Positions 1-64,000 of a stretch of DNA of 64,000 nt are shown one piece after another. Position numbers and translations under genes: made by a program. Source of the DNA: an uncultured Cytophagales bacterium (lineage in GTDB: Bacteria > Bacteroidota > Bacteroidia > Cytophagales > Bernardetiaceae); the NCBI GenBank assembly GCA_963761725.1, contig CAVXHP010000006.1, positions 317,534-381,533 on the forward strand, written 5' to 3'. Under the pieces are notes generated by a model. That model had not been told where the DNA came from, did no database searches, and saw only the letters and a list, made by a program, of their open reading frames with translations. Numbering within the stretch: position 1 is the first letter of the stretch; each line of letters opens with the position of its first letter.

Positions 1-874
1 TAAAATCGTTTTGGGAAAACAGCTTTTTAATGATGTAAATCTTTCTAGTAACCAAAAAATGAGTTGTGCAACGTGTCATCAACAAAACCGAGCATTTACA
101 GATGGAAAGAAAATTCCAGAAGGTCAAAAAAGAAATAGTCCGACACTGACTTACGTAGCCTTACAAAAAAGTTTCTTTTATGATAATAGAGCAGGAAGCC
201 TTGAAGGACAAATTGTGTCGGTCATAAATAATGAAACAGAATTTCATACCAACGCAGAAATTTTATTAAAAGCTGTCAAGCAAAACCCAAAGTACATTAA
301 ACAGTTTTCAGAACTTTATCCAGATAGTTTGACAGAACAAAATATCAGAACGGCAATGGCTGATTATATTCGAAGTCTTTCTCCTTTTTCTTCCAAACTA
401 GATAAGAATATGAACGGGAAAGAAAATTCATTTACACAAAACGAAATCAATGGATTTAATCTTTTTATGGGAAAGGCTGCTTGTGCTACCTGTCATTTTG
501 CACCTCTTTTCAATGGAACTGTTCCTCCTTCGTTTAGAGAATCTGAAATTGAACTTATTGGTGTTCCCTCAAAAAATGATACAATAAATGCCAAAATTGA
601 TACTGATTTTGGAAGATATACCATTTTCAAAACTGAAGAAAGAAAGTATTTTTTCAAAACGCCAACGCTCAGAAATGTCTCCAAAACAGCACCTTATATG
701 CACAATGGAGTTTATGAGACACTAGAGCAGGTAATGGATTTTTATAATCGGGGTGGAGGTGCAGGAATTGGAATTGATTTGGAATACCAAACTCTACCAG
801 CCGAACCGTTGAATTTATCAGACCAAGAAATCAAAGATGTAATTGCTTTTTTACAAACTTTAGATGATGAATAA
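1..874 (+). CDS. di-haem cytochrome c peroxidase, 5'-partial (N-terminus is upstream of the window)
   Basis: Two CxxCH haem-binding motifs (CATCHQQ and CATCHFAP). The frame is open back to base 2 (KIVLGKQLF...), matching the conserved CCP N-terminal region. The ORF track start is an in-frame TTG. Confidence 0.8.
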   Translation, partial: KIVLGKQLFNDVNLSSNQKMSCATCHQQNRAFTDGKKIPEGQKRNSPTLTYVALQKSFFYDNRAGSLEGQIVSVINNETEFHTNAEILLKAVKQNPKYIKQFSELYPDSLTEQNIRTAMADYIRSLSPFSSKLDKNMNGKENSFTQNEINGFNLFMGKAACATCHFAPLFNGTVPPSFRESEIELIGVPSKNDTINAKIDTDFGRYTIFKTEERKYFFKTPTLRNVSKTAPYMHNGVYETLEQVMDFYNRGGGAGIGIDLEYQTLPAEPLNLSDQEIKDVIAFLQTLDDE

Positions 875-975
875 AAGAAGGAATAAATTTTTTGTAATTT
901 GCGTAAAAATTAAATTAACACAAACATACTTTCCGTTGCTCGTGTCCCCATGAGCGACCTTTATAAAATATTTTT

Positions 976-2238
976 ATGCAAAAAATAGCTCTTATTCGTG
1001 AAGGCAAAACGCCCCCAGATCGCCGTGTCGCTCTTACTCCAACTCAATGTAAAGAAGTTTTAGATAAATATAAATTAGTTGATAAAGATTTCGAAATACT
1101 AGTTCAGCCTAGCAAAATTCGCTGTTTTTCAGACGAAGAATATAAAGATGTAGGCTGCAAAATTACAGAAGATATAAACGAAGCAAGTATTTTATTAGGT
1201 GTAAAAGAAGTTCCCAAACCAGAGCTTATTGAAGGAAAAACCTATTTATTTTTCTCTCACACTATTAAGAAACAACCCTATAATAGAGATTTATTACAGA
1301 AGATAATAGAAAAAAATGTTCGTCTTATAGATTACGAAGTCTTGACAGACGATGCTGGAAACCGAGTAATTGCTTTTGGTCGTTATGCTGGAATCGTGGG
1401 AGCGTACAATGGGATTTTGACCTATGGAAAACGATTTGGTTTGTTTGATTTAAAACCTGCCAATCAGTGTTTTGATATGGAAGAAATGTGGAACGAATTT
1501 GAAAAAGTAAAACTTCCAAACATAAAAATAGCTATTACAGGAGGTGGAAGAGTAACAAGTGGAGCAATAGAAGTGCTAAAAGGAATGGGAATAAAAATGG
1601 TATTTGCAAAAGATTATCTAAAAAACGACTACCCAGAACCCGTTTTTGCACAACTCAATTCACAGGATTATCACTTTAAAAAGGGAACTAATAAAGATGA
1701 TAAATTTAATCTCAACCATTTCTACAATAATGCAAAAGAGTACGATAGTAATTTCTTAGATTTTGCCAAACAAACAGATTTGCTGATTGCAGCAGCCTAC
1801 TGGAATCCAGAATCACCCGTTTTATTTACCAAAGAGAACATGAAGCAAGATGATTTCAAAATAAAAGTAATTGCAGATATTACTTGTGATATTGAAGGTT
1901 CAATTCCTTCTACAAACCGTGCTTCTACCATTGCAGAGCCATTTTATGATTATAATATAAAAACAGAAAAAGAAGAAAAACCGTTTTCTGATAAAGATAA
2001 TGTTACTGTCATGGCAGTCGATAATTTACCGTGTGAGCTTCCTAGAGATGCTTCAAGGGATTTTGGTAGAGAACTAATAGACCAAGTTTTGCCTTATTTA
2101 TTATTTGAAGATACTCCTTCTTATTTGAGAGAACACAATTATACAGACACCCACCGAATTACTAGAGCAAATCTCACAAAAGATAAAGATTTGACAAAAG
2201 AATTTGAGTATCTGAGAGATTATTTGGAAGGGAAGTAA
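976..2238 (+). CDS. alanine dehydrogenase/PNT-domain NAD-dependent dehydrogenase (saccharopine dehydrogenase-like)
   Basis: N-terminal IALIREGKTPPDRRVALTP resembles the AlaDH/PNT N-domain. A Rossmann-like IAITGGGRVTSGA motif is present. Length is 420 aa. Confidence 0.5.
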   Translation: MQKIALIREGKTPPDRRVALTPTQCKEVLDKYKLVDKDFEILVQPSKIRCFSDEEYKDVGCKITEDINEASILLGVKEVPKPELIEGKTYLFFSHTIKKQPYNRDLLQKIIEKNVRLIDYEVLTDDAGNRVIAFGRYAGIVGAYNGILTYGKRFGLFDLKPANQCFDMEEMWNEFEKVKLPNIKIAITGGGRVTSGAIEVLKGMGIKMVFAKDYLKNDYPEPVFAQLNSQDYHFKKGTNKDDKFNLNHFYNNAKEYDSNFLDFAKQTDLLIAAAYWNPESPVLFTKENMKQDDFKIKVIADITCDIEGSIPSTNRASTIAEPFYDYNIKTEKEEKPFSDKDNVTVMAVDNLPCELPRDASRDFGRELIDQVLPYLLFEDTPSYLREHNYTDTHRITRANLTKDKDLTKEFEYLRDYLEGK

Positions 2239-2473
2239 ACAAATACAAGTAAAGGTTTGGAATTTTACTTTTTCAAAACTTATTATCAGCAAAACAAATT
2301 CATTCCTCATTTAGTAGTGAAATAAATACGAATTAAAACTTTATTTGCACTAAAATTTGTCCAAAAAATTTGTAACTTTAACTTTACAGTAAACAATAAA
2401 AAACAACCATAAAAAACAAAATATATGTCGAGTAGCAACACCAACGCAAACAAATACACAAGAAACGCTTCAA

Positions 2474-3583
2474 ATGATTGCCAAAATGGTACAAGATTTT
2501 GGAGAACGTGCCATCACTCCACACCGTAACAAATGGGACGACGACCAATATTTTCCTATCGAAGTAATGAAAGAACTAGGAAACTTAGGTCTTATGGGCG
2601 TTTTAGTTCCCGAGCAGTATGGTGGAAGTGGTTTTGGATATCAAGAATACGTAACTGCCATTGCAGAGCTTGCTGTTATTGACCCTTCAATTGGTCTTTC
2701 TATGGCTGCTCACAATTCACTTTGTACAGGTCATATTTTACAGTTTGGAAACGAAGAACAAAAACAACGTTGGTTGCCAAAATTAGCAACAGCAGAATGG
2801 ATTGGTGCGTGGGGACTTACAGAAGCAAACACAGGTTCTGATGCAGGAAATATGCGTACAACGGCTGTTCAAGATGGTGATTATTGGGTAATTAATGGAA
2901 CAAAAAACTTTATTACACATGGTAAAAGTGGAGATATTGCTGTCGTAATTGTTCGTACTGGAGAAGCAGGCGATTCGCATGGAATGACGGCTTTTGTTAT
3001 CGAAAAGACAACAGAAGGTTTTACAGGTGGACGTAAAGAAGACAAATTAGGAATGCGTCTTTCTGAAACTACCGAACTCGTTTTTGATAATTGTAGAGTG
3101 CATAAAGATAATATTTTGGGTGAAGTAGGTGATGGATTTGTTCAGTCCTTGAAAGTATTAGACGGTGGACGTATTTCGATTGCTGCTCTTAGTTTAGGAA
3201 TTGCACAAGGTGCTTTACGTCATTCTCTTATTTATGCAAAAGAGCGTGAGCAGTTTAATCAACCGATTGCCAACTTCCAAGCAATTGCCTTCAAACTTGC
3301 AGAGATGGCTACCGATGTAGAAATTTCTGAACTTCTTACTCGCCAAGCTGCCGACTTAAAAAATAAAGGAAAAAGTGTAAACAAAGAGTCTGCTATGGCA
3401 AAATATGTAGCTTCCGAAATGTGCGTAAAAGTAGCAATGGAAGCCGTTCAGATTTTTGGTGGCTATGGTTATACAAAAGATTATCCAGTAGAAAAGTATT
3501 ACAGAGATTCTAAATTGTGTACTATCGGAGAAGGAACTTCTGAAATTCAGAAATTAGTTATTTCTAGAGCAATTTTGAAGTAA
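2474..3583 (+). CDS. acyl-CoA dehydrogenase (short/medium-chain type)
   Basis: GLTEANTGSDAG and GGYGYTKDYPVEKYYRDSKLCTIGEGTSEIQ are hallmark ACAD motifs. Length is 369 aa. Confidence 0.85.
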   Translation: MIAKMVQDFGERAITPHRNKWDDDQYFPIEVMKELGNLGLMGVLVPEQYGGSGFGYQEYVTAIAELAVIDPSIGLSMAAHNSLCTGHILQFGNEEQKQRWLPKLATAEWIGAWGLTEANTGSDAGNMRTTAVQDGDYWVINGTKNFITHGKSGDIAVVIVRTGEAGDSHGMTAFVIEKTTEGFTGGRKEDKLGMRLSETTELVFDNCRVHKDNILGEVGDGFVQSLKVLDGGRISIAALSLGIAQGALRHSLIYAKEREQFNQPIANFQAIAFKLAEMATDVEISELLTRQAADLKNKGKSVNKESAMAKYVASEMCVKVAMEAVQIFGGYGYTKDYPVEKYYRDSKLCTIGEGTSEIQKLVISRAILK

Positions 3584-3604
3584 TTTGAATTATATGTGAA
3601 AGCT

Positions 3605-3647
3605 AAAATCCATTCGAGAAAGATATTTTTTTGAATGGATTTTTTTG
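3605..3647. terminator. rho-independent terminator hairpin (aaaatccattc...gaatggattttttt)
   Basis: Perfect inverted repeat followed by a T-run directly after the acyl-CoA dehydrogenase stop. Confidence 0.6.
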
Positions 3648-3753
3648 TGAAACCTTAATTTTTTGTTAAAAAACAAAAATGATGCAACGTTCTTTCAATT
3701 TTTAGGTCTATTATTATAATCGTGTTTACCTCATATTTTTTATCTACTACGCT

Positions 3754-4602
3754 ATGAAAAATACTTTTTTTATTCTCTCAATTTGCTTGCTATTTATTTC
3801 ATTTTCTTCTGCTGCTCAAAATACTACTCAAGAAAAACCAACAGAAGTGCTGCTTTTTGGAACATTTCATTTTAATAATCCAGGGCGGGATGTTGCCAAG
3901 ACGAAAAGTTTTGATATTGAAAGCGAGAAAAGTCAAAAGGAATTAGAAGAAATTACGGACAAAATAAAAGCCTATAATCCTTCAAAAATCTTTGTAGAAT
4001 GGGAATACAATGAACAAGAAAAATTAGATTCTTTGTATAATCTCTATGTAGCAGGAACGTATTTTGATAATCCAAAGCTATCTTATTATTACAAAAAAAG
4101 CGAAACATTTCAGCTTGCTTTTCGTGCAGCCAAAAAATTAGGACACAAAAAAGTATATGCGATGGATTACACAAATACAGAATTTCCTTTTGATAGTTTG
4201 ATGCAAGTAGCAAAAGAAAATAATCAAACAGAGTTACAAGAGGAAATTATGCAAGTAATTCAAGGATTCTCAACTGGTTTTGATGCTCAAATTGATACTC
4301 AAAAATCACTTAAAGAAATTCTTTATTATACAAATAGTCCTGCTTTACGTCAAAAAGATTTATCTCTTTATACTCAAATAGTTACTAAAGTTGGAAGTAA
4401 AGATAATTTTGTAGGTGCATATTTGGCTTCCGAATGGTATCGCAGAAATTTGTATATGCTTTCTGTAATGCAAAAACAAATCACAAAAGAAGATGAAAAA
4501 GTAATGATTTTATTAGGTTCAAGTCATGTAGCAATTATCAACCAAATCATTTCAACACATTCTAATTTAAAAGGAGTAGAATTACAAGAAGTTTTAGATT
4601 AA
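3754..4602 (+). CDS. secreted hypothetical protein (possible TraB/GumN-like)
   Basis: N-terminal signal peptide. LLFGTFHFNNPG resembles the GTxH motif of TraB/GumN proteins. Length is 282 aa. Confidence 0.4.
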   Translation: MKNTFFILSICLLFISFSSAAQNTTQEKPTEVLLFGTFHFNNPGRDVAKTKSFDIESEKSQKELEEITDKIKAYNPSKIFVEWEYNEQEKLDSLYNLYVAGTYFDNPKLSYYYKKSETFQLAFRAAKKLGHKKVYAMDYTNTEFPFDSLMQVAKENNQTELQEEIMQVIQGFSTGFDAQIDTQKSLKEILYYTNSPALRQKDLSLYTQIVTKVGSKDNFVGAYLASEWYRRNLYMLSVMQKQITKEDEKVMILLGSSHVAIINQIISTHSNLKGVELQEVLD

Positions 4603-4621
4603 AAATGTAATCCTAATTTAT

Positions 4622-4664
4622 AAAAATCCATTTAAGAAACATATTTTCTTAAATGGATTTTTCT
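4622..4664. terminator. rho-independent terminator hairpin (aaaaatccattt...aaatggattttt)
   Basis: Inverted repeat plus T-run after the 3754..4602 gene. The sequence is related to the 3605..3647 hairpin. Confidence 0.6.
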
Positions 4665-4695
4665 ATAAAATAAAAACATAATTCTGAACCGTTTT

Positions 4696-5010
4696 CTAAT
4701 GCGTTTGTAAATTACCTAACAAAATCTCTAAAGCTGCTTTCAAATTATCAATCGCTCTAGAAACAGATTTTTCGATAGTGTCTGTTTGATACGAAACGGT
4801 AATGGAATGTTTGCCTTTTATTCTTGCTTCTAACGAACACCATACATCATTTTTACCTTCCTTCTCACTGCCTTTGTCAGAAATATGAATTTCTATGCTG
4901 GAAACTTGAGATTTGTATTTATTAAATTTTCTTGCAATTAGATTAGAAAAAAAAACTTGATGCATTCTATCTCTACTAATGACTTTTCCTGTATTGAATT
5001 GAATTTTCAT
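4696..5010 (-). CDS. HPF/RaiA-family ribosome-associated (hibernation) protein
   Basis: 104 aa. The MKIQF..KF.KY..V.S.EIH...LEA.I.G pattern is congruent with the YfiA/HPF fold. No alignment was run, so the call is tentative. Confidence 0.45.
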   Translation of the reverse strand: MKIQFNTGKVISRDRMHQVFFSNLIARKFNKYKSQVSSIEIHISDKGSEKEGKNDVWCSLEARIKGKHSITVSYQTDTIEKSVSRAIDNLKAALEILLGNLQTH

Positions 5011-5060
5011 AAGAATAGTTTTTTTGATTGAATAGAAATTTATTTCAATAGAGAAGGCTT

Positions 5061-5306
5061 TCAGATTGGAGTTTCATGGGTGTGTAATTCCATGTGTTCG
5101 ATCAGATATTTCTTTTCTGTATATTCTTCTTTACTTATCTTACCCAAAGCAAGACGTTTTTTTAATATATCAAGTGGAGATTGTTGTTTGTATCTTTGAC
5201 CAGGAATGTCGTAAGGTGTCGCAAAAATCCATACGATTATAGAAATAAATACAAACCACCAAAAAAAGTGCATTCCAATAAAATGATATCCTTCATATAA
5301 GTTCAT
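5061..5306 (-). CDS. SHOCT-domain membrane protein
   Basis: A TM segment precedes a C-terminal LKKRLALGKISKEEYTEKK SHOCT-like motif. Confidence 0.55.
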   Translation of the reverse strand: MNLYEGYHFIGMHFFWWFVFISIIVWIFATPYDIPGQRYKQQSPLDILKKRLALGKISKEEYTEKKYLIEHMELHTHETPI

Positions 5307-5313
5307 AGTTTTT

Positions 5314-5571
5314 TTATTTTAAAGTTGTAGCTCTGCTATTAATTGATTGATTGACTTCTTTTGTGCTTAGGTGCGTTTTTGAATATTCTTCAAGCATTTC
5401 TACTAAAGAGTTGTAATATTCACCTAAGTTTTCTGTGTTTATGGCATCTGTATTATTTTCCGAAGATTGAATAGGCATTTCTTCTATATATTTGGATAAT
5501 TCAGGAAATTCTTTATTAATTTCTGACGTAATATTTACAATGTCTTTTTCTAATTCGCTAATTGTTCTCAT
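5314..5571 (-). CDS. hypothetical protein
   Basis: 85-aa ORF directly upstream of the SHOCT gene on the same strand. No recognisable motif. Confidence 0.35.
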   Translation of the reverse strand: MRTISELEKDIVNITSEINKEFPELSKYIEEMPIQSSENNTDAINTENLGEYYNSLVEMLEEYSKTHLSTKEVNQSINSRATTLK

Positions 5572-5738
5572 GTTTGAATAGTTTTGATGTGCTTATTTTT
5601 TACAAAAGATTAAACACTATATAGTGTCTTTTTTAGAGAAAGAATACATAACAAACTGCATATTTGCAAAAAATGGCTTACTTGTGATAAGCAGACCAAA
5701 TAAAAAAAATTACAATCTATTATGTATTCTTTTTCTTA

Positions 5739-5984
5739 TTACTCTTCATCATTTATATGTCTATCAACATCTTCCTTTTGTGCTTCATGAGCAAGACTTG
5801 AATACGTCCACGCACTTATTGTACTTTTTAAGGCTTCTGCATGGCTTTCGTTTTCATGATGATTAGCAGCTTCCAAATGACTTTTTGCAGCAGCTTGAAA
5901 ATGGGTAGCTGCTTTTTTGTGTTTATTAATTCTCTTTTGATTTTCGGTAATAGGCATAACTGGTTTTGAATGATAAGTTTTCAT
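5739..5984 (-). CDS. hypothetical His-rich small protein
   Basis: 81-aa ORF with typical codon usage. Function unknown. Confidence 0.3.
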   Translation of the reverse strand: MKTYHSKPVMPITENQKRINKHKKAATHFQAAAKSHLEAANHHENESHAEALKSTISAWTYSSLAHEAQKEDVDRHINDEE

Positions 5985-6189
5985 GATTAAATTGTTTTGT
6001 GTTGAAGCTAGATTAGTTTTGATTATATAAAGATGCAGCTTTTCTCACTTTAAAGTGTTGCACAATTAAAAATTATTGTTGTATCATTAGGAGATAAATT
6101 TTTAGTAAAATCTCCTAAAGACAACAACCTACCAAATTCTATATATAATAAATGGATAAGAATAGAAAAATAAAATAACTATAAAAGCA

Positions 6190-6897
6190 TTAACCAAAAG
6201 TATATTCTTGATCTACTTTCAGTTCATTTTCCAAATGCGAAATACCAGGAGTATTATAGGCTAAACGACCTGCTTCTTCTTTTTGATACCACGAACTTAC
6301 CGTTCCCGAAAGAGTAACCGTCGTGCCTAATACAGAAACACGAATACCATTATTGTTTATTTCATGGCTTCTTTCAAGTGCTATTTCCACATCTCTTTTT
6401 TCAATAGCGTTTGGTGATTCTGATTTTATCTTGATTTTATTGGTTATGCCTTTCACACCAGTAAGAGATTGTACAGCTTTTTGTGCTGCTTCTCTTTGAA
6501 AGTTCCAATGTAATTGTCCTTGCAACGTAATCCAGCCTTCTTCCACTTCTATAATAACTTTCTCATCAGGAACAGACCAATTTGTTTTTAAAGCAAAAAC
6601 AGCCTCTTTTGCAAGTTCTGCATTAGTTTTTGTCCAAGAAACTGGAAATCTTACTTTTATCTCTTCTACAACAGCTTTTACTCCCACTACTTTTTTGGTA
6701 GCATTTTCTGCTTCTATTTTTTTTGCATAATTATCTACTTTTCCTGTAAGGGTAACAACACCATCTTCTACAGTAACACCAATTTCTGCTGCGTGTAATA
6801 ATGGCTCCCATTTGATAGCATCTTGAACGTCTTTTTGTAATTCTTCATTTGTTTTCATGATTGTAATTTTGTTTGTGCAACAGAGTTGTTGCAGCAT
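6190..6897 (-). CDS. BON-domain (OsmY-like) protein
   Basis: Three repeats of the BON pattern (e.g. AIKWEPLL...IGVTVEDGVVTLTGKV and GIRVSVLGTTVTLSGTV). Confidence 0.7.
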   Translation of the reverse strand: MLQQLCCTNKITIMKTNEELQKDVQDAIKWEPLLHAAEIGVTVEDGVVTLTGKVDNYAKKIEAENATKKVVGVKAVVEEIKVRFPVSWTKTNAELAKEAVFALKTNWSVPDEKVIIEVEEGWITLQGQLHWNFQREAAQKAVQSLTGVKGITNKIKIKSESPNAIEKRDVEIALERSHEINNNGIRVSVLGTTVTLSGTVSSWYQKEEAGRLAYNTPGISHLENELKVDQEYTFG

Positions 6898-6981
6898 TAC
6901 AAATATGATTTTTTTACTCCTTCAAATCATTGTATAATTAAAAATAATAATTGTATAATTAAGGGAAAGGTGATGCTAATT

Positions 6982-7542
6982 TTATAAATCTTCCAAATTA
7001 GTTCTTTTTCTTTTTGATAAAGATTTGAAAAAAGTAGGCGTAAGTCCTGTAATCTGTTTAAATTGTCTTGAAAGATGTGCTACACTCTTATAATTCATTT
7101 TATACGATATTTCTGTAAGATTAAGGTCATTGTAGATGATGAGTTCTTTTATCCTTTCTATTTTATGAAGAATAATGAAATGTTCAATAGTTACGCCTTT
7201 CGTTTTGGAAAAAATCTCTGCCATTTTGTGATAATCTTGTTCCATTTTTTGACTTAGAAAAGCAGAAAAATTAACATTGGGAAGCTCATCAGAATAATGT
7301 ACCATTTCTATAATAATGTTGATTATTTTTTCAATCATCATTGCTTTTTTGTCGTACATAACTTCTAAACCAGATTTGTGTAATTCTATTTCTAACTCTT
7401 TTTTGATTTCTTTTGTAATGGGTTCTGAAAGCTCTACTTCTCCCAGTTCTATTGATTTGTAGATGATGCCTAATTTGTCCAACTCTAGTTCTACCATCAT
7501 TTTGCAGCGCAGACTTACCATATTTTGAATAAGAATTTTCAT
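6982..7542 (-). CDS. AraC-family transcriptional regulator
   Basis: C-terminal HTH with YKSVAHLSRQFKQITGLTPTFF, the AraC signature. Confidence 0.75.
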   Translation of the reverse strand: MKILIQNMVSLRCKMMVELELDKLGIIYKSIELGEVELSEPITKEIKKELEIELHKSGLEVMYDKKAMMIEKIINIIIEMVHYSDELPNVNFSAFLSQKMEQDYHKMAEIFSKTKGVTIEHFIILHKIERIKELIIYNDLNLTEISYKMNYKSVAHLSRQFKQITGLTPTFFKSLSKRKRTNLEDL

Positions 7543-7766
7543 TTTATAGTACAGTTTGAGAGTAGATTGAATAATTTTACTTTTCTAATTTAGTCAAAAT
7601 TAGAGTTAGTAAGGTTATAAAATGCGTTTATACAAAAGTTATTTTTTTAATTGCTAAAACAAATTTTATTTTTATTTCTTAAAAATTCTTTATACTTCTA
7701 TTAGAAAACTCCTTTTTTACCTATATTTGATTATAAAATTAGAAATGTAAAATATAACTAGCATTT

Positions 7767-7795
7767 GCCGTTGTTTGTATCCTCACAAACGACAC
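7767..7795. repeat. REP-like palindromic hairpin repeat (gccgttgtttgtatcctcacaaacgacac)
   Basis: Member of a family also seen at 11227, 13362 and 13416. Confidence 0.6.
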
Positions 7796-7827
7796 AAAAT
7801 TAATCACTAAAAACTAATCACTATTTC

Positions 7828-8412
7828 ATGTTTGCTTATCTCAATGGAAAAGTTACAAAGCGAGAACCTTCATTAGCCGTTTTGGATATCAATGGAGTGG
7901 GTTATGAAGTCAAAATTTCGCTTCAAACTTATACGATTATTCAAGAAGGACAACCGTTCAAACTTTTTACGTATTTGAGTGTAACACAGGACTCTCAAGA
8001 GCTTTTTGGGTTTGCGACAGAAAGTGAGAAAAAAATGTTTTTACAGCTCATTAGTGTTTCTGGAGTAGGACGAAATACGGCTTTAGTGATGCTTTCAGCA
8101 ATGAATGTTTCCGAACTCGCAGACGCAATTATCAATAATCAAACTTCTGTTATCCAAAAAATAAAAGGAATTGGAAAGAAAACTTCCGAACGTTTGGTTT
8201 TAGATTTGAGAGATAAATTAGCCAAAGAAGGCTTCCAATTAGAAGATGCAAACGGAATGAGCAGTGCATTAAAAGAACAAGCCTCAAACGCTCTGACCAG
8301 TTTAGGTCTTTCAAAATTAGTGGCTGACCGAACCATAAACGCAATACTCAAAAAATACGGCACAGATCTTTCTTTAGAAGAATTGATAACGTATAGTTTG
8401 CAAGAAGGGTAA
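7828..8412 (+). CDS. ruvA: Holliday junction branch-migration protein RuvA
   Basis: MFAYLNGKV....INGVGYEV matches the RuvA N-terminus. HhH motifs are present. Length is 194 aa. Confidence 0.85.
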   Translation: MFAYLNGKVTKREPSLAVLDINGVGYEVKISLQTYTIIQEGQPFKLFTYLSVTQDSQELFGFATESEKKMFLQLISVSGVGRNTALVMLSAMNVSELADAIINNQTSVIQKIKGIGKKTSERLVLDLRDKLAKEGFQLEDANGMSSALKEQASNALTSLGLSKLVADRTINAILKKYGTDLSLEELITYSLQEG

Positions 8413-8532
8413 AATCAGTTACCAGTTGAATTTCTTGTATTTTTATTCTCCTCAAACTCTTCTTCCTCTGTGGTTCAAAATTGTATTTCTTGTATTCTCA
8501 TCTTCCTAATTCCCAATCCCCATTCCCTCAAA

Positions 8533-9511
8533 ATGAAATTTTTTCTCCTATTTATTACTTTTTTTCTCGTTCATTTTTCTTCATCTTACGCTTTTTCTTC
8601 TTTTATTTCTAAAAAAGATTCTATCGGATTAGAAAGAAGAGGAAATAATCTGTACATAAAACACAAAGTAACCATTGGTGAAGACATTTATAAAATTGCT
8701 AGAAAATATGGAATAAATAAAGAAACATTAATTACGCTAAACCCAGTTGCTCGTTATCCCTTAAAGGTAAATCAAATTCTGTTTATTCCTCACGCTCAAA
8801 CGAGCTATAGAATTTCTCAATTAAAAGGGTATAAAGTGCGTCCAAGCGAAACGCTTTTTTCAATTGCTTCAAAGTTTCAAACAGATGTAAAGACGCTCAA
8901 AGAACTCAATGAGCTTTATTCTACCCAAATACAAACAGGACAAGAATTACTTATTCCTTATCCAAACAATCATCAAGATTTATACACCATTCCTTCAAAT
9001 GCGTACAGTTCAGCTAAAGACCCAAATACAAAAAATCAGACTCAACACAATTACCATACTAGTAGCCAATGGAGAAACTCTATATTCAATTTCCAAAACT
9101 TATAAAGTAAGTGTAGAGCAATTAAAGAAATTAAATAATAATCCTTCTGGACAAATAAAGGTAGGACAAAAGATAATTGTAGGAGAAGGAGAAGCTACTG
9201 AAGAGGTTTTGATTGTGGCAAGTGCTTCTAGTTTGCAAACGAAAAAAGGAAAACCTCATTCAGAATCAGGTGTCTGTAATGTTACTCTGAATAGTGAACG
9301 TTTGGTAGGAATGCACCGAACTGCACCCAAAGGAACCTTAATCAAAATTCATAATGAAAGCACAGGCAGAACAGTAACCGTAAAAATAATAGGCAAAATT
9401 CAGAATATTGACCGAAATACCAATGTAGTTATTATTATTAGTCACGAAGCTGCACGAAAACTAGGAACGATGAGCAAAGAATTTCCTGTTTATTTGAATT
9501 GGGAAGAATAA
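8533..9511 (+). CDS. secreted LysM-repeat (x3) protein with C-terminal RlpA-like double-psi beta-barrel domain; frame interrupted near 9061
   Basis: Signal peptide MKFFLLFITFFLVHFSSSYA at 8533. LysM motifs: DIYKIARKYGINKETLITLNP, ETLFSIASKF and GETLYSISKTYKVSVEQLKKLN. The RlpA-like HRTAPKGTLIKIHNESTGRTVTVKI...SHEAARKLG region is in a +1 frame. Deleting the A at 9061 (actagta) restores YHTVANGETLYSIS. Confidence 0.65.
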
Positions 9512-9676
9512 ATACCTTTCAGTTTCTTATCAAGAAAAGGACTTCTATAAATTTTTATGTAATTTTAAGCAAAAGAAACCAACTTATTAAATAGTTCTTT
9601 TGCTACTCTATTTTTTTGAGATTAAACTCTCTTCTTTAAATTATAGCAATTAATTCAACAAATAATATCACAATAA

Positions 9677-11017
9677 ATGAAAAAATCCCTAGTATCAAGT
9701 TTAGTCTTGCTCATTTTATTTTTTGGAAGTTTCGTTCCAAGCACTAATAAAGACACAAAAGACGGTTCTAAAATTGAGTTTACAGAATTTACACTTTCAA
9801 ACGGCTTGCATGTTATTTTGCATGAAGACCATTCTGTTCCTCTTGTAGCTGTAACTGTATTATATCATGTAGGTTCGAAAAATGAAGAACCTAATCGAAC
9901 AGGTTTTGCACATTTCTTTGAGCATTTGCTCTTTGAGGGTTCAGAAAATATTAAGCGTGGCGAATTTGACAAGTATGTTGAGAATTCAGGTGGTACTCTC
10001 AATGCAAATACTACCTATGACCGAACGTTTTATTACGAAGTAATGCCTTCTAACCAATTAGAATTAGCTCTTTGGCTAGAATCTGAAAGAATGTTACACG
10101 CAAGAGTGGATAGCACAGGCATCGAAACGCAAAGGCAAGTAGTAAAAGAAGAGCGTCGTCAGCGTATTGATAATAGCCCTTATGGTTCTCTTTTGGAAGA
10201 AACCATGAAGCGAGTTTATACTACTCATCCTTATAAATCTTCTGTTATCGGTTCGATGGCTCACTTAGATGCAGCAGAAGAGGTGGATTACAAAAGTTTC
10301 TATGAAAAGTATTATGTTCCTAATAATGCTGTTGTTAGTATTGCTGGAGATATTGATACCGAAACAGCCAAAAAATTGGTAGAGAAATATTTTAGTACAA
10401 TTCCTCAAGGCAAGCCTATTGTTCAGCCTACTATTGTTGAGCCTACTCAAATGATAGAAGTTCGTGATACAGTGTATGATAATATTCAACTTCCTGCCGT
10501 AATTCAAGCCTTTAAAGTTCCTGCTCGTGGACAGAGTGATTATTATGCTACCAAAATGTTATTTACTCTTCTTTCAGATGGCGAGAGTTCAAGACTTTCA
10601 AAAGCTGTAAAAGATGAACAACAAAAAGCTGTTTTTGTAGGTGCTTTTCCTTTAGATTTGGAGCAAAATCCTAGCGTAGCTCTTGCTTTCGGAATTGCTT
10701 CAATGGGAATAAATCCTTTAGATTTGGAAACTGCCATGAGTGCAGAATACGAAAAAGTCAAAAATGAGTTGATGGAAGAAAGAGAATTACAAAAACTCAA
10801 AAATCAATTTGAAGCTAACTTTTACACTCAAAACGGTACTATTGCAGGAATTGCCGAAACATTAGCTGACAATCATGTCTATGGTGGAAATGCAAATCTT
10901 ATCAATACCGAAATTGAAAATTATATGAAGGTAACTAGAGAAGAAATACAAGAAGCTGCCAAAAAATATCTAGTTGATAAAAACAAAGTAACTCTACATT
11001 ATTTACCAAAACAATAA
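9677..11017 (+). CDS. M16-family zinc peptidase (pitrilysin/insulinase-like), secreted
   Basis: Inverted zinc motif HFFEHLLFEGS (HxxEH). Signal peptide present. Length is 446 aa. Confidence 0.85.
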   Translation: MKKSLVSSLVLLILFFGSFVPSTNKDTKDGSKIEFTEFTLSNGLHVILHEDHSVPLVAVTVLYHVGSKNEEPNRTGFAHFFEHLLFEGSENIKRGEFDKYVENSGGTLNANTTYDRTFYYEVMPSNQLELALWLESERMLHARVDSTGIETQRQVVKEERRQRIDNSPYGSLLEETMKRVYTTHPYKSSVIGSMAHLDAAEEVDYKSFYEKYYVPNNAVVSIAGDIDTETAKKLVEKYFSTIPQGKPIVQPTIVEPTQMIEVRDTVYDNIQLPAVIQAFKVPARGQSDYYATKMLFTLLSDGESSRLSKAVKDEQQKAVFVGAFPLDLEQNPSVALAFGIASMGINPLDLETAMSAEYEKVKNELMEERELQKLKNQFEANFYTQNGTIAGIAETLADNHVYGGNANLINTEIENYMKVTREEIQEAAKKYLVDKNKVTLHYLPKQ

Positions 11018-11084
11018 ACTTAGGAATAAGAATTAAATAAACTGCTACTTTTAAAACCATAACTAATTGGTATTCAAGTAATTA

Positions 11085-11107
11085 AATTCGTAATTCGTAA
11101 TTGATCC
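11085..11107. repeat. 'aattcgtaatt' short tandem repeat unit
   Basis: aattcgtaattcgtaattgatcc. The family recurs at 13543, 17565, 17673, 18082 and 37057-37163. Confidence 0.6.
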
Positions 11108-11200
11108 TTAGAGTTTAGAAGTAAGAATTTAGAATGAATATAATGCAGTAATTTGATTTTTCACTTCTTACCTTTATTTCATTCTCTCTATCCTCTTCAA

Positions 11201-11255
11201 CCTCTGTGGTTCAAAAAGAAATTCTAGCCGTTGTTGGTGTCCTCACCAATGACAC
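11201..11255. repeat. cctctgtggttcaaaa motif followed by REP-like hairpin (gccgttgttggtgtcctcaccaatgacac)
   Basis: Both elements recur elsewhere (8465-8480; 7767, 13362, 13416), each time just upstream of a secreted-protein gene. Confidence 0.55.
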
Positions 11256-11267
11256 AAATATATAAAA

Positions 11268-13340
11268 ATGAAAAATAAATTTATTCTAAGTCTTGCCTTT
11301 TTGATGGCATTCTTATTTAATGGCTGTACGCCTGTTCCTTCTGGTTCTACTGGAAAATTAGACCGAAGCAAAGCTCCAAAAGCTGGAGAAGCTCGCAAGA
11401 TAGAAATTGCAAAATCTCAATCTTTTACACTTGATAATGGCTTACAAGTTTTTGTAGTCGAAAATCACAAATTACCTCAAGTTTCTTATTCTTTAGTTGT
11501 CGATTATGACCCAATTATGGAAGGCAAACGAGTTGGAATGTTGGATATGTATGGCTCTATGCTTCGTCGTGGAACAGAAACACGCACAAAAGAAAAGTTA
11601 GATGAAGAAATTGATTTTATGGGAGCGAATTTAATTACCTATTCACGAGGAATTTATGCATCTTCTCTAAAGCGTCATTCTGATAATCTACTTTCTATCT
11701 TTTCAGATGTTCTTTATAATCCTTCTTTTGCTGAAGACGAGTTGGCTAAGGTTCGTAATGAGGCTTTGTCAAATCTTCAATCTTTACCTTCTAGTCCAGA
11801 TGCAATTGCTGGCAATGTAGTTTCTAAGGTAAATTATGGTAATAATCACCCTTATGGAGAAGTAGAAACAGAGGCAACTCTAAAGGCTGTCAAGAATGAG
11901 GATTTGAAAGATTTTCATCAGACTTATTTCCGTCCAAATGCTTCTTATTTAGCTATTGTAGGTGATATTACATTAGAAGAAGCCAAAGTACAAGTCAATA
12001 AACATTTTGCAGAATGGGAGAAAAAAGATATTCCAACTACAAAATATGATGCACCAAAAGCAGTTGAGAAACCACAAGTAGCGATTTCGAATCGTGCTGG
12101 AGCAGTTCAGACGGTTATTAATGTTACTTATCCCGTTTTTTATCCGTTGGGTAGTAACGATTACGTGGCTGCAAGACTTATGAATAGCATTTTGGGAAAT
12201 AGTGGTTTTGGAGCTAGACTTATTCAAAATCTTCGTGAAGACAAAGCCTATACCTATGGAGCTTATTCTTCATTAAGTCCAGACGAACTTTCGTCTTCTT
12301 TTACTATGTCTGCAAGTGTTCGTAATGAAGTTACAGACAGTGCTGTTGTAGAGTTTTTATATGAACTCAAACGCATAAAAGATGAGCCTGTTTCTCAACA
12401 AGAATTGGATAGGGTAAAAGCAAGTGTAATTGGTGGCTTTGTTCGTTCTTTAGAAAGTCCTCAAACGGTAGCTAATTTTGCTATTAATATTGCAAGATAT
12501 AATCTACCTTCTGATTTTTATAGTAATTATATTCAAAAAATAAATGCTATAACGGTAGAAGATATTCAGAATGCAGCCAAAAAATATATCAAACCTGAAA
12601 ATATTACGATTGTAGCTGTAGGAGACCAAAGTATTTTATTAGAAAAATTAGCTCCTTTTGGAAACGTACAGGTCTATGATGCTTTTGGAGAAATGGCTGC
12701 TCAGGCTGATCAACGTATTTTAATAGGAATGACTGCTGATAAAATAATCCAGAATTACCTAGATAAAATTGGAGGTAAAAAATGGAATGAAGTTACTTCT
12801 ATGGAAAAAAATCAGACTATGAATATTGCAGGAATGCAAATGGAACAAAAAGTTTCTATCCAAAACCAGCAAAAAGTAGCTTTAGAGGTTGCCAAAATGG
12901 GAATGAAGCAAGTTTATGATGGTAAAAAAGCGTACTTGGTAATGCAAGGAAACAAACAAGAATTTCCAGCAGAACAAACAAATAGTATAAAAGAACAAAC
13001 TTTTATCAATCCTTACTTTAAATATGACAAATCAAATGGTTATACAGTAGAATTAGTAGGTGCACAAGTAGTAAATGAAAAATCTGTATTCGAAATCAAA
13101 ACTACACACAAAGAGTACGGAGAACGCTTACAATATTTTGATCCAGAAACAGGACTCTTGATAAAAGAAGTTTCGGCAGAGGGAGAAATGATGTTATCAG
13201 ATTACCGTAAAGTCGGAAAAACAAATCTTTTAGTGCCTTATAAAATGGAAGGAAATTCTCCACAAGGAGCTTACAAAATTGAGGTACAAAACATAAAATT
13301 AAACCCTACTATTGATGCTAAAGTATTTGTAGTAGAATAA
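11268..13340 (+). CDS. M16-family peptidase-like lipoprotein, probably the non-catalytic partner subunit
   Basis: Lipoprotein signal (LFNGC). M16 fold regions are present but there is no HxxEH motif. Paired with the upstream catalytic M16 gene. Length is 690 aa. Confidence 0.65.
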   Translation: MKNKFILSLAFLMAFLFNGCTPVPSGSTGKLDRSKAPKAGEARKIEIAKSQSFTLDNGLQVFVVENHKLPQVSYSLVVDYDPIMEGKRVGMLDMYGSMLRRGTETRTKEKLDEEIDFMGANLITYSRGIYASSLKRHSDNLLSIFSDVLYNPSFAEDELAKVRNEALSNLQSLPSSPDAIAGNVVSKVNYGNNHPYGEVETEATLKAVKNEDLKDFHQTYFRPNASYLAIVGDITLEEAKVQVNKHFAEWEKKDIPTTKYDAPKAVEKPQVAISNRAGAVQTVINVTYPVFYPLGSNDYVAARLMNSILGNSGFGARLIQNLREDKAYTYGAYSSLSPDELSSSFTMSASVRNEVTDSAVVEFLYELKRIKDEPVSQQELDRVKASVIGGFVRSLESPQTVANFAINIARYNLPSDFYSNYIQKINAITVEDIQNAAKKYIKPENITIVAVGDQSILLEKLAPFGNVQVYDAFGEMAAQADQRILIGMTADKIIQNYLDKIGGKKWNEVTSMEKNQTMNIAGMQMEQKVSIQNQQKVALEVAKMGMKQVYDGKKAYLVMQGNKQEFPAEQTNSIKEQTFINPYFKYDKSNGYTVELVGAQVVNEKSVFEIKTTHKEYGERLQYFDPETGLLIKEVSAEGEMMLSDYRKVGKTNLLVPYKMEGNSPQGAYKIEVQNIKLNPTIDAKVFVVE

Positions 13341-13361
13341 ATAGCTTATTTATAACTTTTT

Positions 13362-13441
13362 GTCGTTGGTGGGGACACCAACAACGGCAAAAGTTAGGTA
13401 TAATCCGTATTTCTAGCCGTTGTCGGTGTCCCACCGACGAC
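13362..13441. repeat. BIME-like pair of REP-like hairpins in inverted orientation
   Basis: gtcgttggtggggacaccaacaacggc at 13362-13388 and gccgttgtcggtgtcccaccgacgac at 13416-13441, separated by ~27 bp. Confidence 0.6.
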
Positions 13442-13473
13442 TTTCAGAAACTGCGTAACATCAATTTATAATT

Positions 13474-13513
13474 CAAAAAAATGCTAGTTTCTTATAGATT
13501 CTAGCATTTTTTT
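13474..13513. terminator. rho-independent terminator (aaaaaaatgctag...ctagcattttttt)
   Basis: Perfect hairpin flanked by an A-run and a T-run, so it could act in both directions. Confidence 0.6.
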
Positions 13514-13542
13514 GTTCATTAAACAATAATACATATCCACTT

Positions 13543-13580
13543 AAATTCGTAATTTTTAATTTTTAATTCGTAATTGATCC
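13543..13580. repeat. 'aattcgtaatt' repeat unit
   Basis: ttaaattcgtaatttttaatttttaattcgtaattgatcc has the same ...cgtaattgatcc end as 11085-11107. Confidence 0.55.
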
Positions 13581-13735
13581 TAAGAGGCTATCTAAACTTC
13601 AATACAGACTTTCATTATAAAAAAGCATTTTCATTTTTGATAAGGAAAACAGAATGAATAAAAAATAATTTTGTATCTTAAAATAATAAAAATTACACAA
13701 CTAGCCATTCTTGTATAAATTCCTAAAATAGAGCT

Positions 13736-14641
13736 ATGAAATCACTATTTTATTTTACAAAAGACCTATTAATAATTTTCTGTATGTGTTTTTTTGTTTT
13801 ACAAATACAATGTATAGCACAAAATACTACACAAAACAAACAAGTTGGACAAATCGGGCAAATAGACTTAGCGGGTGTCGCCTTACTTTCTGTGCCAAAA
13901 GGTTTTGTTTTTATGGAAGGAAATTCTGTAAAACCTCCTTATCAAATAGAATGTGATAATGTTGAATATTTAGGTTGTCTGGTAGCTATTCCGAATAAAG
14001 ACAATGCCGATTCTGTTACTACTCCTTTCGTAATAGAACTGGTTTATATAGAAACAGGCTATATTCCAGATACTACTATTTTCAAAACTCCTGAAGAATT
14101 TTTTTGGAACAATATAATTCATACTAATTACAAGAGAAACCAATATATCAATGAAAAAGGATGCGATACATTAATTATTCAATCTTGGGTAGTAAAACCT
14201 TATTTTTTGGAAAATCAGCATCAACTACAATGGGCAGTTTCTTGTCTTTCAAACAATCAGAATTATATTCGTCATAGTACACAAAAGTTAGGTAGATATG
14301 GATTTTTGGAGATGACTATCAATACTTCATCCGATCATCTTTTGCAAATAAATTCTCAGATTCCACTGCTTACCTCTAGTGTAAATTTTTATGAAGGATT
14401 CAGACATGAAGATTTTGACCCTAATTTTGATAACTTGGCTGCCTTTGGCTTTGCTGGTATTTTGGCTGGAAAAGTTCTGACAAAGGTAAAAGTAGTTCCT
14501 TTCGTATTCAAATGGTTGAAATGGGTAATCATTGTCTTATTAGGAATTTTTACATTCTTTAAAAGAAAATTAATCAAGAAAGACTTGGAAAGAGATTTAG
14601 AAATAAACTATCTTGAAGCAGAATTAGAAAGTCAAGAATAA
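13736..14641 (+). CDS. hypothetical membrane-anchored protein (N-terminal signal, C-terminal TM)
   Basis: 301 aa. Has an N-terminal hydrophobic segment and a C-terminal TM helix, WVIIVLLGIFTFF, followed by a KRK stretch. Confidence 0.4.
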   Translation: MKSLFYFTKDLLIIFCMCFFVLQIQCIAQNTTQNKQVGQIGQIDLAGVALLSVPKGFVFMEGNSVKPPYQIECDNVEYLGCLVAIPNKDNADSVTTPFVIELVYIETGYIPDTTIFKTPEEFFWNNIIHTNYKRNQYINEKGCDTLIIQSWVVKPYFLENQHQLQWAVSCLSNNQNYIRHSTQKLGRYGFLEMTINTSSDHLLQINSQIPLLTSSVNFYEGFRHEDFDPNFDNLAAFGFAGILAGKVLTKVKVVPFVFKWLKWVIIVLLGIFTFFKRKLIKKDLERDLEINYLEAELESQE

Positions 14642-14745
14642 ATTATTTGATTAATCCATTATTTACTACTAATTAAACATTTAAAACCGTACACCTTTCG
14701 AAGAACAGCAAAGCTAAATATTTTTATTAGTTTTCTTAGAGTTTT

Positions 14746-14934
14746 AGCTACAGAGTAGCGTAATCTTTGTAGTAAAATGAAAGCTATTCTCTTCTAAAAG
14801 CTACAGCGTAGCGCAACTTTTAGGGTGTAAATAACAATGTTTCGCAACGCTGTTGCTCTAAAACCATTATTTCATCCTATTCAATTGGCTTCGCCAACTT
14901 TCAGTTCTACAAAGGTTACGTTGCGCTGCAACTT
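14746..14934. repeat. ~190 bp MITE-like element with ~25 bp imperfect terminal inverted repeats (agctacagagtagcgtaa... / ...ttacgttgcgctgcaact)
   Basis: Internal agctacagcgtagcgcaac and its near-complement ttcgcaacgctgttgctct. A second copy is at 34831-35000. Confidence 0.6.
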
Positions 14935-14983
14935 AAAAAAAGTGTACAGTTTTAAAAATTAACCACTAAACATTACTAAAAAC

Positions 14984-15952
14984 GTGAAAAGAATTGGAGT
15001 CTTTACTTCTGGAGGAGATTCTCCTGGTATGAATGCATGTATTAGAGCTGTTGTGAGAGGTGCACTGTATTACGGTGTTGAAATATATGGGATTTATAGA
15101 GGCTATCGTGGAATGATCGAAAACGATATTCATAGGCTCAATTCTAGAGATGTTAGCAATATTATTCAACGTGGAGGAACCCTATTAAAAACAGCTCGCA
15201 GCCAAAGATTTTTAACAAAAGAAGGGCGAGAGCAAGCACACCAAAACCTCAAAAACCTAGAAATTGATGGACTTATCGCTATTGGTGGAAACGGAACGCT
15301 GGCAGGAATGCAAATTTTTTGGGAAGAACACAGAATGCCATTTGTTGGGGCACCTGGCACCATCGACAACGACTTAAACGGAACAGATTATACTATCGGA
15401 TTCGATACAGCCATCAACACAGCTTTGGAAGCTATTGACAAAATTAGAGATACAGCCGATTCATTAGAAAGAGGATTTTTTATTGAAGTAATGGGAAGAC
15501 ATTGTGGGGATATTGCACTTCTGACAGGAATTGGAGGAGGAGCAGAAATAGTAATGCTTCCTGAAATAGTAGATTCTTTAGATGAAGTAGTTGATTCAAT
15601 CAAGCAAATGCTAGCTAATAAAAAAACTTCATTAATTGTAGTAGTTGCAGAAGGTGATGAGCTAGGAAATGCCGAAGAATTAGGAAAAAAAGTAAGAGAG
15701 CAGATTCCAAACTTTAAGTTTAGAGTTACTAATTTAGGACATATTCAACGGGGTGGTTCGCCAACGGCAGCCGACAGAGTTTTGGCAAGTCAGTTGGGTT
15801 TGGGAGCAGTAGAAGGACTTTTATCTGGAAAAACAAACGTAATGGTTGGACAATTAAAGCGAAAACTTGTCTATACTTCCATAGATGAATGCCTCAAACC
15901 TAGAGCTATTGATAATGATCTTGTCAGAATGCTACGAATTTTGAGTACGTAA
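14984..15952 (+). CDS. pfkA: ATP-dependent 6-phosphofructokinase
   Basis: RIGVFTSGGDSPGMNACIRAVVRG, GGNGTLAGM and MGRHCGD are canonical PfkA motifs. Confidence 0.9.
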   Translation: MKRIGVFTSGGDSPGMNACIRAVVRGALYYGVEIYGIYRGYRGMIENDIHRLNSRDVSNIIQRGGTLLKTARSQRFLTKEGREQAHQNLKNLEIDGLIAIGGNGTLAGMQIFWEEHRMPFVGAPGTIDNDLNGTDYTIGFDTAINTALEAIDKIRDTADSLERGFFIEVMGRHCGDIALLTGIGGGAEIVMLPEIVDSLDEVVDSIKQMLANKKTSLIVVVAEGDELGNAEELGKKVREQIPNFKFRVTNLGHIQRGGSPTAADRVLASQLGLGAVEGLLSGKTNVMVGQLKRKLVYTSIDECLKPRAIDNDLVRMLRILST

Positions 15953-15957
15953 ATACA

Positions 15958-15990
15958 ATAGCACAGATTAAAATTCTGTGCTTAAAATTA
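15958..15990 (+). terminator. terminator hairpin after pfkA (agcacagattaaaattctgtgct)
   Basis: 8-bp perfect stem followed by an A/T-rich tail. Confidence 0.45.
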
Positions 15991-16330
15991 CAATCTAACT
16001 TTGAATATCAGATTTATTTGTATAAAAATTATTGTTTTCATTTTTATATTCTCGACTTTGTTGCTACTCCAATTTTGTAAAAAAACTGTTGTTGCTCTTT
16101 AATTTCGGCTTGCCTTTAATAGTCAAACAACAACGAAGAATTATTTTTTTGACTAAACATTCCAAAACATAACCCTATTAAAAAAGTTGTTTTTGGATAG
16201 GCAAAAAATTATTTCATTTTTTGTTCGTAAATTTGCAGAATAATTCTGTTTGTTAGGAAACACAGAGAATACAAATACATTTTGTGTAATTTAATTCATA
16301 ATTTATCATTCATAATTCACAATTCAAGAT

Positions 16331-16645
16331 ATGGCAGTTATAGACATAGACGACTCAAACGTAAAAGAAAATTTGAACCAAAACGAAAAAGTAATTGTAA
16401 AGTATTATGCGTCTTGGTGTGGTTCGTGCAGACTTATCAAACCTAAATACAAACGTCTATCTAATGATGAGCGTTTTTCAGATATTGCTTTTTTGGATAC
16501 TGATGCAGAACATAATCCAGAGGCTAGAAACTTAGCAGGTGTGAAAAATCTTCCTTATTTTGCTATTTTCAAAAATGGCGAATTGGTAGAAGGTGTTTCA
16601 ACAAGCAAAGAAGAAAGTGTTGTTGAGCTTTTAGAGAAACTTTAA
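16331..16645 (+). CDS. thioredoxin-family protein with CGSC active site
   Basis: 104 aa. The YASWCGSCRLIKP redox motif is WCGSC rather than the usual WCGPC. Confidence 0.7.
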   Translation: MAVIDIDDSNVKENLNQNEKVIVKYYASWCGSCRLIKPKYKRLSNDERFSDIAFLDTDAEHNPEARNLAGVKNLPYFAIFKNGELVEGVSTSKEESVVELLEKL

Positions 16646-16661
16646 ATAAAACGAATCAAAT

Positions 16662-17312
16662 ATGGAAACAGACCATATTTTTATATTTTCAGATGCTAAA
16701 AATGCTGATGAACTTGTCAATTTTGGTTTTGTAGAAGGAAGTAGTCGGATTCATACAGGACAAGGAACTACAAACAGAAAATTCTATTTTGAAAATTTCT
16801 TTTTAGAAATTTTGTGGGTACATAATCAAGAGGAAATAAAAAGCAAGACTGTTGAAAACACTAAACTTTGGCAACATTCTTTATCTCCAAAAAATGATTA
16901 TTCTCCTTTTGGTTTGTGTTTGGTAAATACAGAAGATACAAATATGCTTTTTGAGGAAAGTATAGATTATCAACCTTTTTATTTTCCACAAGGAAAAGTA
17001 ATTGAGTTTGTGAACAATGAAAATGCAAACTATTTTCCCAACACTTTCAGGCTTCCTTTTGCAAGTCCAAAATCAAATGATGAGCCTAAAAATCATTCAG
17101 ACGGAATCAAAAAACTAACAAAAACTACTTTTATTATTCCAAAATTGAATCAAAATTTAGATAAAAAAAATAATTATTTATCTTTTTTCAAAAATCAGCC
17201 TAACATTTCATTTCAAGAAGGAGAAAATTTTGCTCTACATCTTGAATTTGATACTCATCAGCAAGAAAAAATTAAAGAATTTGACAAATTACCATTGAAA
17301 CTATTTTACTAA
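16662..17312 (+). CDS. hypothetical protein (possible glyoxalase/VOC-like N-terminal region)
   Basis: 216 aa with no strong motif. Immediately follows the thioredoxin gene. Confidence 0.35.
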   Translation: METDHIFIFSDAKNADELVNFGFVEGSSRIHTGQGTTNRKFYFENFFLEILWVHNQEEIKSKTVENTKLWQHSLSPKNDYSPFGLCLVNTEDTNMLFEESIDYQPFYFPQGKVIEFVNNENANYFPNTFRLPFASPKSNDEPKNHSDGIKKLTKTTFIIPKLNQNLDKKNNYLSFFKNQPNISFQEGENFALHLEFDTHQQEKIKEFDKLPLKLFY

Positions 17313-17322
17313 AGAATCCATT

Positions 17323-17566
17323 ATGAAACTACCAGTTATAAAACAATTAGTAGAAAATTACTCATTAGAAGAACTCAAAAAAGCTGAGTCTGTCAATGGA
17401 GGAAGGCGAAACGCCAAACATTGAAGTAAAAGGCGAAGACGAAGGCGAACAATTTACACATGTTATTGCAGCCGTTTGGGTAAAGGAAAAAATGACAACG
17501 GATGGCATTGATGCTCGTGCTGCTATGCGTGAATACACGCAGAAGGTTAGAAATTCAATAAGTTAA
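17323..17566 (+). CDS. small conserved-looking ORF interrupted by a frameshift (33 aa + 56 aa)
   Basis: 17323-17424 encodes MKLPVIKQLVENYSLEELKKAESV... The -1 frame from 17396 encodes MEEGETPNIEVKGEDEGEQFTHVIAAVWVKEKMTTDGIDARAAMREYTQKVRNSIS. Neither piece is in the ORF track because both are under the length cutoff. Confidence 0.25.
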
Positions 17567-17702
17567 TTACGAATTTTCAATTACGAATTACGAATTGAAA
17601 TACAAAAATAAACCTAGTATATTTATCATATATGAAAAACAAAAGCTGATTGAGTATTCATTACTTTACTCTCGTAATTTTTAATTCGTAATTCGTAATT
17701 GA
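17565..17702. repeat. inverted 'aattacgaatt / aattcgtaatt' repeat pair enclosing ~75 bp
   Basis: aattacgaattttcaattacgaattacgaattg at 17565-17597 and ctcgtaatttttaattcgtaattcgtaatt at 17673-17702. The right arm abuts the start codon of the four-helix-bundle gene. Confidence 0.6.
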
Positions 17703-17703
17703 C

Positions 17704-18054
17704 ATGAAAGATAACATTATTCAGAAAAAGAGCTTTGATTTTGCTATCCGAATAGTGAAGGCTTATAAGTTTTTGATTTCTAAACAAGAATATGTTTTGT
17801 CAAAACAATTATTACGTAGTGGAACGTCAATAGGTGCAAATGTAGAAGAAGCTATAGGTGGATATTCTAGAACCGATTTTGGTTTTAAATTATCCATTGC
17901 ATACAAAGAAGCTAGAGAAACACTTTATTGGATTAAACTCTTAAAAGCAACTGACTATCTTTCAGAAGAAATGAGTAAAAGTCTGATTCAAGATGCAGAA
18001 GAAATCTGTAAAATAATTGGCAAAATACAAACTTCTCTAAAGAATAATAAATAA
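17704..18054 (+). CDS. four-helix-bundle protein (23S rRNA intervening-sequence protein family, TIGR02436-like)
   Basis: SFDFAIRIVKAYKFL...QLLRSGTSIGANVEEA....EARETLYWIKLL is the typical signature of this family. The gene is flanked on both sides by cgtaatt repeats. Confidence 0.75.
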   Translation: MKDNIIQKKSFDFAIRIVKAYKFLISKQEYVLSKQLLRSGTSIGANVEEAIGGYSRTDFGFKLSIAYKEARETLYWIKLLKATDYLSEEMSKSLIQDAEEICKIIGKIQTSLKNNK

Positions 18055-18081
18055 AACAACGAAGCTAGTCAAGCTATAGAA

Positions 18082-18122
18082 TTTCGTAATTAAAAATTCG
18101 TAATTGACAATTCGTAATTAAA
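18082..18122. repeat. 'aattcgtaatt' repeat cluster
   Basis: atttcgtaattaaaaattcgtaattgacaattcgtaattaa. Confidence 0.55.
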
Positions 18123-18167
18123 TTAAGTTTTTAACGGACTTTGAATCCGTTTTCAAAAAACAATACT

Positions 18168-19356
18168 ATGAATATAACTACAAAAAATCCAGAAAACCCT
18201 AATTCTAAGGGAAGAGTTTTGGTCGCCATGAGTGGTGGAATTGATAGTTCGTTAGCAGCCGTTTTGTTGCACGAACAAGGTTATGAAGTCATCGGAATGA
18301 CGATGAAAACGTGGGATTATGCTGCTTCTGGTGGCAATATGAAAAAAGAAACAGGCTGTTGTAGTTTGGATTCTATCAATGATGCACGTTCTATTTCGGT
18401 TGATTTGGGTTTCCCTCATTATATTTTGGACATTCGTTCCGAATTTGGCGATTACGTCATCGATTATTTTACAGAAGAATATATGGAAGGCAGAACGCCA
18501 AATCCGTGTGTGCTTTGCAATACGCATATCAAATGGGATGCACTTTTAAGACGTGCCGATAATTTGGGTTGTCAGTATATTGCGACAGGTCATTATGCCA
18601 ATATTAGAGAAGAAGAAGGACGTTTTGTAGTTTCGAAAGGTGTGGATACCAAAAAAGACCAATCGTATGTTTTGTGGGGCGTTTCGCAAGAAAGTTTGAG
18701 CCGAACGATGCTTCCTTTGGGCAATCTTACAAAAGACCAAATCCGTCAAATGGCTTTGGATAGAGGTTTTGATGAGCTTGTCAAAAAATCAGAATCGTAT
18801 GAAATCTGTTTTATTCCAGATAATGACTATCGTAGCTTTTTGAAAAGAAGAGTTCCTGATTTAGAGGAGAAGGTAGGAAAAGGAAATTTTGTAATGACAA
18901 CTGGAGAAGTAGTCGGAAAGCATGAAGGTTATCCATTTTATACTATCGGACAACGAAAAGGATTAGGAATTGCACTTGGACAACCTGCTTATGTAGTTGA
19001 AATTAAAAAAGATACCAATGAGGTAATTTTAGGTTACAAAGATGATTTGTTTAGAGATGGAATGATTGTCAAAAAATTAAACCTTCAAAAATATGCAAAT
19101 ATTGAAGGTGATTTATTGACTACTACAAAAGTTCGTGTCCATCATGCAGGTGCTCCAGCAACCATTACACAAAGCGAAAGACGGACAAGAACTTACTGTT
19201 CTTTTTCACGAGCCTGTAGATGCCATTGCACCAGGACAATCTGCTGTTTTTTATGATGGCGATGATGTAATTGGTGGAGGTTGGATAGTTTCTTCCTTCC
19301 AACAAATTGGAGAACGAACGAATAGAGAAAAATTTGTTTCCTACGGAGGTTTATAA
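18168..19356 (+). CDS. mnmA: tRNA 2-thiouridine(34) synthase MnmA; frame interrupted near 19160-19175
   Basis: VLVAMSGGIDSSLAAVLLHEQGYEVIGMTMKTW PP-loop and CVLCN motif. The C-terminus AKDGQELTVLFHEPVDAIAPGQSAVFYDGDDVIGGGWI is in the +1 frame (ORF 19135..19356). The ORF-track start at 18141 is a TTG; ATG at 18168 is more likely. Confidence 0.85.
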
Positions 19357-19394
19357 GCCTAAGATGGTTTAAATATATAATTCAAAATTGTCAG

Positions 19395-19429
19395 ACCACT
19401 TGATAAAAAAAATATTAAGTGGTTTTTTT
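19395..19429 (+). terminator. rho-independent terminator after mnmA (accacttgat...aagtggttttttt)
   Basis: Hairpin followed by a T7 run. Confidence 0.6.
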
Positions 19430-19507
19430 CTTGAGTATAAATTTTGTATTTTTACTCATTAATTTATCATTTGCTCAAAAAATTAGAATCAATTCTACTA
19501 TAAATCC

Positions 19508-20704
19508 ATGCTAAAAACAGAAGAAGAAAGTCTTACAAATCAAACTTATTTTACAGAACCATTGCAGACAAAAATATCTGTCTGGGATAAATCTGTCAAA
19601 GTGGAAGAAAATGGATATTATTGGAAAAAAGATCCTGTTTTTCAAAAAGGAAGTGATATTTTATCTACAAAACCTAGTGTCGTAGAGTTATTTTGTGGTT
19701 GTGGAGGAACTTCATTAGGTTTTGAAATGGCTGAATTTGAGATTGTATTGGGTTGTGATATTCATACTCCCTCTATACAAACTTTTAAAAAAAACCACCC
19801 TTCTGTTTCAACAATAACAGGAGATATAAAAAATGTTGATCCTAATGTAATTAAAGAATTATTAAATGGTAAAGAGCTTGATGTTCTGATTGGAGGTATT
19901 CCTTGTCAAGGATTTTCATTGAATAATCGTAAAAGACACGAAGATGATGACAGAAATTTTATGTACAAAGAGTTTATGAGATTTGTAGAAATTCTTCAGC
20001 CCAAAGTTGTTGTGTTAGAAAATGTTTCAGGAATGCAAAGTACAGGAAATTTTGTTCATCAGATTGAGGAAGAATTAGGAAAAGTAGCTAAAATGAATGT
20101 AAAAAGTAAACTTCTTTACGCTCCTGATTATGGAGTTCCACAAAGAAGAACTAGACTTGTATTTGTTGGAATTAAAGAACAAGAATTTGATTTTGATAGT
20201 ATTATAAAAACTCATGGAATAGATAAAGATAATCCTTATGTTACAATAAAAGAAGCTATTGGCGATTTACCTTCTCTAAAGCCTAAAGAAACAAAAGAAA
20301 ATTATAAAACAGAGCCTTTTTCTCAATACCAAAAACTAATGAGAAAAGATAAATCGGATAAACTAACTTGTCATACTGCCCCAAATCATCCTAAAAGCAC
20401 AATAGACAGAATTAAGAATACAAAACCAGGCGAACCTATGTATCCAAAATTTAAACAGAGAATTAGGCTAGACTGGGATATACTTAGTCCAACACAAGTT
20501 TCTGGAGGTATTAGACCTCAATTTCAGCTTGGACATCCAGAAGATAATAGAGGATTAACAATTAGAGAACGTTGTAGAATTCAAAGTTTTCCAGATAATT
20601 TTGTAGTAGAAGGTGGAATTGTTCAAGGAAGAGTACAAACAGGAAATGCTGTTCCTCCTTTATTAGCAAAAGCAGTAGCATTAGCAATTAAAAAATATTT
20701 ATAA
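19508..20704 (+). CDS. DNA (cytosine-5)-methyltransferase
   Basis: Motif I ELFCGCGGTSLGF, motif IV GIPCQGFS, motif VI ENV and QRRTR. Confidence 0.85.
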   Translation: MLKTEEESLTNQTYFTEPLQTKISVWDKSVKVEENGYYWKKDPVFQKGSDILSTKPSVVELFCGCGGTSLGFEMAEFEIVLGCDIHTPSIQTFKKNHPSVSTITGDIKNVDPNVIKELLNGKELDVLIGGIPCQGFSLNNRKRHEDDDRNFMYKEFMRFVEILQPKVVVLENVSGMQSTGNFVHQIEEELGKVAKMNVKSKLLYAPDYGVPQRRTRLVFVGIKEQEFDFDSIIKTHGIDKDNPYVTIKEAIGDLPSLKPKETKENYKTEPFSQYQKLMRKDKSDKLTCHTAPNHPKSTIDRIKNTKPGEPMYPKFKQRIRLDWDILSPTQVSGGIRPQFQLGHPEDNRGLTIRERCRIQSFPDNFVVEGGIVQGRVQTGNAVPPLLAKAVALAIKKYL

Positions 20705-21936
20705 TGAAATATAGAATTTGGTACAGTACAGAGAGTTTTGCAGATTTTATTATCGCTAATACAAATCTAAAGAACAAAATATATACAAAGAAAAAAATGT
20801 ATGAAAGTGATGCTAACAACTCTAAAAACTTTCATACAATGCCTGACCACATTAAGAAGATATTATACCTAGATGCACCTGATTTAATTATTGAAATAGA
20901 TCATGAGCCTATTTTTTCAGTAGAAGTATCTACTGAAGCAGGTACAGGACATAATGTTTTTCAAAGATTTGCTCGTCTTGCTGCATCAGTAGAAAATAAT
21001 GTACCTTCTTTTTATATTTACCCAGAAGCTGTCATAATAACAAGACAAAATACTCCCCCAAGATGGGATAAAATAAACCCTCTAATTTTTAAGGCTTTAG
21101 ATGACGTAATGAGTATTTACAAAATACCTTCATTATTTTATTACTTCCCAACAGATTATCAGACAAATCCTAACGCAAATAATTCTAGTAATCTATCAAA
21201 TAAAGGTGTTAAATATGACCAAAATAGAAATTATGCAGGAAGTCCATTAGCAACAGATTCAGAAATGCAACTCATGTTTTCTGCTATGAATGAAATTATT
21301 GATGTAGTAGAAAACCAAGGAGTAATTAGAGGAAGAGAAAATCTATTGAGTAAACGAATTATGATAGATAGAAGAACTTTTATGAATCAAGAATTTATAG
21401 CTAAAGGAGGCACAATGAATACTTCTCCATTATCTGCAACCTTAAAAATTTCAACTCAATATTTATTGAATTACTTGAGAAAACATGAAAATAGGCAGTA
21501 TCAAATAGGAGAATTACTTAAAAGTAGAGATGAAACAATCATCTATAAAGTAGATGCAAAGTTTAGAGGTGATCCTTATCCTGGTGCTTTGGCTGCCATC
21601 GATTATTTATTATGTCGTGAAGGTAAATCATTTGAAGAAAGAAAATACAATTTAGTTATGGTTTGGGGAAATCTTACGATTGATGATGTAAACAAAACAC
21701 TAAATATTACAAGTACAAAAAGTACAATCAATGATTTTGTAACGTCAGTTCAAGCAAGTGAAAACAAAAATATTTTATCAAAAGAATACAATCAATTATC
21801 AAATCAAGAAATTCCTAGATACTACATGCAAGTGAGATATGGTTCAACTTACTCTAAAGTAAAACATATTAGAGTATATTCTTATTTTGCTGATGCAATT
21901 TTATTTCCTGATGGTGCTCTATGGAGAGATGCGTAA
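20704..21936 (+). CDS. putative type II restriction endonuclease (partner of the m5C methyltransferase)
   Basis: Start overlaps the methyltransferase stop (ATGA). 410 aa with no known family. Has an LDAPDLIIEID...EVSTE region. The call rests mainly on context. Confidence 0.4.
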   Translation: MKYRIWYSTESFADFIIANTNLKNKIYTKKKMYESDANNSKNFHTMPDHIKKILYLDAPDLIIEIDHEPIFSVEVSTEAGTGHNVFQRFARLAASVENNVPSFYIYPEAVIITRQNTPPRWDKINPLIFKALDDVMSIYKIPSLFYYFPTDYQTNPNANNSSNLSNKGVKYDQNRNYAGSPLATDSEMQLMFSAMNEIIDVVENQGVIRGRENLLSKRIMIDRRTFMNQEFIAKGGTMNTSPLSATLKISTQYLLNYLRKHENRQYQIGELLKSRDETIIYKVDAKFRGDPYPGALAAIDYLLCREGKSFEERKYNLVMVWGNLTIDDVNKTLNITSTKSTINDFVTSVQASENKNILSKEYNQLSNQEIPRYYMQVRYGSTYSKVKHIRVYSYFADAILFPDGALWRDA

Positions 21937-22130
21937 TGAGAGAAGAACAAATAACAAAAAACATACTGGATTGGCTAGAAGAAAATGATTGGTTTATTAT
22001 CTGTTACGATTTTCCACAAAGTGGTACTGGAATTATGTTGCATCAAAATATAGCACATAGAGTTTCAAAAAATAAAGGTGGAATTATTCCAGATATAATC
22101 GCTGTAAAATCAAATAGCTTTATTTTTTGA
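21921..22130 (+). CDS. small ORF, possible nuclease remnant (GGIIPDIIAVK)
   Basis: 69 aa, overlaps the end of the putative endonuclease gene and ends near the island's right junction. The PD..K-like motif is reminiscent of Vsr/PD-(D/E)xK. Speculative. Confidence 0.2.
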   Translation: MERCVMREEQITKNILDWLEENDWFIICYDFPQSGTGIMLHQNIAHRVSKNKGGIIPDIIAVKSNSFIF

Positions 22131-22423
22131 AAATAAAGATAGATTTTATCAATTTGATTTTGACAAACTTCATAGAAATAAAAACTCAACAAAATTATTC
22201 TGAATCTCTTGCTAGTTTACTCTCAAAATAATTTACAAATTTATTATGGTATTGAATTGATAAAGCAAAAGAAATAGATAAAGCATTAAATCATTTAAAG
22301 TAATTAGGTCAAAGTCTGATTACAGACTATTGACAAAGCTCAAGTAATTTTTACATAAAAAACACATGCAACTATGGCACTAACAGAACAAGAAATTGAA
22401 AAAATAATCGTTCGTTACATAAT

Positions 22424-22502
22424 TTCCTTCCAGCAAATTGGAAACGAACGAATAGAGAAAAATTTGTTTCCTACGGAAGTTTATAAGCCTAAAGTGGTTT
22501 AA
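22424..22502. repeat. diverged direct-repeat copy of the mnmA 3' end (matches 19293-19372, ~76/81 identical)
   Basis: tttccttccagcaaattggaaacgaacgaatagagaaaaatttgtttcctacggaagtttataagcctaaagtggtttaag versus the authentic mnmA end. Confidence 0.85.
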
Positions 22503-22552
22503 GATTTTGATTACTGAATAGTTTACTTTTAGTAAACTGTTTGGTATTTTTA

Positions 22553-22590
22553 TAATAACAAAAAAAGGACAATGTGTAGATTGTCCTTTT
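22553..22590. terminator. bidirectional rho-independent terminator (aaggacaatgtgtagattgtcctttttt)
   Basis: Hairpin with an A-run upstream and a T-run downstream. Sits downstream of the minus-strand gpx gene. Confidence 0.6.
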
Positions 22591-22639
22591 TTGTTTTTGA
22601 ATAGTATCATTTGATTATAAACAGCTCCTGAACACCATT

Positions 22640-23209
22640 TTATAATTTCTCTACAATTTCCATTGGGTTCATTCTTGAGTTATAGAACTGAACTGTTTTT
22701 CCGTCTTCGCTTACTACATATTTACAGAAATTCCAAGAAGGCTCTTCACCTGTTTTTTCTTTCAACCAAGTAAATAATGGCGCACGGTCATCTCCTGTAA
22801 CAGAAACCTTTGAAAACATATCGAAATCTGCACCGAATTTAGACGAACAGAATTCTTTTATTTCTGCATCTGAACCTGGCTCTTGTCCACCAAAGTTATT
22901 AGCTGGAAAACCCAAAACGGTAATTTTGTCGCTATATTTTTCTTTTACATTTTGCAAGTCTTCGTACTGAGGAGTAAAACCACATTTTGAAGCTACATTG
23001 ACAATCATTAGTTTTTTACCTTTGTATTTTGACAAATCAACGTCGTTTCCGTCAATGTCTTTTACCTTAAATTCATAAACTGTTTCGGCAGATGTTGGGT
23101 TTGTAGTCGTCATGTCTGATGCGTTTGATGTTTTTGGTGTGTTATTGCAGCTTGCTAATAATAAAATTAGTGAGCCTAAAAGAAATACATTTGAAAAAAG
23201 AGTTTTCAT
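22640..23209 (-). CDS. glutathione peroxidase-family lipoprotein
   Basis: VASKCGFTPQYEDL and FPANNFGGQEPG are the GPx signature, with Cys in the peroxidatic position. Lipoprotein signal LLASC. Confidence 0.85.
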   Translation of the reverse strand: MKTLFSNVFLLGSLILLLASCNNTPKTSNASDMTTTNPTSAETVYEFKVKDIDGNDVDLSKYKGKKLMIVNVASKCGFTPQYEDLQNVKEKYSDKITVLGFPANNFGGQEPGSDAEIKEFCSSKFGADFDMFSKVSVTGDDRAPLFTWLKEKTGEEPSWNFCKYVVSEDGKTVQFYNSRMNPMEIVEKL

Positions 23210-23315
23210 TTTTTGTAGAATTAATAAGAAGTAAAAATTTAATTTAATTATAAGCTAAACGTTTGAATAGATTTGAATGTTTGCTTTGACTAATTTGTTT
23301 TTGAAATAATAATGC

Positions 23316-23354
23316 AAAAAACCATTCTTCTTTTGTGAAAAATGGTTTTTTTTT
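23316..23354. terminator. rho-independent terminator (aaaaaaccattc...gaatggttttttttt)
   Basis: Hairpin plus T-run downstream of the minus-strand YeeE gene. Confidence 0.55.
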
Positions 23355-23450
23355 ACTTTTCCATTATCAATGTCTGGTTACAGAAGATTACTAAGGGAAA
23401 AATTTTATTTTGTACTTTGTTCGTTTCTGAGGAAACACACACACTTTATA

Positions 23451-23810
23451 TTAATGAGGCAAACGCTCTCTCAAAAGTCCATACGTCCAAGTTCCGAAAA
23501 CAGCACTCAAAAGAGTAACCAAAATAACCGTTGCACCTGTTCCGATTTGAGCAAACAAAGGACCTGGACAAGCTCCTGTCATTGCCCAACCCAAACCAAA
23601 AATAAGTCCTCCGTAAATTTGACCTTTATTAAATACTTTATCTTTAAAAACTATTTTTTCACCTGATAAAGTTTTGATATTTAATTTTTTGATGATAAAA
23701 ACAGAAATCATTCCTACCAAAACAGCCATTCCGATAACACCGTACATGTGAAACGACTCTAAACGAAACATTTCTTGTATTCTAAACCAACTAATTATTT
23801 CAGCCTTCAC
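23451..23810 (-). CDS. YeeE/YedE-family (TsuA-like) sulfur-compound transporter, C-terminal-type half
   Basis: GLGWAMTGACPGPLFAQIG is the conserved Cys motif of YeeE/YedE. Confidence 0.7.
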   Translation of the reverse strand: MKAEIISWFRIQEMFRLESFHMYGVIGMAVLVGMISVFIIKKLNIKTLSGEKIVFKDKVFNKGQIYGGLIFGLGWAMTGACPGPLFAQIGTGATVILVTLLSAVFGTWTYGLLRERLPH

Positions 23811-24030
23811 AAAGACAATTCCGAAGGCAATACCAACAAATAAATATTTTAAATTATGATACCATTTTTCTACCTTTTCACTTTCATTGACACAAATAGC
23901 ATCCTTTCAACGAGTTGTGTCCGCTATCGTTTCCTGAAATTGTAGTGTTTGATTTTTCATTATTATTACTTTTACTGGATGAGAAATATTTTTTACAGAG
24001 ATTATAGAGAGATATAAATAGACACATTTT

Positions 24031-24594
24031 TTATAAAGCTAAGATTAAAGGTAAAATAAGGTTTGCCATAATAAATCCACCTACCATAAAACAACAAGTA
24101 GCTATTAAAGAAGGAAGTTGGAGTGTCAACATTCCCATAATAGCGTGTCCACTTGTACAGCCACCTGCGTAACGAGTTCCAAAACCTACTAAAAAACCTC
24201 CCACTACCATCAGTAAAAAACCTTTCAATGTAAATAAACTTTCCCAATTCATAATGTCTAAAGGAACAAGATTAGAGTAATTAGTAATTCCATATGTAGC
24301 CAAATCGCTCTGTAAATTTGGTGCAATCTGAATGGCATCTGGATTAGTCAGAAAATTAGCTGCAATTACGCCACCTAACAAAACTCCTACTACGAAGAAC
24401 AAATTCCATATTTCTTTTTTCCATTCATAATCAAAAAACGGAATTTTGGCAGGAATGCACATCGCACACACATGACGCAAAGAAGAACTAATCCCAAAGG
24501 ATTTATTACCAATAATCAAAAGCACAGGAACAGTTAAGCCTACCAAAATACCTGCCACGTACCACGACCAAGGTTGTGTTATAAAGTCTATCAT
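24031..24594 (-). CDS. YeeE/YedE-family transporter, N-terminal-type half
   Basis: FGTRYAGGCTSGHAIMGM motif in a multi-TM protein. Confidence 0.7.
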   Translation of the reverse strand: MIDFITQPWSWYVAGILVGLTVPVLLIIGNKSFGISSSLRHVCAMCIPAKIPFFDYEWKKEIWNLFFVVGVLLGGVIAANFLTNPDAIQIAPNLQSDLATYGITNYSNLVPLDIMNWESLFTLKGFLLMVVGGFLVGFGTRYAGGCTSGHAIMGMLTLQLPSLIATCCFMVGGFIMANLILPLILAL

Positions 24595-24694
24595 TTTTAA
24601 AAATTAAGATTATTGATTTAGCTTTTAGCTGGTTGTTTTTTAGAAACCTATAAGGTTTTGAAAACCTTATAGGTTTGAAAATTTAATTATTTAT

Positions 24695-26113
24695 TTAGCA
24701 AGAGTTTTGCTCTGACAAACGAAATTTGAAGTAGGAATAGCTTCTTGTTTTTCTATTTGCTCCAAAACCACCTTCAATTTCTGTAAAATTACGATAGCCT
24801 CTTGCTTGTAAAATACTTGCAGCAATCATCGAACGATAGCCACCTGCACAGTGCATAAAGAAATGCTCATCTGGATTAATATCTCTTACCCAATCATTGA
24901 TAAAATCTAATGGTTTGTTGAATGCTTCTTCTACGTGCTGGGCTGCGTATTCACTTTCTTTTCTAACATCAACAACTTTACTTGTTTCTTTATCAAACTT
25001 TTGAGCAAATTCTTCAGGAGAAATTCTATTGACAGTATCAACTTCTTTTCCTTCTGCTTTCCATCCTGCAAAACTACCTTTGAGATAACCCAAAACATTA
25101 TCAAAACCTACTCGGCTAAGTCTAATGATTGTTTCTTCTTCTCTTCCTTCATCTGTAATGAGCAAAATAGGCTGTTTTACGTCCATAATCATCGCACCAA
25201 CCCAAGGAGCAAAACCTCCATCAATTCCGATATTGATAGATTGAGGAACAAAACCTTGATAAAACTCTTTTGGATTACGTGTATCCAAAATAAGCGCACC
25301 ACTTTCTTCGGCTGCTACTTCAAAAGCATTCGGTTCTAACGCCTGTTTGCCTTTTTCCATAACATCTTCCAAACTATCATAGCCTTTTTTGTTCATCGCT
25401 ACGTTCATTCCGAAATACCCTGGAGGAGGCAAAAGTCCGTCTGTAACTTCATTTACAAATTCTTGCTCTGTCATATCTGCACGAAGTGCATAATTGAGTT
25501 TTTTCTGCTCTCCAATAGTAGAAACGGTTTCTTTACTCATATTTTTTCCACACGCACTACCTGCTCCATGTGCTGGATAAACGATAGTTTCGTCTGGCAA
25601 AGTCATAATTTTATTTCTAAGCGAATGATACAAAATACCTGCTAAATCTTCTTGCGTCATATCGGCTGCCTTTTGTGCCAAATCTGGACGACCTACATCA
25701 CCAATAAAAAGCGTATCACCAGAAAAAATAGCGTGTTCTTTTCCGTCTTTATCTAAAAGCAAATAGGTTGTACTTTCCATTGTATGCCCTGGTGTATGTA
25801 AGGCTTTAATGGTAATATTTCCTACTTTGAATGTTTGTCCGTCTTCTGCAATAATTGCATCAAATTCGGGTTCTGCTGTTGCTCCATAAACGATTGGTGC
25901 ATTTGTTTTTTTAGATAAATCTAAATGTCCAGAAACAAAATCGGCATGAAAATGCGTTTCGAAAACATATTTTAGTTTTACATTATCTTTTTCCAAACGG
26001 TCAAGATAAGGTTGTACTTCACGAAGTGGGTCAATGATAGCCGCTTCGCCATTTGAAGTAATATAATATGCTCCTTGTGCCAAACAGCCTGTATAAATTT
26101 GTTCTATGTTCAT
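24695..26113 (-). CDS. MBL-fold metallo-hydrolase (persulfide dioxygenase-like) fused to rhodanese domains
   Basis: ETHFHADFVSGH metal-binding motif. C-terminal rhodanese active site FFMHCAGGYRS. Confidence 0.8.
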   Translation of the reverse strand: MNIEQIYTGCLAQGAYYITSNGEAAIIDPLREVQPYLDRLEKDNVKLKYVFETHFHADFVSGHLDLSKKTNAPIVYGATAEPEFDAIIAEDGQTFKVGNITIKALHTPGHTMESTTYLLLDKDGKEHAIFSGDTLFIGDVGRPDLAQKAADMTQEDLAGILYHSLRNKIMTLPDETIVYPAHGAGSACGKNMSKETVSTIGEQKKLNYALRADMTEQEFVNEVTDGLLPPPGYFGMNVAMNKKGYDSLEDVMEKGKQALEPNAFEVAAEESGALILDTRNPKEFYQGFVPQSINIGIDGGFAPWVGAMIMDVKQPILLITDEGREEETIIRLSRVGFDNVLGYLKGSFAGWKAEGKEVDTVNRISPEEFAQKFDKETSKVVDVRKESEYAAQHVEEAFNKPLDFINDWVRDINPDEHFFMHCAGGYRSMIAASILQARGYRNFTEIEGGFGANRKTRSYSYFKFRLSEQNSC

Positions 26114-26313
26114 AATATTGTATATTTTGATTTTTCTTTTGAGATAATTGAGATTAAAAAAGTTCTTACAACTTAGTTATACGTTTTTTTCTTGTTATAA
26201 GATACTACAAAATTAAGGTATAAGTTGTTCGTGTAGAGTTACTTTTGTTACAGAACTATTTTTTTATGAAATTTTTTAATATAATTATTTACATTTAGAG
26301 TTTTTTCAATACA

Positions 26314-27141
26314 TTAAAAAAACAATTCTTTTAATAGAATATAGCTTCCCATTATCAGTACAAACCAACCAAAAATAGGTTTTAGTTTTGCTCCGTCAAT
26401 CTTTTTTGAAATAGCCATTCCTATAAAAATTCCTAATACAGACATAGCAGAAAGTATCAAAAGTAGTTTCCAATCGGTTTGTATTTGATTTTGAGAAACC
26501 AAAAAGCCAAAAAGAGAATTGAGTGTAATAATAGTAAGTGATGTACCAATAGCTTCTTTCATTTCCAAACCAAGCAGAAAAACTAAAGCAGGAATAATAA
26601 TAAATCCACCTCCAGCACCCACCAAACCAGTAATGACACCTACAATCAAACCTTGCAGAATAACCATTGGATAATTAAAACTTGTTTTTTCTTGATTGAT
26701 TTTATCTTCTTTAGTCGGATTTATTTCTTTTGATTTCTTGGCAGAATTTGATTTAATCATCTTATAGGAAGCCAAAATCATTAGAATAGCAAAAAGAATC
26801 ATCAAAAAAATTCCTTTTGTAAGGATAAAACTTCCGCTACTAAAAATTTCATCTGGAATAGCAGGCACTAAATACTGTCTGGTCAAGAAAACTGAAAAAA
26901 TAGATGGAATACCAAAAACAAAAGCCGTTTTGAGCTTGACCAAACCTTGCTTGAAATAATTAAATGCACCTACACTACTTGTCAGACCGACCACAAAAAG
27001 AGAGTAAGCCGTCGCCACAACGGGTTCAATATGAAAGAGATACACCAAAACAGGAACAGTCAGAATACTTCCACCTCCTCCGATTAGTCCAAGAGAAATA
27101 CCAATAAAAATAGCAGCAAAATAACCTATAAATTCTATCAT
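26314..27141 (-). CDS. TauE/SafE-family sulfite exporter
   Basis: 275-aa polytopic protein with the duplicated 4-TM TauE architecture and Gly-rich GGGGS/GAGGG segments. Confidence 0.75.
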   Translation of the reverse strand: MIEFIGYFAAIFIGISLGLIGGGGSILTVPVLVYLFHIEPVVATAYSLFVVGLTSSVGAFNYFKQGLVKLKTAFVFGIPSIFSVFLTRQYLVPAIPDEIFSSGSFILTKGIFLMILFAILMILASYKMIKSNSAKKSKEINPTKEDKINQEKTSFNYPMVILQGLIVGVITGLVGAGGGFIIIPALVFLLGLEMKEAIGTSLTIITLNSLFGFLVSQNQIQTDWKLLLILSAMSVLGIFIGMAISKKIDGAKLKPIFGWFVLIMGSYILLKELFF

Positions 27142-27268
27142 AATTGTTGAAATTAAATATTTTTTTTCTACAAAAATGAGGTTTTAAAAGTGGTTTGTCA
27201 GCTACTTTTGTTACAGAGTTTAGCGTATTGTAATTTTATTTCTACCTAATTCTACTACTCCATTGTTT

Positions 27269-27838
27269 TCAAGTTGCTTTAAGTAGTCTTGAAACGACTA
27301 CTCTAGCTGTGGCAAGTTCGTTGGCAAGTTGCTCGTGTGTTATCAAAATGGTTTTTGAACTTGTGAGTTCTGCTTTTTTGTGTAAAAGATTTAGAAGGCG
27401 TTCATCTACTTTTTTGAAAGCCATTGCGTTTACAACATCTAAAAGTTCCTCAAAACGCTTGTGATATAACCTAAAAATATAATCCAACCATTCGGGATAT
27501 TCTTTGATAAACAATATTACTTTATCAATTGGTAGAAACAAAATTTCTGCATCTTCTTCTACTTCTGCTCTTACCTTACTGGCTTCATTGTGCATTCCTC
27601 CTAAAAAAGACATAATACAACTTTCTCCTGACTTGATATAATACAAAAATATTTCTCGTCCGTCTTCTTCCGTTCGAATAACTCTAATACTTCCACTTGC
27701 AATAATAGGAATAGAACGAATAGAAGACTCTTCTTCCAAGATTACGTCGCCTACTTTGTAGTTTTTGATGATGCTATTATCGTATAGCTTTTGAGTAAGC
27801 TCTGGCGAAGTATTGAAATTAGTGAAGGTTTGTAGCAT
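27269..27838 (-). CDS. Crp/Fnr-family transcriptional regulator
   Basis: cNMP-binding beta-roll region followed by the C-terminal HTH ITHEQLANELATARVVVSRLLK. Confidence 0.8.
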   Translation of the reverse strand: MLQTFTNFNTSPELTQKLYDNSIIKNYKVGDVILEEESSIRSIPIIASGSIRVIRTEEDGREIFLYYIKSGESCIMSFLGGMHNEASKVRAEVEEDAEILFLPIDKVILFIKEYPEWLDYIFRLYHKRFEELLDVVNAMAFKKVDERLLNLLHKKAELTSSKTILITHEQLANELATARVVVSRLLKAT

Positions 27839-27978
27839 TGCTTTTTTATTTTATCTGTTTTTGATTTTTATTCTTAAGGTAGTATAAAATTATGTAGTTC
27901 ATTAGTTGCTTGGATAGAAGTTTTTGTTGTAAAAGAACTCATTCTTGGTTTTAAAATATAGAGAATGAAAGTTGGAAG

Positions 27979-28986
27979 CTACAAAATCACAAAAATAGAA
28001 CCCACAGAAATCAAAACCCATAAAGTAATACCCAATACTAACGGTCGCCAGCCTACTTTCTTGATTTTTTCGATTGATAAACTAAGACCAATCAAAAAAA
28101 GTGTAGTAACAAGTAATTTTTTGGCTACCCAAACCAAATACGAAGAATATTCACTTACAAAAGGAATATAGGTGTTTATCAAAATAGCTAGTACAAAAAG
28201 TCCGATGAAATAAGGAATGGCAATTTTGGGAGTTTTATTTTTTGTTTTAGTATTTTCTTCTACATTACTCTCAACTTCATTTTTTACATAGAATCTTGAA
28301 ACCAAAACAGAAAGCAGAACTAATGGAATAATCCACAATGCACGAACGAGCTTTAAAGTAGTTGCAATCTTCAAAGACTCTTCACTAAAAGTAGCTGCTG
28401 CACCCACTACCGAACTCGTATCATGAATAGCAATAGCAACCCACATTCCAAAATCTTGAGGAGAAAGATTGAAAAAATGCCCCAAAACAGGAAAAATAAG
28501 TAATGCCACAGAATTAAGAAGAAAAACAACACCCAAAGAAATCGAAATATCAGAATTATCAGCATTAATGACAGGCGAAAAAGCAGCAATGGCACTACCC
28601 CCACAAATAGCCGTTCCTACTGTGATAAGACTAGCTAATTTGTTCTCTACCTTTAAGATTTTACCTAAAAAAAGACCAACTCCCAACGTAAAAAATATAC
28701 TTCCTATTACCAAACCTATTCCGTTCTGACTTGCCGAAATTGCTGTCTCTACATTAAGTCCAAAACCCAAACCCACAACGGCAATTTTCAAGAGCTGTTT
28801 GGTAGCCTTTGCTGTTTGTTCTGGAAAAGGATTTTTGAGGAAATGAGCAAATAAAAGTCCTACTACAAGTGCAATCGGACTATTTACAAAAGGAAGCCAA
28901 CATGCCAGAAGACAAGCAAAAAAGAGAATCGGAATGAGTTTGTTTTTCAAAAGTAAGTGTTTTTGTGCGTTTTGTAGAAGATACAA
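27979..28986 (-). CDS. YeiH/UPF0324-family membrane protein (putative sulfate exporter family)
   Basis: 335 aa, about 10 TM helices. Context fits the sulfur cluster. Family assignment is tentative. Confidence 0.5.
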   Translation of the reverse strand: MYLLQNAQKHLLLKNKLIPILFFACLLACWLPFVNSPIALVVGLLFAHFLKNPFPEQTAKATKQLLKIAVVGLGFGLNVETAISASQNGIGLVIGSIFFTLGVGLFLGKILKVENKLASLITVGTAICGGSAIAAFSPVINADNSDISISLGVVFLLNSVALLIFPVLGHFFNLSPQDFGMWVAIAIHDTSSVVGAAATFSEESLKIATTLKLVRALWIIPLVLLSVLVSRFYVKNEVESNVEENTKTKNKTPKIAIPYFIGLFVLAILINTYIPFVSEYSSYLVWVAKKLLVTTLFLIGLSLSIEKIKKVGWRPLVLGITLWVLISVGSIFVIL

Positions 28987-29092
28987 ATTTACTCACTTTT
29001 ATTCACAAAAAAACCTATAAAGATTTTATAGGCTTTTAAATCATAAATTGAGTTTCTGCACAGATTAGAAAGTCTGTGATACACACCTAATT

Positions 29093-30982
29093 TTATACTT
29101 CCAAAAGCTGTAAACGAACCAAATTATTATATGTTCCCTCTTGGTTTACCAAACTCTCATGCGTTCCTTTTTCACTGATTTGTCCGTTTTCTATTACATA
29201 AATCGTATCTACTTTTCGGATAGTTGCCAAGCGATGAGCAATAATTATTGTCGTTCTATCCTTCATAAGCGTATCCAGAGCTTCTTGTACAAGATGTTCA
29301 GATTCTGCATCTAAAGAACTTGTCGCTTCATCTAAAATTAAGATTTTTGGATTTCTTAAAATAGCTCTTGCAATAGCAATTCTTTGACGCTGTCCACCCG
29401 AAAGTTTTACACCACGTTCGCCTACCAATGTTTCTAATCCTTCTGGAAAGGTTTCAATAAATTTTAATGCGTTGGCTTGTCTGGCTGCTTCGATGATTTC
29501 TTCTTCGCTTGCACTTGGTTTTCCGTAGGCTATATTTTCTCTGATTGTTCCTCCAAAAAGCAATATTTCTTGAGGTACAATTCCGATGGCAGAACGGTAA
29601 AAACTCAAATCATAATCTATATTATTTTTTCCATCAATTTCTATTGTTCCTGTCTGTGGATCATAAAAGCGTTCTAAAAGCTGAATAATGGTAGATTTTC
29701 CTGCTCCACTATGACCTACCAAAGCTATTTTTTCTCCTGCTGCTATATCAAAATTAATGCCTTTCAACACTTCCACATCAGTACGTGTAGGATACGAAAA
29801 ACGAACATCTTTAAAAGAAATATTTCCTTGAATTAAATCTTGTTTTGTAATAGATTTTTCTGAATTGTAAGTAGCTTCTGATTCAGAATTTTCTCCCAAA
29901 ATCTCTAACACTCGTTCTGATGCTCCAATTGCTTTTTGTATTTGTCCATAGATATTTCCCAATCCTCCAATCGAACCCGCAATAAACATAGAATAAATAA
30001 TAAATGAAATTAGGTCTCCAGAAGTAAGCGAACCTTCTGCTAAAAGCGTTGCTCCGTACCAAAAAACAGCCGTAATACTTCCAAAAATAGCAAAGACAAT
30101 AAAGGAGACAAAAGCTCCACGATAAGTAGCTGCTTTTAATGCCGTCGTAACTACTGCTTGTTGCGTGTCAGAATAGCGTTTTGATTCAAAAATTTCGTTT
30201 GTAAATGCTTTTACGGTCGCAATGGCTTGAATAGTTTCTTCTACAATAATATTAGAAAGAGCAAGTTGATCTTGAGTTTGTTTGGAAAGTTTACGAATAA
30301 ATTTACCAAAAATAATAGCTCCAATAATCAAGACAGGCATTACACCCAACATAAAAAAAGTGAGTTTTGGCGTTTTGAAAAACAGAATTCCCAAACCAAC
30401 AACTAGCGTAATTATCTGACGAAAAAACTCTGCTAAAGTAATCGAAAAGGTATCTTGAAGAAGAGCAACATCTGCTGTAATCCTACTCATAAGTTCTCCA
30501 GAGCGGTGTTTGTCATAGAAGCTCATCGATAAGGTCAGATATTTTTGATACAAGGCATTGCGAATATCAGCCATTGCATATTCACTCACTTGAGCAAATA
30601 AATACACCCTCAAAAATGAAAAAACAACCTGAATAAAAATTACAACCACTAAAGCAATCGTAATTTGATTAATGCTATCTAATAAAAAACTCTCATCGCC
30701 TGTTGCTACATCAATCAAATTTCCTGTAAGCTCTGGGAAAGCCAAAAGCACAACACTAGACAAGAAGAGACAAACCATTCCACCAATAAAATAACCTTTA
30801 TAAGGCATCATAAATTTATAAATCCCTAAAAGAAACTTGATACTTTCTTTATTGAGTTTTCGTTTTTTATGTTCGTCTTCTTTGTTTATTGCTTCTTGCT
30901 TTAAATCTGTGATAGGTTCAGCAGTTTTGTGCTGTCCGTTTGTGGATATATCTTTTTTGAATTCTTCGTTCGTATTTTTCAT
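29093..30982 (-). CDS. ABC transporter, fused permease/ATP-binding (MsbA-like exporter)
   Basis: Walker A GHSGAGKST, signature LSGGQRQRIAIARA, Walker B ILILDEATSSLD. N-terminal 6-TM domain. Confidence 0.85.
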   Translation of the reverse strand: MKNTNEEFKKDISTNGQHKTAEPITDLKQEAINKEDEHKKRKLNKESIKFLLGIYKFMMPYKGYFIGGMVCLFLSSVVLLAFPELTGNLIDVATGDESFLLDSINQITIALVVVIFIQVVFSFLRVYLFAQVSEYAMADIRNALYQKYLTLSMSFYDKHRSGELMSRITADVALLQDTFSITLAEFFRQIITLVVGLGILFFKTPKLTFFMLGVMPVLIIGAIIFGKFIRKLSKQTQDQLALSNIIVEETIQAIATVKAFTNEIFESKRYSDTQQAVVTTALKAATYRGAFVSFIVFAIFGSITAVFWYGATLLAEGSLTSGDLISFIIYSMFIAGSIGGLGNIYGQIQKAIGASERVLEILGENSESEATYNSEKSITKQDLIQGNISFKDVRFSYPTRTDVEVLKGINFDIAAGEKIALVGHSGAGKSTIIQLLERFYDPQTGTIEIDGKNNIDYDLSFYRSAIGIVPQEILLFGGTIRENIAYGKPSASEEEIIEAARQANALKFIETFPEGLETLVGERGVKLSGGQRQRIAIARAILRNPKILILDEATSSLDAESEHLVQEALDTLMKDRTTIIIAHRLATIRKVDTIYVIENGQISEKGTHESLVNQEGTYNNLVRLQLLEV

Positions 30983-31159
30983 AATTTGTTTTGAAACAAT
31001 AGTACGTTTGTTTTTCGAAACGCAAAGATACAGTTTTTGTTAGATAAGTGCCAATTAGATTTTATGTAGAAAATTTGAAGCAAAAAAAACTATTCTCAAT
31101 TATTATATTTCAAATAATCAAGAATAGTTTTTTACTTATTCAGGAAGGGAATTTAAAGC

Positions 31160-32392
31160 TTATTGTAATTTTTTACCTAATTCAAATGCTTTTACATACG
31201 CTTCTTCTAAGTTAGCGTCGCTCATGTTAGTAAAGACGAGTACTCCAATTTTGGTAACAGGGTCAAAAGCCATTTCTGTACTTGTTCCTTGTTCGCCTCC
31301 ATTGTGTCCCCAAAGACCTAAACTTTCATTTTGAAGGAACATGTGTAATCCCATTGCTCCGTCAAGATTTGGCACTTGTTTTTTGAGCATTTCTGTAACT
31401 GTTGTAGCTTTCAGAAGTTGATAGCCATTGTATGTTCCTCCGTTTGCAATAGCAGCAGCAAATTTTGCCATTTCTCTAGGTGTTGTACGCAATCCACCAT
31501 TTGGATAATCTGGGAAGGTATAATGATCCACTTTTGAGAAGTTACCACCTTCTAATTCATACGGTTGAACAATCGTTCCTGTAATTCCACTTAATTTCCA
31601 ACTTGTAGCAGTCATTCCTAGAGGAGTAAAAATATTCTCTCTCGTATAATCCGTAAAACTTTTACCCGAAATTTCTGCTACCAAAACTCCAATAAGAGCC
31701 GAACCTGCATTTGAATAATTAAACTGTGTTCCCGGTGCTGCATCTGCAAAATTAGCATCTGCATCATAACGAGAACCACCTACTTTGAGGTAACTTTCCA
31801 TAAATGGTTTTAATTCAAGAGGAGTATCTCCACCAAATGTATAATTGCCATACAAATTTTCTCCGTCCTTAATAGAAGATGTATGAGTCAGTATCATACG
31901 GAAAGTAATTGGAATACTAGAGTTAGGATTAACAACAGGGAAAGAAAGATAATCATTGATTGGGTCATCTAAATCAAATTTGCCTTCATCATACAAACGA
32001 AGCAATGCAACACCTGTAACCGTTTTTGAAATAGAAGCAATCAAGAATAAATGGTCATTTGCTAAAGCTAAATTTTGTTCAACATTAGATTTTCCATAAT
32101 AACCTTCGTGCAAGATTTGGTCGCCTTTGAAAATAATTGCACCAACGGCAGGAAGTTTTTGAGAAGACATTTGAGCAGCTATAAAGTCATCAAATGCTTT
32201 TTTGTCTTGACTGGCTTGGTCTGTTCCACCACCAGTGCCTCCACCTGTGCCTCCTCCTCCTGTGTCAGGATCAGGATCAGTAACATCTACATCAGGTTCT
32301 GGCTCGCTATCTCCTCCACAACTTGAAAGAGAGATTGAAAAAGTGAGTAATAAGCTCAATAAGAATAACAAAGAGAATTTTGAAATATTCAT
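31160..32392 (-). CDS. beta-lactamase-family serine hydrolase lipoprotein
   Basis: SxxK motif ASISKTVTG. Lipoprotein signal LSSCGG. Gly/Thr-rich linker GGGGTGGGTGGGT. Confidence 0.8.
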   Translation of the reverse strand: MNISKFSLLFLLSLLLTFSISLSSCGGDSEPEPDVDVTDPDPDTGGGGTGGGTGGGTDQASQDKKAFDDFIAAQMSSQKLPAVGAIIFKGDQILHEGYYGKSNVEQNLALANDHLFLIASISKTVTGVALLRLYDEGKFDLDDPINDYLSFPVVNPNSSIPITFRMILTHTSSIKDGENLYGNYTFGGDTPLELKPFMESYLKVGGSRYDADANFADAAPGTQFNYSNAGSALIGVLVAEISGKSFTDYTRENIFTPLGMTATSWKLSGITGTIVQPYELEGGNFSKVDHYTFPDYPNGGLRTTPREMAKFAAAIANGGTYNGYQLLKATTVTEMLKKQVPNLDGAMGLHMFLQNESLGLWGHNGGEQGTSTEMAFDPVTKIGVLVFTNMSDANLEEAYVKAFELGKKLQ

Positions 32393-32630
32393 AATAAATA
32401 GTTTTAAATTAAATAAAGTTAGCGTTTAAATAAAACCTTATATGTCTTTTCAGAATGACTAATACATTTTTAATCGGTATAAAAACTAATAAAAAACAAA
32501 GACTAGATAAGGTTACAGTTGTATAAATTGTGAAAAATAATTTTCTTTTTAGAGGGATAAATGTCAAGTAGTCCTCAATAAACTTACTAGCCTATAGTTT
32601 ACACTAAATAAATTCATTGAGATAACTATT

Positions 32631-33809
32631 TTATTGGACTTTTTTACCTAGCTCAAATCCTTTTATATAAATTTCCTGTGTTTCAATATCTTCAACATTT
32701 GTAAAGACAATAATTCCAATTTTAGTAACTGGGTCAAAGACAGCATCTGTACTTGTTCCTTCTTCTCCTCCATTATGCCCCCAAAGTCCTAGAGATTCTT
32801 CTTCTAAAGACATGTGAAACCCCATAGTTGGGTCAAGAGGAGTTTGTGGAGTGTACATCATTTTTGCCGTTGCTGGTTTCAAAACTTGATAACCATTATA
32901 CGAGCCATCATTCATAATGGCATTCAAGAAATTAGAAAATTCTCTAGGAGTTGTGCGTAATCCTCCATTTGGATAATCAGGCATTGTATAATGTTCTATT
33001 TTCACAAAATTACCGTCTTCTACTTTATAAGGCTGTACAATCGTTCCCGTAATTTCGTCTAATCTCCAACTTGTTTTGTTCATTCCTAAAGGAGAAAATA
33101 TAGTTTGTCTTGTATAAGCTACAAAACTTTGATTAGAAATTTGTTCTACCAAAACACCGATAAGAGCAGAACCTGCATTAGAATACTCAAATTTTGTCCC
33201 TGCTGCTTGTTCTAAAAAATTATTTGAATTATAAAGAGAACCTCCTACGGCAAGATAACTTTCCATAAAATCTTTCAACTGAATAGGTGTATCTGACCCA
33301 AAATTATAAACAAACAACTCATCTGTATCTGCAATAGAAGAAGTATGAGTGAGCAACATTCTGAAAGTAATCGGTGTAGTATGATTCGGAACATTAACTC
33401 TAAAAGGTAGATAATCATTGATTGGGTCATCTAATCCAAACTTTCCTTCATCATATAGACGAAGAAGAGCAGCTCCTGTAACAGTTTTGGAAACCGAAGC
33501 AACCAAAAATAAATGGTCTTTGGTTAGGTTGATATCTTGTTCTAAACTCGCCTTTCCATAGTATTTTTCATGAAGAATTTGATTACCCTTAAAAACCAAA
33601 ACACCCATTGCAGGTGTGCCTTGTGATTTCATTTCAGAAACTACATAAGCATCAAAGGCATTTTTGTCCGTTGCATTTGGATCACTTGGGTCGTTTGGCT
33701 CAACAACTACATTATTTTCAGGAACTGGATCTTCTCCCCCACAACTGGAAAGTGAAAATGTAAACAGTAAGGCTAAAAGAAATAGCACAGGAAATTTAAT
33801 GATTTTCAT
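32631..33809 (-). CDS. beta-lactamase-family serine hydrolase lipoprotein (tandem paralogue)
   Basis: ASVSKTVTG SxxK motif. Collinear similarity to the 31160..32392 product throughout. Confidence 0.8.
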   Translation of the reverse strand: MKIIKFPVLFLLALLFTFSLSSCGGEDPVPENNVVVEPNDPSDPNATDKNAFDAYVVSEMKSQGTPAMGVLVFKGNQILHEKYYGKASLEQDINLTKDHLFLVASVSKTVTGAALLRLYDEGKFGLDDPINDYLPFRVNVPNHTTPITFRMLLTHTSSIADTDELFVYNFGSDTPIQLKDFMESYLAVGGSLYNSNNFLEQAAGTKFEYSNAGSALIGVLVEQISNQSFVAYTRQTIFSPLGMNKTSWRLDEITGTIVQPYKVEDGNFVKIEHYTMPDYPNGGLRTTPREFSNFLNAIMNDGSYNGYQVLKPATAKMMYTPQTPLDPTMGFHMSLEEESLGLWGHNGGEEGTSTDAVFDPVTKIGIIVFTNVEDIETQEIYIKGFELGKKVQ

Positions 33810-33994
33810 ACGACATTTTGATTTGATAATAAATAAAATAAAGTGAGCATTTTTTACGATGTCTTATTCTTAAGACATCGGTAATTAGCATTATAATCTA
33901 CTTTTATCAAAAAAAAGCATATAGACAAAGTATAGACAAGTCATAAAAAGTCTATTTATTTTGTCTAAAATCCCCATAAAAGACTATTTTTTAT

Positions 33995-34729
33995 TTATTT
34001 TATTTTATTTTTCGGTTCGATAGTAATTTCAGAACCTTCAGCAAGCATTACAGAATTTGGTTTTTGATTATCTAAAAAAAAAAACTCTTTTCCATAAATC
34101 TCCCCAAAATCAGCGTTTATTTTATAGTCTAAGACATCATATTTTTTCCATTTTGGATGGGTTACTTCGTATTCATTTGTTTTTTTATCGTTCTGTTTTG
34201 CGTAGCCCCAATAGTGTTCGGTTATAAATTCTGTTTCGCTTCCCTCTTCTATTTCACTTTGATTTTTGGCAGTTTTGAGATAGATAGAATTAATTTTCGT
34301 TTTAGCGTTTTTTTGCCATCTATATTCTACTTCTCTATTATCTTCATTTTCTATCCACGTATGGCTCATTTTCATTGTTTCGTAATTCTCTCCATAAACT
34401 GTATTTGCCACAAAAGTAATAGCAGGTTTGGGAACAATTTCTTTTATGAAAACAACACCTCTTTTATAATTATCATTTTCTCTGTCTTCTTCTGTATCGT
34501 ATCTTTTGACATAAAAACGCAAATTGACTTCCTCAAAATTGACGTGAAACGGAATTTTGATGCCTAATAATTTGACTTCCTGAAACATAAAACCGATTAG
34601 ACTTACGTAACATTTTCCTTCCCACAAATCTAGTTCTGTTCCGAAGGGAAGATAAGGTAAAAGTAATTTTGGATTTATTTCGTAATTTGCAAAGGCTAAT
34701 TTTCGCCATTCGGCTTTTAGAAAACTCAT
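33995..34729 (-). CDS. hypothetical protein (DUF2071/YqjF-like, tentative)
   Basis: 244 aa. Family assignment is from memory of a similar N-terminal pattern only. Confidence 0.35.
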   Translation of the reverse strand: MSFLKAEWRKLAFANYEINPKLLLPYLPFGTELDLWEGKCYVSLIGFMFQEVKLLGIKIPFHVNFEEVNLRFYVKRYDTEEDRENDNYKRGVVFIKEIVPKPAITFVANTVYGENYETMKMSHTWIENEDNREVEYRWQKNAKTKINSIYLKTAKNQSEIEEGSETEFITEHYWGYAKQNDKKTNEYEVTHPKWKKYDVLDYKINADFGEIYGKEFFFLDNQKPNSVMLAEGSEITIEPKNKIK

Positions 34730-34830
34730 ATTTTTTTGCTTAAAATAATTGAACTATATTCTGCTCATTTAAAAATACCTCTTAAAACCAATACGAGTGT
34801 CATTGGTAAAAATTAAAAAAGGTATTTATT

Positions 34831-35000
34831 AGCTACAGCGTAGCTTTACCTTGGTAGAACAAGAATAGAAATTGATTTAAAAAGCTACAGCGTAGCGTAA
34901 CTTTATTTTTAATTGCCAATTGCAAGGTTTCGCTACGCTGTAGCTCTGTTAAAGTACGTTTTTGATGTTCTACCAAGGTTACGTTGCTCTGCAACTAAAA
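34831..35000. repeat. ~170 bp MITE-like element, second copy (TIRs agctacagcgtagctttaccttggtagaac / gttctaccaaggttacgttgctctgcaact)
   Basis: Shares agctacagcgtagcg(t/c)aac, ttcgc.acgctgt.gctct and aaggttacgttgc.ctgcaact blocks with 14746-14934. Confidence 0.6.
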
Positions 35001-35266
35001 GTCAATACTTAAAAATGACACTCATATTGAAAACAAATATAGTTGATAAAACTGATAATTTCTTTTCAGTTCTTAAAAATTCAAAACTTATCTTTTTACA
35101 ATTAAAAAACAAGAAATCAAATCTAACTTTTCACGTACCTTTAGCGTTAAGACCAAATAATTATAACTACAATCATTACTTGTATAACAGACTTCCCAGT
35201 CTGTTGGAAAGATATAGTACTAAAGCAGACTAATAAAGTCTGTTTACAGATTAGAAAATAAACAAA

Positions 35267-37055
35267 ATGAAAGAACTTTTTGCTCTAAATAAATATTTTT
35301 ACCGTTACAAATGGCATCTTTTAGGTGGTATTTTTTTTGTGCTTTTGTCATGTGTTTTTGCTATTATTCCAGCTCAAATAGTGCGTTATGCTTTTGACTT
35401 AATAGCCAATACTATCAGAATGAATGACCTTTTCGAAAGGGACAGCAGGACAAGAGCAGGTAATGGTTACCTTTAGAAATGTAGTTTTGTTATATGGTGG
35501 AATTATTTTATTGATGGCTCTTATTCGTGGTGTGTTTTTGTTTTTGCAACGCCAGACGATTATTGTTATGTCAAGACTTATCGAATACGATTTGAAAAAC
35601 GATATTTACGTTCATTATCAAAAGTTACCTTTGTCTTTTTATAGACAAAATAATACAGGAGATTTGATGAACCGTATTTCGGAAGACGTTTCACAGGTCA
35701 GAATGTATCTCGGTCCTGCTATTATGTACTCTATTAATATGGTTGGAACGGCTGTTTTGGTAATTTCTTATATGCTGACAATCAATGCTCGTCTTACTCT
35801 TTTTGCTCTTTTGCCTCTGCCTATTCTTTCTATCAGTATTTATTATGTCAATAATTTGATAAATAAACGCTCTATTCTGATTCAACAAAGCCTTTCCAAA
35901 TTGACCACTTTTGTACAAGAAGCCTTTTCAGGAATTCGTGTAATGAAAGCCTATATTAGAGAAAATGATTTTTCAAAGGAATTTGAAGGTGAAACGAAAG
36001 ATTATTTTAATAAATCGCTTAGTTTGGTGCGTGTAGATTCACTTTTTATGCCTTTAATTGTTGGTCTAATTGGTATTAGTACTATTCTGACGGTTTATAT
36101 TGGAGGAATTGAGGTAATGAGAGGAACAATCACGACTGGAAATATTGCCGAATTTATAATCTATGTAAACCTTCTGACTTGGCCTGTTGCTTCTTTAGGT
36201 TGGGTTACGAGCCTTATACAACGTGCTTCGGCTTCACAAGAACGTATTAATGAATTTTTGAATACGAAAAGTGAAATTATATCCCTAGAAAACAAAACGA
36301 CTCCAATCAATGGTAAAGTAAAATTTGATAATGTAACCTTTGTCTATCCAGATTCAGGAATTAAGGCATTGGATAATGTCAGTTTTGAGATTCGGGAGGG
36401 TCAAACGCTTGCTATTTTGGGAACCACAGGTTCTGGAAAAAGTACGATAGCAAACCTAATCTGTAGAATGTATGATGTAACGGAAGGAACAATTTGGATA
36501 GACAAAACAGCTATTCAAGATTATGAGCTTACTTATTTGCGTTCGAATGTAGGTTATGTTCCACAGGAAGTATTTCTGTTTTCTGATTCTATTCGAAATA
36601 ATATTGCCTTTGGATTCAATGAAAATGATTTTGAGGAAAGTCAGATTGAAGAAGCGGCAAGAGATGCAGATTTGTTGGAGAATATCGAACGATTTCCAAA
36701 AGGATTCGAAACCATGTTAGGAGAACGTGGAATTACACTTTCAGGAGGTCAAAAACAGCGTGTAAGTATTGCTAGAGCAATTATTCGCAATCCAAAAATA
36801 TTGATTTTAGATGATAGTCTTTCAGCCGTTGATACAAAAACAGAAAATGCGATTCTTCAAAGTATGAAACGTATCATGAAAAATCGCACTTCCATTATTA
36901 TTTCTCACCGTGTTTCTTCTGCCAAACTTGCCGATTATATTATCTTCTTAGACGAAGGAAAAATAGTAGAACAAGGAACGAACAAAGAGCTTTTAGAACG
37001 AAATGGTCTTTATTCACAACTCTATGAAAAGCAATTGCATGAAGAAGTTTCTTAA
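35267..37055 (+). CDS. ABC transporter, fused permease/ATP-binding (MsbA-like); frame interrupted near 35437-35442
   Basis: The N-terminus (35267..35476) and the body (35424..37055) are in different frames. Removing one base in gaaaggg gives ...RMNDLFEGTAGQEQVMVTFRNVVLLYGG... Has Walker A GTTGSGKST, LSGGQKQRVSIARA and ILILDDSLSAVD. Confidence 0.8.
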
Positions 37056-37056
37056 A

Positions 37057-37163
37057 TCAATTACAAATTATTAATTACGAATTACGAATTGATGAAACAG
37101 TAAACTTAGGTTATTCTTTATAAAACTGTATTTCTCGTAATTCGTAATTAATAATTCGTAATT
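37057..37163. repeat. inverted 'aattacgaatt / aattcgtaatt' repeat pair filling the convergent intergenic gap
   Basis: caattacaaattattaattacgaattacgaattg ... ctcgtaattcgtaattaataattcgtaattg. Probable bidirectional terminator structure. Confidence 0.6.
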
Positions 37164-37166
37164 GAA

Positions 37167-37583
37167 TTAAGCTACTTTTATCCATTCTTCGGCATCTTTT
37201 ACAGTACTAAAATATTCAATTTTGACGATACCTTGAAAGTGCAAACGCGTCAGGGCAGAAAGCTGTGCAGCAGGAAAACGCTTAAAAAAATCACGTTCTT
37301 GTATGATTGCCATAGATTGATAACCAGCTTCTACAGCACGTTTCAACCAATCTTTCATTGCCCATTCTTGGTCTTTTGGTGCAAGTCCTTTTTTTATCTT
37401 ACGGTCATCATTTATAATTTTGGAAACCTGACGCTCTTCCATCCAAACTATTGTATCATTGAGAGCTTTTCGGTAGCTTTCACTTTCCATATCGCCACGC
37501 CATTTTATCATTATACAAGGCACTTCTGGATTTAATTTTATAGAATATTTTGGTGTTTCGGCTAAAACTTCGAATTCAGTCAT
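37167..37583 (-). CDS. hypothetical protein
   Basis: 138-aa ORF with no recognisable motif. Confidence 0.4.
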   Translation of the reverse strand: MTEFEVLAETPKYSIKLNPEVPCIMIKWRGDMESESYRKALNDTIVWMEERQVSKIINDDRKIKKGLAPKDQEWAMKDWLKRAVEAGYQSMAIIQERDFFKRFPAAQLSALTRLHFQGIVKIEYFSTVKDAEEWIKVA

Positions 37584-37658
37584 TATTTTATGTATGTTTT
37601 ATGCTAGTAAATTTCTTTTCAAGATTTTAAAATTAAAAAGCAAAATTACACAATTTTA

Positions 37659-38096
37659 TTAAATCATAGCTACACATTTTAGCTCAATAGCAATCGGAGT
37701 AGGCAAAGCACTAATTCCTAGAGTAGTTCTGCAAGGTTGATTGTCTTTAAAATACTCTGCATACACTTTATTATACGCCTTAAAATCATCTTCCATATTA
37801 GTCAGAAAAACGGTTACATCAACTAGCTTATCCCAACTGCTTCCACTTGCCTCCAAAATCGCTTTTACATTCTTAAAAACAGTATGACATTGCTTTTCTA
37901 TATCATAGGAAACTAATTTTCCATTTTCATCATAAACATTTCCATGTATTTCGTTCGTTTTGGCATCTCTAGCACCTACGCCAGAAAGAAATAATAAATC
38001 GCCTACTTTACGTGCATGAGGATACAAACCAACAGGTTTTGGTGCGTTATTAGTTTCAAATTTTTGATTGGACATACTAATTATATTTGTAGGCAA
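37659..38096 (-). CDS. RidA/YjgF-family reactive-intermediate deaminase
   Basis: ...CRTTLGISALPTPIAIELKCVA C-terminal signature. Length 145 aa. Confidence 0.75.
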   Translation of the reverse strand: MPTNIISMSNQKFETNNAPKPVGLYPHARKVGDLLFLSGVGARDAKTNEIHGNVYDENGKLVSYDIEKQCHTVFKNVKAILEASGSSWDKLVDVTVFLTNMEDDFKAYNKVYAEYFKDNQPCRTTLGISALPTPIAIELKCVAMI

Positions 38097-38322
38097 AAGG
38101 CTTACTTTTTCCTAGTAAAATTAAAATTAAAAAAAACATACATTTTTGGAATGACTGCATTGAAGGGAAAGGCAAGCCATTTCCCTACTTAAAATCGTTT
38201 CATTCACACAAAAATCATTAATTTTGATTTGCTTTTCAGAATATTGAATAATTCTTTACACAAACCTTCGTTTCATAAAGATAAAACTAAAAAAATAAAA
38301 TCAATTCTAAGCGATAAATCAA

Positions 38323-39321
38323 ATGATGCAAAAAATAAAACTTTCTTTCTCTATCTTTTTACTATTTTTTCTACTTACTTCTTGTCTAAGTCAAAAAGAA
38401 ACTCTTCCAGATATTTCAGAATTGAAAGTAAATGTAGAAATGGAAAGGGTAGATAGAAAAATATTTGATGGACAAAGCAAAGAAGAAATTTTGACTTATC
38501 TAAAAGAAAATCCAGATTTATTATTGAAAGGTTTTCGTGTAAATGATGTGCGTATTTTGGAAGAACTTGTAAAGCGTGCTAATGACCCTTTTATAGATAC
38601 AGTTCAAAATCAAGTAGATGAATTGTATGATTTTGAGCAGTTGAGAGAGCAATTAAATGACCTTTTTAGTTATACAAAATTCTATTACCCAGATTTTTAT
38701 GTACCAAAAGTTTATACAATTGTAGCAGGTTATGAAATGGATGTAGTGCCGAGCGATAGTATGTTTTTGGTGGGATTAGATTATTTTTTGGGTCAGCAGT
38801 CGTATTACCGTCCTCCGATTGAGGCTATTCCGAATTATCTTTGGGAGCGTTATCATCCAGAAGCTATCCAAACGCATATTGCTAGAGAACTTTCGGGAAG
38901 ATATAATTTGAGTAATCCATCGGATAATAGTATGATAAACGAAATGATTTGGTGGGGAAAGACCTATTATTTTATTGAAAAAGTAGTTCCAAAAGCTGCC
39001 GATTCGTTAGTAATTGGTTATTCAAATCAAGAAATACAAGACTGCGAAACCTATCAAACAGACGTTTGGGGACACTTTGTCAAGCAAGAATTGTTTTATG
39101 CCACTTCGCAAATAGAAAAACGAAAATACTTAGAAGCTCGTCCTCATACTTTTGAAATTGGTCAAGAATGTCCTGGAAGGATTGCTCAATGGCTCGGGTG
39201 GCAAATTGTGAGAACGTACATGAAACAAAACCCTGATGTTACTCTACCAGAGCTTATGAAAATGAAAAATCATAAAGAGATTTTTGAGAAATCTAAATAC
39301 AGACCGAAAAAAGAAGACTAA
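38323..39321 (+). CDS. lipoprotein, possibly gliding-motility GldB-like
   Basis: Lipoprotein signal FLLTSC. At ~330 aa it is the size of GldB. Family assignment not verifiable without alignment. Confidence 0.3.
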   Translation: MMQKIKLSFSIFLLFFLLTSCLSQKETLPDISELKVNVEMERVDRKIFDGQSKEEILTYLKENPDLLLKGFRVNDVRILEELVKRANDPFIDTVQNQVDELYDFEQLREQLNDLFSYTKFYYPDFYVPKVYTIVAGYEMDVVPSDSMFLVGLDYFLGQQSYYRPPIEAIPNYLWERYHPEAIQTHIARELSGRYNLSNPSDNSMINEMIWWGKTYYFIEKVVPKAADSLVIGYSNQEIQDCETYQTDVWGHFVKQELFYATSQIEKRKYLEARPHTFEIGQECPGRIAQWLGWQIVRTYMKQNPDVTLPELMKMKNHKEIFEKSKYRPKKED

Positions 39322-39334
39322 TAGTATAAATTTT

Positions 39335-39682
39335 TCAATTTATTTGCGATAAAATAAGCTCAAACTGCTTTTTGAGGGTAGGAATTTCTTTTCGTGCAGT
39401 TACCCAAACGAGTTCGAAATTAATTCCCAAATACTCATGAACCAAAACTGTATGTAACCTTTCCATGGCTTCCCAATGCAATTGTGGATAATTATCTTTT
39501 AGGTCGTCAGAAATTTTTTCTACAATTAATCCAATAATTTCTAATTGCTTTACAGTTGCGATACGCATCATTGAATTATTCAAAAAATCTTCATGAGAAG
39601 CCTTTTTGACGTAACTTTCAATCTCATACATAGACTCCAATACGCTTTGTATGCGTGCAAAGTCGGTTTTGCTTTGACTCAT
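39335..39682 (-). CDS. DUF86/HepT-like (HEPN) protein, no adjacent MNT partner
   Basis: 115 aa. ...MERLHTVLVHEY resembles the Rx4HxY HEPN motif of HepT toxins. Confidence 0.4.
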   Translation of the reverse strand: MSQSKTDFARIQSVLESMYEIESYVKKASHEDFLNNSMMRIATVKQLEIIGLIVEKISDDLKDNYPQLHWEAMERLHTVLVHEYLGINFELVWVTARKEIPTLKKQFELILSQIN

Positions 39683-39910
39683 AATCGGTTTTGGTAGTGT
39701 GGTTCAGTAGATTTATGGAAAAAATAAATAAAATTATATAATAACAAAAGCTATTACAAATCATTTTGTTACTAAAATTTTCAAGAGAATTGATTATCAA
39801 AAATAGTAATTTCATTTCACAATAGGTAATTTTAATTTTTATCTATTCCTATTTTTACTCAGAAATTGCATCGATTTCTACATTATTACCTCTAAAATCC
39901 CGACTCATTT

Positions 39911-40948
39911 ATGTATTCTGTTTCTTACAAAAAACACCGTCTAAAATTTCGTTTCTTAGCTGGCACTTCTCGTGGCACAATGAGTGAAAGAGATACTTAT
40001 TTTATTTATTTATCAAAAAAAAATGATGATACAATTATCGGGACAGGAGAAATTTCGCCTCTTTCTGGTCTTAGCATAGATTTTCTTCCTAACCTTGAAA
40101 ACATAATTGCTGATGTTTGTAAAAGAATAGAAACTATAAATACAGATTCACTCCAAGATATTTTTGATTTAATTCCTGCTTCTCTTCCTGCTGTTCGCTT
40201 TGGATTTGAAACTGCTTTTCTGGATTTACAAAATGGAGGAAAACGTATTATTTATGAAAATGATTTTTCACTAAACCAAAAACCTATTCCTATTAATGGA
40301 CTTATTTGGATGGGAGATTTTGAGTTTATGAATGCTCAATTAGAGGAAAAATTAGAGCAAGGATTTTCTTGTATTAAACTGAAAATTGGAGCGATAGATT
40401 TTGAAAAGGAGTGTAAATTGTTAGAACTGATTAGAAAGCGTTTTGATAAGGATAAAATTACAATTCGTGTGGATGCAAATGGAGCTTTTTCTGCTAATGA
40501 AGCATTAACTAAACTAGAAATCTTGTCAAATTACGGTATTCATTCCATTGAACAGCCAATTGCTACAAATCAATGGTACGAAATGAAACGACTTTGTGCA
40601 GTAACTCCTTTACCGATTGCTCTTGATGAAGAATTAATTCCTTTGATAAACTTAGAAGACAAAAAACGAATGTTGGATTACATAAAACCTCAATTCGTAA
40701 TTTTCAAACCTACTTTATTAGGAGGACTTCAAAAAACGGCTGAATGGATAGAACTCTGTAAAGATAGGAATATAGATTGGTGGATTACTTCGGCTTTAGA
40801 GTCAAATATCGGATTAAATGCTATTTCGCAATTTGTAGCTAATTATAATCCAACGCTACCACAAGGATTAGGAACAGGAAAATTGTATCACAATAATATA
40901 GATTCTTCTTTGGAGATTGAGAAGGGGGAGATTTTTAGTAGGAGGTAG
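39911..40948 (+). CDS. o-succinylbenzoate synthase / enolase-superfamily (MR/MLE) enzyme
   Basis: KLKIG...IRVDANGAF...IEQP... follows the KxK, D, E, D catalytic pattern. Length 345 aa. Confidence 0.65.
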   Translation: MYSVSYKKHRLKFRFLAGTSRGTMSERDTYFIYLSKKNDDTIIGTGEISPLSGLSIDFLPNLENIIADVCKRIETINTDSLQDIFDLIPASLPAVRFGFETAFLDLQNGGKRIIYENDFSLNQKPIPINGLIWMGDFEFMNAQLEEKLEQGFSCIKLKIGAIDFEKECKLLELIRKRFDKDKITIRVDANGAFSANEALTKLEILSNYGIHSIEQPIATNQWYEMKRLCAVTPLPIALDEELIPLINLEDKKRMLDYIKPQFVIFKPTLLGGLQKTAEWIELCKDRNIDWWITSALESNIGLNAISQFVANYNPTLPQGLGTGKLYHNNIDSSLEIEKGEIFSRR

Positions 40949-41011
40949 TTTTGGATTCTATTTTTGATAAATTTTAGCATAAATAATAAACATACTTCTA
41001 AAAGTAGCTCA

Positions 41012-41488
41012 TTACTCATTTACTTCTCTCAAAATATGTTCGAATAAATTTCTGTTTACTCTAAATCCTATTTCGTTTACTAACCTTTCAAGCAATGGAC
41101 GAAGTAATGGAATAAACCCTCTTCTTTTTGCTTGTATCAAAATTCCTAATAGTCCTGTTATTCTAATGTTCTGACTTTGAGCTATTTCTCTACCTTTTCG
41201 TTCATCTATTAATAAAAAATTACAGTTTAATTCCTTTGCTAACACTATTGCTTCGGCTTCTCCTGCATCTAGTTCTTGCTTTAGTAATTCTACTTTTTCA
41301 GTATCAGAAACAGAAATTACAGTTATCCAATCAACAGAGTCCATTATAATTCTTTGATTTTCATAGACTACTAATTCTTCATAAACTTCATTTGGAATAA
41401 TAATAGTTGAAAAAAGTCTTTTTAATAAATCTAGTTTATCAAGTTGAATTAAGTTTGTAATAGGCGAAGTATCACTAATAATAATCAT
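41012..41488 (-). CDS. DUF3368-family PIN-like toxin
   Basis: MIIISDTSPITNLIQLDKLDLL N-terminus is typical of DUF3368. Paired with a UPF0175 gene. Confidence 0.6.
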   Translation of the reverse strand: MIIISDTSPITNLIQLDKLDLLKRLFSTIIIPNEVYEELVVYENQRIIMDSVDWITVISVSDTEKVELLKQELDAGEAEAIVLAKELNCNFLLIDERKGREIAQSQNIRITGLLGILIQAKRRGFIPLLRPLLERLVNEIGFRVNRNLFEHILREVNE

Positions 41489-41499
41489 AGTTCTTAGAA

Positions 41500-41757
41500 T
41501 TAAAGCGATTCTAAATTCTTCAAATCTGTTTTCAAATCATTTATGTCATAATTGATATACATATCTCTTTTGGCTAATTCTTTTTGAAATTCAATTTGTG
41601 TAAGTCCTGCTAATTTTTTGGCTTTCCCCATACTCAGTTTTTCTTTTTGATATAAATAAGTAGCAATTTCTATTTTTAGCTCGTCAGCCGAAAATTCTAT
41701 ACTTTCCAGAATTGGATAAGGAATAATTAAATCTTTCATAGTCTTCTTATGGTTCAT
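41500..41757 (-). CDS. UPF0175-family antitoxin
   Basis: 85 aa, KLSMGKAKKLAGLTQIEFQKEL. Sits immediately upstream of the DUF3368 gene. Confidence 0.6.
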   Translation of the reverse strand: MNHKKTMKDLIIPYPILESIEFSADELKIEIATYLYQKEKLSMGKAKKLAGLTQIEFQKELAKRDMYINYDINDLKTDLKNLESL

Positions 41758-41987
41758 TAAAACAATTATTTAGTATTCTGACTAAACGATTAATCAATCT
41801 GCAAAGTTGTAAATCTATTTTATTATAGTTCAAAATCAATCAAAACAAAAAACTTCGTATTTTCTTACTATTTTTGTAATATAACAAAAATGTAGCGTAC
41901 CTTTTAAGGTGCGAAAACGTACCGAATGCTTTAGCTTTCGGAAAAGATGGAAAAAAGAAATAAAAAACATACAACACAGAAAATACC

Positions 41988-44900
41988 ATGAGTACAAATC
42001 CTCCAATTCCGATGCCTTATGCCTCAAAAAACAAACTGCGTGTAGTTACAGCAGCAGCTCTTTTTGATGGACACGATGCAGCTATAAATATTATGCGCCG
42101 AATTATTCAATCTTCGGGTGCAGAAGTGATTCATTTAGGACACAACCGTTCGGTAGAAGAAATTGTAAATTGTGCCATTCAAGAAGATGCACAAGCGATT
42201 GCCATTACTTCCTACCAAGGTGGACACGTAGAATATTTTAAATATATGCACGACCTTTTGAAAGAGCGAGGTGCAGGACATATCAAACTTTTTGGTGGTG
42301 GTGGTGGTGTAATTCTTCCATCCGAAATTGAGGAACTGCATAATTACGGCATTACCAAAATTTATCATCCAGACGATGGTCGTTCAATGGGACTTCAAGG
42401 AATGATAAATAATTTGCTTGAACAAACCGATTTTCCAACAGGAAATGATGTAGAAATAAGCGAAGTAGAAAAAGTAAAAGAAAGAAATTCTAAAAATTTG
42501 GGAAGGATTATTTCAGCAGTTGAAAATTATCCAGAAAAAAATAAGGAAATTATAAAGAAAATAAAAGAATTAATACCTGAAAAAGTAGCTCCTGTTTTGG
42601 GAATTACGGGAACAGGTGGTGCAGGTAAATCTTCGCTTGTCGATGAGCTTGTAAGACGTTATTTGATGGATTTTGAAGACAAAACGATTGCCATTGTTTC
42701 GGTTGATCCTTCTCGTCGTCGTACTGGTGGCGCACTTTTGGGCGACCGTATTCGTATGAATTCGATTACAAACGACCGTGTTTATATGCGTTCGTTGGCT
42801 ACTCGTCAATCAAATTTAGCTCTTTCAAAATACGTTCAAGATGCGATTGATATTCTTCGTGCAGCCGAGTTTGATTTGATTATCGTTGAAACTTCTGGAA
42901 TTGGACAATCTGATACAGCCATTACAGACCATTCAGATGCTTCTTTGTACGTCATGACACCTGAATACGGTGCAGCTTCGCAATTAGAAAAAATCGATAT
43001 GATTGATTTTGCTGATGTGATTGCACTCAATAAATTTGACAAACGTGGTGCTTTAGATGCGCTTCGTGATGTCAAAAAACAGTACAAACGAAACCGTAAT
43101 TTGTGGGACACACCAGATTCAGAAATTCCAGTTTATGGTACGATTGCATCGCAGTTTAATGATGTTGGAATGAATACTTTGTATCGTGCTTTGATTGACC
43201 AAATTAATAAAGTCAGTGAAAAAACAAATACAAAATTTGATTCTTCCTTCGAAATATCGGCTTCTACGTCTGAAAAACAGTATATTATTCCTCCTTCAAG
43301 AGTTCGTTACCTGTCAGAAATTAGTGAAAGTAATCGTCGTTATGATAAAAATGCAGAAGAACAAGCCGAAATTGCACAGAAATTATACGGTTTAGAACTT
43401 TCTATTCATTCTATTTCAGAGAATGAAGAAATGGACAAAGACTTAAAAGATTCTATCATTAATGGCTTAAAAGATACTTTTCGAACAAATAAAACTTTCT
43501 TTAGAAGGCACAAATTGGAAAATCATTGAAGATTGGCAAACAAAAGTAGCCACTTATACGGCTGAAGATTTTGTTTATAAAGTTCGTAACAAAGAATTTA
43601 GCCTTAAAACTTATACCGTTTCTCTTTCTCAATCCAAAATCCCTAAGATTTCTCTACCAAAATACAAAGCGTGGGGAGATATTTTGAAATGGAATTTGCA
43701 AGAAAATGTACCAGGGGAATTTCCATTTACGTCAGGTGTTTTTCCGTTTAAACGTACTGGCGAAGACCCTACTCGTATGTTTGCAGGCGAAGGAGGACCC
43801 GAACGCACAAACAGACGTTTTCATTATCTTTCAAAAGGAATGCCTGCTGCACGACTTTCGACGGCTTTTGATTCAGTTACTTTGTATGGAGAAGACCCAG
43901 ATTATCGTCCAGATATTTATGGAAAAGTGGGTAATTCAGGTGTAAATGTGTGTTGTTTGGATGATGCAAAAAAACTCTATTCAGGTTTTAATTTGGCTGA
44001 CCCAACTACTTCGGTTTCGATGACCATTAATGGTCCTGCTGCTACGGTTTGTGCTTTTTTTATGAATGCAGCCGTTGATCAGCAATGTGAAATTTATATC
44101 AAAGAAAACGGTTTAGAGGAAGAAGTTGAGGCAAAAATCAAGAAAAAATACGAAGGCAAAATTCGTCCTACCTATAATGGAGGTTTGCCAGAAGGAAATA
44201 ACGGCTTAGGTCTGATGCTTTTGGGAGCAACAGGCGATGAAGTTTTGGATAAAGAAATTTATGATAAAATAAAAGCAAAAACACTCACACAAGTACGTGG
44301 AACGGTTCAAGCTGATATTTTGAAGGAAGACCAAGCGCAAAATACGTGTATTTTTAGTACCGAATTTTCGCTAAAACTAATGGGAGATATTCAGCAGTAT
44401 TTTATCGACCATCACGTTCAAAATTTCTATTCGGTTTCTATTTCGGGTTATCATATTGCAGAAGCAGGCGCAAATCCGATTACGCAACTTGCCTTTACAC
44501 TGAGTAATGGTTTTACGTTTGCCGAATATTATTTGAGTAGAGGAATGGATATTAATGATTTTGCACCGAATTTCTCGTTTTTCTTTTCGAATGGAATTGA
44601 CCCAGAATATTCTGTTATTGGTCGTGTTGCTCGTCGTATTTGGGCAAAGGCGATGAAAAACAAGTACGGAGCAAACGATAGAGCGCAAAAACTAAAATAT
44701 CATATCCAAACTTCGGGGCGTTCACTTCACGCACAAGAAATTGATTTTAATGATATTCGTACTACTTTACAAGCCTTGTATGCCATTTACGACAACTGTA
44801 ACTCGCTGCATACCAACGCTTACGACGAAGCCATAACGACACCAACGGAAGATTCTGTTCGTCGTGCTGTGGCGATTCAGCTTATCATCAATAAAGAATT

Positions 44901-45396
44901 AGGACTAGCAAAAAATGAAAATCCGTTGCAAGGTTCGTTTATTATTGAAGAACTGACTGATTTGGTAGAAGAAGCTGTTTTGAAGATTTTTGACCAAATT
45001 ACTGAGCGTGGTGGTGTTTTGGGAGCGATGGAAAGACAGTTTCAGCGCACACAAATACAGGAAGAAAGTATGTATTATGAAATGCAAAAACACACAGGCG
45101 AATATCCGATTGTGGGTGTAAATACATTTTTGTCTTCGAAGGGTTCGCCTACCGTTATTCCTGCCGAAGTAATTCGTTCGACAGAAGAAGAAAAAGAGTA
45201 TCAAATAAATATGCTCAAAAACCTTCATTCTTTTGATGAACAAAAAAATCAGCAAATACTCAAAGACCTTCAAAAAGCAGCCATCAAACACGAAAATATG
45301 TTTGAACATTTAATGACAGCTACTAAAACCTGTTCGTTAGGACAGATTACTAGAGCGTTGTTTGAAGTTGGGGGGCAGTATAGGAGGAATATGTAA
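41988..45396 (+). CDS. icmF: fused isobutyryl-CoA mutase IcmF (B12-binding domain + MeaB-like G-protein + mutase substrate domain); frame interrupted in 43471-43529
   Basis: B12 domain: [12 protein letters not shown]...ITSYQGGH. P-loop: [17 protein letters not shown]. Linker/mutase: [33 protein letters not shown]. The second part (43684..45396, TTG-initiated in the track) is the +1 frame, which is already open from 43471. Confidence 0.85.
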
Positions 45397-45415
45397 AAAT
45401 TCTGCAAATAAAAAA

Positions 45416-45451
45416 AACGGACAATCTTAAAAAAAGATTGTCCGTTTTTTA
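45416..45451. terminator. bidirectional rho-independent terminator (aacggacaatctt aaaaaaa gattgtccgtttttt)
   Basis: Perfect 11-bp stem flanked by an A-run and a T-run, just after icmF. Confidence 0.7.
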
Positions 45452-45468
45452 TTATAAAAATTATATTA

Positions 45469-45714
45469 TCATAGATATTGATAATGATTTGTGTTGTCTT
45501 TAATCCAACCTTTTTCATTTTCATATACACCTTCTGTTACAGTAATAAAGAAAAACGAGTTTTTTTCTTTTGAGTTATTACCCATAACAGGAGGTGACAT
45601 ATCTATATGTGCAATTATATCTTCTGGCAATTCACATTTAATTTCTGATGTACTTGAATTTGAAGAATATAAAGATGTATCTTTGGTAATTTTGATGAGA
45701 CCGATAGCTGACAT
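45469..45714 (-). CDS. small hypothetical protein
   Basis: 81 aa. A same-size + strand ORF overlaps it; the minus-strand reading looks less repetitive. Confidence 0.2.
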   Translation of the reverse strand: MSAIGLIKITKDTSLYSSNSSTSEIKCELPEDIIAHIDMSPPVMGNNSKEKNSFFFITVTEGVYENEKGWIKDNTNHYQYL

Positions 45715-45907
45715 ATAGTATTAAATTTAAGTACGAAATTGTAACAGAAAAATCAACAGAATAAAATACTAAAAGAGTTCCAAAATTTATAAAGTATTTT
45801 TATCTACTACATTTTCTTTATTTTAAATCTAGTGAAGTTTTTGAAAACTTTATAGGTTTATCTTACGTTATTCTCTTTATAATTAACAAATATTAATCTA
45901 TAACTAT

Positions 45908-46318
45908 ATGGAAGTTGGAGAAATTTATCAAACAGAAAAATTACATGTTGTTGGGAAATATAATAACGGTAATAATATAGTGGGTTTTGAACATCCATTT
46001 GCCATTATTAAAAAAGATCGTGACGACATTTGGGGAGTAATGCTTACTCACGGAAATTTTGAAAATAATGTACCAATGAAAAAAGAACACTTCAAAGAAG
46101 GGTATATTTTTGAATTTCATGATGAAAATTATGAAAAAGGAATAACACAAATGGTAAAACTTTTTTTAGATAAATCAATTATTACTCGTGAAAATTTAAA
46201 GTCTGATATTAAAGGATATTTAACAGAAAAAGGACTTGCATTTATACATGAAAGAATTAATGAGTTAGGATGGATGCCTACTAACTGGAGAGAATATAAA
46301 AAAACATTGTCTAAATAA
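45908..46318 (+). CDS. hypothetical protein
   Basis: 136 aa. First gene of the small-gene islet. Confidence 0.4.
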   Translation: MEVGEIYQTEKLHVVGKYNNGNNIVGFEHPFAIIKKDRDDIWGVMLTHGNFENNVPMKKEHFKEGYIFEFHDENYEKGITQMVKLFLDKSIITRENLKSDIKGYLTEKGLAFIHERINELGWMPTNWREYKKTLSK

Positions 46319-46359
46319 TTTATTCCTTAACTAAAATACCACTTATTAAACCTTATTCT

Positions 46360-46755
46360 ATGCTTAGATTTATTTTAATTATTTTACTTGCTGCTTTAAC
46401 TTCTTTTATGCCTTCTTTGGAAAAAAAAGAAATGCAAGATATAACGAGAAGCTATAATTATTCCATGATATTTGATATAGTAACCAACAAAGAAGGAGAC
46501 TGGAAGAAGTCTTACAATGAGTTTACTTTTAAAACGGAAAATATTATACATTACAGTACAACTTATGGTACAATCGTGTATAAAATTTTGGGTAATCCTA
46601 GAAAAGGAACAAATCCATACGGACATAAATATACAGATTATTCAGTTGTATATGGAGGAGACAAATATCAAGTTCTTTTATGGGATAGTGTTAACAGAGG
46701 TGTATGGGTATGGCTGGAGGGTAATCTTGCAATTGAATTTAACAATCCAAAATGA
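46360..46755 (+). CDS. secreted hypothetical protein
   Basis: 131 aa with N-terminal signal peptide MLRFILIILLAALTSF. Confidence 0.4.
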   Translation: MLRFILIILLAALTSFMPSLEKKEMQDITRSYNYSMIFDIVTNKEGDWKKSYNEFTFKTENIIHYSTTYGTIVYKILGNPRKGTNPYGHKYTDYSVVYGGDKYQVLLWDSVNRGVWVWLEGNLAIEFNNPK

Positions 46756-46833
46756 TTAATTATTTTATGTGTTCTTATTTGCTAAAAAGGCATAAAAATA
46801 ACCTTAAAGATTAGAATTAAAAATAAATTAGTT

Positions 46834-47393
46834 ATGGAAAACAACGAATTTAATGAAATGTTATGGATACAAGATTACTTTGAAGGACAAGTCAGTTTTG
46901 ACTCTGATTCAATAAAAAGTATAAGAAATTTTACATTACTTTGGAGTATGTTTGAAGACATTGCTTGTGATAAAATGGCTACAATTAATTCTATAGAAGA
47001 TTTCGTAGCGAGTTTAAATAGACGATTAATAAATAGAGAAAAAATTAATTTTTTTTTAGATTTCGTTTAGAAAGATATTTAGATGAAAACAACGAATTGA
47101 AATCAGCTTTTTCTAATCTAAATTTTCGTGATAATAAAAATGATCAAAGAGCCAAAGAATTAGTTCAACAGGTTCTTAAAGGAGAGATAATTGACCGAAG
47201 ACTGATATTAACAGCAATGTTATTTATAGTATTCAGATTGAGAAATAATCTACTTCATGGAATTAAAGGCATAATAAGGCTTAATACACAAGAAGAGTAT
47301 TTTAATCTTGCAAATAAACTTTTGGCAAAATGCCTAGAGTTACATAAAGATTCTAAATATATGAAAGTAAGTGTAAGCAATAATCAGATTTGA
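46834..47393 (+). CDS. HEPN-like (Rx4HG motif) protein interrupted in a T9 homopolymer at 47049-47057
   Basis: ORFs 46834..47070 and 47097..47393 are joined by the alternate frame through the T-run, giving ...INREKINFF(F)RFRLERYLDENNELKSAFSNLNF... The second half carries FRLRNNLLHGIKG (R-x4-H-G). Confidence 0.35.
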
Positions 47394-47502
47394 TAACTTC
47401 CTTTGAATAGCAAGGCGAGATTAAATACTGATAGGAATACAGTTACTTATCAATTCAATACTTGACTTATCTAAAATTTAATAAAGAGTAATTTACAATT
47501 AA

Positions 47503-47886
47503 ATGAAATATATCTTAGTTATCTTGATATTTATATTCTTTATACCTTTGTCTAACGAAGCAAAGGCACAAGATAATATTAGTTTTTCTTTTAAGAAATT
47601 GGAAGAATTGGGTCATTTAACAGTTCTAACATATAATCTACATTATTATGGTAAGCCAACTAATACTGTATATATAGTTGTAGTTAAATATCCTAACGAA
47701 AATTATAAAAGAACGTGCGATAGTTATTATAGAAATAATGGGTCATTATGTCTTACTAATGATATAGAATTCTCTCTTTTTCTTCGTAAAGGTAAAAATG
47801 AAAATGAAGAAATTGATAGAATAGATATTAGTTTATATAAGGATATACTATATAGAGTTCATTTACATGATCCATCTATTGATTGA
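47503..47886 (+). CDS. secreted hypothetical protein
   Basis: 127 aa with signal peptide MKYILVILIFIFFIPLSNEAKA. Confidence 0.4.
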   Translation: MKYILVILIFIFFIPLSNEAKAQDNISFSFKKLEELGHLTVLTYNLHYYGKPTNTVYIVVVKYPNENYKRTCDSYYRNNGSLCLTNDIEFSLFLRKGKNENEEIDRIDISLYKDILYRVHLHDPSID

Positions 47887-48116
47887 TAAGCTATGTCCTG
47901 CCGTCCCCTCGTTAAGCGTAGTCTGCGACTACGATTTATCAGTTTGGCAAATCTTAGATTTGCGAGTAGATGTATTTCTGTTGCAAGTGGGAATTAGATT
48001 TTGAGATAATACAACTTTTATACTATTAATTTCGTATATTTGTATAAAAATAGTAACCGAAGTCGTTTTAAGGCGTGAGTAATTGGGTTTTAGGACATAA
48101 TTACGTCGGTTCTTTT

Positions 48117-48248
48117 TTAAAGTTCCTTTATAAAGTCTTCAAAAGTTTGTAGTTTTCTTCCTTCTTTGCGAGCTTGTTTTACTTCTAAAACAGCCTCTTT
48201 TATTCCCTGCAAAACTTTCTCTTTGTTACGTTGTTTTTTGCTTTTCAT
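48117..48248 (-). CDS. small basic protein (43 aa), antitoxin-like C-terminal pattern (...KQARKEGRKLQTFEDFIKEL)
   Basis: Not in the ORF track (<60 aa). Start overlaps the last 7 codons of the 140-aa gene in another frame. A homologous copy at 49869..50009 is conserved at protein level. Confidence 0.4.
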   Translation of the reverse strand: MKSKKQRNKEKVLQGIKEAVLEVKQARKEGRKLQTFEDFIKEL

Positions 48249-48648
48249 CTTGATTTAGGGTTGATTTTTTGACTATTTTACTTCTGAAAAATAATATTAA
48301 TTCTTTAAATTCCTCGTGTCTTTTTAGAGCTTCTTCCATATTTGTAGCAGGTTTTCTGTCTGCTTTTAGTTCTTCAAAACTGGAATATTTTGTAAGCGTT
48401 CCGTTTTTGAATTGTGCCAGTATTTTTCTTTTGTTCGTAAATTCTCCTGTATAAATCAACGTTATTTTATCAAAATCCTTAGTTTTTTCACGTCCTATAT
48501 AACAAACCTCTTTTTTATCTTTGCTATGAAACAAAGGGATTCCTTCCACTACTTCAAGTTTGCTCTCGTCCATAACAGGATTTCCAAGTAAAACCCACTC
48601 ATTCGGATAAAGTGTTTTTATCTCTACGATATTTATTTGTTTTTTCAT
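48226..48648 (-). CDS. two-domain hypothetical protein (copy 1 of duplicated module)
   Basis: 140 aa. ~90% identical to the 49999..50409 product. The C-terminal ~55 aa also exist as a stand-alone ORF immediately upstream. Confidence 0.5.
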   Translation of the reverse strand: MKKQINIVEIKTLYPNEWVLLGNPVMDESKLEVVEGIPLFHSKDKKEVCYIGREKTKDFDKITLIYTGEFTNKRKILAQFKNGTLTKYSSFEELKADRKPATNMEEALKRHEEFKELILFFRSKIVKKSTLNQDEKQKTT

Positions 48649-48809
48649 GTTGATTTTTTTGAAATTGTTTTTTCAATTCTTTTACTTTGAAAAAAGTGTA
48701 TCAATTCTTTAAATTCTTCGTGTCTTTTTAGAGCTTCTTCCATATTTTTAGTAGGTTTTGCATCTGCTTTAAGTTCTTCAAAACTTGAAAATCGTTTTAA
48801 TTTATTCAT
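48645..48809 (-). CDS. stand-alone copy of the C-terminal domain of the 140-aa protein (54 aa)
   Basis: MNKLKRFSSFEELKADAKPTKNMEEALKRHEEFKELIHFFQSK aligns with residues ~86-130 of the 140-aa protein. Its stop overlaps the 140-aa start (ATGA). Confidence 0.35.
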   Translation of the reverse strand: MNKLKRFSSFEELKADAKPTKNMEEALKRHEEFKELIHFFQSKRIEKTISKKST

Positions 48810-48825
48810 AATTATATAACGGTTT

Positions 48826-49032
48826 TTACTTTCTTAAAATTCTATGTTTATTTTTTTCCCACCAATTTATATTGATTTCTCTACTTAATTTATCAACATC
48901 TTCTTGTGTTGCTTTTATATTTTGGGTTAATTGGCAATATTCAATATAATTTACAAGTCGTTCTAACGCCTCTAAATCTGCCGTATCAGGAACTCTTAGT
49001 ACAAACTCATTTCCTTGTTTTTCAATATTCAT
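48826..49032 (-). CDS. small hypothetical protein (68 aa), first gene of the minus-strand four-gene unit
   Basis: Preceded by a promoter-region repeat that is also found upstream of module copy 2. Confidence 0.35.
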   Translation of the reverse strand: MNIEKQGNEFVLRVPDTADLEALERLVNYIEYCQLTQNIKATQEDVDKLSREININWWEKNKHRILRK

Positions 49033-49219
49033 TTTTTATAATTTTAAGTGAAAAATATAATTTCGTAGTATATTTATAATCAACGTGAAAATTGATTTTT
49101 AAGTTTGAATAATCTTATTATTTGAAGAAGGTTTTTTTGTGAGCAATCAAACCTTTTTAGCTGTTTCTTACGTTTTAATATAGAAGAAATCAATAATTTA
49201 CCTTTAATTTTTTTAAAAT

Positions 49220-49432
49220 ATGAGTACCCAAGAACGAGTAGAACAAATTCGTAATTTAGCTACACAATTATCAGAAGCAGAACAAGAAGCATTTAGAAAA
49301 GCAATGGAACGACAGGTTATGATGGCAGAAGCACAACAATTAAGTAAAGGAACAAAAGCAACAATCACATTAGAGGAAATCGTAAAAGAAGTAAATGTAG
49401 TTAGAGAAGAGCGTTACCAAAGAGGAAAATAA
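49220..49432 (+). CDS. putative antitoxin (partner of the PIN toxin)
   Basis: 70-aa charged helical protein immediately upstream of a PIN-domain gene. Confidence 0.45.
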   Translation: MSTQERVEQIRNLATQLSEAEQEAFRKAMERQVMMAEAQQLSKGTKATITLEEIVKEVNVVREERYQRGK

Positions 49433-49461
49433 TAAGAAAAATAATAAGGAAAATAATTTTT

Positions 49462-49857
49462 ATGCAACATATTATTTTAGATACAAATATTTGGTTGAGT
49501 TATATTATTACGAAAAAATTACCTGATTTGGTAAGTTTAATTTATTCCAATAATTTGATTTTGTATGGTTCTGATCCACTTTACGACGAACTGAAAGAAG
49601 TATTAGGAAGAAAAAAGTTTGAAAAATATTTAGAATTTTCTATTGAGGAATATGTAGCTTTTCAAAAACGACTTACCAAAAAAGTAGATACCGAGAAAAT
49701 ATTTATAGGCTCGCCAGACCCAAAAGATGATTTTTTGTTTGATTTGGCTAATCAATCTGATGCAACTCATTTGGTTACAGGAGATAAAAATATTTTAGAG
49801 TTTAGTTATCCTCCTTTAAAAATTATTTCTTTTGCAGAGTTTAGAAATTCGTTTTGA
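49462..49857 (+). CDS. PIN-domain toxin (VapC-like)
   Basis: MQHIILDTNIWLSY...DELKEVL...DFLFDLANQSDATHLVTGDK carries the conserved PIN acidic residues. Confidence 0.7.
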   Translation: MQHIILDTNIWLSYIITKKLPDLVSLIYSNNLILYGSDPLYDELKEVLGRKKFEKYLEFSIEEYVAFQKRLTKKVDTEKIFIGSPDPKDDFLFDLANQSDATHLVTGDKNILEFSYPPLKIISFAEFRNSF

Positions 49858-49868
49858 TTAAAAAAAGT

Positions 49869-50009
49869 CTACTCATTTTCAAGTTCTTTCAGAAAATCCT
49901 CTAAAGTTTTTAATTGTCTACCTTCTTTACGAGCTTGTTTTACTTCTATAATTGACTCTTTCAATTCTTTTAAAATTCTCTCCTTGTTACGTTGTTTTTT
50001 ACTTTTCAT
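49869..50009 (-). CDS. small basic protein (46 aa), copy 2
   Basis: MKSKKQRNKERILKELKESIIEVKQARKEGRQLKTLEDFLKELENE. Overlaps the 3' end of the 136-aa gene. Confidence 0.4.
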   Translation of the reverse strand: MKSKKQRNKERILKELKESIIEVKQARKEGRQLKTLEDFLKELENE

Positions 50010-50409
50010 CTTGATTTAGGGTTGATTTATCAATTCTTTTACTTTGAAAGAAGCGTATTAATTCTTTAAATTCTTTGTGTCTTTTTAGAGCTTCTTCCAT
50101 ATTTGTTGCAGGTTTTCTGTCTGCTTTAAGTTCTTCAAAACTGGAATATTTTGTAAGTGTACCGTTTTTTAATTGTGCTAGTATTTTTCTTTTGCTTGTA
50201 AACTCTCCTGTATAAATCAACGTTATTTTATCAAAGTCCTTAGTTTTTTCACGTCCTATATAACAAACCTCTTTTTTGTCTTTGCTATGAAACAAAGGGA
50301 TTCCTTCCATTACTTCAAGTTTGCTTTCGTCCATAACGGGATTTCCAAGTAAGACCCACTCATTTGGGTAAAGTGTTTTTAATTCTGCTATATTTATTTG
50401 CTTTTTCAT
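49999..50409 (-). CDS. two-domain hypothetical protein (copy 2 of duplicated module)
   Basis: 136 aa, ~90% identical to the 48226..48648 product. Confidence 0.5.
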   Translation of the reverse strand: MKKQINIAELKTLYPNEWVLLGNPVMDESKLEVMEGIPLFHSKDKKEVCYIGREKTKDFDKITLIYTGEFTSKRKILAQLKNGTLTKYSSFEELKADRKPATNMEEALKRHKEFKELIRFFQSKRIDKSTLNQDEK

Positions 50410-50572
50410 ATAGATTCTTTTTAAAAGTGTATTGTAAAATTAACGTAGAAATTAGGTTTTAAGTTTGAATAATTTATTATTTGAAGAAGGTTTTTTTGTG
50501 AGTAATCAAACCTTTCTGTATAGGTTGCACGTTATTGAAGTAAGAATTTAATAAAATCTAAAATAGAATAGT

Positions 50573-50779
50573 ATGAACAATTCAGATATAAAACTCAATT
50601 TATTTTGTCGTATAGATATGCTTTCTGATGATGTATTACAAGACCTTCAAAAAGTAGTAGATAATTTTATTGCTAAAAAAAGTGTTTCGCCACCTCTAAA
50701 AGAACGAGAATTTGGAGCAATGAAAGGACTTGTAACTTATATGTCAGATGATTTTGATGAGCCTTTAGAAGATTTTTAG
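50573..50779 (+). CDS. DUF2281-like antitoxin, C-terminally truncated
   Basis: REFGAMKGLVTYMSDDFDEPLEDF matches the DUF2281 C-terminal signature but stops early. Confidence 0.45.
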   Translation: MNNSDIKLNLFCRIDMLSDDVLQDLQKVVDNFIAKKSVSPPLKEREFGAMKGLVTYMSDDFDEPLEDF

Positions 50780-50780
50780 A

Positions 50781-50871
50781 CGAACTCATAGGCGTACAAA
50801 AAGCTCAAATTTCGAAGCTAGAAAATAACGTAACAGATGCACGTTTCGAAACTATCTTGAAAGTTTTTTAG
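50781..50871 (+). pseudogene. remnant of an XRE-family HTH regulator (C-terminal fragment only)
   Basis: Open frame DELIGVQKAQISKLENNVTDARFETILKVF with no start codon or N-terminal half. Confidence 0.3.
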
Positions 50872-51002
50872 AGCCTTACAAGTGAAGGTAAATTTCAAAG
50901 AGAGCTTTAGGCTTTAGCCTTATTGTGACAGTTGAAAATACTTAAACTGACAGCATTGAGATAAGATTACGAAAAGAATTAAATCTGAAAATCTACTTTG
51001 CC

Positions 51003-52178
51003 CTATTTAGCTAATACAGGTGCATAAATTTCATTTACCTTCTCTACAACATAATCAATTTCTTCAATCGTATTGTACTTACTAAACGAAAAACGAACAG
51101 AAGGACGAGAAGGGTCATTTTTGAGAGCTGTCAAGACGTGCGAACCAATTTCTGAACCACTAGAACAAGCACTTCCACCCGAAGCAGAAATCCCTTGAAT
51201 ATCCAAATTAAATAATAGCATATCGCCCATATCAGATTTTGGAAACTGAACGCTCAATACTTTTGGAAGTCCTGTTTCAAGGTTTCCAGATTCTCCATTA
51301 AAATTAATATCTTCTCCAAAATTAGCTCTTAATTTATCTATCATTCTGCTTTTTAGAGAAAGGATATGTTTTGTATGAGCTTCTCTTTCTGCAAATGAAA
51401 TTTCTAAAGCCTTTGCAAGTCCGACTATTCCAGCTACATTCTCTGTTCCACCACGCATATTTCGTTCTTGAGCTCCTCCTGTTTGGAACGGACAAAAACC
51501 AGCATCATGGCGAATATATAAAAACCCAATTCCCTTTGAGCCATGAAATTTGTGTGCCGAACCTACCAGATAATGAATAGGTAATTCTTGCAAATCCATT
51601 TCATAATATCCCATCGTCTGAACAGTATCGGAATGAAATAGTGCATTATATTTCTCACAAATTTCGCCTGTTTTTTTTAAGTCTAGGATTGTTCCTATTT
51701 CATTATTTCCGTGCATAAGCGAAACTAAAGCACGCTCATTTTGATTAGAAAAATTGTTTAATAATTCCTCTAAATGATTCAAATCAACATTTCCTTTTTT
51801 ATCAATATTTACCATGCTTACTTTTATCTCTCCTTTTTTTTCTAATTCTTCAACCGTATGCAAAACAGCATGATGCTCCAAAGGCGAAGTAATGATATGT
51901 TTTAAATTGTGCGAACGAACAGCACAACGAAGAGCAGTATTATCGGCTTCTGTTCCCCCAGAAGTAAAAAATATTTCGGCTGGCGATGTATTCAAAAGAC
52001 TTGCAACTGTTTTGCGAGCTTTCTCAACAGCAGATTTCACAATACGTCCTGTACTATGTGTGGAAGAAGGGTTTCCAAAATGCTCTGTCAAGTAAGGCAT
52101 CATTTCATCTAAAACAGCCTTATCAAGTTGTGTAGTGGCTGCATTGTCTAAATAAATACGAGAAGAAGGAATGGACAT
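51003..52178 (-). CDS. cysteine desulfurase (class V aminotransferase, IscS/NifS-like)
   Basis: PLP lysine motif SAHKFHGSKGIGFLYI. Active-site Cys region SGGSACSSG. Confidence 0.85.
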   Translation of the reverse strand: MSIPSSRIYLDNAATTQLDKAVLDEMMPYLTEHFGNPSSTHSTGRIVKSAVEKARKTVASLLNTSPAEIFFTSGGTEADNTALRCAVRSHNLKHIITSPLEHHAVLHTVEELEKKGEIKVSMVNIDKKGNVDLNHLEELLNNFSNQNERALVSLMHGNNEIGTILDLKKTGEICEKYNALFHSDTVQTMGYYEMDLQELPIHYLVGSAHKFHGSKGIGFLYIRHDAGFCPFQTGGAQERNMRGGTENVAGIVGLAKALEISFAEREAHTKHILSLKSRMIDKLRANFGEDINFNGESGNLETGLPKVLSVQFPKSDMGDMLLFNLDIQGISASGGSACSSGSEIGSHVLTALKNDPSRPSVRFSFSKYNTIEEIDYVVEKVNEIYAPVLAK

Positions 52179-52285
52179 AGACTTATTAATATTTTGTGTA
52201 TTTCTTTTTTTTGCATAATGTATTGATTATTAACAGATTAAGCAATAATCAAAGTTTACAAAGGTACATAGATTTTATAGAAAAC

Positions 52286-52930
52286 TCAATTTTGTGGCTG
52301 ATTTTTTATAGTAGAAACTCTTTTTCTATTTTTCCAAAACAAAAACCCACTTAGTCCAATCAAAAAACAAGTTCCAAACCAAAAAGCAATGTTATAATTA
52401 TCTGTATAAATTCGGTAAGAGGCTGTAAAGACAAACAAAATTAATCCTGTCGCTTGCCAAATTATATCATTTTCTAATCGGTTTGGATTTTCTAAAATTA
52501 AAGGTTGATTAAAAAATATTCTAAGACTATTCCAATCCCAAAGAAGAAGCATCGTATTTGCCAAAAGCATCAGACCTGTAATAATAAAAGTGAACCCAAA
52601 ATTATAAGAAATCGTAATCATAAAAACATTAAGAATTATAGGATAAAAAGCTACTGCACCGAGTTTTGAATAGCGTTGAGTCATCAAGAAAAAACCTGCT
52701 ACAAGCTGCCCAACACCCAAAAATTGCCAATACAAACCCGATTGATAAAGCGTTTCGAAAAGATGTAATGAATCAGTAATAGGAGCATTTGTACCATCTG
52801 TAGAAGTAAAACGAAATCCTTTTATTTTTATCAAACTAGCAAAAATAAAAGCTCCTCCTATCAAATACCGAGTATAAATGATGAAGATTTGTAGCCATTT
52901 TATTTCTTTGATTTTTTGAAGTAAATTCAT
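52286..52930 (-). CDS. hypothetical polytopic membrane protein
   Basis: 214 aa with 5-6 TM segments. Confidence 0.4.
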   Translation of the reverse strand: MNLLQKIKEIKWLQIFIIYTRYLIGGAFIFASLIKIKGFRFTSTDGTNAPITDSLHLFETLYQSGLYWQFLGVGQLVAGFFLMTQRYSKLGAVAFYPIILNVFMITISYNFGFTFIITGLMLLANTMLLLWDWNSLRIFFNQPLILENPNRLENDIIWQATGLILFVFTASYRIYTDNYNIAFWFGTCFLIGLSGFLFWKNRKRVSTIKNQPQN

Positions 52931-53079
52931 TTTTTATGAAATTTTGTTTGAAAGAGTAATTAAGTGTAATTTATCTGAAAGTAAATTAAAATACCATTTT
53001 GATAAACAACATTAACTGATAAAGTAGAGTTAAAGTGAAAGCTAAAATAAATTACTCAAAAAATATACATTATTACATA

Positions 53080-53517
53080 ATGACAAAATTCATTTTTACA
53101 TTCGTCTTTACTCTTCTTACTACTTTTACTTTTGCTCAAAAAGACAAAAAAAATGTAGAAGAAACCTATCAACTCTCTAGTCATATCTTAGATGTATCGA
53201 AGGGAATGCCTGCTGGTGGCGTAACTATCAAGTTAGAAATCTTAAATAAAGAAACAAAGATATGGTCTTTTGTAGAAGAAAAAATAACTGATACTAATGG
53301 TAGAATTACAGACTTCTTAAAATTAAATACTGAGTCAAAAAATTCTAATAGTGGCATTTATAGACTTACCTACCATGTAAAAGAATATTTTGAGAAAGAC
53401 AAAATTGAAAGTTTTTATCCGTTTATTGAAGTCGTTTTTGAGATAAAAGACGATGCTCATTATCACGTTCCGATAACGCTTTCTGCCTTTGGATATTCTA
53501 CCTATAGAGGAAACTAA
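53080..53517 (+). CDS. 5-hydroxyisourate hydrolase / transthyretin-family protein with N-terminal signal
   Basis: HILDVSKGMPAGGVTIKLE and C-terminal YHVPITLSAFGYSTYRGN (the YRG[SN] end). The track start at 53035 is less likely than ATG 53080. Confidence 0.7.
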   Translation: MTKFIFTFVFTLLTTFTFAQKDKKNVEETYQLSSHILDVSKGMPAGGVTIKLEILNKETKIWSFVEEKITDTNGRITDFLKLNTESKNSNSGIYRLTYHVKEYFEKDKIESFYPFIEVVFEIKDDAHYHVPITLSAFGYSTYRGN

Positions 53518-53787
53518 AAACAAAGAGAGTTTAGATATGTTCTTATAAACTGAACAAAATCTAAACTCTTTTTTACAGACACTATCTAAATACGTAAAGG
53601 TATCAACTTACATACAAAATATTATTTTACTGAAAAGGATAGATTCAACTCCCTCATTACTAGCTTATTTATTGTTTTTCTTATATTCATTAATTTTTAG
53701 TAACTTTGGTTAGGCAGTCTTTAAAGTTGTCATATAAATTGTAGTACACAATTAATTTCTCTATTATATTCCCCTTTAACTAATAGA

Positions 53788-55077
53788 ATGGAAAATGCAA
53801 TTCGTGTTTTTTTAAAAAATGAACATCTTCAACGCAGCAGGAACCTTACCTACCTAATCTATTTGTTGTTTGTGTCTACGACTTTAAGTTACATTCCTGA
53901 TATTTATTTTGGACTGTGGGAAAGTGCATATTCTTGGTTTTTGATAGTGTTTTATTTGGGTGGTATTCTTATTTTAAAGAGATATGTAAGTCCAGATTGG
54001 GCTGCTCATTGGTTTTTATTGGGTTTTAATTTATTAATTTTCTATTTCTCAAGTGCAGTAGGAAGAAACAGCAATTTGCATTTTCTGTTTTTCGTCATTA
54101 TTCTCTTAATCCCCTCTGTTCTAGATGTTCGTTCGAAGCGTCGTGTTATTCTTCATACTATTCTTCCCTTATTTCTTTCATTAGTTCTTGTTCTTACTGA
54201 TTTTGACATTTTTCCTCGTGTTCCAAGAATAAACTCTTATTACGAAAATCTATTTGGAAAAGTAAATATGCTGCTTTTGTTTATTATTCTACCTGTTGTG
54301 GCTTGGATTTTAGTAAAATCGTATCAAGATATTTTTAGTCAATTGGTGCGATCAGAAAAAATTCTCTACGATAAAAATATCGAACTCTCAAAGACGAATA
54401 AAGAATTGGATAATTTCGTTTATAGTGTCAGTCATGATTTGCGTGCTCCTATTTCGTCTGTTTTGGGATTGATAAATATTTCTAAATTAGAAACTGATAA
54501 AAATCAACTTCTTTATTATGAAACCTTGAAAGAAAAGAGCCTCTTAAAATTGGATTCCTTCATAAAAGATATTTTGGATTATTCTCGCAATTCTCGTGTA
54601 GAAATACTACCTCATAAAATAGAATGGCAAAACTATTTATTACAATTAATTCAAGAATTTGAATATTTACCAGAAGCAGAAAATGTTGATATATATGTAG
54701 TTGTTGAACAAAACGAAGATTTTTATACTGATTTGTACAGAGTAACAATTATTTTTAATAATCTTATTTCAAATGCTTTTCGTTATTCAGACATCTACAA
54801 AGAAAAACGTTTTTTGAAAATAAGTGGAGAAGTTTATAAGGAAAAAGTCTGTATTGTCATTGAAGATAATGGAATTGGAATAGATGAAGAACATCAACAA
54901 AAGATATTTGATATGTTTTATAGAGCTAGTGAAAATAGTAAAGGATCAGGATTAGGGCTTTATATCTTGAAAGAAACACTAGAAAAAATAAATGGTACAA
55001 TAAGAGTAGAATCAGAATTTGGAAAAGGAACTTCATTTCACGTAGAAATCCCTAATCTAGTTTACACTTTAGCATAA
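53788..55077 (+). CDS. membrane sensor histidine kinase
   Basis: Multi-TM N-terminus. H-box SHDLRAPISS, N-box NLISNAFRYS, G boxes DNGIGI and GSGLGLYI. Confidence 0.8.
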   Translation: MENAIRVFLKNEHLQRSRNLTYLIYLLFVSTTLSYIPDIYFGLWESAYSWFLIVFYLGGILILKRYVSPDWAAHWFLLGFNLLIFYFSSAVGRNSNLHFLFFVIILLIPSVLDVRSKRRVILHTILPLFLSLVLVLTDFDIFPRVPRINSYYENLFGKVNMLLLFIILPVVAWILVKSYQDIFSQLVRSEKILYDKNIELSKTNKELDNFVYSVSHDLRAPISSVLGLINISKLETDKNQLLYYETLKEKSLLKLDSFIKDILDYSRNSRVEILPHKIEWQNYLLQLIQEFEYLPEAENVDIYVVVEQNEDFYTDLYRVTIIFNNLISNAFRYSDIYKEKRFLKISGEVYKEKVCIVIEDNGIGIDEEHQQKIFDMFYRASENSKGSGLGLYILKETLEKINGTIRVESEFGKGTSFHVEIPNLVYTLA

Positions 55078-55189
55078 GAAAAAGCACCACAGAATTATAA
55101 ATTATTAAATAATTTATTGACTTTTGTAAAATAAAACTATTTACGACACGACAATTTGGAAACTGTCGGCTACACAAAAGACCTTATAC

Positions 55190-56713
55190 ATGAACATTAC
55201 CAAAATCACAAAAGTATTAATTGCCAATCGTGGCGAAATTACGCTTCGAATCATTCGTTCTTGCAAAGAAATGGGTATTAAAACTGTTGCTGTTTTTAGT
55301 GAAGCAGACCGCCAAGCTCCTCATGTTCGTGCTGCTGATGAAGCCATTTGTGTGGGTGCGCCTCCTTCTTCTGAATCGTATCTTCGTGGCGATAGAATTA
55401 TTGAAGCTGCCAAAACTACAGGCGCACAAGCTATTCATCCTGGTTATGGATTTTTGTCGGAAAATGCAGATTTTGCACGAAAAGTAAAAGAAGCAGGACT
55501 TATTTTTATTGCACCTTCTCCAGAGGCGATTGAGGTAATGGGAAGTAAATTGGCTGCCAAAAATGCTGTTTTAGAGTATGGTATTCCAATGGTTCCAGGG
55601 ATTAATCATGCTGTTGAAGATATTGCAGAAGCAAAAAAAGAAGCTGCACAGATTGGTTATCCAATTTTGGTAAAAGCAAGTGCTGGAGGTGGTGGAAAAG
55701 GAATGCGTGTTGTGGAAAAAGAATCAGAATTTGAAGAGCAAATGAAACGTGCTGTGAGTGAAGCTGTATCTGCTTTTGGAGATGGTGCTGTGTTTATTGA
55801 AAAATATATTGGTTCGCCTCGTCATATTGAAATTCAGATTTTAGGAGATATGCATGGAAATATTTTATATCTTTTTGAAAGAGAATGTTCGATTCAGCGT
55901 CGCCATCAAAAGGTAGTTGAGGAAGCTCCTTCGGCTGTCGTAGATGAAAAAATGCGTAAGGCAATGGGAGAAGCCGCTGTAAATGTGGCTAGAGCATGTA
56001 ATTATTACGGTGCAGGAACGGTAGAATTTATTGTAGATGAAAACTTGAATTTTTATTTCTTAGAAATGAATACTCGTTTGCAGGTAGAACATCCAATTAC
56101 AGAGCAAATTACAGGAATTGATTTGGTAAAAGAACAAATAAAGATTGCAGAAGGAAGAGAACTTTCGTTCAAACAAGAAGACTTAAAAATCAATGGTCAT
56201 GCAATAGAAGTGCGTGTGTATGCAGAAGACCCAGCCAATGATTTCTTGCCAAATATTGGAAAAGTAGTAGAATACACTACGCCAAAAAGTATAGGGGTTC
56301 GTGTAGATGATGGTTTTGAGCAAGGTATGGAAGTGCCTATTTTTTACGATTCTATGATTGCGAAACTCATTACTTTTGGAGCAAATAGAGAGGAAGCAAT
56401 GGACAGAATGATACGAGCAATAGATGAATATAAAATTACGGGTATTCAGACGACACTACCTTTTTGTAAATTTGTGATGCAGCACGAGGCATTTAGAAGT
56501 GGAAACTTTAGCACAAAATTCGTAGAGAATCATTTCAAACCTGAATACTTAATCGCAGAAACATCAAAAGAAGAAGAAGAAATTGCTGTGGCGATTGTGA
56601 GTATGCTTTTGGAAAATGGAAAGAGTAAAAATGTAGCCGTTGCTGATTCTTCTGAAAAAAATACTAACTCTGGTGGAATGAGTGATTGGAGAAAGAAGCG
56701 TCGTGTTTTTTAG
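55190..56713 (+). CDS. accC: biotin carboxylase (acetyl/acyl-CoA carboxylase subunit)
   Basis: ILIANRGEI N-terminus, GYPILVKASAGGGGKGMR and EMNTRLQVEHP. Has a ~50 aa C-terminal extension and no biotinyl domain. Confidence 0.85.
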   Translation: MNITKITKVLIANRGEITLRIIRSCKEMGIKTVAVFSEADRQAPHVRAADEAICVGAPPSSESYLRGDRIIEAAKTTGAQAIHPGYGFLSENADFARKVKEAGLIFIAPSPEAIEVMGSKLAAKNAVLEYGIPMVPGINHAVEDIAEAKKEAAQIGYPILVKASAGGGGKGMRVVEKESEFEEQMKRAVSEAVSAFGDGAVFIEKYIGSPRHIEIQILGDMHGNILYLFERECSIQRRHQKVVEEAPSAVVDEKMRKAMGEAAVNVARACNYYGAGTVEFIVDENLNFYFLEMNTRLQVEHPITEQITGIDLVKEQIKIAEGRELSFKQEDLKINGHAIEVRVYAEDPANDFLPNIGKVVEYTTPKSIGVRVDDGFEQGMEVPIFYDSMIAKLITFGANREEAMDRMIRAIDEYKITGIQTTLPFCKFVMQHEAFRSGNFSTKFVENHFKPEYLIAETSKEEEEIAVAIVSMLLENGKSKNVAVADSSEKNTNSGGMSDWRKKRRVF

Positions 56714-56819
56714 AATTAGTTGACGCTTGCTAAGGTCAGATTACTGACCATTATCAACGTCTTAAAAATAGAATTTTCTCTAAACTAGGTATTTTCATTT
56801 ATAATTCACAATTTCCTCC

Positions 56820-58125
56820 ATGCGTTTACATCGTAATTTAGTTTTGGCTGTTATCGAATCTCTTTCTCAAATTTTTAATCAAAAAAAACAGGCTGATAAA
56901 ATTGTAGCCATTACTCTAAAACAAGACAAACGCTGGGGCGCAAGAGATAGAAGTTTTGTAGCCGAAACCATTTACGAAATTGTGCGATGGAAACGTTTGT
57001 ATGCAAAATTAGCAGGAATAGAAGAAGCCTATCAAAATGATACTTATTCTACTCAAAATCTATTTCAACTCTTTTCTATTTGGGCAATCTTAAATGAAAT
57101 TGAACTGCCAACTTGGGAGGAATTTGAAGTAATTAATGATGAAAAAATAAATGAGATAAAACAAAATTATACTCAGCTTCAAGAAATCCGAAAATTTAAA
57201 GAATCTATTCCCGATTGGTTAGATGATTTGGGAAAAACAGAGCTAGGAAATGAAACTTGGACGAAAGAAATAGCTGCACTCAATAATCAAGCTCCTGTTG
57301 TTTTGCGTGTAAATACCTTAAAGACAAGTATATCAAAACTTCAAAAGCAGCTTTCAGAACAAAATATCAGAACTGAAAAAATTACTGAAAAAGTTACTCA
57401 AAATAATACAGATTATCCAGAAGCACTTCAGTTAGTAGAACGAAAAAGTATTGTCAGAAATGCTTTGTACAAAGATGGCTTTTTCGAAATTCAAGATGCT
57501 TCTTCACAGCTTATTGCTCATTTTTTAGACTTAGAAAATGACGATAAAAATAATACTAAAAAAGGCTTACAAATCATTGATACCTGTGCAGGTGCAGGAG
57601 GAAAATCGCTTCACATTGCTTCTCTTTTGCAAAATAAAGGACAGATAACAGCAATGGATATTTATGAAAACAAACTCATTGAACTAAGAAAAAGAGCCAA
57701 CCGAGCAGACGTTCATAACATCAAAACGCATACTATAAAAAGAGAAGGACAGAGAATTAATTATAATCAATTTAGTCAGTTTCATAATTCGGCTGATAGA
57801 GTTTTGATAGATGCGCCTTGTAGTGGTTTGGGTGTTTTGAGTAGAAATCCTGATGCAAAATGGAAACTTAGTCTTGCCTTTTTGGAAGAAATAAAACAAA
57901 CTACAGCAAAACATTCTACAAGAATATTCTAAAATGACAAAAAAAGGAGGAAAATTAGTTTATGCAACGTGTTCTATTCTGCCTTCTGAAAATCAAAAGC
58001 AAGTAGAAATATTTTTGAATAGTGAAAATGGAAAGGCTTTTAAATTTATTGAAGACAAAAAAATTCTTTCTCATCAGACTGGGTATGATGGGTTTTATAT
58101 GGCTTTGTTGGAGAAAAATAAATAG
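56820..58125 (+). CDS. Sun/RsmB-family RNA m5C methyltransferase; frame interrupted at ~57898-57900
   Basis: IIDTCAGAGGKSLHIA, RVLIDAPCSGLGVLSRNPDAKWK and LVYATCSILPSEN. Removing one A in aaacaaacta restores ...EEIKQLQQNILQEYSKMTKKGGKLVYATCS. Confidence 0.75.
58058..58125. repeat. 3' end of the rsmB-like gene that is duplicated at 59608-59675 (left copy of ~67 bp direct repeat)
   Basis: About 61/67 identical to the right copy. Confidence 0.8.
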
Positions 58126-58157
58126 TATTTGTTGTAACTTGATAAAAAAAACATCTA

Positions 58158-59600
58158 ATGAAAAAATCAATTATTTGGACTCTCTTTTTTATAATTTTAG
58201 CAGGAATTATTTCTTTAGTATTCATTTCAGATGAACCTATGGATGAATCAGAGAAATATATCAACATTGAAAAAAGGATTGGTAAAAATGAAATGGTAGC
58301 TGATATTGATAGTATTGTCTCGTTTTTTGAAAGTGTACACCCCAAACCGTATCGATTCCAAACCAAAGAACAACTTACCAATTTGTTAGCGTCTAAAAAA
58401 CAGACTTTACCTGATAGTTTAGAACTGATTAATTTTTGGCGTTTGGTAGATGAGCTATTGTGTAATTATGATGATGCACATTCTTATGCTAAAGATTTTT
58501 ATGTTTTGACAGATTATGTCCAAAAAGGAAAGCTCTTTTTTCCTTTGTCAGTCAAGATTCAAGATGACAAATTCTTCGTTTCTGAAACTGATTCTTCCTA
58601 TATCTCTCTAAAAAAAGGAACTCAAATAACAAATATAAACGGAGTTGAGGTAACAGAGTTAATTAATCAATTATCCAAACATTGTAGTAAAGAAACAAAG
58701 ACTTTGGACGTACTAGAAATCTCTGAAGATTTTGGGTTTTATCTTTGGAAAGCCTACGATTGGGATAAAGATTTTGAAGTTTTTTATCTACCAGATAGTA
58801 ATGCTACAAAGATTGATTCTATAAAAATTGAAGGTATCAAATGGGAAGATAGAAAGGTTATAACGAAGAATAATTCTTCTTTTTCTTTTGAGTTTTTGAA
58901 AAATAATCAAGGATACATGAAAATAACTGATTTTAATGGAGATAGAGATGAAATAAATGATTTTTATGAAAAATCATTTAATAAAATGAAAGAAAAACAA
59001 ACTCAAAACCTAATTCTTGATTTTAGAGGACATAGTGGAGGATCAGACCAATACGGAGAAGACTTAGCAAAATATATTGCTACCAAACCTTTCAAAAAGC
59101 TTTCAAAAGCCTATTGGAAAATCACACCAGAGTTTAAAAATGCCTTTGATAGAAAATTTGTTCCTAAAGGAATTCAATGGTTTGAGCCTATTTATTTAAT
59201 CAATGAGTATTCTGAAAATTTTTATGGTGCAAATACTTATGATTCTGTAATTGTCGAATATGAACTGAAAGAACCTCTACCAAAAGAAAAGCGTTTTTTA
59301 GGAAATGTTTATTTAATTACTGACCATAACACATTTTCGGCAGGTTCTATCTTTGCAGAAATGTTTAAATATTATAACTTGGGGACTGTTGTGGGGCAGC
59401 CTACTGGAAATTTATGCTCTTTTAGTGGCTTTGCTCTTTCAGAATATGTTTTACCAAATTCAAAACTGTCTTTTCAAGTTTCTTCGGTGTATAATTTATC
59501 CAACAATAAAGAAGAGGGTTTGAAGACTGTAGAACCAACTATTTTTGTACCGTATTCTGAAAACCCTATTGATTATATTTTGAATAATCTGATAGAGTAA
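58158..59600 (+). CDS. S41-family (C-terminal processing/tail-specific) peptidase-like protein with N-terminal TM anchor
   Basis: NLILDFRGHSGG resembles the S41 LIIDLRxNxGG core. Length 480 aa. Confidence 0.65.
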   Translation: MKKSIIWTLFFIILAGIISLVFISDEPMDESEKYINIEKRIGKNEMVADIDSIVSFFESVHPKPYRFQTKEQLTNLLASKKQTLPDSLELINFWRLVDELLCNYDDAHSYAKDFYVLTDYVQKGKLFFPLSVKIQDDKFFVSETDSSYISLKKGTQITNINGVEVTELINQLSKHCSKETKTLDVLEISEDFGFYLWKAYDWDKDFEVFYLPDSNATKIDSIKIEGIKWEDRKVITKNNSSFSFEFLKNNQGYMKITDFNGDRDEINDFYEKSFNKMKEKQTQNLILDFRGHSGGSDQYGEDLAKYIATKPFKKLSKAYWKITPEFKNAFDRKFVPKGIQWFEPIYLINEYSENFYGANTYDSVIVEYELKEPLPKEKRFLGNVYLITDHNTFSAGSIFAEMFKYYNLGTVVGQPTGNLCSFSGFALSEYVLPNSKLSFQVSSVYNLSNNKEEGLKTVEPTIFVPYSENPIDYILNNLIE

Positions 59601-59607
59601 ACTTCTA

Positions 59608-59675
59608 AAAATTCTCTCTCATCAAACAGGTTATGATGGATTTTATATGGCTTTGTTGGAGAAAGAATAAAGTAA
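59608..59675. repeat. right copy of the ~67 bp direct repeat derived from the rsmB-like 3' end
   Basis: aaaattctctctcatcaaacaggttatgatggattttatatggctttgttggagaaagaataaagtaa. Confidence 0.8.
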
Positions 59676-59681
59676 TAAAAA

Positions 59682-60464
59682 ATGACTCAAAAAATCTTCC
59701 CAAAATCTCTAACTCAAGAAATCTCAAAAAACACAGGCAGACGTTTTGCTATCAGCGATATTCATGGCTGTGGCAAAACGTTTATTTATTTAGTAGAAGA
59801 TATTTTAAAACTCACAAAAGACGACCAACTTTTTGTTTTGGGAGATTTAATAGATAGAGGAAAAAATGCAATTCTTTTGATAGATTATATCCTAGAAAAA
59901 CAAAAAGAAGGCTATCCCATTTTTATTTTGATGGGCAATCACGAACAAATGCTTTTAGATTTTTATGAGCAAAATAATTTCCAATTATCAAAGAAAACAT
60001 TAGCTCACAATCATTTAGAAGAATTAATCAATAAAGACAGAGAAATCAAACCCAAGTATGCAGCTTTTTTTGAAAGTATGCTTTTTTATATTGAGTTAGA
60101 AAATTGCTTTTTGGTTCACGCAGGTTTTGATGTAAATTATGAACCTCTTAATGGAGAAGACCTTTTTACAAATGCCTATGCGATGCTTTGGACAAGGAAA
60201 TTTAAAGGAAATCTATACAAGACAAATCAAAAACCTGTCGTTCACGGACATGTAGTACATAATCTAAAAGAAATAAAAGAAAATCTAAGGCTAGCAAAAC
60301 AGAACAAAACGGCAATTGTTCCGATTGATAACGGTTGTGTTTATGTGAGTTTGGGAAAATATCAGAAATATAAAGGAGAAATAGGAAATCTTTGTGCAAT
60401 AGAACTCACAGAAAAAAATAATACATGGGAGCTTTTTTATACGCCTTTTCGGGATAAAAACTAA
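59682..60464 (+). CDS. PPP-family serine/threonine phosphatase / metallophosphoesterase (ApaH-like)
   Basis: RFAISDIHGC, VLGDLIDRG and GNHEQM motifs. Confidence 0.75.
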   Translation: MTQKIFPKSLTQEISKNTGRRFAISDIHGCGKTFIYLVEDILKLTKDDQLFVLGDLIDRGKNAILLIDYILEKQKEGYPIFILMGNHEQMLLDFYEQNNFQLSKKTLAHNHLEELINKDREIKPKYAAFFESMLFYIELENCFLVHAGFDVNYEPLNGEDLFTNAYAMLWTRKFKGNLYKTNQKPVVHGHVVHNLKEIKENLRLAKQNKTAIVPIDNGCVYVSLGKYQKYKGEIGNLCAIELTEKNNTWELFYTPFRDKN

Positions 60465-60480
60465 ATTACCAATTCTACTT

Positions 60481-61284
60481 TCAAAGTCCCTCTCCTTTGG
60501 GGAGGGATTTAGGGAGGGGTTGTGGTTGTTCCTCCAATTCATAAATCCCCAAGCCTGCCGAAATACACGCCCAAATAGGAGCAAACAAAATTCCCAAAAC
60601 AGGAATAAAAATCATAAAATACATAGTTATTCCGACACCAATAGCAAAAGGACGGTGTTTTTTTACGGTAGCTCTACTTTCCTTTATGTCTAATTTCATA
60701 AACTCATTTCTCAAATCTATCATCCCGAAACCTAAGAAGTAAGACTCTACCAAAATAATCAGAATCGTAGTAAATGGAGAAACAGGCGAAAAGAAAAGTC
60801 CTACCAAAATTAGAGGAATTGTAATACCTAATTCAATGGCTAAATTGGTAAGGTTGATAATAAGACCACGTTTGAGATCACTAAAAAATTGAGGAAAATG
60901 AAAATCTTCATTCGGACGCTCTGGGTGTAGAATTTCCTGTACTTTTGCAGCCACAATGGAAAGTGCTGGCGAAAGTAAAATCAACATCAAATATTTATAG
61001 GACTTAAAATAAATCAAGAAAGCAATCAATCCGACCAAAATTTTGACCACATAATTCAGTACTGTTTGCCACCAGTTTACTGGATTTTCTAATCCAAAAA
61101 TTCCTTCTAGCCAGTTTATGGTATCATTCACAAAAAAGTAACCTACAATTCCTACTGAAAAAAAGATAATTACATTCAGAAAAGCAGGCAAAAAATAATA
61201 TTTCCACAAATTATGTTTGCGTGTAAACGAAAAAGCTTTTCCATACAAACGAACTCCTAATAAAAATTTTGCGACTGGATTCAT
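60481..61284 (-). CDS. EI24/CysZ-like multi-TM membrane protein (tentative)
   Basis: 267 aa with 5-6 TM helices. Family name is tentative. Confidence 0.4.
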   Translation of the reverse strand: MNPVAKFLLGVRLYGKAFSFTRKHNLWKYYFLPAFLNVIIFFSVGIVGYFFVNDTINWLEGIFGLENPVNWWQTVLNYVVKILVGLIAFLIYFKSYKYLMLILLSPALSIVAAKVQEILHPERPNEDFHFPQFFSDLKRGLIINLTNLAIELGITIPLILVGLFFSPVSPFTTILIILVESYFLGFGMIDLRNEFMKLDIKESRATVKKHRPFAIGVGITMYFMIFIPVLGILFAPIWACISAGLGIYELEEQPQPLPKSLPKGEGL

Positions 61285-61365
61285 AGAATAATAAAATATC
61301 GCAGACTTCCCAGTCTGTGTAAAAAAACAGATTAATTCAACAGACTAGGAAGTCTGTTATACATT

Positions 61366-62376
61366 TTACAAATCACTCAAGTCAAAAATAATTCCTCTAG
61401 GATTAGATTGAGAAGCTCGTTTTGCTTCTTCTTCTTTTCTTCTTTGGTTTTCTAATTCCAGATGTTCTTGTTCTCTCAATTTTTGAGCAAATTCTTGTCT
61501 TTCTGCTTGTTCTTGTGTTTCTATTTGCTGTCTAATTTTTTCTTGTTGTCTTTGTGCTTGTTCTAATTCTTGTCTAACTTTTTCTTGTTCTTCTCTTGTT
61601 TTTTGCTCTGCACCATATTTTATTTCTTGACGAATTTCTGGAACTACTTTACGAGGCGTTTCTTTTTCATAACTAGTAGTAGAAGAATAATCTGAATAGG
61701 AGGAATCACTTTGGCTGTATAATTCTTGGTAGTTGCTTCCTTCTAGTTGTTTTAATTGCTCTCTTATAATCTGACTGTGATGCTGATGCATTCTTTCGGC
61801 ACGTTCCAGAGCCTGTTCGGAGGTATGTTCTACATCCAATTTTGATAAACGTTCGATTTTTGAGAGAGCCGTTTCCATAAAAGTCTGTAGTTCTTGCATC
61901 ATCTGCGACTTCTGCTGAGCACTATATTCGTAGGCATAATTGAGAAGTTTTATTTCTCGTTTTATTTCCGTAAGGGTTTGGTCGGCAAGTTGTTGAGTGC
62001 TTAAAAGAATACTTTTTGCATTTGTTCTGGCATTTTGTAAAAGTGCATCGGCTTGCATTTTACCTTCCAAAATCAATAAATCAGCTCGTTTTTGAGCTTG
62101 TTCCCAGTTCAGACGGTTTGCTTCCTGTGACTGTGAAAGCGACTCCAAAAGTGTACGTTCAATATCTTTTAGTTTAGCAAGTTCAGTATGTAAATAGCCT
62201 ACTTGTCTTTCTAATTCTTCATTGCGATGAGAAACCGAACTCATATTTTCAGCCACATCAGAAAGATATTCGCTTACATCTTCTTTACGATAGCCACCAA
62301 AAGTAACCTGTTTGAAAGAATGTTTGCGAATTTGTGTGGGTGCGATAGGATATTTAGTGTTATTTGTATCTGCCAT
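61366..62376 (-). CDS. DivIVA-domain coiled-coil protein
   Basis: N-terminal IAPTQIRKHSFKQVTFGGYRKEDVSEYLSDVAENM DivIVA motif, then a long Q/E-rich coiled coil. Confidence 0.7.
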   Translation of the reverse strand: MADTNNTKYPIAPTQIRKHSFKQVTFGGYRKEDVSEYLSDVAENMSSVSHRNEELERQVGYLHTELAKLKDIERTLLESLSQSQEANRLNWEQAQKRADLLILEGKMQADALLQNARTNAKSILLSTQQLADQTLTEIKREIKLLNYAYEYSAQQKSQMMQELQTFMETALSKIERLSKLDVEHTSEQALERAERMHQHHSQIIREQLKQLEGSNYQELYSQSDSSYSDYSSTTSYEKETPRKVVPEIRQEIKYGAEQKTREEQEKVRQELEQAQRQQEKIRQQIETQEQAERQEFAQKLREQEHLELENQRRKEEEAKRASQSNPRGIIFDLSDL

Positions 62377-62508
62377 AACTCGTTTTGCACGATTATTTTT
62401 TGGAAATAGTAAAGTATTCTGCTAAAATAGCATTTTTTTTTAATATTTTATAAGAATAAACTCATAGAGTTGATTTATCTTGTTTGCTTTCCTCAAAAAA
62501 AGAAGAAA

Positions 62509-62835
62509 CTACAAAATTTCCACCCAAATTTTTCTATCACAAACTGCTTTTCGTAATGGCTTTAGTTCATTAAAAGTTCCTGTTGTGATAGTAGAATGTC
62601 CTTTTGAGTTTGCTTCTGTAACTACATCAAAAGCATCTCCAGAAGAGAGTTTACAGACATTAATAATCGTTTTGATAACGTAATCTAATTCATTTTTCTC
62701 ATCTTTGAAAAGTACCAATTCACGTTCTAAGGAAGCATCTAATTGTTCTTCTGAATCGGTAAGAGTTTCAATTAATGTTTCTGTCAATTGCTTTCTTTGT
62801 GGCAATGCTTTTTGGTTGGCGTATATCGTTTTCAT
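62509..62835 (-). CDS. clpS: ClpS-like ATP-dependent Clp protease adaptor
   Basis: LVLFKDEKNELDYVIKTIINV...DAFDVVTEANSKGHSTITTGTFNE parallels the ClpS core. Confidence 0.55.
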   Translation of the reverse strand: MKTIYANQKALPQRKQLTETLIETLTDSEEQLDASLERELVLFKDEKNELDYVIKTIINVCKLSSGDAFDVVTEANSKGHSTITTGTFNELKPLRKAVCDRKIWVEIL

Positions 62836-62994
62836 AATTTGTACTATTTGTTTTGTTTACTTTAAGCTAGAAATAATTTCTATTTATAAATAATGTTTGA
62901 GATAGAATAAAGTTTAAGCTATTTTTGTAAGAGTTCTACAAAAGGAGAAGTTCATTTTCTCACAATTTATAATTCACAATTTATAATTCAAAGA

Positions 62995-63934
62995 ATGATT
63001 AGTGTTGTAATGCCTGTTTTTAATGGAGAAAAATTTCTTAAAATAGCTATTGAAAGTATTTTGAACCAAACTTATACAGATTTTGAATTAATCATTATCA
63101 ATGACGGTTCAACTGACAAAAGTGCAGAAATTATAAAATCCTATACAGACAATCGTATTCGTTTTTTGGAAAATGAAGGAAACAGAGGCATTTTTTATAC
63201 TCGTAATCGTCTTTTTGAAGAAGTAAAAGGAAAGTATATTGCCATTTTGGATTGTGATGATTATGCCGAACCAAAACGACTAGAAAAGCAAGTTAATTTT
63301 CTGGATAAAAATAATGAGTTTGGTTTAGTAGGTTCTTGGATTACACTTATTGATGGCGAAAACAAAATAAAAGGAGCTTGGAATTTGGAATATAGACCAG
63401 AGCGAATCTCTTCAAAATTATTGTTTTCGAATCAGTTTGCACAATCTTCTGTCATGATGCGAAAAGAGTTTTCTGATTTAAAATATAGAGAAGAATATCC
63501 TCCAGTAGAAGATTATGACCTTTGGGTGCGTATTTCTTACAAAACAAGAGTAACAAATCTTGCCGAAACGTTAGTAAAATATAGAATTCACGACCAAAAT
63601 ATTAGTCAAACACAAGCAGAAAAAGCTAGAGAAAAATGTATTTAAAATATATAAAAATCAATTAGAAAAATTGGGAATTTATGCTACTCAAGATGACCTA
63701 ATTATTCACCAAAAAGCTGGAAATTTAGATTTTCAGCAGAATAATGACTTACTTTTTGAAAAAACAAAAAATTGGTTAGAATTACTTCATTTTAAAAATG
63801 AGCAAATTGAATTTTATAACACAATGGTATTCAATGAAATTTTAGGCGAGTTTTGGGCAGAACTTTTATCCAAAAATCTTGAAATCTCTACTTCTAAAAT
63901 AGCTTTTATCACTCTCCTTTGTCTTCATATCTAA
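62995..63934 (+). CDS. family-2 glycosyltransferase; frame probably interrupted near 63600-63640
   Basis: ISVVMPVFNGEKFLKIAIESILNQTYTDFELIIINDGSTD and a DxD-like LDCDDY. The 87-aa ORF 63671..63934 is open in the +1 frame from ~63602 and reads like a GT C-terminal region. Confidence 0.7.
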
Positions 63935-64000
63935 ATCCAAGACAAAAAAAATAGTCTTTCAAAATCATTTAGATTGCGTTCCTTTCCTTTTAATTATACT

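What the first reader, a model, noticed from the sequence alone, without database searches (positions are those of the whole stretch)
19293..22502. Methyltransferase/endonuclease cassette inserted at the mnmA 3' end with an ~80 bp target duplication
The last ~75 bp of mnmA plus its stop (19293-19372) recur as a diverged direct repeat at 22424-22502, ~76/81 identical with one 1-bp indel. The 3.05 kb between them holds exactly one unit: a cytosine-5 methyltransferase, a gene with an overlapping start (ATGA at 20704) that is the probable restriction endonuclease, and a 69-aa nuclease-like remnant. No integrase, transposase or tRNA is present. This is the signature reported for 'insertion with long target duplication' of restriction-modification units. 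The divergence between copies implies the insertion is not recent. The putative endonuclease (410 aa) matches no family I can name, so it may be a novel enzyme.
Basis: partly seen in the sequence, partly recalled or inferred. Interest (0 to 1): 0.75.

Follow-up and report, generated by a model that had tools for sequence, protein, structure and literature searches.

The report
Restriction-modification cassette inserted behind mnmA
A foreign three-gene restriction-modification operon (a cytosine methyltransferase plus a two-subunit, BsmI/BtsI-like nuclease) sits just after the tRNA-modification gene mnmA, flanked by two copies of the last 80 bases of mnmA; this is a clean but not unprecedented example of how such defence genes enter a chromosome.

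Summary
Bases 19293-19372 and 22424-22502 are a direct repeat (75/80 identical, one 1-bp indel; none expected by chance). It brackets 3,051 bp that hold only a C5 DNA methyltransferase, a 410-aa gene and a broken third gene.

A cassette-free relative (L018) has one copy of the repeat as the true 3' end of mnmA, followed by a terminator orthologous to the one right of the right-hand copy. The repeat is therefore target-derived.

- **The "69-aa remnant" is the decayed small subunit.** It has PD-X12-ENK and is intact (153 aa) in a near-identical contig.
- **The M-large-small trio is conserved** in about 45 metagenomic loci.
- **The insertion is old.** A sister lineage has the same left junction at about 93.5% identity, with the large subunit cut by an IS element.

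How the 80-bp duplication arose is unresolved. Among about 28 other evaluable loci, none shows a target-derived repeat. Some are bounded by attC-like hairpins instead.

Verdict: a real feature and a new member of known kinds. Moderate interest.

The parts
18141..19372 (+). mnmA (tRNA 2-thiouridylase), the target gene. In this window it is read in three frames because of +1 insertions near 19177 and 19312. The ancestral stop is TAA at 19370-19372.
   Evidence: Pfam tRNA_Me_trans HUP, M and C domains. Intact orthologues: 409 aa in L018 and 400 aa in L083-L088. Indel positions relative to L084.
19293..19372 (+). Left copy of the repeat: the last conserved codons (SFQQ), the variable C-terminal tail and the ancestral stop of mnmA. 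It has one extra base at about 19312.
   Evidence: The mnmA tail after SSFQQ varies across 80 Cytophagales loci.
19373..19421 (+). Left junction filler of foreign origin, containing a terminator-like hairpin (stem 19393-19425 plus T-run).
   Evidence: Terminator scan. Shared with the sister lineage L083-L088 (93%), but absent from L018 and from the same cassette in L082.
19422..19507 (+). Start of the cassette core: the upstream or promoter region shared with the L082 copy of the cassette.
   Evidence: blastn homology with L082 begins at window 19422.
19508..20704 (+). M: cytosine-5 DNA methyltransferase, 398 aa.
   Evidence: PF00145 E 3e-67, TIGR00675, PADLOC MTase_II E 2e-95.
20704..21936 (+). 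Large nuclease subunit (410 aa): BsmI-fold, with an N-terminal P59-D60-X13-E74-X12-Q87-R88 site followed by the remaining, central-type part (inferred to carry DNA recognition).
21936..22307 (+). Pseudogene of the small nuclease subunit (canonical PD-X12-ENK). The window copy is broken by at least 6 indels, including an 80-nt deletion.
22308..22338 (+). Imperfect-palindrome hairpin just after the small-subunit gene, probably the end of the operon.
   Evidence: DNA fold z -4.1. Shared with L134. An inverted copy lies upstream of mnmA in L083.
22339..22423 (+). Right junction filler of unknown origin, found only in the window and L081. Its end (22406-22416) is an inverted copy of 11 nt of the repeat.
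22424..22502 (+). Right copy of the repeat. It keeps the ancestral mnmA frame and stop (TAA 22500-22502).
22503..22556 (+). Native mnmA terminator, now separated from mnmA by the insertion.
   Evidence: Terminator scan 22512-22546. Aligns with the L018 post-mnmA terminator at 29/41 identity, with what look like compensatory stem changes.

Best explanation
**What it is.** A foreign restriction-modification operon of about 3 kb lies immediately after the stop codon of mnmA. It entered in the common ancestor of this organism and of the 'Flexibacter sp. CG_4_10_14_3_um_filter_32_15' lineage. The last 77 nt of mnmA plus the stop are now present on both sides of it. The right-hand copy stays attached to the native mnmA terminator. 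The left-hand copy stays attached to the gene.

**The operon.**
- A cytosine-5 methyltransferase.
- A split Type IIS-like endonuclease of the BsmI/BsrDI/BtsI kind.
- The genes are translationally coupled by TAATG overlaps.

**How it most likely works.** The 410-aa large subunit carries the non-canonical PD-X13-E-X12-QR site. By analogy with BsrDI/BtsI it would also hold the recognition domain and nick one strand. The roughly 150-aa small subunit carries a canonical PD-X12-ENK site and would cut the other strand. The methyltransferase protects host sites.

**State of the system.** In this genome the small subunit is a pseudogene. In the sister lineage the large subunit is split by an IS element. 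M is intact in both, so the restriction half is being lost independently in each lineage.

**Shown.** Repeat; foreign insert; single-copy site in a relative; fold and motifs; conserved gene trio; age.

**Inferred.** Enzymatic roles, and the way the duplication was made. The candidates are staggered breaks with fill-in at insertion, or capture of a DNA molecule carrying the mnmA tail (listed as a rival).
For: - **Repeat and its uniqueness:**
- **Single copy at the mnmA end in L018, with right-flank terminator orthology:**
- **Foreign nature of the insert.** The same core cassette (88% nt) sits behind pnp in L082. It occurs in about 45 unrelated contexts.
- **M:**
- **Large subunit:**
- **Small subunit:**
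- **Controller gene.** Many family members also carry an HTH controller upstream of M, as classical R-M systems do.
- **Age.** The left junction is identical in L083-L088 at about 93.5% identity across mnmA and the cassette.
- **Independent nuclease knock-outs:**
- **No mobility genes or tRNA:**
- **Criteria of Furuta et al. 2010** (PMC2853133).
Against: - Only one cassette-free relative (L018, about 89% nt in mnmA) is available. Its synteny to the right ends after the 48-nt terminator. No relative shows mnmA next to gpx.
- The sister lineage has no right-hand repeat. It has also lost the native terminator, so its right side is rearranged and uninformative.
- The repeat ends exactly at the stop codon. 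A random staggered cut does not predict this.
- Among about 28 other evaluable loci of this cassette, none has a target-derived long repeat. The duplication is therefore not a regular product of the cassette's own mobility.
- The window carries several frameshifts in other genes. Some indels, including the one inside the repeat and those in the third gene, could be assembly errors.
- A single C5 methyltransferase is unusual for an asymmetric-site enzyme. No activity or recognition site is known.
Confidence: 0.72

Rival explanations
1. **Homology-assisted capture.** The two repeat copies were never made by duplication at the moment of insertion. The cassette first lay directly behind mnmA without a repeat. 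A circular or linear DNA carrying 'mnmA tail + cassette' then entered a cassette-free chromosome. It did so by recombination within the 80-bp tail (Campbell-type), or by one homologous and one illegitimate join. On this reading one copy is donor-derived and the other recipient-derived, and their 6% difference reflects donor-recipient divergence rather than age.
For: - The repeat ends exactly at the stop codon, that is, at the cassette's primary insertion point or where coding homology would end.
- The insert carries baggage from an earlier context: its own terminator on the left and 85 nt of unknown origin on the right.
- The sister lineage shows the cassette behind mnmA with no second copy.
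- Other loci of the family show no target duplication.
- 80 bp should be long enough for RecA-dependent recombination (general knowledge).
Against: - The left copy is clade-native (2 substitutions plus 1 indel against L018), so no distant donor is visible.
- There is no mosaic break in mnmA identity towards the sister lineage.
- Divergence between the two copies is about the same as divergence between the lineages. That also fits a single old duplication.
- The sister lineage's right flank is clearly rearranged.
Confidence: 0.2
2. **Site-specific integration.** A recombinase acting in trans (integron-type or tyrosine integrase) integrated the cassette. The cassette would be a gene cassette or cis-mobilisable element that carries a surrogate 3' end of mnmA, and the repeats would be attL/attR.
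For: - In other loci the same cassette is bounded by imperfect palindromes that close with ...ACAAC / GTTG... and share a junction core CGTT|G.
  - L109 has three copies bracketing successive genes.
  - L089 has two R-M cassettes in tandem, each followed by the same roughly 134-nt element.
  - L124 has a filled and an empty 'CCGTTG' site on one contig.
  - These rest.
- A repeat that ends at the stop codon is what surrogate 3' ends look like.
Against: - The window repeat does not fold as an attC-like hairpin (z -0.4). No AAC...GTT hairpin closes the window cassette.
- No integrase lies in the cassette or within about 10 kb.
- No Phage_integrase appears among the most frequent families in flanks of about 40 loci (truncated list).
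- The left copy is clade-native rather than element-like.
- 80 bp far exceeds typical core sites.
Confidence: 0.06
3. **Artefact.** The repeat or the cassette junctions are products of metagenome assembly.
For: The window has several 1-nt frameshifts in conserved genes. The related contig L081 has an anomalous mnmA 5' half.
Against: - An independent assembly (L081) has the same two diverged copies and both junctions.
- Illumina contigs of the sister lineage reproduce the left junction in more than 20 contigs.
- The copies differ at 5 positions, so they are not a collapsed or expanded repeat.
Confidence: 0.02

Closest known systems
Insertion of R-M units with long target duplication (Nobusato et al. 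2000; Furuta, Abe & Kobayashi 2010, PMC2853133)
   Same: - R and M genes only.
- Insert under 20 kb.
- Flanking direct repeat over 30 bp that is single-copy in a genome lacking the insert.
- No transposase, integrase or tRNA.
- The repeat overlaps the 3' end of a gene, as in the two H. influenzae cases described there.
   Different: - The host is an uncultured member of Cytophagales (Bacteroidota). That phylum is not among the taxa named in the passages read.
- The repeat is diverged (94%) and the insertion is old and decaying.
- The repeat ends exactly at a stop codon.
- Other copies of the same cassette show no such repeats.
BsrDI / BtsI heterodimeric Type IIS restriction enzymes and their monomeric relatives BsmI, Mva1269I, BsrI (Xu et al. 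2007, PMC1950550; BsmI structures, PMC11889245)
   Same: - Two adjacent genes.
- From that literature, loss of the small subunit leaves a strand-specific nickase.
   Different: - No detectable sequence similarity to BsmI (profile search of PDB empty); about 13% identity in the structural alignment.
- Smaller large subunit (410 aa).
- Paired with one C5 methyltransferase instead of two amino-methyltransferases.
- Often has an HTH controller gene.
- Recognition site unknown.
Integron gene cassettes / clusters of attC sites
   Same: In L089, L109, L124 and L126 the cassette lies in same-orientation arrays. The arrays are separated by variable-length imperfect palindromes with AAC...GTT ends and a shared G|TT-type junction.
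   Different: - Not seen at the window locus.
- No IntI found.
- Core sequences deviate from RYYYAAC/GTTRRRY.
- This is a resemblance only. It was not tested with attC models.

Membership tests
Type II restriction-modification system | DNA methyltransferase with the catalytic motifs of its class | tested here: met
   PF00145 E 3e-67 over 58-396. Motifs FCGCGG, PCQGFS, ENV, QRRTR and GNAVPP are visible in the translation.
Type II restriction-modification system | Adjacent nuclease gene(s) that consistently co-occur with the methyltransferase | tested here: met
   The M, 410-aa and roughly 150-aa genes are in the same order in about 45 of 48 metagenomic loci.
Type II restriction-modification system | Sequence-specific cleavage blocked by the cognate methylation | not testable with these tools
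   Needs enzymology and a methylome.
BsrDI/BtsI-type heterodimeric Type IIS endonuclease | Large subunit with N-terminal P/A/F-D-X13-17-E-X12-QR catalytic site | tested here: met
   P59-D60, 13 residues, E74, 12 residues, Q87-R88. All are invariant in 30 homologues. The motif is as defined in PMC1950550.
BsrDI/BtsI-type heterodimeric Type IIS endonuclease | Separate small subunit with canonical PD-Xn-EXK | tested here: met
   P52-D53, 12 residues, E66-N67-K68, invariant in 27 homologues. The gene is intact in L081, L082 and L134. The window copy is disrupted between D and ExK.
BsrDI/BtsI-type heterodimeric Type IIS endonuclease | Fold shared with BsmI: N-terminal and central domains in the large subunit, C-terminal nuclease domain in the small subunit | tested here: met
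BsrDI/BtsI-type heterodimeric Type IIS endonuclease | Detectable sequence homology to characterised members | tested here: inconclusive
   A profile search against PDB sequences found nothing. There is a weak PADLOC hit to a 488-position 'Type II nicking endonuclease' model, E 8e-7, covering residues 40-163 only.
BsrDI/BtsI-type heterodimeric Type IIS endonuclease | Large subunit alone nicks one strand; heterodimer cuts both | not testable with these tools
   Biochemistry needed.
Insertion with long target duplication (Furuta et al. 2010 criteria) | Insert contains both R and M homologues and is shorter than 20 kb | tested here: met
   The insert is 3,051 bp and holds M plus two nuclease-subunit genes.
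Insertion with long target duplication (Furuta et al. 2010 criteria) | Flanking direct repeat longer than 30 bp | tested here: met
   80/79 nt, 93.75% identical.
Insertion with long target duplication (Furuta et al. 2010 criteria) | Both repeat copies align with a single sequence in a related genome that lacks the insert | tested here: met
   L018 has one copy at the mnmA 3' end, and no M or nuclease genes within the locus. Synteny on the right is limited to the 48-nt terminator.
Insertion with long target duplication (Furuta et al. 2010 criteria) | No other mobile-element genes; repeat is not a tRNA or a multicopy element | tested here: met
   The copy number in the whole genome could not be checked.
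Integron gene cassette | attC-type imperfect palindrome at the 3' end of the cassette, with the crossover at G|TT | tested here: not met
   At the window locus the repeat and right filler do not fold that way (z -0.4 and -1.6). attC-like elements are seen only in other loci.
Integron gene cassette | Integron integrase (IntI) at the head of the array | tested here: inconclusive
   None in the window neighbourhood. None among the most frequent Pfam families of 82 flanking ORFs. That list is truncated and the flanks are at most 7 kb.

The most novel reading that the evidence does not exclude
This uncharacterised and widespread R-M family (over 1,200 clusters at 90% identity, all labelled hypothetical) may normally travel as an attC-bounded, integron-type gene cassette in Bacteroidota. 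The mnmA locus would then record a rare escape, in which a cassette integrated by about 80 bp of homology or a long staggered break instead of site-specific recombination. After loss of the small subunit, the surviving methyltransferase and large subunit would form a natural nicking-modification pair rather than a dead system.
Probability: 0.15. Interest if true: 0.6.

Novelty: new member of a known kind. Interest (0 to 1): 0.4.

Why it matters
- **A large hypothetical family gets an assignment.** It assigns more than 1,200 'hypothetical' protein clusters, and their roughly 150-aa partners, to the BsmI/BsrDI/BtsI nuclease kind. This family is a source of commercial nicking enzymes. Here it is paired with a single C5 methyltransferase, which predicts a new specificity that could be cloned and tested.
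- **Independent loss of restriction.** The two separate knock-outs of the nuclease (small subunit here, large subunit in the sister lineage), with M retained, illustrate how orphan methyltransferases arise.

Tried and rejected
1. **Sequence-family searches.** Pfam and NCBIfam gave no hit for the 410-aa and small-subunit proteins. A PDB sequence search with single sequences and with profiles gave nothing useful.
2. **A closer empty site.** I looked up the exact gpx protein and found only the same contig. None of 80 Cytophagales mnmA loci has gpx or the cassette nearby.
3. **Long flanking repeats as a general property of the cassette.** Three other loci have repeats (L089, L109, L124). On inspection these are recurring boundary hairpins or array units, not target duplications.
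4. **A remnant of the right repeat in the sister lineage.** No significant alignment.
5. **A recombination breakpoint inside mnmA** (to support donor-derived DNA). The identity profile to the sister lineage shows no clear step.
6. **Chimerism of L081's intact small-subunit gene** with the sister lineage. Rejected, because L081 shares lineage-specific substitutions with the window.
7. **Cassette on plasmids, phages or viral contigs.** No match.
8. **Rfam and tRNA scans of the region.** Nothing relevant.
9. **The AFDB fold library** was unavailable.
10. **GC content.** The cassette (0.27-0.32) is not clearly distinct from the flanks.


Full report
**1. Observation**

The direct repeat is real. 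Bases 19293-19372 and 22424-22502 align with 75 of 80 columns identical: four substitutions and one 1-nt indel. A 35-nt core is exact in both copies. It is found nowhere else in the window, and no match is expected in shuffled sequence.

The 3,051 bp between the copies contain three same-strand ORFs and nothing else:
- 19508-20704, 398 aa;
- 20704-21936, 410 aa;
- 21921-22130, 69 aa.

Each stop overlaps the next start by one base (TAATG at 20702-20706 and 21934-21938). This suggests translational coupling.

**2. The repeat is the 3' end of mnmA, and the right copy is the better preserved one**

The nearest genome found, L018 (an uncultured Cytophagales MAG), has mnmA at about 95% amino-acid and 89% nucleotide identity.
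- Its mnmA is intact: 409 aa, ending ...SSFQQIGNERIEKNLFPTEVYKPKTV*.
- It has the repeat sequence once, as the last 26 codons plus the stop.

In the window, the RIGHT copy reads in that ancestral frame to the ancestral TAA (22500-22502). The LEFT copy has one extra base (GGAGAACG against GGAAACG). This shifts the tail and stops at 19354-19356.

The repeat therefore spans the last conserved codons (SFQQ), the tail and the stop, and it ends exactly at the stop codon. The tail is variable in length and sequence across 80 Cytophagales mnmA genes, so it is probably dispensable.

Downstream of the right copy lies a terminator (22512-22546). It aligns with the L018 post-mnmA terminator at 29/41 identical positions, with what look like compensatory stem changes. 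Downstream of the left copy the sequence is unrelated to L018.

This is the expected empty-site relationship, with one limitation. Beyond the terminator L018 has a GMC-oxidoreductase-like gene rather than gpx. No relative shows mnmA next to gpx.

**3. The insert is foreign and modular**

The same core, at 88% nucleotide identity and corresponding to window 19422 through the end of the third gene, sits directly after the terminator of pnp in contig L082. Relatives occur in about 45 further metagenomic contexts.

At the window locus the core is padded on both sides.
- **Left: 49 nt (19373-19421).** It contains its own terminator-like hairpin. It is shared only with the sister lineage.
- **Right: a 31-nt hairpin (22308-22338) followed by 85 nt of unknown origin (22339-22423)**.

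There is no tRNA and no Rfam family in the region. No integrase or transposase is in the cassette or among neighbours on either side. No homologue occurs in plasmid, phage or viral collections.

**4. What the genes are**

*M.* A cytosine-5 methyltransferase: PF00145 E 3e-67, with all the usual motifs.

*The 410-aa protein.*
- It has no Pfam or NCBIfam hit, and no PDB relative by sequence even with a profile.
- It has more than 1,200 homologues of nearly fixed length, all labelled hypothetical.
- An AlphaFold model built from 30 homologues is confident: pLDDT 86.7, pTM 0.86.
- In Foldseek only BsmI entries pass, at E 1.4e-8.

BsmI is a monomeric Type IIS enzyme. Its N-terminal domain cuts the bottom strand, and its C-terminal canonical PD-X17-EXK domain cuts the top strand (PMC11889245). 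Its relatives BsrDI and BtsI are heterodimers (PMC1950550).
- Their large subunit carries recognition and the non-canonical site P/A/F-D-X13-17-E-X12-QR. On its own it nicks one strand.
- Their small subunit carries PD-Xn-EXK and cuts the other strand.

The window protein has P59-D60, 13 residues, E74, 12 residues, Q87-R88. Every one of these residues is invariant in the family. A weak PADLOC match to a 'Type II nicking endonuclease' model covers the same region.

*The third gene.*
- It is intact (151-158 aa) in L081, L082, L134 and essentially all other loci.
- It carries an invariant P52-D53-X12-E66-N67-K68.

I conclude that the 410-aa and roughly 150-aa genes encode the large and small subunits of a BsrDI/BtsI-like split endonuclease.

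Many family members also have an HTH controller-type gene overlapping the start of M. The window lineage lacks it.

Differences from the characterised enzymes:
- a single C5 methyltransferase instead of two amino-methyltransferases;
- no detectable sequence similarity to BsmI;
- an unknown recognition site.

**5. State of the system here**

Contig L081 comes from another assembly of the same or a very close strain. It is 100% identical to the window over 19399-21998. Relative to it, the window's small-subunit gene has a 2-nt deletion, a 1-nt insertion, 4-nt, 1-nt and 4-nt deletions, and an 80-nt deletion. All of these fall within about 230 nt. The first lesion separates the PD from the ExK. 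L081's intact copy carries lineage-specific substitutions shared with the window, so it is not a chimera.

In the sister lineage, M is intact. This lineage comprises contigs L083-L088 and L134, and its proteins are named by NCBI as Flexibacter sp. CG_4_10_14_3_um_filter_32_15. There the large subunit is interrupted at codon ~362 by an IS element with 23-bp terminal inverted repeats and a ~9-bp target duplication.

The nuclease has therefore been disabled independently in the two lineages, with the methyltransferase kept.

A caution is needed. The window also shows single-base frameshifts in mnmA (two), in the DUF6952 gene and in a LysM/RlpA-like gene. Some indels may therefore be assembly errors. 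The larger deletions in the third gene are not typical of such errors, but I cannot settle this without reads.

**6. Age**

The sister lineage has the same mnmA-tail and filler junction, and the same cassette, at about 93.5% nucleotide identity. mnmA and the cassette are about equally diverged.

Upstream genes show the same ranking of relatedness: window closer to the sister lineage than to L018.

The insertion therefore predates the split of these two lineages. The 6% divergence between the two repeat copies is of the same size as the divergence between the lineages.

The sister lineage has no right-hand copy. It has also lost the native terminator and has a different right-hand neighbour, so its right side has been rearranged. 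It says nothing about the ancestral state.

**7. How the duplication arose**

The structure meets every criterion used by Furuta et al. (2010) for 'insertion with long target duplication', including overlap of the repeat with a gene's 3' end.

Two observations argue against a routine, cassette-encoded mechanism. Among about 28 other evaluable loci, none has a target-derived repeat. And the repeat ends exactly at the stop codon.

A plausible alternative is a primary insertion just after the stop, followed by capture of a 'tail + cassette' molecule through the 80-bp homology. I could find no evidence that discriminates between the two.

**8. A lead from other loci**

In L109, L126, L089 and L124 the cassette is bounded by variable-length imperfect palindromes. 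These close with ...ACAAC/GTTG... and share the junction CGTT|G.
- L109 has three about 95%-identical copies bracketing a GmrSD-like gene and the R-M unit.
- L089 has two different R-M units in tandem. Each starts with the same leader and each is followed by the same roughly 134-nt element.
- L124 has a filled and an empty CCGTTG site on one contig.

These points rest. The pattern resembles integron cassette arrays. No integrase was found, the cores are non-canonical, and the window locus lacks such an element. It remains a hypothesis.

**9. Verdict**

The nuclease is not a new fold but a new, uncharacterised branch of the BsmI/BsrDI/BtsI kind. The 'remnant' is its second subunit. The insertion type is known. 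This is a new member of known kinds, of moderate interest.

Noticed in passing
window 19170-19185 and 19308-19315: mnmA carries two +1 insertions relative to intact orthologues (GAAAGAC against GAAGAT in L084; GGAGAACG against GGAAACG). The first would remove the conserved C-terminal barrel. This is either a true pseudogene of a near-universal gene or an assembly error.
   Followed up: partly
window 17323-17566 and 8470-9511: Two more apparent frameshifts. One is in the DUF6952 gene (extra base near 17390 relative to L084). The other is in a LysM/RlpA-like gene split into overlapping ORFs 8470-9105 and 8909-9511. They suggest a raised indel rate in this assembly, or ongoing gene decay.
   Followed up: partly
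window 17559-18125 (gene 17704-18054): A 23S-rRNA-intervening-sequence-protein gene (PF05635) lies between the DUF6952 gene and mnmA. It is bracketed by inverted repeats built from TTCGTAATTCGTAATT. The segment has no counterpart in L018 or L084 (no aligning sequence or called gene between the DUF6952 gene and mnmA there). The same 16-mer recurs at 11087, 37073 and 37134, and next to the cassette's right end in L134.
   Followed up: partly
L109 34-104, 2672-2746, 6221-6281; L126 3625-3700; L089 5142-5275 and 9150-9292; L124 3700-3846: attC-like imperfect palindromes (ACAAC...GTTG ends, shared CGTT|G junction) bound the same R-M cassette and its neighbouring genes. This suggests integron-like cassette arrays in uncultured Bacteroidota.
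   Followed up: partly
L089 5260-8278: A second, unrelated R-M unit (HTH, a 350-aa C5 methyltransferase and a 482-aa protein) follows the first in tandem. It starts with a copy of the same roughly 180-nt leader sequence.
   Followed up: no
L084 5346-5481 and L134 1-122: An IS element interrupts the large nuclease subunit at codon ~362 in the sister lineage. Its terminal inverted repeat is GGTTATCTGACAATTTTTGTGGA and its target duplication is about 9 bp (AGAATATAG). More than 20 short-read contigs end at this point.
   Followed up: yes
window 22375-22502 and 22406-22453: A 42-aa ORF (MALTEQEIEKIIVRYIISFQQIGNERIEKNLFPTEVYKPKVV) starts in the right filler and runs through the right repeat in the old mnmA frame. 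It was called as a gene in L081. The filler's last bases (AATCGTTCGTT) are an inverted copy of AACGAACGAAT inside the repeat, giving a 9-bp stem.
   Followed up: no
L081 about 1600-2400 (equivalent to window 18199-18998): In the otherwise near-identical contig L081, the 5' two-thirds of mnmA is 25-45% divergent from the window. It has many indels and was called as three fragments. This is unexplained: assembly noise, a decayed allele or a recombinant.
   Followed up: no
window 22308-22338; L083 1976-2006: The hairpin that ends the cassette also occurs, inverted, upstream of mnmA in one sister-lineage contig (L083). That contig has a different left neighbour from L084 and L085. The hairpin may be a lineage-specific repeated terminator or a rearrangement point.
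   Followed up: no

What the first reader, a model, noticed from the sequence alone, without database searches (positions are those of the whole stretch)
48117..50530. Duplicated, translationally overlapping two-gene module of unknown family flanking a PIN/antitoxin pair
A ~140-aa protein is followed by a 43-46 aa basic protein whose start codon overlaps the last 4-7 codons of the large gene in another frame. This pair occurs twice on the minus strand (48117-48648 and 49869-50409), ~90% identical at protein level. Each copy sits behind a duplicated ~90 bp upstream region (49085-49180 and 50440-50530). Copy 1 also acquired a 68-aa ORF and a stand-alone 54-aa ORF upstream; the 54-aa ORF is a copy of the C-terminal domain of the 140-aa protein, which is evidence of domain shuffling. 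The small protein ends in a ...KQARKEGRKLQTFEDFIKEL pattern reminiscent of RelB/DinJ/Phd-type antitoxin C-termini. The two copies bracket a canonical antitoxin + PIN pair (49220-49857). I cannot assign the 140-aa protein to any known toxin family. The gene overlap, duplication and toxin-antitoxin neighbourhood point to an addiction- or defence-type module that may be undescribed.
Basis: partly seen in the sequence, partly recalled or inferred. Interest (0 to 1): 0.7.

Follow-up and report, generated by a model that had tools for sequence, protein, structure and literature searches.

The report
Toxin-less mosaic of antitoxin-type genes
The "unknown 140-aa protein plus small basic protein" is a real, duplicated gene pair, but it is a patchwork of four antitoxin-type genes, two of them fused, whose toxin partners are all missing, sitting in a strain-variable toxin-antitoxin island of a Cytophagales bacterium; it is not a new toxin family.

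Summary
The ORFs, overlaps and duplication are real. The large proteins are 92% identical and the small ones 72%.

The 140/136-aa protein is an in-frame fusion, not a new toxin.
- Residues 1-76 belong to an abundant ~85-aa Bacteroidota protein. In every context examined that protein is translationally coupled to a 129-aa retropepsin-like aspartic protease.
- Residues 87-140 are a ~55-aa helical protein. It is stand-alone in relatives and coupled to the 43-47-aa ORF or to a nucleotidyltransferase-like protein.

The 43/46-aa ORFs match the C-terminal 40 residues of a 74-aa relative whose N-terminus hits Pfam RelB-like, just below cut-off. The 68-aa ORF is the upstream partner of a PIN_2 protein in sister strains.

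No protease, nucleotidyltransferase, PIN_2 partner or PBECR3 nuclease was found in the 64-kb window.

The locus is a hypervariable island between an IcmF-like mutase gene and a cysteine desulfurase gene. Its cassettes differ between near-identical strains and are bounded by recurring repeats.

All pieces show purifying selection (dN/dS 0.05-0.6). The most likely role is orphan or fused antitoxins that neutralise cognate toxins in trans; this role is inferred, not shown. Interest is modest.

The parts
48421..48648 (-). Copy 1, residues 1-76 of the 140-aa protein. This N-domain is homologous to the stand-alone ~85-aa partner of retropepsin-like aspartic proteases. It is a small alpha/beta domain with a distant link to DUF5678.
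   Evidence: 738 homologues, nearly all about 85 aa. Protease immediately downstream in L001-5, L011-12 and L026-27, and fused in P0119. AF2 pLDDT 94-98 over residues 1-70. dN/dS against copy 2 is 0.06. One of 102 distant relatives hits DUF5678 at 4e-5.
48391..48420 (-). Copy 1, residues 77-86 (LAQFKNGTLT). This linker replaces the canonical tail TGIFNRITK and the former intergenic spacer.
   Evidence: DNA alignment A1 against L011 (canonical) and L018 (unfused). Low pLDDT of 56-63.
48226..48390 (-). Copy 1, residues 87-140: the ~55-aa helical 'FEELKA...NMEEALKRH' domain. It is a stand-alone gene in relatives; its ATG is ACA here.
   Evidence: Stand-alone homologues P0122, P0123, L018 and L020. 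Followed by a 171-aa nucleotidyltransferase-like protein in L014-17. dN/dS about 0.2.
48117..48248 (-). Copy 1, 43-aa basic helical ORF. It corresponds to the C-terminal half of a RelB-like antitoxin.
   Evidence: 73% identical (E 8e-18) to residues 31-70 of the 74-aa protein L024:130-354, whose N-terminus hits PF18506 RelB-like at E 1.5e-5. Its own ATG is conserved in 8 loci. dN/dS 0.05-0.6.
48645..48809 (-). 54-aa ORF: a second, stand-alone copy of the ~55-aa gene. Its normal 3' end is replaced, and its stop overlaps the 140-aa start (ATGA).
48826..49032 (-). 68-aa ORF. In sister strains it is the upstream, 4-bp-overlapping partner of a 148-aa PIN_2 protein. Here it has no PIN_2 partner.
   Evidence: P0137 is near-identical, and the L024/L025 context is 68 aa + PIN_2. 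In L023 a homologue is coupled to a 46-aa ORF.
49097..49156 (.). Repeat 'A', copy 1: one arm of the cassette-boundary hairpin/terminator-like element.
49220..49432 (+). 70-aa antitoxin-position gene of the PIN pair, with only a weak VapB15 match.
   Evidence: NF047401 at E 8e-5, below cut-off. Conserved in L013, L018 and L028.
49462..49857 (+). PIN_3 / TIGR00305 toxin gene. It is convergent with the 46-aa ORF, with 11 nt between the two stop codons.
   Evidence: The same four-gene block occurs in L028 (85.6% identity over 1337 nt) and L018.
49869..50009 (-). Copy 2, 46-aa ORF, the second subtype (...KELENE) of the RelB-like C-terminal half.
   Evidence: 56% identical (E 3e-14) to residues 31-73 of the L024 74-aa protein. 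93% identical to P0125 of L013.
49999..50409 (-). Copy 2, 136-aa fusion protein with the same junction as copy 1: N-domain 50182-50409, linker 50152-50181, 55-aa domain 49999-50151.
   Evidence: The same junction is present in P0002 (L006-10) and P0131 (L028).
50457..50515 (.). Repeat 'A', copy 2.
47905..48110 (.). Repeat 'B', downstream of the 43-aa ORF. It contains the 36-nt GTTG...CAAC segment (47980-48015) and two perfect hairpins, and recurs at cassette boundaries in related loci.
50573..50779 (+). 68-aa DUF2281 / VapB-type antitoxin with no toxin gene downstream; another orphan in the same island.
   Evidence: PF10047 at E 1.7e-8, above cut-off. NF050009 at E 1.3e-11, 44.8 bits, below its 60-bit cut-off. 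The next ORF is the cysteine desulfurase on the other strand.

Best explanation
The module is a toxin-less mosaic of antitoxin-type ('first-gene') components. It was assembled by cassette recombination and in-frame deletion inside a hypervariable toxin-antitoxin island.

Shown:
(1) The 140/136-aa protein is a fusion. It consists of the N-terminal 76 residues of the ~85-aa protein that normally precedes a retropepsin-like aspartic protease, a 10-residue linker, and a complete ~55-aa helical protein that normally stands alone upstream of a 43-47-aa ORF or a nucleotidyltransferase-like protein.
(2) The 43/46-aa ORFs are homologous to the C-terminal 40 residues of a 74-aa protein with a RelB-like N-terminus.
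(3) The 68-aa ORF is the upstream partner of a PIN_2 protein in sister strains.
(4) None of the partner enzymes is encoded in the 64-kb window.
(5) All pieces evolve under purifying selection after the fusion event.

Inferred: the products act as orphan or chimeric antitoxins. They would bind and neutralise cognate toxins (protease, nucleotidyltransferase, PIN_2, or BECR/RelE-type RNase) that are encoded elsewhere in the genome or arrive on mobile elements. This is an anti-addiction or immunity role, possibly combined with autoregulation of their own operon. They would not themselves form a poison-antidote pair.
For: Fusion:
- The DNA alignment shows the canonical gene (L011) running ...RKITGIFNRITK* into the protease start.
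- L018 shows an intermediate: the 85-aa gene ends ...KRKITGIF*, followed by a 65-bp spacer and a separate 55-aa gene with its own ATG.
- Window copies 1 and 2, P0002 and P0131 share the identical in-frame junction RKI-L(A/T)Q(F/L)KNGTLT-KYSSFEELKA.

Partners:
- 85 aa + 129-aa Asp_protease_2/gag-asp_proteas in all four family members examined, across 9 loci, plus one natural fusion, P0119.
- 58 aa + 171-aa protein with a weak DUF6036 match.
- 68 aa + PIN_2.
- 43 aa followed by PBECR3 in L020.
- The 74-aa RelB-like relative.

Absence of toxins: tblastn with the protease, nucleotidyltransferase and PBECR3 proteins finds nothing in the window. The 68-aa ORF is followed by the 54-aa ORF where sister strains have PIN_2.

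Selection: N-domain dN/dS 0.06-0.18 among fused copies, 55-aa domain about 0.2, small ORF 0.05-0.6.

Island: L006, L011, L013, L014, L019 and L024 share the flanking mutase gene at 93-99% identity but carry different cassettes.
Against: - No binding or neutralisation has been shown.
- 'Antitoxin' status of the 85-aa and 55-aa families rests only on gene order, size and translational coupling. No family model (Pfam, NCBIfam, PADLOC, PHROGs) and no solved structure matches them.
- The RelB-like hit is below Pfam's cut-off and lies in the part of the 74-aa protein that the window ORFs lack.
- Cognate toxins elsewhere in this genome could not be looked for.
- The retropepsin-like protease has not been shown to be a toxin.
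Confidence: 0.55

Rival explanations
1. One reading: a new two-gene toxin-antitoxin or defence module in which the 140-aa protein is the toxin and the overlapping 43-46-aa basic protein is its antitoxin.
For: - The pair is conserved, with overlap, in at least 4 distinct fused loci (window x2, L006, L028).
- It is under purifying selection and sits in a TA-rich neighbourhood.
- The small protein is RelB-like.
Against: - Both halves of the 140-aa protein are homologues of small upstream (antitoxin-position) genes of other pairs.
- The small ORF pairs equally with the 55-aa protein alone and with the 68-aa PIN_2 partner.
- There is no toxin-family or catalytic signature and no PADLOC, Pfam or PDB match.
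- The predicted structure is a small alpha/beta domain, a flexible linker and a long helix.
Confidence: 0.1
2. The conserved core is the [~55 aa]+[~45 aa] pair. It acts as a self-contained two-protein unit, for example a helical heterodimeric regulator or a minimal antitoxin with an accessory protein. It may be functionally tied to the convergent PIN_3-VapB pair. The N-domain fusion would then be incidental.
For: - The pair occurs with conserved overlap in 8 loci, with or without the N-domain.
- The block [55/fusion][45] convergent with [PIN_3][70 aa] is conserved in the window, L018 and L028 (L013 keeps only the 70-aa gene), with only 11-35 nt between the stop codons.
Against: - The N-domain is the most strongly constrained part of the fused proteins (dN/dS 0.06), so it is not incidental.
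- The pair also occurs without PIN (window copy 1, L020). PIN is broken in L018 and absent in L013 while the pair stays intact.
- The 55-aa protein has other partners.
Confidence: 0.22
3. These are non-functional debris: decaying remnants of TA cassettes whose ORFs persist by chance.
For: - All cognate toxins are missing.
- The 54-aa ORF has lost its normal 3' end.
- A 99.3%-identical contig (L019) has the 140-aa gene interrupted.
- A 68-aa homologue in L023 carries an in-frame stop.
Against: - dN/dS is well below 1 for every piece, measured after the fusion event.
- Intact ORFs of 136-140 aa occur in a 27% GC genome in at least 4 diverged lineages.
- L019 comes from an assembly in which the differences include homopolymer indels (a shortened A-run at the start codon), so they may be sequencing errors.
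Confidence: 0.1
4. The large and small ORFs are one gene, joined by programmed ribosomal frameshifting in the A-rich overlap (GATGAAAAGCAAAAAACAACG).
For: The overlap is A-rich and conserved.
Against: - The small ORF is in the +1 frame.
- There is no X_XXY_YYZ heptamer in the upstream frame.
- The upstream stop position differs between copies (DEK* against DEKQKTT*).
- The ATG is conserved in all 8 loci, including L023, where the upstream gene is different.
- No single-ORF homologue joining the 55-aa and 45-aa parts was found.
Confidence: 0.03

Closest known systems
Orphan antitoxins and the anti-addiction concept in type II TA biology (orphan antitoxins surveyed e.g. in PMC7192599; cross-interaction review PMC7354431)
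   Same: Antitoxin-type genes are kept without an adjacent toxin, in a chromosomal island rich in TA genes, under purifying selection.
   Different: - Four different antitoxin-type pieces are chained in one operon, and two of them are fused into one polypeptide.
- Three of the four families have no curated model.
- No neutralisation has been shown.
RelB-like antitoxins (Pfam PF18506) of RelBE-type systems
   Same: The 43/46-aa ORFs are 73%/56% identical to the C-terminal 40 residues of a 74-aa protein whose N-terminus matches PF18506. In one relative (L020) the ORF is followed by a PBECR3 nuclease, whose Pfam family name places it among the Barnase-EndoU-ColicinE5/D-RelE-like nucleases.
   Different: The window ORFs lack the N-terminal region that carries the Pfam match and give no hit themselves. 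No RelE-type toxin is nearby.
Uncharacterised Bacteroidota pair: ~85-aa protein + 129-aa retropepsin-like aspartic protease (Asp_protease_2 / gag-asp_proteas; weak TIGR02281 clan AA)
   Same: The N-terminal 76 residues of the 140/136-aa proteins are up to 93% identical to the 85-aa component (BLASTP local alignment to P0003).
   Different: The conserved tail (TGIFNRITK) and the protease gene are both missing, and the domain is fused to another protein. The pair itself has no described function; I found no paper on it.
Recombinase-associated acquired interbacterial defence arrays (rAID-1) of Bacteroidales and integron cassette arrays (bioRxiv 10.1101/471110)
   Same: A strain-variable array of small protective-type genes, low G+C, with repeated intergenic sequences at cassette boundaries.
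   Different: - No XerD-like recombinase or integrase among the ORFs inspected or scanned within about 10 kb either side of the island.
- The genes are not co-directional.
- The contents are TA-type rather than T6SS-immunity genes.
VapBC (PIN) type II TA
   Same: The bracketed pair at 49220-49857 has a PIN_3/TIGR00305 toxin above cut-off, preceded by a small gene.
   Different: This is the neighbour, not the module in question. Its antitoxin matches VapB15 only weakly.

Membership tests
Type II toxin-antitoxin module (the 140 aa + 43 aa pair as such) | Two small adjacent co-directional genes, usually overlapping or translationally coupled | tested here: met
   23-nt and 11-nt overlaps, conserved in 8 loci.
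Type II toxin-antitoxin module (the 140 aa + 43 aa pair as such) | One partner is a toxin, shown by a recognisable toxin fold or family or by demonstrated toxicity | tested here: not met
   No hit in Pfam, NCBIfam, PADLOC or PHROGs. No PDB fold match. Both halves of the large protein are homologues of upstream partner genes. Toxicity itself is not testable here.
Type II toxin-antitoxin module (the 140 aa + 43 aa pair as such) | The antitoxin neutralises the toxin by direct binding | not testable with these tools
   Needs co-expression or pull-down experiments.
RelB-like antitoxin (PF18506) | Match to the family model above the gathering score | tested here: not met
   The window 43/46-aa ORFs give no hit. 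The 74-aa relative scores 25.1 bits against a cut-off of 27, over residues 5-28 only.
RelB-like antitoxin (PF18506) | Homology of the window ORFs to a family member | tested here: inconclusive
   Clear homology to the C-terminal half of the 74-aa protein (E 8e-18 and 3e-14). That protein's own membership is sub-threshold.
RelB-like antitoxin (PF18506) | An adjacent RelE-type toxin | tested here: not met
   None in the window. A PBECR3 nuclease follows the homologue only in L020.
85-aa protein / retropepsin-like protease pair | Homology to the 85-aa component | tested here: met
   E down to 9e-41 and 93% identity over residues 1-80.
85-aa protein / retropepsin-like protease pair | Conserved C-terminal tail R-K-I-T-G-I-F-N-R | tested here: not met
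   The tail is replaced after RKI by LAQFKNGTLT.
85-aa protein / retropepsin-like protease pair | Downstream, coupled aspartic protease gene with a DTG motif | tested here: not met
   tblastn with the protease finds nothing in the window.
DUF5678 (PF18929) | Match to the family model | tested here: inconclusive
   No hit for the window protein. One of 51 close relatives hits at E 0.2 and one of 102 distant relatives at E 4.3e-5. This is a transitive hint only.
rAID-1 / integron-like cassette array | XerD-like tyrosine recombinase or integrase at the 5' end | tested here: not met
   None among the ORFs inspected or Pfam-scanned within about 10 kb of the island.
rAID-1 / integron-like cassette array | Repetitive intergenic sequences between cassettes | tested here: met
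   A and B elements recur at cassette boundaries in the window, L006, L011-13, L018, L020 and L028.
VapBC (neighbouring pair 49220-49857) | PIN-domain toxin above family cut-off, preceded by a small antitoxin gene | tested here: met
   PIN_3 at 53.7 bits (cut-off 27) and TIGR00305 at 70.9 bits (cut-off 29). The antitoxin match to VapB15 is below cut-off.

The most novel reading that the evidence does not exclude
The fused 140/136-aa protein, together with the truncated RelB-like peptide, is a selected 'poly-antitoxin'. In this reading one operon supplies immunity in trans against several unrelated toxins: a retropepsin-like protease, a DUF6036-type nucleotidyltransferase, a PIN_2 RNase and a BECR-type RNase. 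These toxins circulate as cassettes in this Cytophagales lineage. The cassettes would be exchanged at the recurrent hairpin 'A' and 'B-core' sites by a site-specific or hairpin-targeted mechanism with no adjacent integrase. A corollary is that the widespread 85-aa + retropepsin-like protease pair would be a new protease-based TA or defence family.
Probability: 0.2. Interest if true: 0.65.

Novelty: new variant of a known kind. Interest (0 to 1): 0.35.

Why it matters
It does give a clean natural example of how TA islands evolve. Toxins are lost, and antitoxin-type genes from four different systems are chained and even fused while staying under purifying selection. That fits an immunity or anti-addiction role for orphan antitoxins.

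It also points to two uncharacterised things that can be tested experimentally:
1. An abundant Bacteroidota two-gene module made of an 85-aa protein and a retropepsin-like aspartic protease. It has no family model for the small protein, and I found no literature on it.
2. Recurrent hairpin-containing boundary repeats that mark cassette junctions in a strain-variable island without a visible recombinase.

Tried and rejected
- **Family searches.** Pfam, NCBIfam, PADLOC and PHROGs scans of the 140-, 136-, 54-, 68-, 43- and 46-aa proteins gave nothing significant.
- **Solved structures by sequence.** PDB searches with the N-domain profile, the 55-aa profile, the 45-aa profile, the 68-aa protein and the 74-aa protein gave only chance-level matches.
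- **First structure model.** AF2 with a shallow alignment gave pLDDT 59 and was not used.
- **Small ORF against the neighbouring antitoxin.** Profile comparison of the 45-aa family with the VapB15-like antitoxin gave 1% probability.
- **Small ORF as a toxin remnant.** No similarity to the PIN_2 or nucleotidyltransferase C-termini by eye. It is instead the C-terminal half of a 74-aa antitoxin-like protein.
- **Programmed frameshift.** Rejected because of the frame, the conserved ATG and the variable upstream stop.
- **CRISPR repeat.** For the 36-nt GTTG...CAAC segment there is only one copy in the window. It is part of the recurrent B element.
- **Known RNA families.** Rfam found none across the whole window at gathering scores, and none in 47800-50650 at E ≤ 1.
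- **Wider distribution.** Phage and plasmid collections gave no hits. Only one of 185,579 species genomes carries the 55-aa family.
- **Literature.** No relevant papers were found for retropepsin-like protease TA systems, DUF6036 or DUF5678.


Full report
**1. Observation**

On the minus strand they are:
- 140 aa (48226-48648) overlapping a 43-aa ORF (48117-48248) by 23 nt.
- 136 aa (49999-50409) overlapping a 46-aa ORF (49869-50009) by 11 nt.
- A 54-aa ORF (48645-48809) whose stop overlaps the 140-aa start (ATGA).
- A 68-aa ORF (48826-49032).

Between the two copies, on the plus strand, lies a PIN gene above the PIN_3 and TIGR00305 cut-offs. It is preceded by a 70-aa gene with only a weak VapB15 match.

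The large proteins are 92% identical and the small ones only 72%. The conserved part of the 'duplicated upstream region' is 60 nt at 96.7% identity (49097-49156 against 50457-50515).

The two copies are not a recent duplication. Synonymous divergence between them is 0.35, 0.51 and 0.91 for the three segments. Each copy is about as similar to homologues in other organisms as to its twin.

**2. What the 140-aa protein is**

A search of 5.8 billion protein clusters found 738 relatives. Almost all are about 85 aa and cover only residues 1-80 of the query at 65-93% identity. They end in a conserved tail...TGxFxPxRKITGIFNRIxK.

The context was examined for four family members:
- For P0048, P0003 and P0037 (nine loci), the 85-aa gene is followed by a 129-aa protein matching Asp_protease_2/gag-asp_proteas, either with a 4-bp overlap or a 1-nt gap. 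That protein carries an LDTGAT motif.
- In P0119 the two are fused.

Residues 87-140 of the window protein are instead homologous to stand-alone proteins of 49-59 aa (P0122, P0123, L018, L020).

The DNA alignment shows the history:
- L011 has the canonical gene running into the protease start.
- L018 has the 85-aa gene ending ...KRKITGIF*, then a 65-bp spacer, then a separate 55-aa gene with its own ATG.
- The window copies, P0002 (L006-10) and P0131 (L028) all share one in-frame junction, RKI-L(A/T)Q(F/L)KNGTLT-KYSSFEELKA. In it the former ATG of the 55-aa gene reads ACA.

The 140-aa protein is therefore a lineage-specific gene fusion, and the fusion predates the split of copies 1 and 2.

A structure prediction with a diverse alignment gave mean pLDDT 85:
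- A confident small β-α-β-β-α-β domain over residues 1-70 (pLDDT 94-98).
- A low-confidence linker.
- A short helix followed by a long helix.

**3. The other small ORFs**

*The ~55-aa protein.* It is followed with conserved overlap by the 43-47-aa ORF in L013, L018 and L020, and in all fused loci. In L014-17 a 58-aa homologue is instead followed, with a 4-bp overlap, by a 171-aa protein. That protein has a Pol-β-type nucleotidyltransferase signature (GG...DLD) and a sub-threshold DUF6036 match.

*The 68-aa ORF.* It is near-identical to P0137. In L024 and L025 that protein is followed, with a 4-bp overlap, by a 148-aa PIN_2 protein.

*The 43/46-aa ORFs.* They are 73% (E 8e-18) and 56% (E 3e-14) identical to residues 31-70 and 31-73 of a 74-aa protein in L024. 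Residues 5-28 of that protein hit Pfam RelB-like (PF18506) at E 1.5e-5, 25.1 bits against a cut-off of 27. The window ORFs therefore correspond to the C-terminal half of a RelB-like antitoxin. Two further contexts are informative:
- In L020 the 43-aa ORF is followed by a PBECR3 nuclease. Pfam names this family the phage Barnase-EndoU-ColicinE5/D-RelE-like nuclease 3.
- In L023 a 46-aa version sits directly behind a 68-aa homologue.

All four kinds of small ORF in the module are thus upstream-partner (antitoxin-position) genes, or antitoxin fragments, from four different two-gene systems.

**4. What is missing**

tblastn with the protease, the nucleotidyltransferase-like protein and PBECR3 finds nothing in the 64-kb window. 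The 68-aa ORF is followed by the 54-aa ORF where sister strains have PIN_2. Apart from the separate PIN_3 pair, the module has no recognisable toxin.

**5. The locus**

L006, L011, L013, L014, L019 and L024 are anchored on the same flanking gene, an IcmF-like B12-binding/MeaB/methylmalonyl-CoA-mutase fusion (window 43684-45396), at 93-99% identity. They carry different cassettes:
- 85 aa + protease + PBECR3 (L011).
- HTH + 58 aa + nucleotidyltransferase-like protein (L014).
- HTH + 68 aa + PIN_2, plus the 74-aa RelB-like gene (L024).
- 59 aa + 46 aa + a VapB-like gene without PIN (L013).
- A 137-aa protein + PIN pair + 136 aa + 46 aa + Uma2 (L006).

The window island (about 45.4-51.0 kb) has 26-29% G+C, against 35-38% in the flanking housekeeping genes.

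Two repeats recur at cassette boundaries:
- 'A' in its complete form is a 9-bp-stem hairpin, AACCTTCTT...AAGAAGGTT (z = -6.3). It has a T-run on the opposite strand, so it looks like a terminator. The window copies keep only one arm, meaning cassettes are joined inside the hairpin.
- 'B' lies at window 47905-48110.

The four-gene block [fusion][45 aa] convergent with [PIN_3][70 aa] recurs in L028 in a different genomic context, at 85.6% identity over 1337 nt. It recurs in L018 with the PIN gene broken.

No integrase was seen among the ORFs checked near the island. The resemblance to rAID-1 or integron arrays (bioRxiv 10.1101/471110) is therefore limited to the repeats and the variability.

The 55-aa family is very narrow. 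Only one of 185,579 species genomes carries it, an uncultured Cytophagales MAG. Relatives of the neighbouring DUF2281 protein are from Bernardetia.

**6. Selection**

Nei-Gojobori estimates:

| Segment | dN/dS |
|---|---|
| N-domain, among fused copies | 0.06-0.18 |
| 55-aa domain | typically about 0.2 (pairwise range 0.09-0.62) |
| Non-overlapping part of the small ORF | 0.05-0.6 |

The fused copies share one junction, so this constraint acted after the fusion and after the loss of the protease. The genes are therefore real and functional, although the counts are small.

**7. Mechanism**

*Shown:* the chimeric composition, the partners in sister strains, the absence of those partners in the window, and purifying selection.

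*Inferred:* the products act as orphan antitoxins. They would bind cognate toxins encoded elsewhere or arriving on mobile DNA, and possibly autoregulate their own operon. I put this at about 0.55.

*Rivals:*
- A self-contained 55+45 unit, possibly tied to the PIN pair (0.22).
- Inert debris (0.10).
- Programmed frameshift (0.03).

'Antitoxin' status for the 85-aa and 55-aa families rests on gene order and coupling only. The retropepsin-like protease has not been shown to be a toxin.

**8. Novelty and score**

Orphan antitoxins and recombining TA islands are known (e.g. PMC7192599, PMC7354431). The chained and fused arrangement is a new variant of that kind.

The more interesting leads are the abundant, apparently undescribed pair of an 85-aa protein and a retropepsin-like protease, and the hairpin-bounded cassette exchange. 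Both lie largely outside this window. Interest is 0.35.

Noticed in passing
window 47905-48110 (core 47971-48015); also L006, L011, L012, L013, L018, L020, L024, L028: Repeat 'B' contains a 36-nt GTTG...CAAC segment that looks like a Bacteroidota CRISPR repeat, but there is only one copy in the window. It also has two perfect hairpins (GCAAATC-TAA-GATTTGC and GTAGTC-GCA-GACTAC). As RNA the 227-nt region (47890-48116) folds better than all 200 shuffles (z = -3.3) and has no Rfam match. Its 32-nt core flanks cassettes as direct repeats, for example on both sides of PBECR3 in L011.
   Followed up: partly
window 49097-49156 and 50457-50515; complete form in L013:4636-4672, L011:1824-1859, L006:2657-2700: Repeat 'A' in its complete form is a strong hairpin (9-bp stem) followed by a T-run on the opposite strand, so it looks like a terminator. 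In the window only one arm remains and the cassette sequence starts inside the loop or second arm. This suggests that recombination junctions fall within the hairpin.
   Followed up: partly
window 41988-43529 and 43684-45396: The IcmF-like fused mutase (B12-binding/MeaB/MM_CoA_mutase) is a single gene of 1126-1135 aa in relatives (L006, L019, L024). In the window it is split into ORFs of 513 aa and 570 aa (the second with a TTG start), about 150 nt apart. This could be a frameshift, a pseudogene or an assembly error.
   Followed up: no
window 49857/49869; L028:3544/3580; L018:576/611: The stop codons of the PIN_3 gene and of the convergent 46/47-aa ORF are only 11-35 nt apart, with no terminator between them. 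The two operons should therefore produce overlapping antisense 3' ends. The four-gene block is conserved in a different genomic context in L028.
   Followed up: partly
window 50573-50779 (+): A DUF2281 / VapB-type antitoxin gene has no toxin ORF in the 220 bp before the next gene, the cysteine desulfurase on the other strand. It is another orphan antitoxin in the same island.
   Followed up: partly
window 46834-47070 and 47097-47393 (+): ORFs of 78 aa and 98 aa with no family match. The 98-aa protein contains RLRNNLLHG, an Rx4H pattern like the HEPN RNase motif. This may be another TA or defence pair, or a split gene, in the island.
   Followed up: no
window 39335-39682 (-) and 41012-41488 (-): A HepT-like RNase toxin (PF01934, E 1.4e-17) and a DUF3368 protein (E 8.7e-15) lie a few kb upstream of the island. 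The surrounding region therefore also carries TA-type genes.
   Followed up: no
L019 (contig_15093 of ERZ25039505), 99.3% identical to window 45117-48803: In this near-identical contig the 140-aa gene is interrupted by a premature TGA, a 1-nt deletion and a shortened A-run at the start, while the 43-aa ORF is intact. This is either recent pseudogenisation or errors in the assembly.
   Followed up: partly
L001-L005, L011-L012, L026-L027, P0119 (not in the window): The pair of an 85-aa protein and a 129-aa retropepsin-like aspartic protease (LDTGAT motif) is abundant in Bacteroidota metagenomes: 738 hits, and 284 clusters at 50% identity. It is always tightly coupled and occurs once as a natural fusion. 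There is no family model for the small protein and I found no literature on it. It is a candidate protease-based TA or defence module.
   Followed up: partly

Follow-up and report, generated by a model that had tools for sequence, protein, structure and literature searches.

The rsmB locus of the window analyzed here—the whole 64,000-nt stretch of a contig from an uncultured Cytophagales bacterium (Bernardetiaceae)—raises the question of how a single peptidase gene came to lie between two housekeeping genes, bracketed by two copies of the end of one of them. The features concerned are collected in Table 1. A repeat search recovers an ungapped direct repeat of 58 nt, at 58059-58116 and 59607-59664, with 53/58 positions identical (91%) and a spacing of 1548; BLASTN extends the match to 65 positions with 59 identities and a single gap (E = 3.9e-19, database of 1.5 Mb). 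A 24-nt core, TTTTATATGGCTTTGTTGGAGAAA, is identical in both copies, and there is no third copy of the rsmB tail within the window. The first-pass annotation had placed the repeat at 58058-58125 and 59608-59675 with about 61/67 identities, within a few bases of the alignment obtained here, and the two out-of-frame ORFs that it had noted (58022..58234 and 59633..59857) are both present and read through the copies.

Table 1. Features of the rsmB and mnmA loci, in window coordinates.
Feature	Position	Strand	Description
rsmB	56820..58125	+	Upstream target gene; 16S rRNA m5C967 methyltransferase family; matches Pfam Methyltr_RsmB-F and NCBIfam RsmB
rsmB repeat copy 1	58059..58122	+	Functional rsmB 3' tail, …KILSHQTGYDGFYMALLEK…
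rsmB-MP205 intergenic remnant	58126..58143	+	TATTTGTTGTAACTTGAT; about 18 nt, after copy 1
S41-family peptidase gene (cargo)	58158..59600	+	480 aa, intact, hydrophobic N-terminus; only ORF between the copies
rsmB repeat copy 2	59607..59671	+	Displaced, untranslated rsmB tail …KILSHQTGYDGFYMALLEKE, stop; still joined to the phosphatase start
Metallophosphoesterase gene (ApaH/PrpE-like)	59682..60464	+	Pfam Metallophos; ancestral immediate downstream neighbor of rsmB
mnmA case, copy 1	19291..19372	+	mnmA 3' tail …SFQQIG[+1 G]NERIEKNLFPTEVYKPKMV, stop
mnmA case, cargo	19373..22422	+	Starts directly after the stop; own terminator-like hairpin and three ORFs
C5 DNA methyltransferase gene in mnmA cargo	19508-20704	+	Pfam DNA_methylase, E = 3e-67
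410-aa gene in mnmA cargo	20704-21936	+	No Pfam match; putative restriction endonuclease
88-aa ORF in mnmA cargo	21936-22210	+	Frameshifted
mnmA case, copy 2	22423..22565	+	Displaced tail …KPKVV, stop, then ancestral mnmA terminator

The genuine rsmB 3' end is copy 1 (translation ...KILSHQTGYDGFYMALLEKNK, stop). Translation of copy 2, which reads KILSHQTGYDGFYMALLEKE up to a stop, was considered and is ruled out by the missing start codon and an upstream in-frame TAG at 59593-59595. The insertion was earlier described as having gone into the 3' end of rsmB; the rsmB tail is in fact complete, and the cargo follows its stop codon, with the S41 start codon 32 nt beyond it. Full-length RsmB orthologues are 416-431 aa long and 72-88% identical to the window protein, and the window rsmB is split into ORFs of 370 and 63 aa by a 1-nt insertion near 57897-57905, an extra base absent in nine orthologues. 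Frameshifts interrupt conserved genes of the window at six or more places and are most simply explained as assembly indel errors; single-base indels between the rsmB copies are therefore not to be trusted. It was also considered that rsmB and mnmA might be pseudogenes tied to the insertions, which was judged unlikely, the frameshifts being scattered over unrelated genes.

The insert itself holds, as first annotated, a single gene, and its product matches Peptidase_S41 (PF03572) over the catalytic domain with a score above the curated Pfam threshold (E = 8e-20, 71.4 bits against a cut-off of 24, residues 252-462). A protein search for a donor or close relative gave 50 homologues besides the window protein, 46 of them full-length at 453-513 aa, and none more than 60% identical. 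The best of these, at 60% identity, lies in an unrelated genomic context; the contexts of two homologues (L081 and L082) are unrelated to rsmB and lack flanking repeats. Close relatives were likewise not found on phages or on plasmids (amino-acid identity of 25% or less), and no genome was found with the donor arrangement of rsmB, intergenic motif (described below) and S41 gene. A foreign composition of the S41 gene was ruled out: its GC and GC3 equal those of neighboring genes, which fits a related donor. On the plus strand, no terminator-like site lies between rsmB and the phosphatase gene and the S41 gene has no terminator of its own; promoter and terminator matches at the insert show no excess. 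The S41 gene is most likely co-transcribed within the rsmB-phosphatase unit.

Comparison with related loci, designated here by L numbers, indicates what the ancestral arrangement looked like. L168 and L169 are in full synteny with the window, with accC, rsmB, 13 nt, the phosphatase gene, and then EI24 and DivIVA genes on the minus strand; in L170, rsmB and the phosphatase gene are 9 nt apart. L168 carries the rsmB tail once, and the S41 gene is present at none of 13 related rsmB loci (0/13). These empty rsmB-phosphatase sites show that the S41 gene was inserted where two housekeeping genes had lain closely packed, an insertion that had been proposed in the first-pass annotation together with a search for loci where rsmB directly precedes the phosphatase gene—an arrangement that L168/L169 and L170 provide. 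The reverse course of events, in which the rsmB-S41-tail-phosphatase order is old and recombination between the tails removed the S41 gene from L168 and L170, is very unlikely. Direct repeats do make an insert easy to delete, with a single tail restored, and sequence alone cannot polarize the empty sites; however, the S41 gene is missing at all 13 loci, including lineages with quite different downstream genes, the search found no S41 homologue above 60% identity, and a direct rsmB-phosphatase junction is common to L168 and the most divergent relative, L170 (77% RsmB identity). Loss would, moreover, still require an original insertion-with-duplication event.

Neither end of the insert bears a terminal inverted repeat, and integrase or transposase domains were absent from the 29 proteins scanned against Pfam in and around this insert and a second one at mnmA (about half of the ORFs in the window). 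The structure is therefore not that of a transposon or insertion sequence, lacking both inverted repeats and a transposase and having a repeat of 58-65 nt that is 9% diverged; nor does the insert, a single gene with S41 as its sole domain, carry a site-specific recombinase. A dispersed repeat, named earlier as the finding that would overturn the insertion, is not what the survey of 161 rsmB loci recovers. The window has its two copies, there are no stray copies in the 161 loci, and a second rsmB tail occurs only in the window and in L003, the chromosome of Bernardetia sp. OM2101 (labeled 'complete genome'), where a different gene follows rsmB and is followed by a second rsmB tail of 30-43 nt. 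At 155 other Bacteroidota loci, from outside Bernardetia, matches to a second tail did not rise above chance level; L114 and L133 were inspected as second-tail loci and dismissed.

The pattern of differences between the copies bears most directly on their origin. The duplication was first described as a target duplication, which would have the resident tail copied in place: an unknown process, akin to break-and-fill or to transposition, would have cut around the rsmB tail with a wide stagger and inserted the S41 gene, so that the copies were identical at birth and diverged later. The structure of the locus fits published insertions with long target duplication; a restriction-modification (RM) case of the classic type also lies in the window; and both copies have the identical 24-nt core and a lineage-restricted tyrosine codon, TAT, which is absent in nine related loci and present in L173, L168, and L170. 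All five substitutions between the rsmB copies, however, are synonymous third positions. About two thirds of the changes in a neutral copy should be non-synonymous, and with 57 coding nt (S = 11, N = 46) the outcome of 0/5 has a probability of P = 0.0035 under neutral drift of copy 2 after in-place duplication. Over three pairs (window rsmB, window mnmA, and the mnmA of L171), 11 of the differences are synonymous and 1 is non-synonymous (P = 4.4e-5), on informative sites that are few, 5 in the rsmB pair and 12 overall. An orthologue in another species is also as close to each copy as its partner, or closer: copy 1 matches the rsmB tail of L173 at 55/58 positions and copy 2 at 53/58, and copy 2 matches L164 at 54/58 and both L163 and L002 at 53/58, although these margins are only 1-2 nt. 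The rsmB copies thus diverge in the way that orthologues do. These three lines—synonymous-only differences, orthologues as close or closer, and junctions of two different kinds, to which we now turn—leave the in-place origin unlikely, and with it the notion of a target duplication.

Directly past the rsmB stop, L001/L083, L002, L004, L163, L164, and L173 carry the motif TTTRTTGTAAC(T)TAAC, which is absent in L168, in L170, and after copy 2; it belongs to lineages in which MP205 or other genes, and not the phosphatase gene, come next after rsmB. The sequence after copy 1 agrees with that of L164 at 12/13 positions right after the stop (counted by eye), which an in-place duplication leaves unexplained. 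On the other side, copy 2, its spacer AGTAATAAAAA, and the ATG of the phosphatase gene are colinear with the empty site of L168 (TAA CAGTACAAAAAAA ATG). The locus is, then, a composite, with a motif of the rsmB-MP205 type on the left (MP205 being our label for a 205-210 aa membrane protein gene after rsmB in some lineages) and a direct rsmB-phosphatase junction on the right. That the motif after copy 1 marks the end of an element was considered and rejected: the 205-210 aa genes after rsmB in L004, L163, and L164 are homologous to one another, and the motif is therefore ordinary intergenic sequence. The two junctions, judged by their similarity to these loci, are those of two different alleles of the region downstream of rsmB, which fits one copy having arrived with the cargo from a relative. 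The best-matching lineage shifts along rsmB: stretches of 150 nt reach 96-97% identity where the background is 82-90%, suggesting that homologous exchange between lineages is frequent at the locus.

The reading that we prefer, at a probability of roughly 0.55, is that the S41 gene was imported by homology-anchored recombination with related Bernardetia-type DNA, without a transposon or integrase. In the recipient, the phosphatase gene would have lain about 11 nt past rsmB, as it does in L168 and L170; in the donor, rsmB would have led into the first part of the rsmB-MP205 intergenic sequence, with the S41 gene coming next. The donor rsmB would have served as the homologous anchor that paired the incoming DNA with the resident chromosome, and an illegitimate join would have attached the far end of that DNA about 65 nt before the resident rsmB stop, as in homology-facilitated illegitimate recombination (HFIR). 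Equivalently, a circularized fragment of rsmB tail and S41 gene could have entered through one crossover of the Campbell type within the tail. The product of both routes would be a complete rsmB (copy 1), the cargo, and a copy 2 fused to the translation start of the phosphatase gene, and under both the copies would be orthologous forms of one 60-65 nt stretch, drawn from two lineages, not duplicates made on the spot. The codon-position pattern indicates that one copy probably came with the cargo from a relative. Some observations count against such an import, among them the small number of informative sites, the many assembly indels, and the failure to find a donor genome against which the illegitimate join and any microhomology could be read. 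The shared TAT tyrosine codon means that the two rsmB copies are not from distant lineages, and a search for a recombination breakpoint inside rsmB, by sliding identity against 10 orthologues, found a mosaic but no single clean switch. To our knowledge, neither natural competence or transformation nor HFIR is known in Bernardetia, and the mosaic of best matches along rsmB is only an indirect sign that DNA is taken up and recombined.

The first-pass annotation also held that such insertions recur in this lineage with cargo beyond RM genes, and the comparison bears this out with four instances at two target genes, each with a different cargo. The second case in the window is an RM pair after mnmA (19291-22502). 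Orthologous MnmA proteins end in …SFQQIGNERIEKNLFPTEVYKPKVV, and the copy 2 region is 84-86% identical to the mnmA end and terminator of L172, which is an empty site, and of L171, an independent MAG. The window cargo is absent from both. L171 has instead a 159-aa gene after mnmA and a duplication of about 127 nt. The mnmA case parallels the logic of rsmB: copy 2 retains the ancestral terminator and an orthologue-like ...KPKVV, and copy 1 is followed by foreign sequence. Duplication lengths and boundaries differ between events, being 65 nt (window) and 30-43 nt (L003) at rsmB and about 82 nt (window) and about 127 nt (L171) at mnmA, and the left edge of the mnmA insert falls directly after the stop in the window and after the terminator in L171. 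The starting points of the displaced mnmA copies, however, are no more than about 2-3 nt apart between the window and L171, although the cargo differs. This coincidence hints at a shared slot with swapping of cargo, or at a preferred site, and it counts against the import reading, because illegitimate joins that arose independently should not fall on the same point. A scan of the window and 12 related loci for further displaced tails gave only paralogue pairs and the known cases.

Recurrence at the same genes invites comparison with integrase-dependent elements. Elements directed at tRNA genes or at the 3' ends of other genes carry an attP that mimics the gene tail, and the inserts could be integrase-less cassettes placed by a tyrosine or serine recombinase encoded elsewhere, with att sites in the rsmB and mnmA tails. 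Such integration would explain why the same two genes are struck repeatedly with differing cargo and why the displaced mnmA copies start within about 2-3 nt of each other, and if an element carried a mimic of a coding tail, that too would produce only synonymous differences. We nevertheless regard it as quite unlikely, given that no integrase was found among the proteins scanned in and near either insert, that the duplicated length at rsmB differs twofold between the window and L003, that the left edges at mnmA differ as described, and that no motif common to the four junction pairs is visible by eye. The likeness to integration into tRNA or protein gene 3' ends, with its attL and attR, extends to a replacement tail that keeps the target intact and to repeats of tens of bases; it ends at a single-gene insert without an integrase and at repeat boundaries that differ between events at rsmB and, on one side, at mnmA.

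Recurrence also bears on whether the duplication is an assembly artifact. A chimeric join of two strains might be suspected in a metagenome-derived, indel-rich assembly with at least six frameshifts in conserved genes and two copies that resemble two alleles. Yet the same architecture stands in the Bernardetia sp. OM2101 chromosome and in the independent MAG of L171; chimeric joins occur at shared sequence and would not put a gene tail after the stop of an unrelated gene; and two such joins within 64 kb are unlikely. An artifact is therefore extremely improbable.

Among known phenomena, the closest is insertion with long target duplication, reportedly described in Nobusato et al. 2000 (Gene 259:99). 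In the sections of the later survey used here, its direct repeats exceed 30 bp and represent one target copy of the empty genome, without a transposase or integrase (Furuta, Abe and Kobayashi 2010, NAR 38:2428, PMC2853133). In many cases these repeats reach into the 3' end of the gene upstream, by 2-15 bp in the H. influenzae examples given there (PMC2853133). Only inserts with R and M genes as their cargo qualified for that screen, and its authors suggested as the cause some property of RM systems, double-strand breakage being one example; these sections catalogue inserts with long direct repeats and no mobility gene mainly for RM systems, with a mechanism that is hypothetical (PMC2853133). 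The rsmB insert resembles these cases in its empty site, its 58-65 nt repeats, the single tail of L168, and the lack of a mobility gene, and the mnmA insert of the window is a textbook example, its C5 methyltransferase and putative endonuclease appearing to supply the R and M genes. At rsmB, by contrast, the cargo is an S41 peptidase, and the relatives have a lipoprotein-like gene and, at mnmA, a 159-aa gene as cargo; the host belongs to the Bacteroidota, a phylum absent among the species named in the sections of PMC2853133 used here; and the coding-type divergence points to a donor-borne tail instead of copying of the target. The rsmB-S41 locus would extend insertion with long target duplication to the Bacteroidota and to a cargo other than RM genes, and the related genomes add non-RM examples at the same two genes.

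HFIR is said to have been described by de Vries and Wackernagel (2002), Prudhomme et al. (2002), and Meier and Wackernagel (2003). It has several points of likeness: a conserved upstream gene acts as a one-sided anchor, the old downstream part is shifted and not deleted, and no dedicated recombinase is needed; the rsmB locus, for its part, is a composite of two alleles, with copies that differ as orthologues do. HFIR has been invoked for displaced 3' regions and orphan immunity genes at T6SS and Rhs loci (Kirchberger et al., 2017, PMC5361080). Those are dedicated polymorphic loci with variable toxin tips and immunity genes, unlike the 30-130 nt housekeeping tails found here, whose cargo is unrelated to the anchor gene. 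In Campbell-type integration, a standard laboratory method, a non-replicating circle with a short stretch of chromosomal homology duplicates that stretch on either side of the insert. This is exactly the topology seen at rsmB, although it is known as an engineered outcome, and natural single-gene circles bearing a relative's tail are only hypothesized here.

A bolder and, we think, rather doubtful idea is that gene tails act as portable, recombinase-free attachment sites, forming a passive cassette system that docks at the ends of housekeeping genes. Cargo between two versions of a tail (30-130 nt) would loop out as a circle with one tail, and the circle would re-enter a relative by a single crossover, mediated by the host RecA, in the same tail, recreating the flanked structure. 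If true, this would explain why the mnmA slots of the window and L171 share a boundary but not their cargo, and it would provide a general mechanism for insertion with long target duplication, which the 2010 survey, in the sections used here, leaves as a hypothesis.

Under the import that we favor, the explanation for such inserts would move from a property of RM genes to ordinary homology-anchored recombination between relatives that differ in gene order. The codon positions at which repeat copies differ are easily tested, also on a large scale, and the prediction is that, in any genome, displaced gene tails would be markers of such imports and clues to donor lineages. The practical value is modest, lying in cleaner annotation of pseudo-tails and of short ORFs called 'spurious', and in a handle on hotspots of gene gain in the Cytophagales. 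The displaced mnmA copy of the window itself lies inside a 42-aa ORF with an ATG start, an ORF that was judged fortuitous.

The host is a low-GC member of the Cytophagales (Bernardetia/Flexibacter group), and the rsmB loci nearest to that of the window are those of Flexibacter sp. CG and Bernardetia spp., at 83–88% protein identity. The first-pass annotation had described a repeat of the rsmB tail around an S41 peptidase gene, and this repeat is readily recovered: a repeat search in the window aligns 58059-58116 (copy 1) with 59607-59664 (copy 2) without gaps (53/58 identical), and BLAST, allowing one gap, extends the match to 58122/59671 (59/65, E=3.9e-19). In the 64-kb window BLAST found no third copy; the two out-of-frame ORFs named alongside the repeat are also present. 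Domain profile matches identify copy 1 as the genuine rsmB end. Spacers of 32 nt and 6 nt separate the S41 gene from the preceding rsmB stop and the following copy 2, respectively, and the start codon of a metallophosphoesterase (phosphatase) gene lies 10 nt past the end of copy 2.

At least six one-base frameshifts occur in conserved genes of the window (two in mnmA and one each in rsmB, a GT2 gene, the gene of a LysM protein, and an ORF linked to restriction-modification (RM) genes), and the deposited protein set holds a truncated 370-aa RsmB. These frameshifts are most likely assembly indel errors; because they are read as such, the one-base indels between the copies (…GAGAAA-AAT vs GAGAAAGAAT; GGAGAAC vs GGAAAC) are unreliable.

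Features of the window and of related loci (the latter in their own coordinates)
Feature	Position	Strand	Details
S41 peptidase gene	58158-59600	+	480 aa, full-length (Pfam); sole ORF between copies
Frameshift, rsmB	57897-57905
Frameshifts, mnmA	19172; 19313
Frameshift, RM-linked ORF	22125
Frameshift, LysM-repeat protein	~9070		ORFs 8470..9105 and 8909..9511
Frameshift, GT2 glycosyltransferase	63629-63645		216 aa plus 87 aa vs 357 aa in related locus L004
mnmA tail, last ~82 nt	19291-19372		repeated at 22423-22502 (direct-repeat search)
RM insert	19291-22565		C5 methyltransferase, 410-aa gene without Pfam match, broken 88-aa ORF, two mnmA tails
"23S rRNA intervening sequence protein" gene	17704-18054		116 aa; between DUF6952 gene and mnmA
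L003 insert region	11241-12125		second rsmB tail (…GFYMAILEKI*) 30-43 nt, a shorter duplication than the window's
L171 mnmA insert	8117-8890		159-aa gene flanked by ~127-nt duplication of mnmA tail plus terminator

Comparison with 13 related rsmB loci bears out the claim that the S41 gene was inserted rather than being an ancestral neighbor, and the empty sites among them indicate insertion between rsmB and the phosphatase gene. Loci L168/L169 (RsmB 84% identical) read HisK-accC-rsmB, 13 nt, phosphatase-EI24(-)-DivIVA(-), agreeing with the window on both flanks of the insert and lacking the S41 gene; in L170 (77% identical), 9 nt separate rsmB from the phosphatase gene. Copy 2 with its spacer and the following start, TAA AGTAATAAAAA ATG ACTCAAAAAATCTTCCC, is colinear with the empty site of L168, TAA CAGTACAAAAAAA ATG CTTCAAAAAATCTACCC. 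The S41 gene was found at 0 of the 13 loci, and its top homologue from all searches, 60% identical, lies in an unrelated gene context.

The two junctions derive from different alleles. A conserved gene for a membrane protein of 205-210 aa (MP205; 66-85% identity between loci) lies downstream of rsmB in four related loci (L004, L163, L164, and, from its gene table, L173), where the intergenic region opens with a motif of ~17 nt, TTTRTTGTAAC(T)TAAC; L001, L083, and L002 carry this motif 3' of their rsmB stop as well. Directly after copy 1, the window carries this motif as TATTTGTTGTAACTTGAT (12/13 identical to L164 in a by-eye count), followed by the S41 gene; copy 2 is followed by the direct rsmB–phosphatase junction and not by the MP205-type motif. 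The locus is thus a composite, with an MP205-type arrangement on the left joined to a direct-phosphatase arrangement on the right, each contributing one tail. The mnmA case is parallel, with foreign sequence after its first copy and the ancestral terminator after its second.

The first-pass annotation had interpreted the repeats as target duplications, which would imply copying in place; the codon positions of the differences argue against this. Over 57 shared coding nt, comprising 11 synonymous and 46 non-synonymous sites, the rsmB copies differ five times (CTT/CTC, CAG/CAA, ACT/ACA, GGG/GGT, GGG/GGA), and 5/5 differences are synonymous. In an in-place copy drifting freely, about two thirds of differences would be expected to be non-synonymous; observing 0/5 has P=0.0035 under free drift. 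The window's mnmA pair shows 3 synonymous differences vs 1 non-synonymous, that of L171, an mnmA locus from a Bernardetia MAG (same assembly as L002), 3 vs 0 (GTT/GTG, AAA/AAG, TAA/TAG), and the three pairs pooled 11 vs 1 (P=4.4e-5, on 12 substitutions in all). This bias, together with the lack of any obvious translation of the displaced copies, indicates that both members of each pair evolved as working gene ends, hence in different genomes. Distances to orthologues are consistent with such an origin: copy 1 matches the rsmB tail of L173 at 55/58 and copy 2 at 53/58, while copy 2 matches L164 at 54/58 and L163 and L002 at 53/58, equal to or above its match with copy 1. The displaced mnmA copy retains the orthologues' ...KPKVV ending.

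No terminal inverted repeats were found at the S41 insert, no terminator-like sites on the + strand from rsmB through the S41 gene to the phosphatase gene, no integrase or transposase domains in the 29 proteins searched from the two inserts and their surroundings, and no close plasmid or phage relatives of the S41 gene; the composition of the gene is unremarkable. The simplest account of the insert is homology-anchored import from a relative. The donor would have carried the S41 gene 3' of rsmB; incoming DNA would have paired with the recipient via rsmB, its far end being joined illegitimately ~65 nt upstream of the resident rsmB stop, a process of homology-facilitated illegitimate recombination. 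Displaced 3' ends in T6SS and Rhs gene clusters have already been explained by the same model (PMC5361080). Alternatively, the same product would result if a fragment in circular form had integrated through a single crossover within the tail. Because the rsmB–phosphatase gap is only ~10 nt, selection probably accounts for duplication products being those observed: such a product would leave intact the C-terminus of RsmB as well as the sequence ahead of the phosphatase start codon. Along rsmB (56820-58125, 10 orthologues), the best-matching lineage shifts from L002 to L173, L164 (97%), L001 (96.5%), L163 (97%), and again L173, which hints at recombination tracts from frequent inter-lineage exchange. 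Two observations fit import poorly: the starting points of the displaced mnmA copy in the window and in L171 are no more than about 3 nt apart, and nine related loci lack a Tyr codon that is present in each of the two rsmB copies.

Insertion with long target duplication is known for RM genes from Helicobacter and, later, from several phyla; repeats exceed 30 bp and often overlap a gene 3' end, mobility genes are lacking, and the mechanism is left open, with a tentative link to RM-induced breakage (PMC2853133). The mnmA/RM insert is a typical example of this class, and the S41 insert, which shares these structural features but not the RM cargo, is filed with it. The present analysis contributes non-RM cargo, Bacteroidota examples, and the codon-position evidence for import of one repeat copy.

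The signature recurs in this lineage with cargo beyond RM genes, as had been proposed. Of 161 Bacteroidota rsmB loci, just two have a second rsmB tail downstream of rsmB: that of the window and L003, from Bernardetia sp. OM2101 (the record title reads complete genome). In L003 a different single gene, a 241-aa lipoprotein-like ORF, separates the two tails. An unannotated 172-aa gene begins ten nt beyond the second tail of L003. In the window's RM insert, the 410-aa gene next to the C5 methyltransferase is taken to be a putative endonuclease; the ancestral mnmA terminator sits after the second mnmA tail, and in L172, an empty site, it directly follows mnmA. With the 159-aa gene of L171, this amounts to four events at two target genes (rsmB, mnmA) with four cargoes, which give no per-genome rate, the related loci having been chosen for containing these genes.

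Other repeats and inserts were also observed. The 116-aa gene upstream of mnmA, missing from this position in L171 and L172, has 36-nt direct repeats rich in TTCGTAATT on both sides (17669-18109), with further copies at 13544-13579 and ~11083-11110. Homologous terminator-like hairpins (3605-3652 and 4623-4670; AAAATCCATT…AATGGATTTT; 83% identical) flank a DUF5694 gene (3754-4602) and may reflect another insertion with its upstream terminator duplicated, or merely a common terminator type. A 40-nt intergenic repeat (…CCTCTGTGGTTCAAAA; 8441-8480 and 11177-11216; 80% identical) occurs 2.7 kb apart upstream of two different genes. The window also holds a tandem pair of paralogues, each ~400 aa long (31160-33809; 71-76% nt identity), and clustered repeated segments of 130-300 nt around small genes, including one for a PIN-domain protein (48115-50500). 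Between accC and rsmB, which adjoin in the window, the Flexibacter sp. CG MAG (L001, 1682-4912) carries a gene of 1076 aa whose product resembles a fused RM (type IIG-like) enzyme, with no flanking duplication detected. In Bernardetia sp. ABR2-2B (L167, 8519-11860), a 45-80 nt repeat occurs three times 3' of rsmB, set between gene modules with a Y1 (IS200-like) transposase among their genes; the copies may be REP-like elements. In Mariniflexile (L013, 18223-19068), a 161-aa membrane protein gene adjoining a 433-aa gene read as HipA-like is bracketed by an 80-nt repeat (94% identical); this repeat has the appearance of a 5' regulatory region that was duplicated, not of a gene tail.
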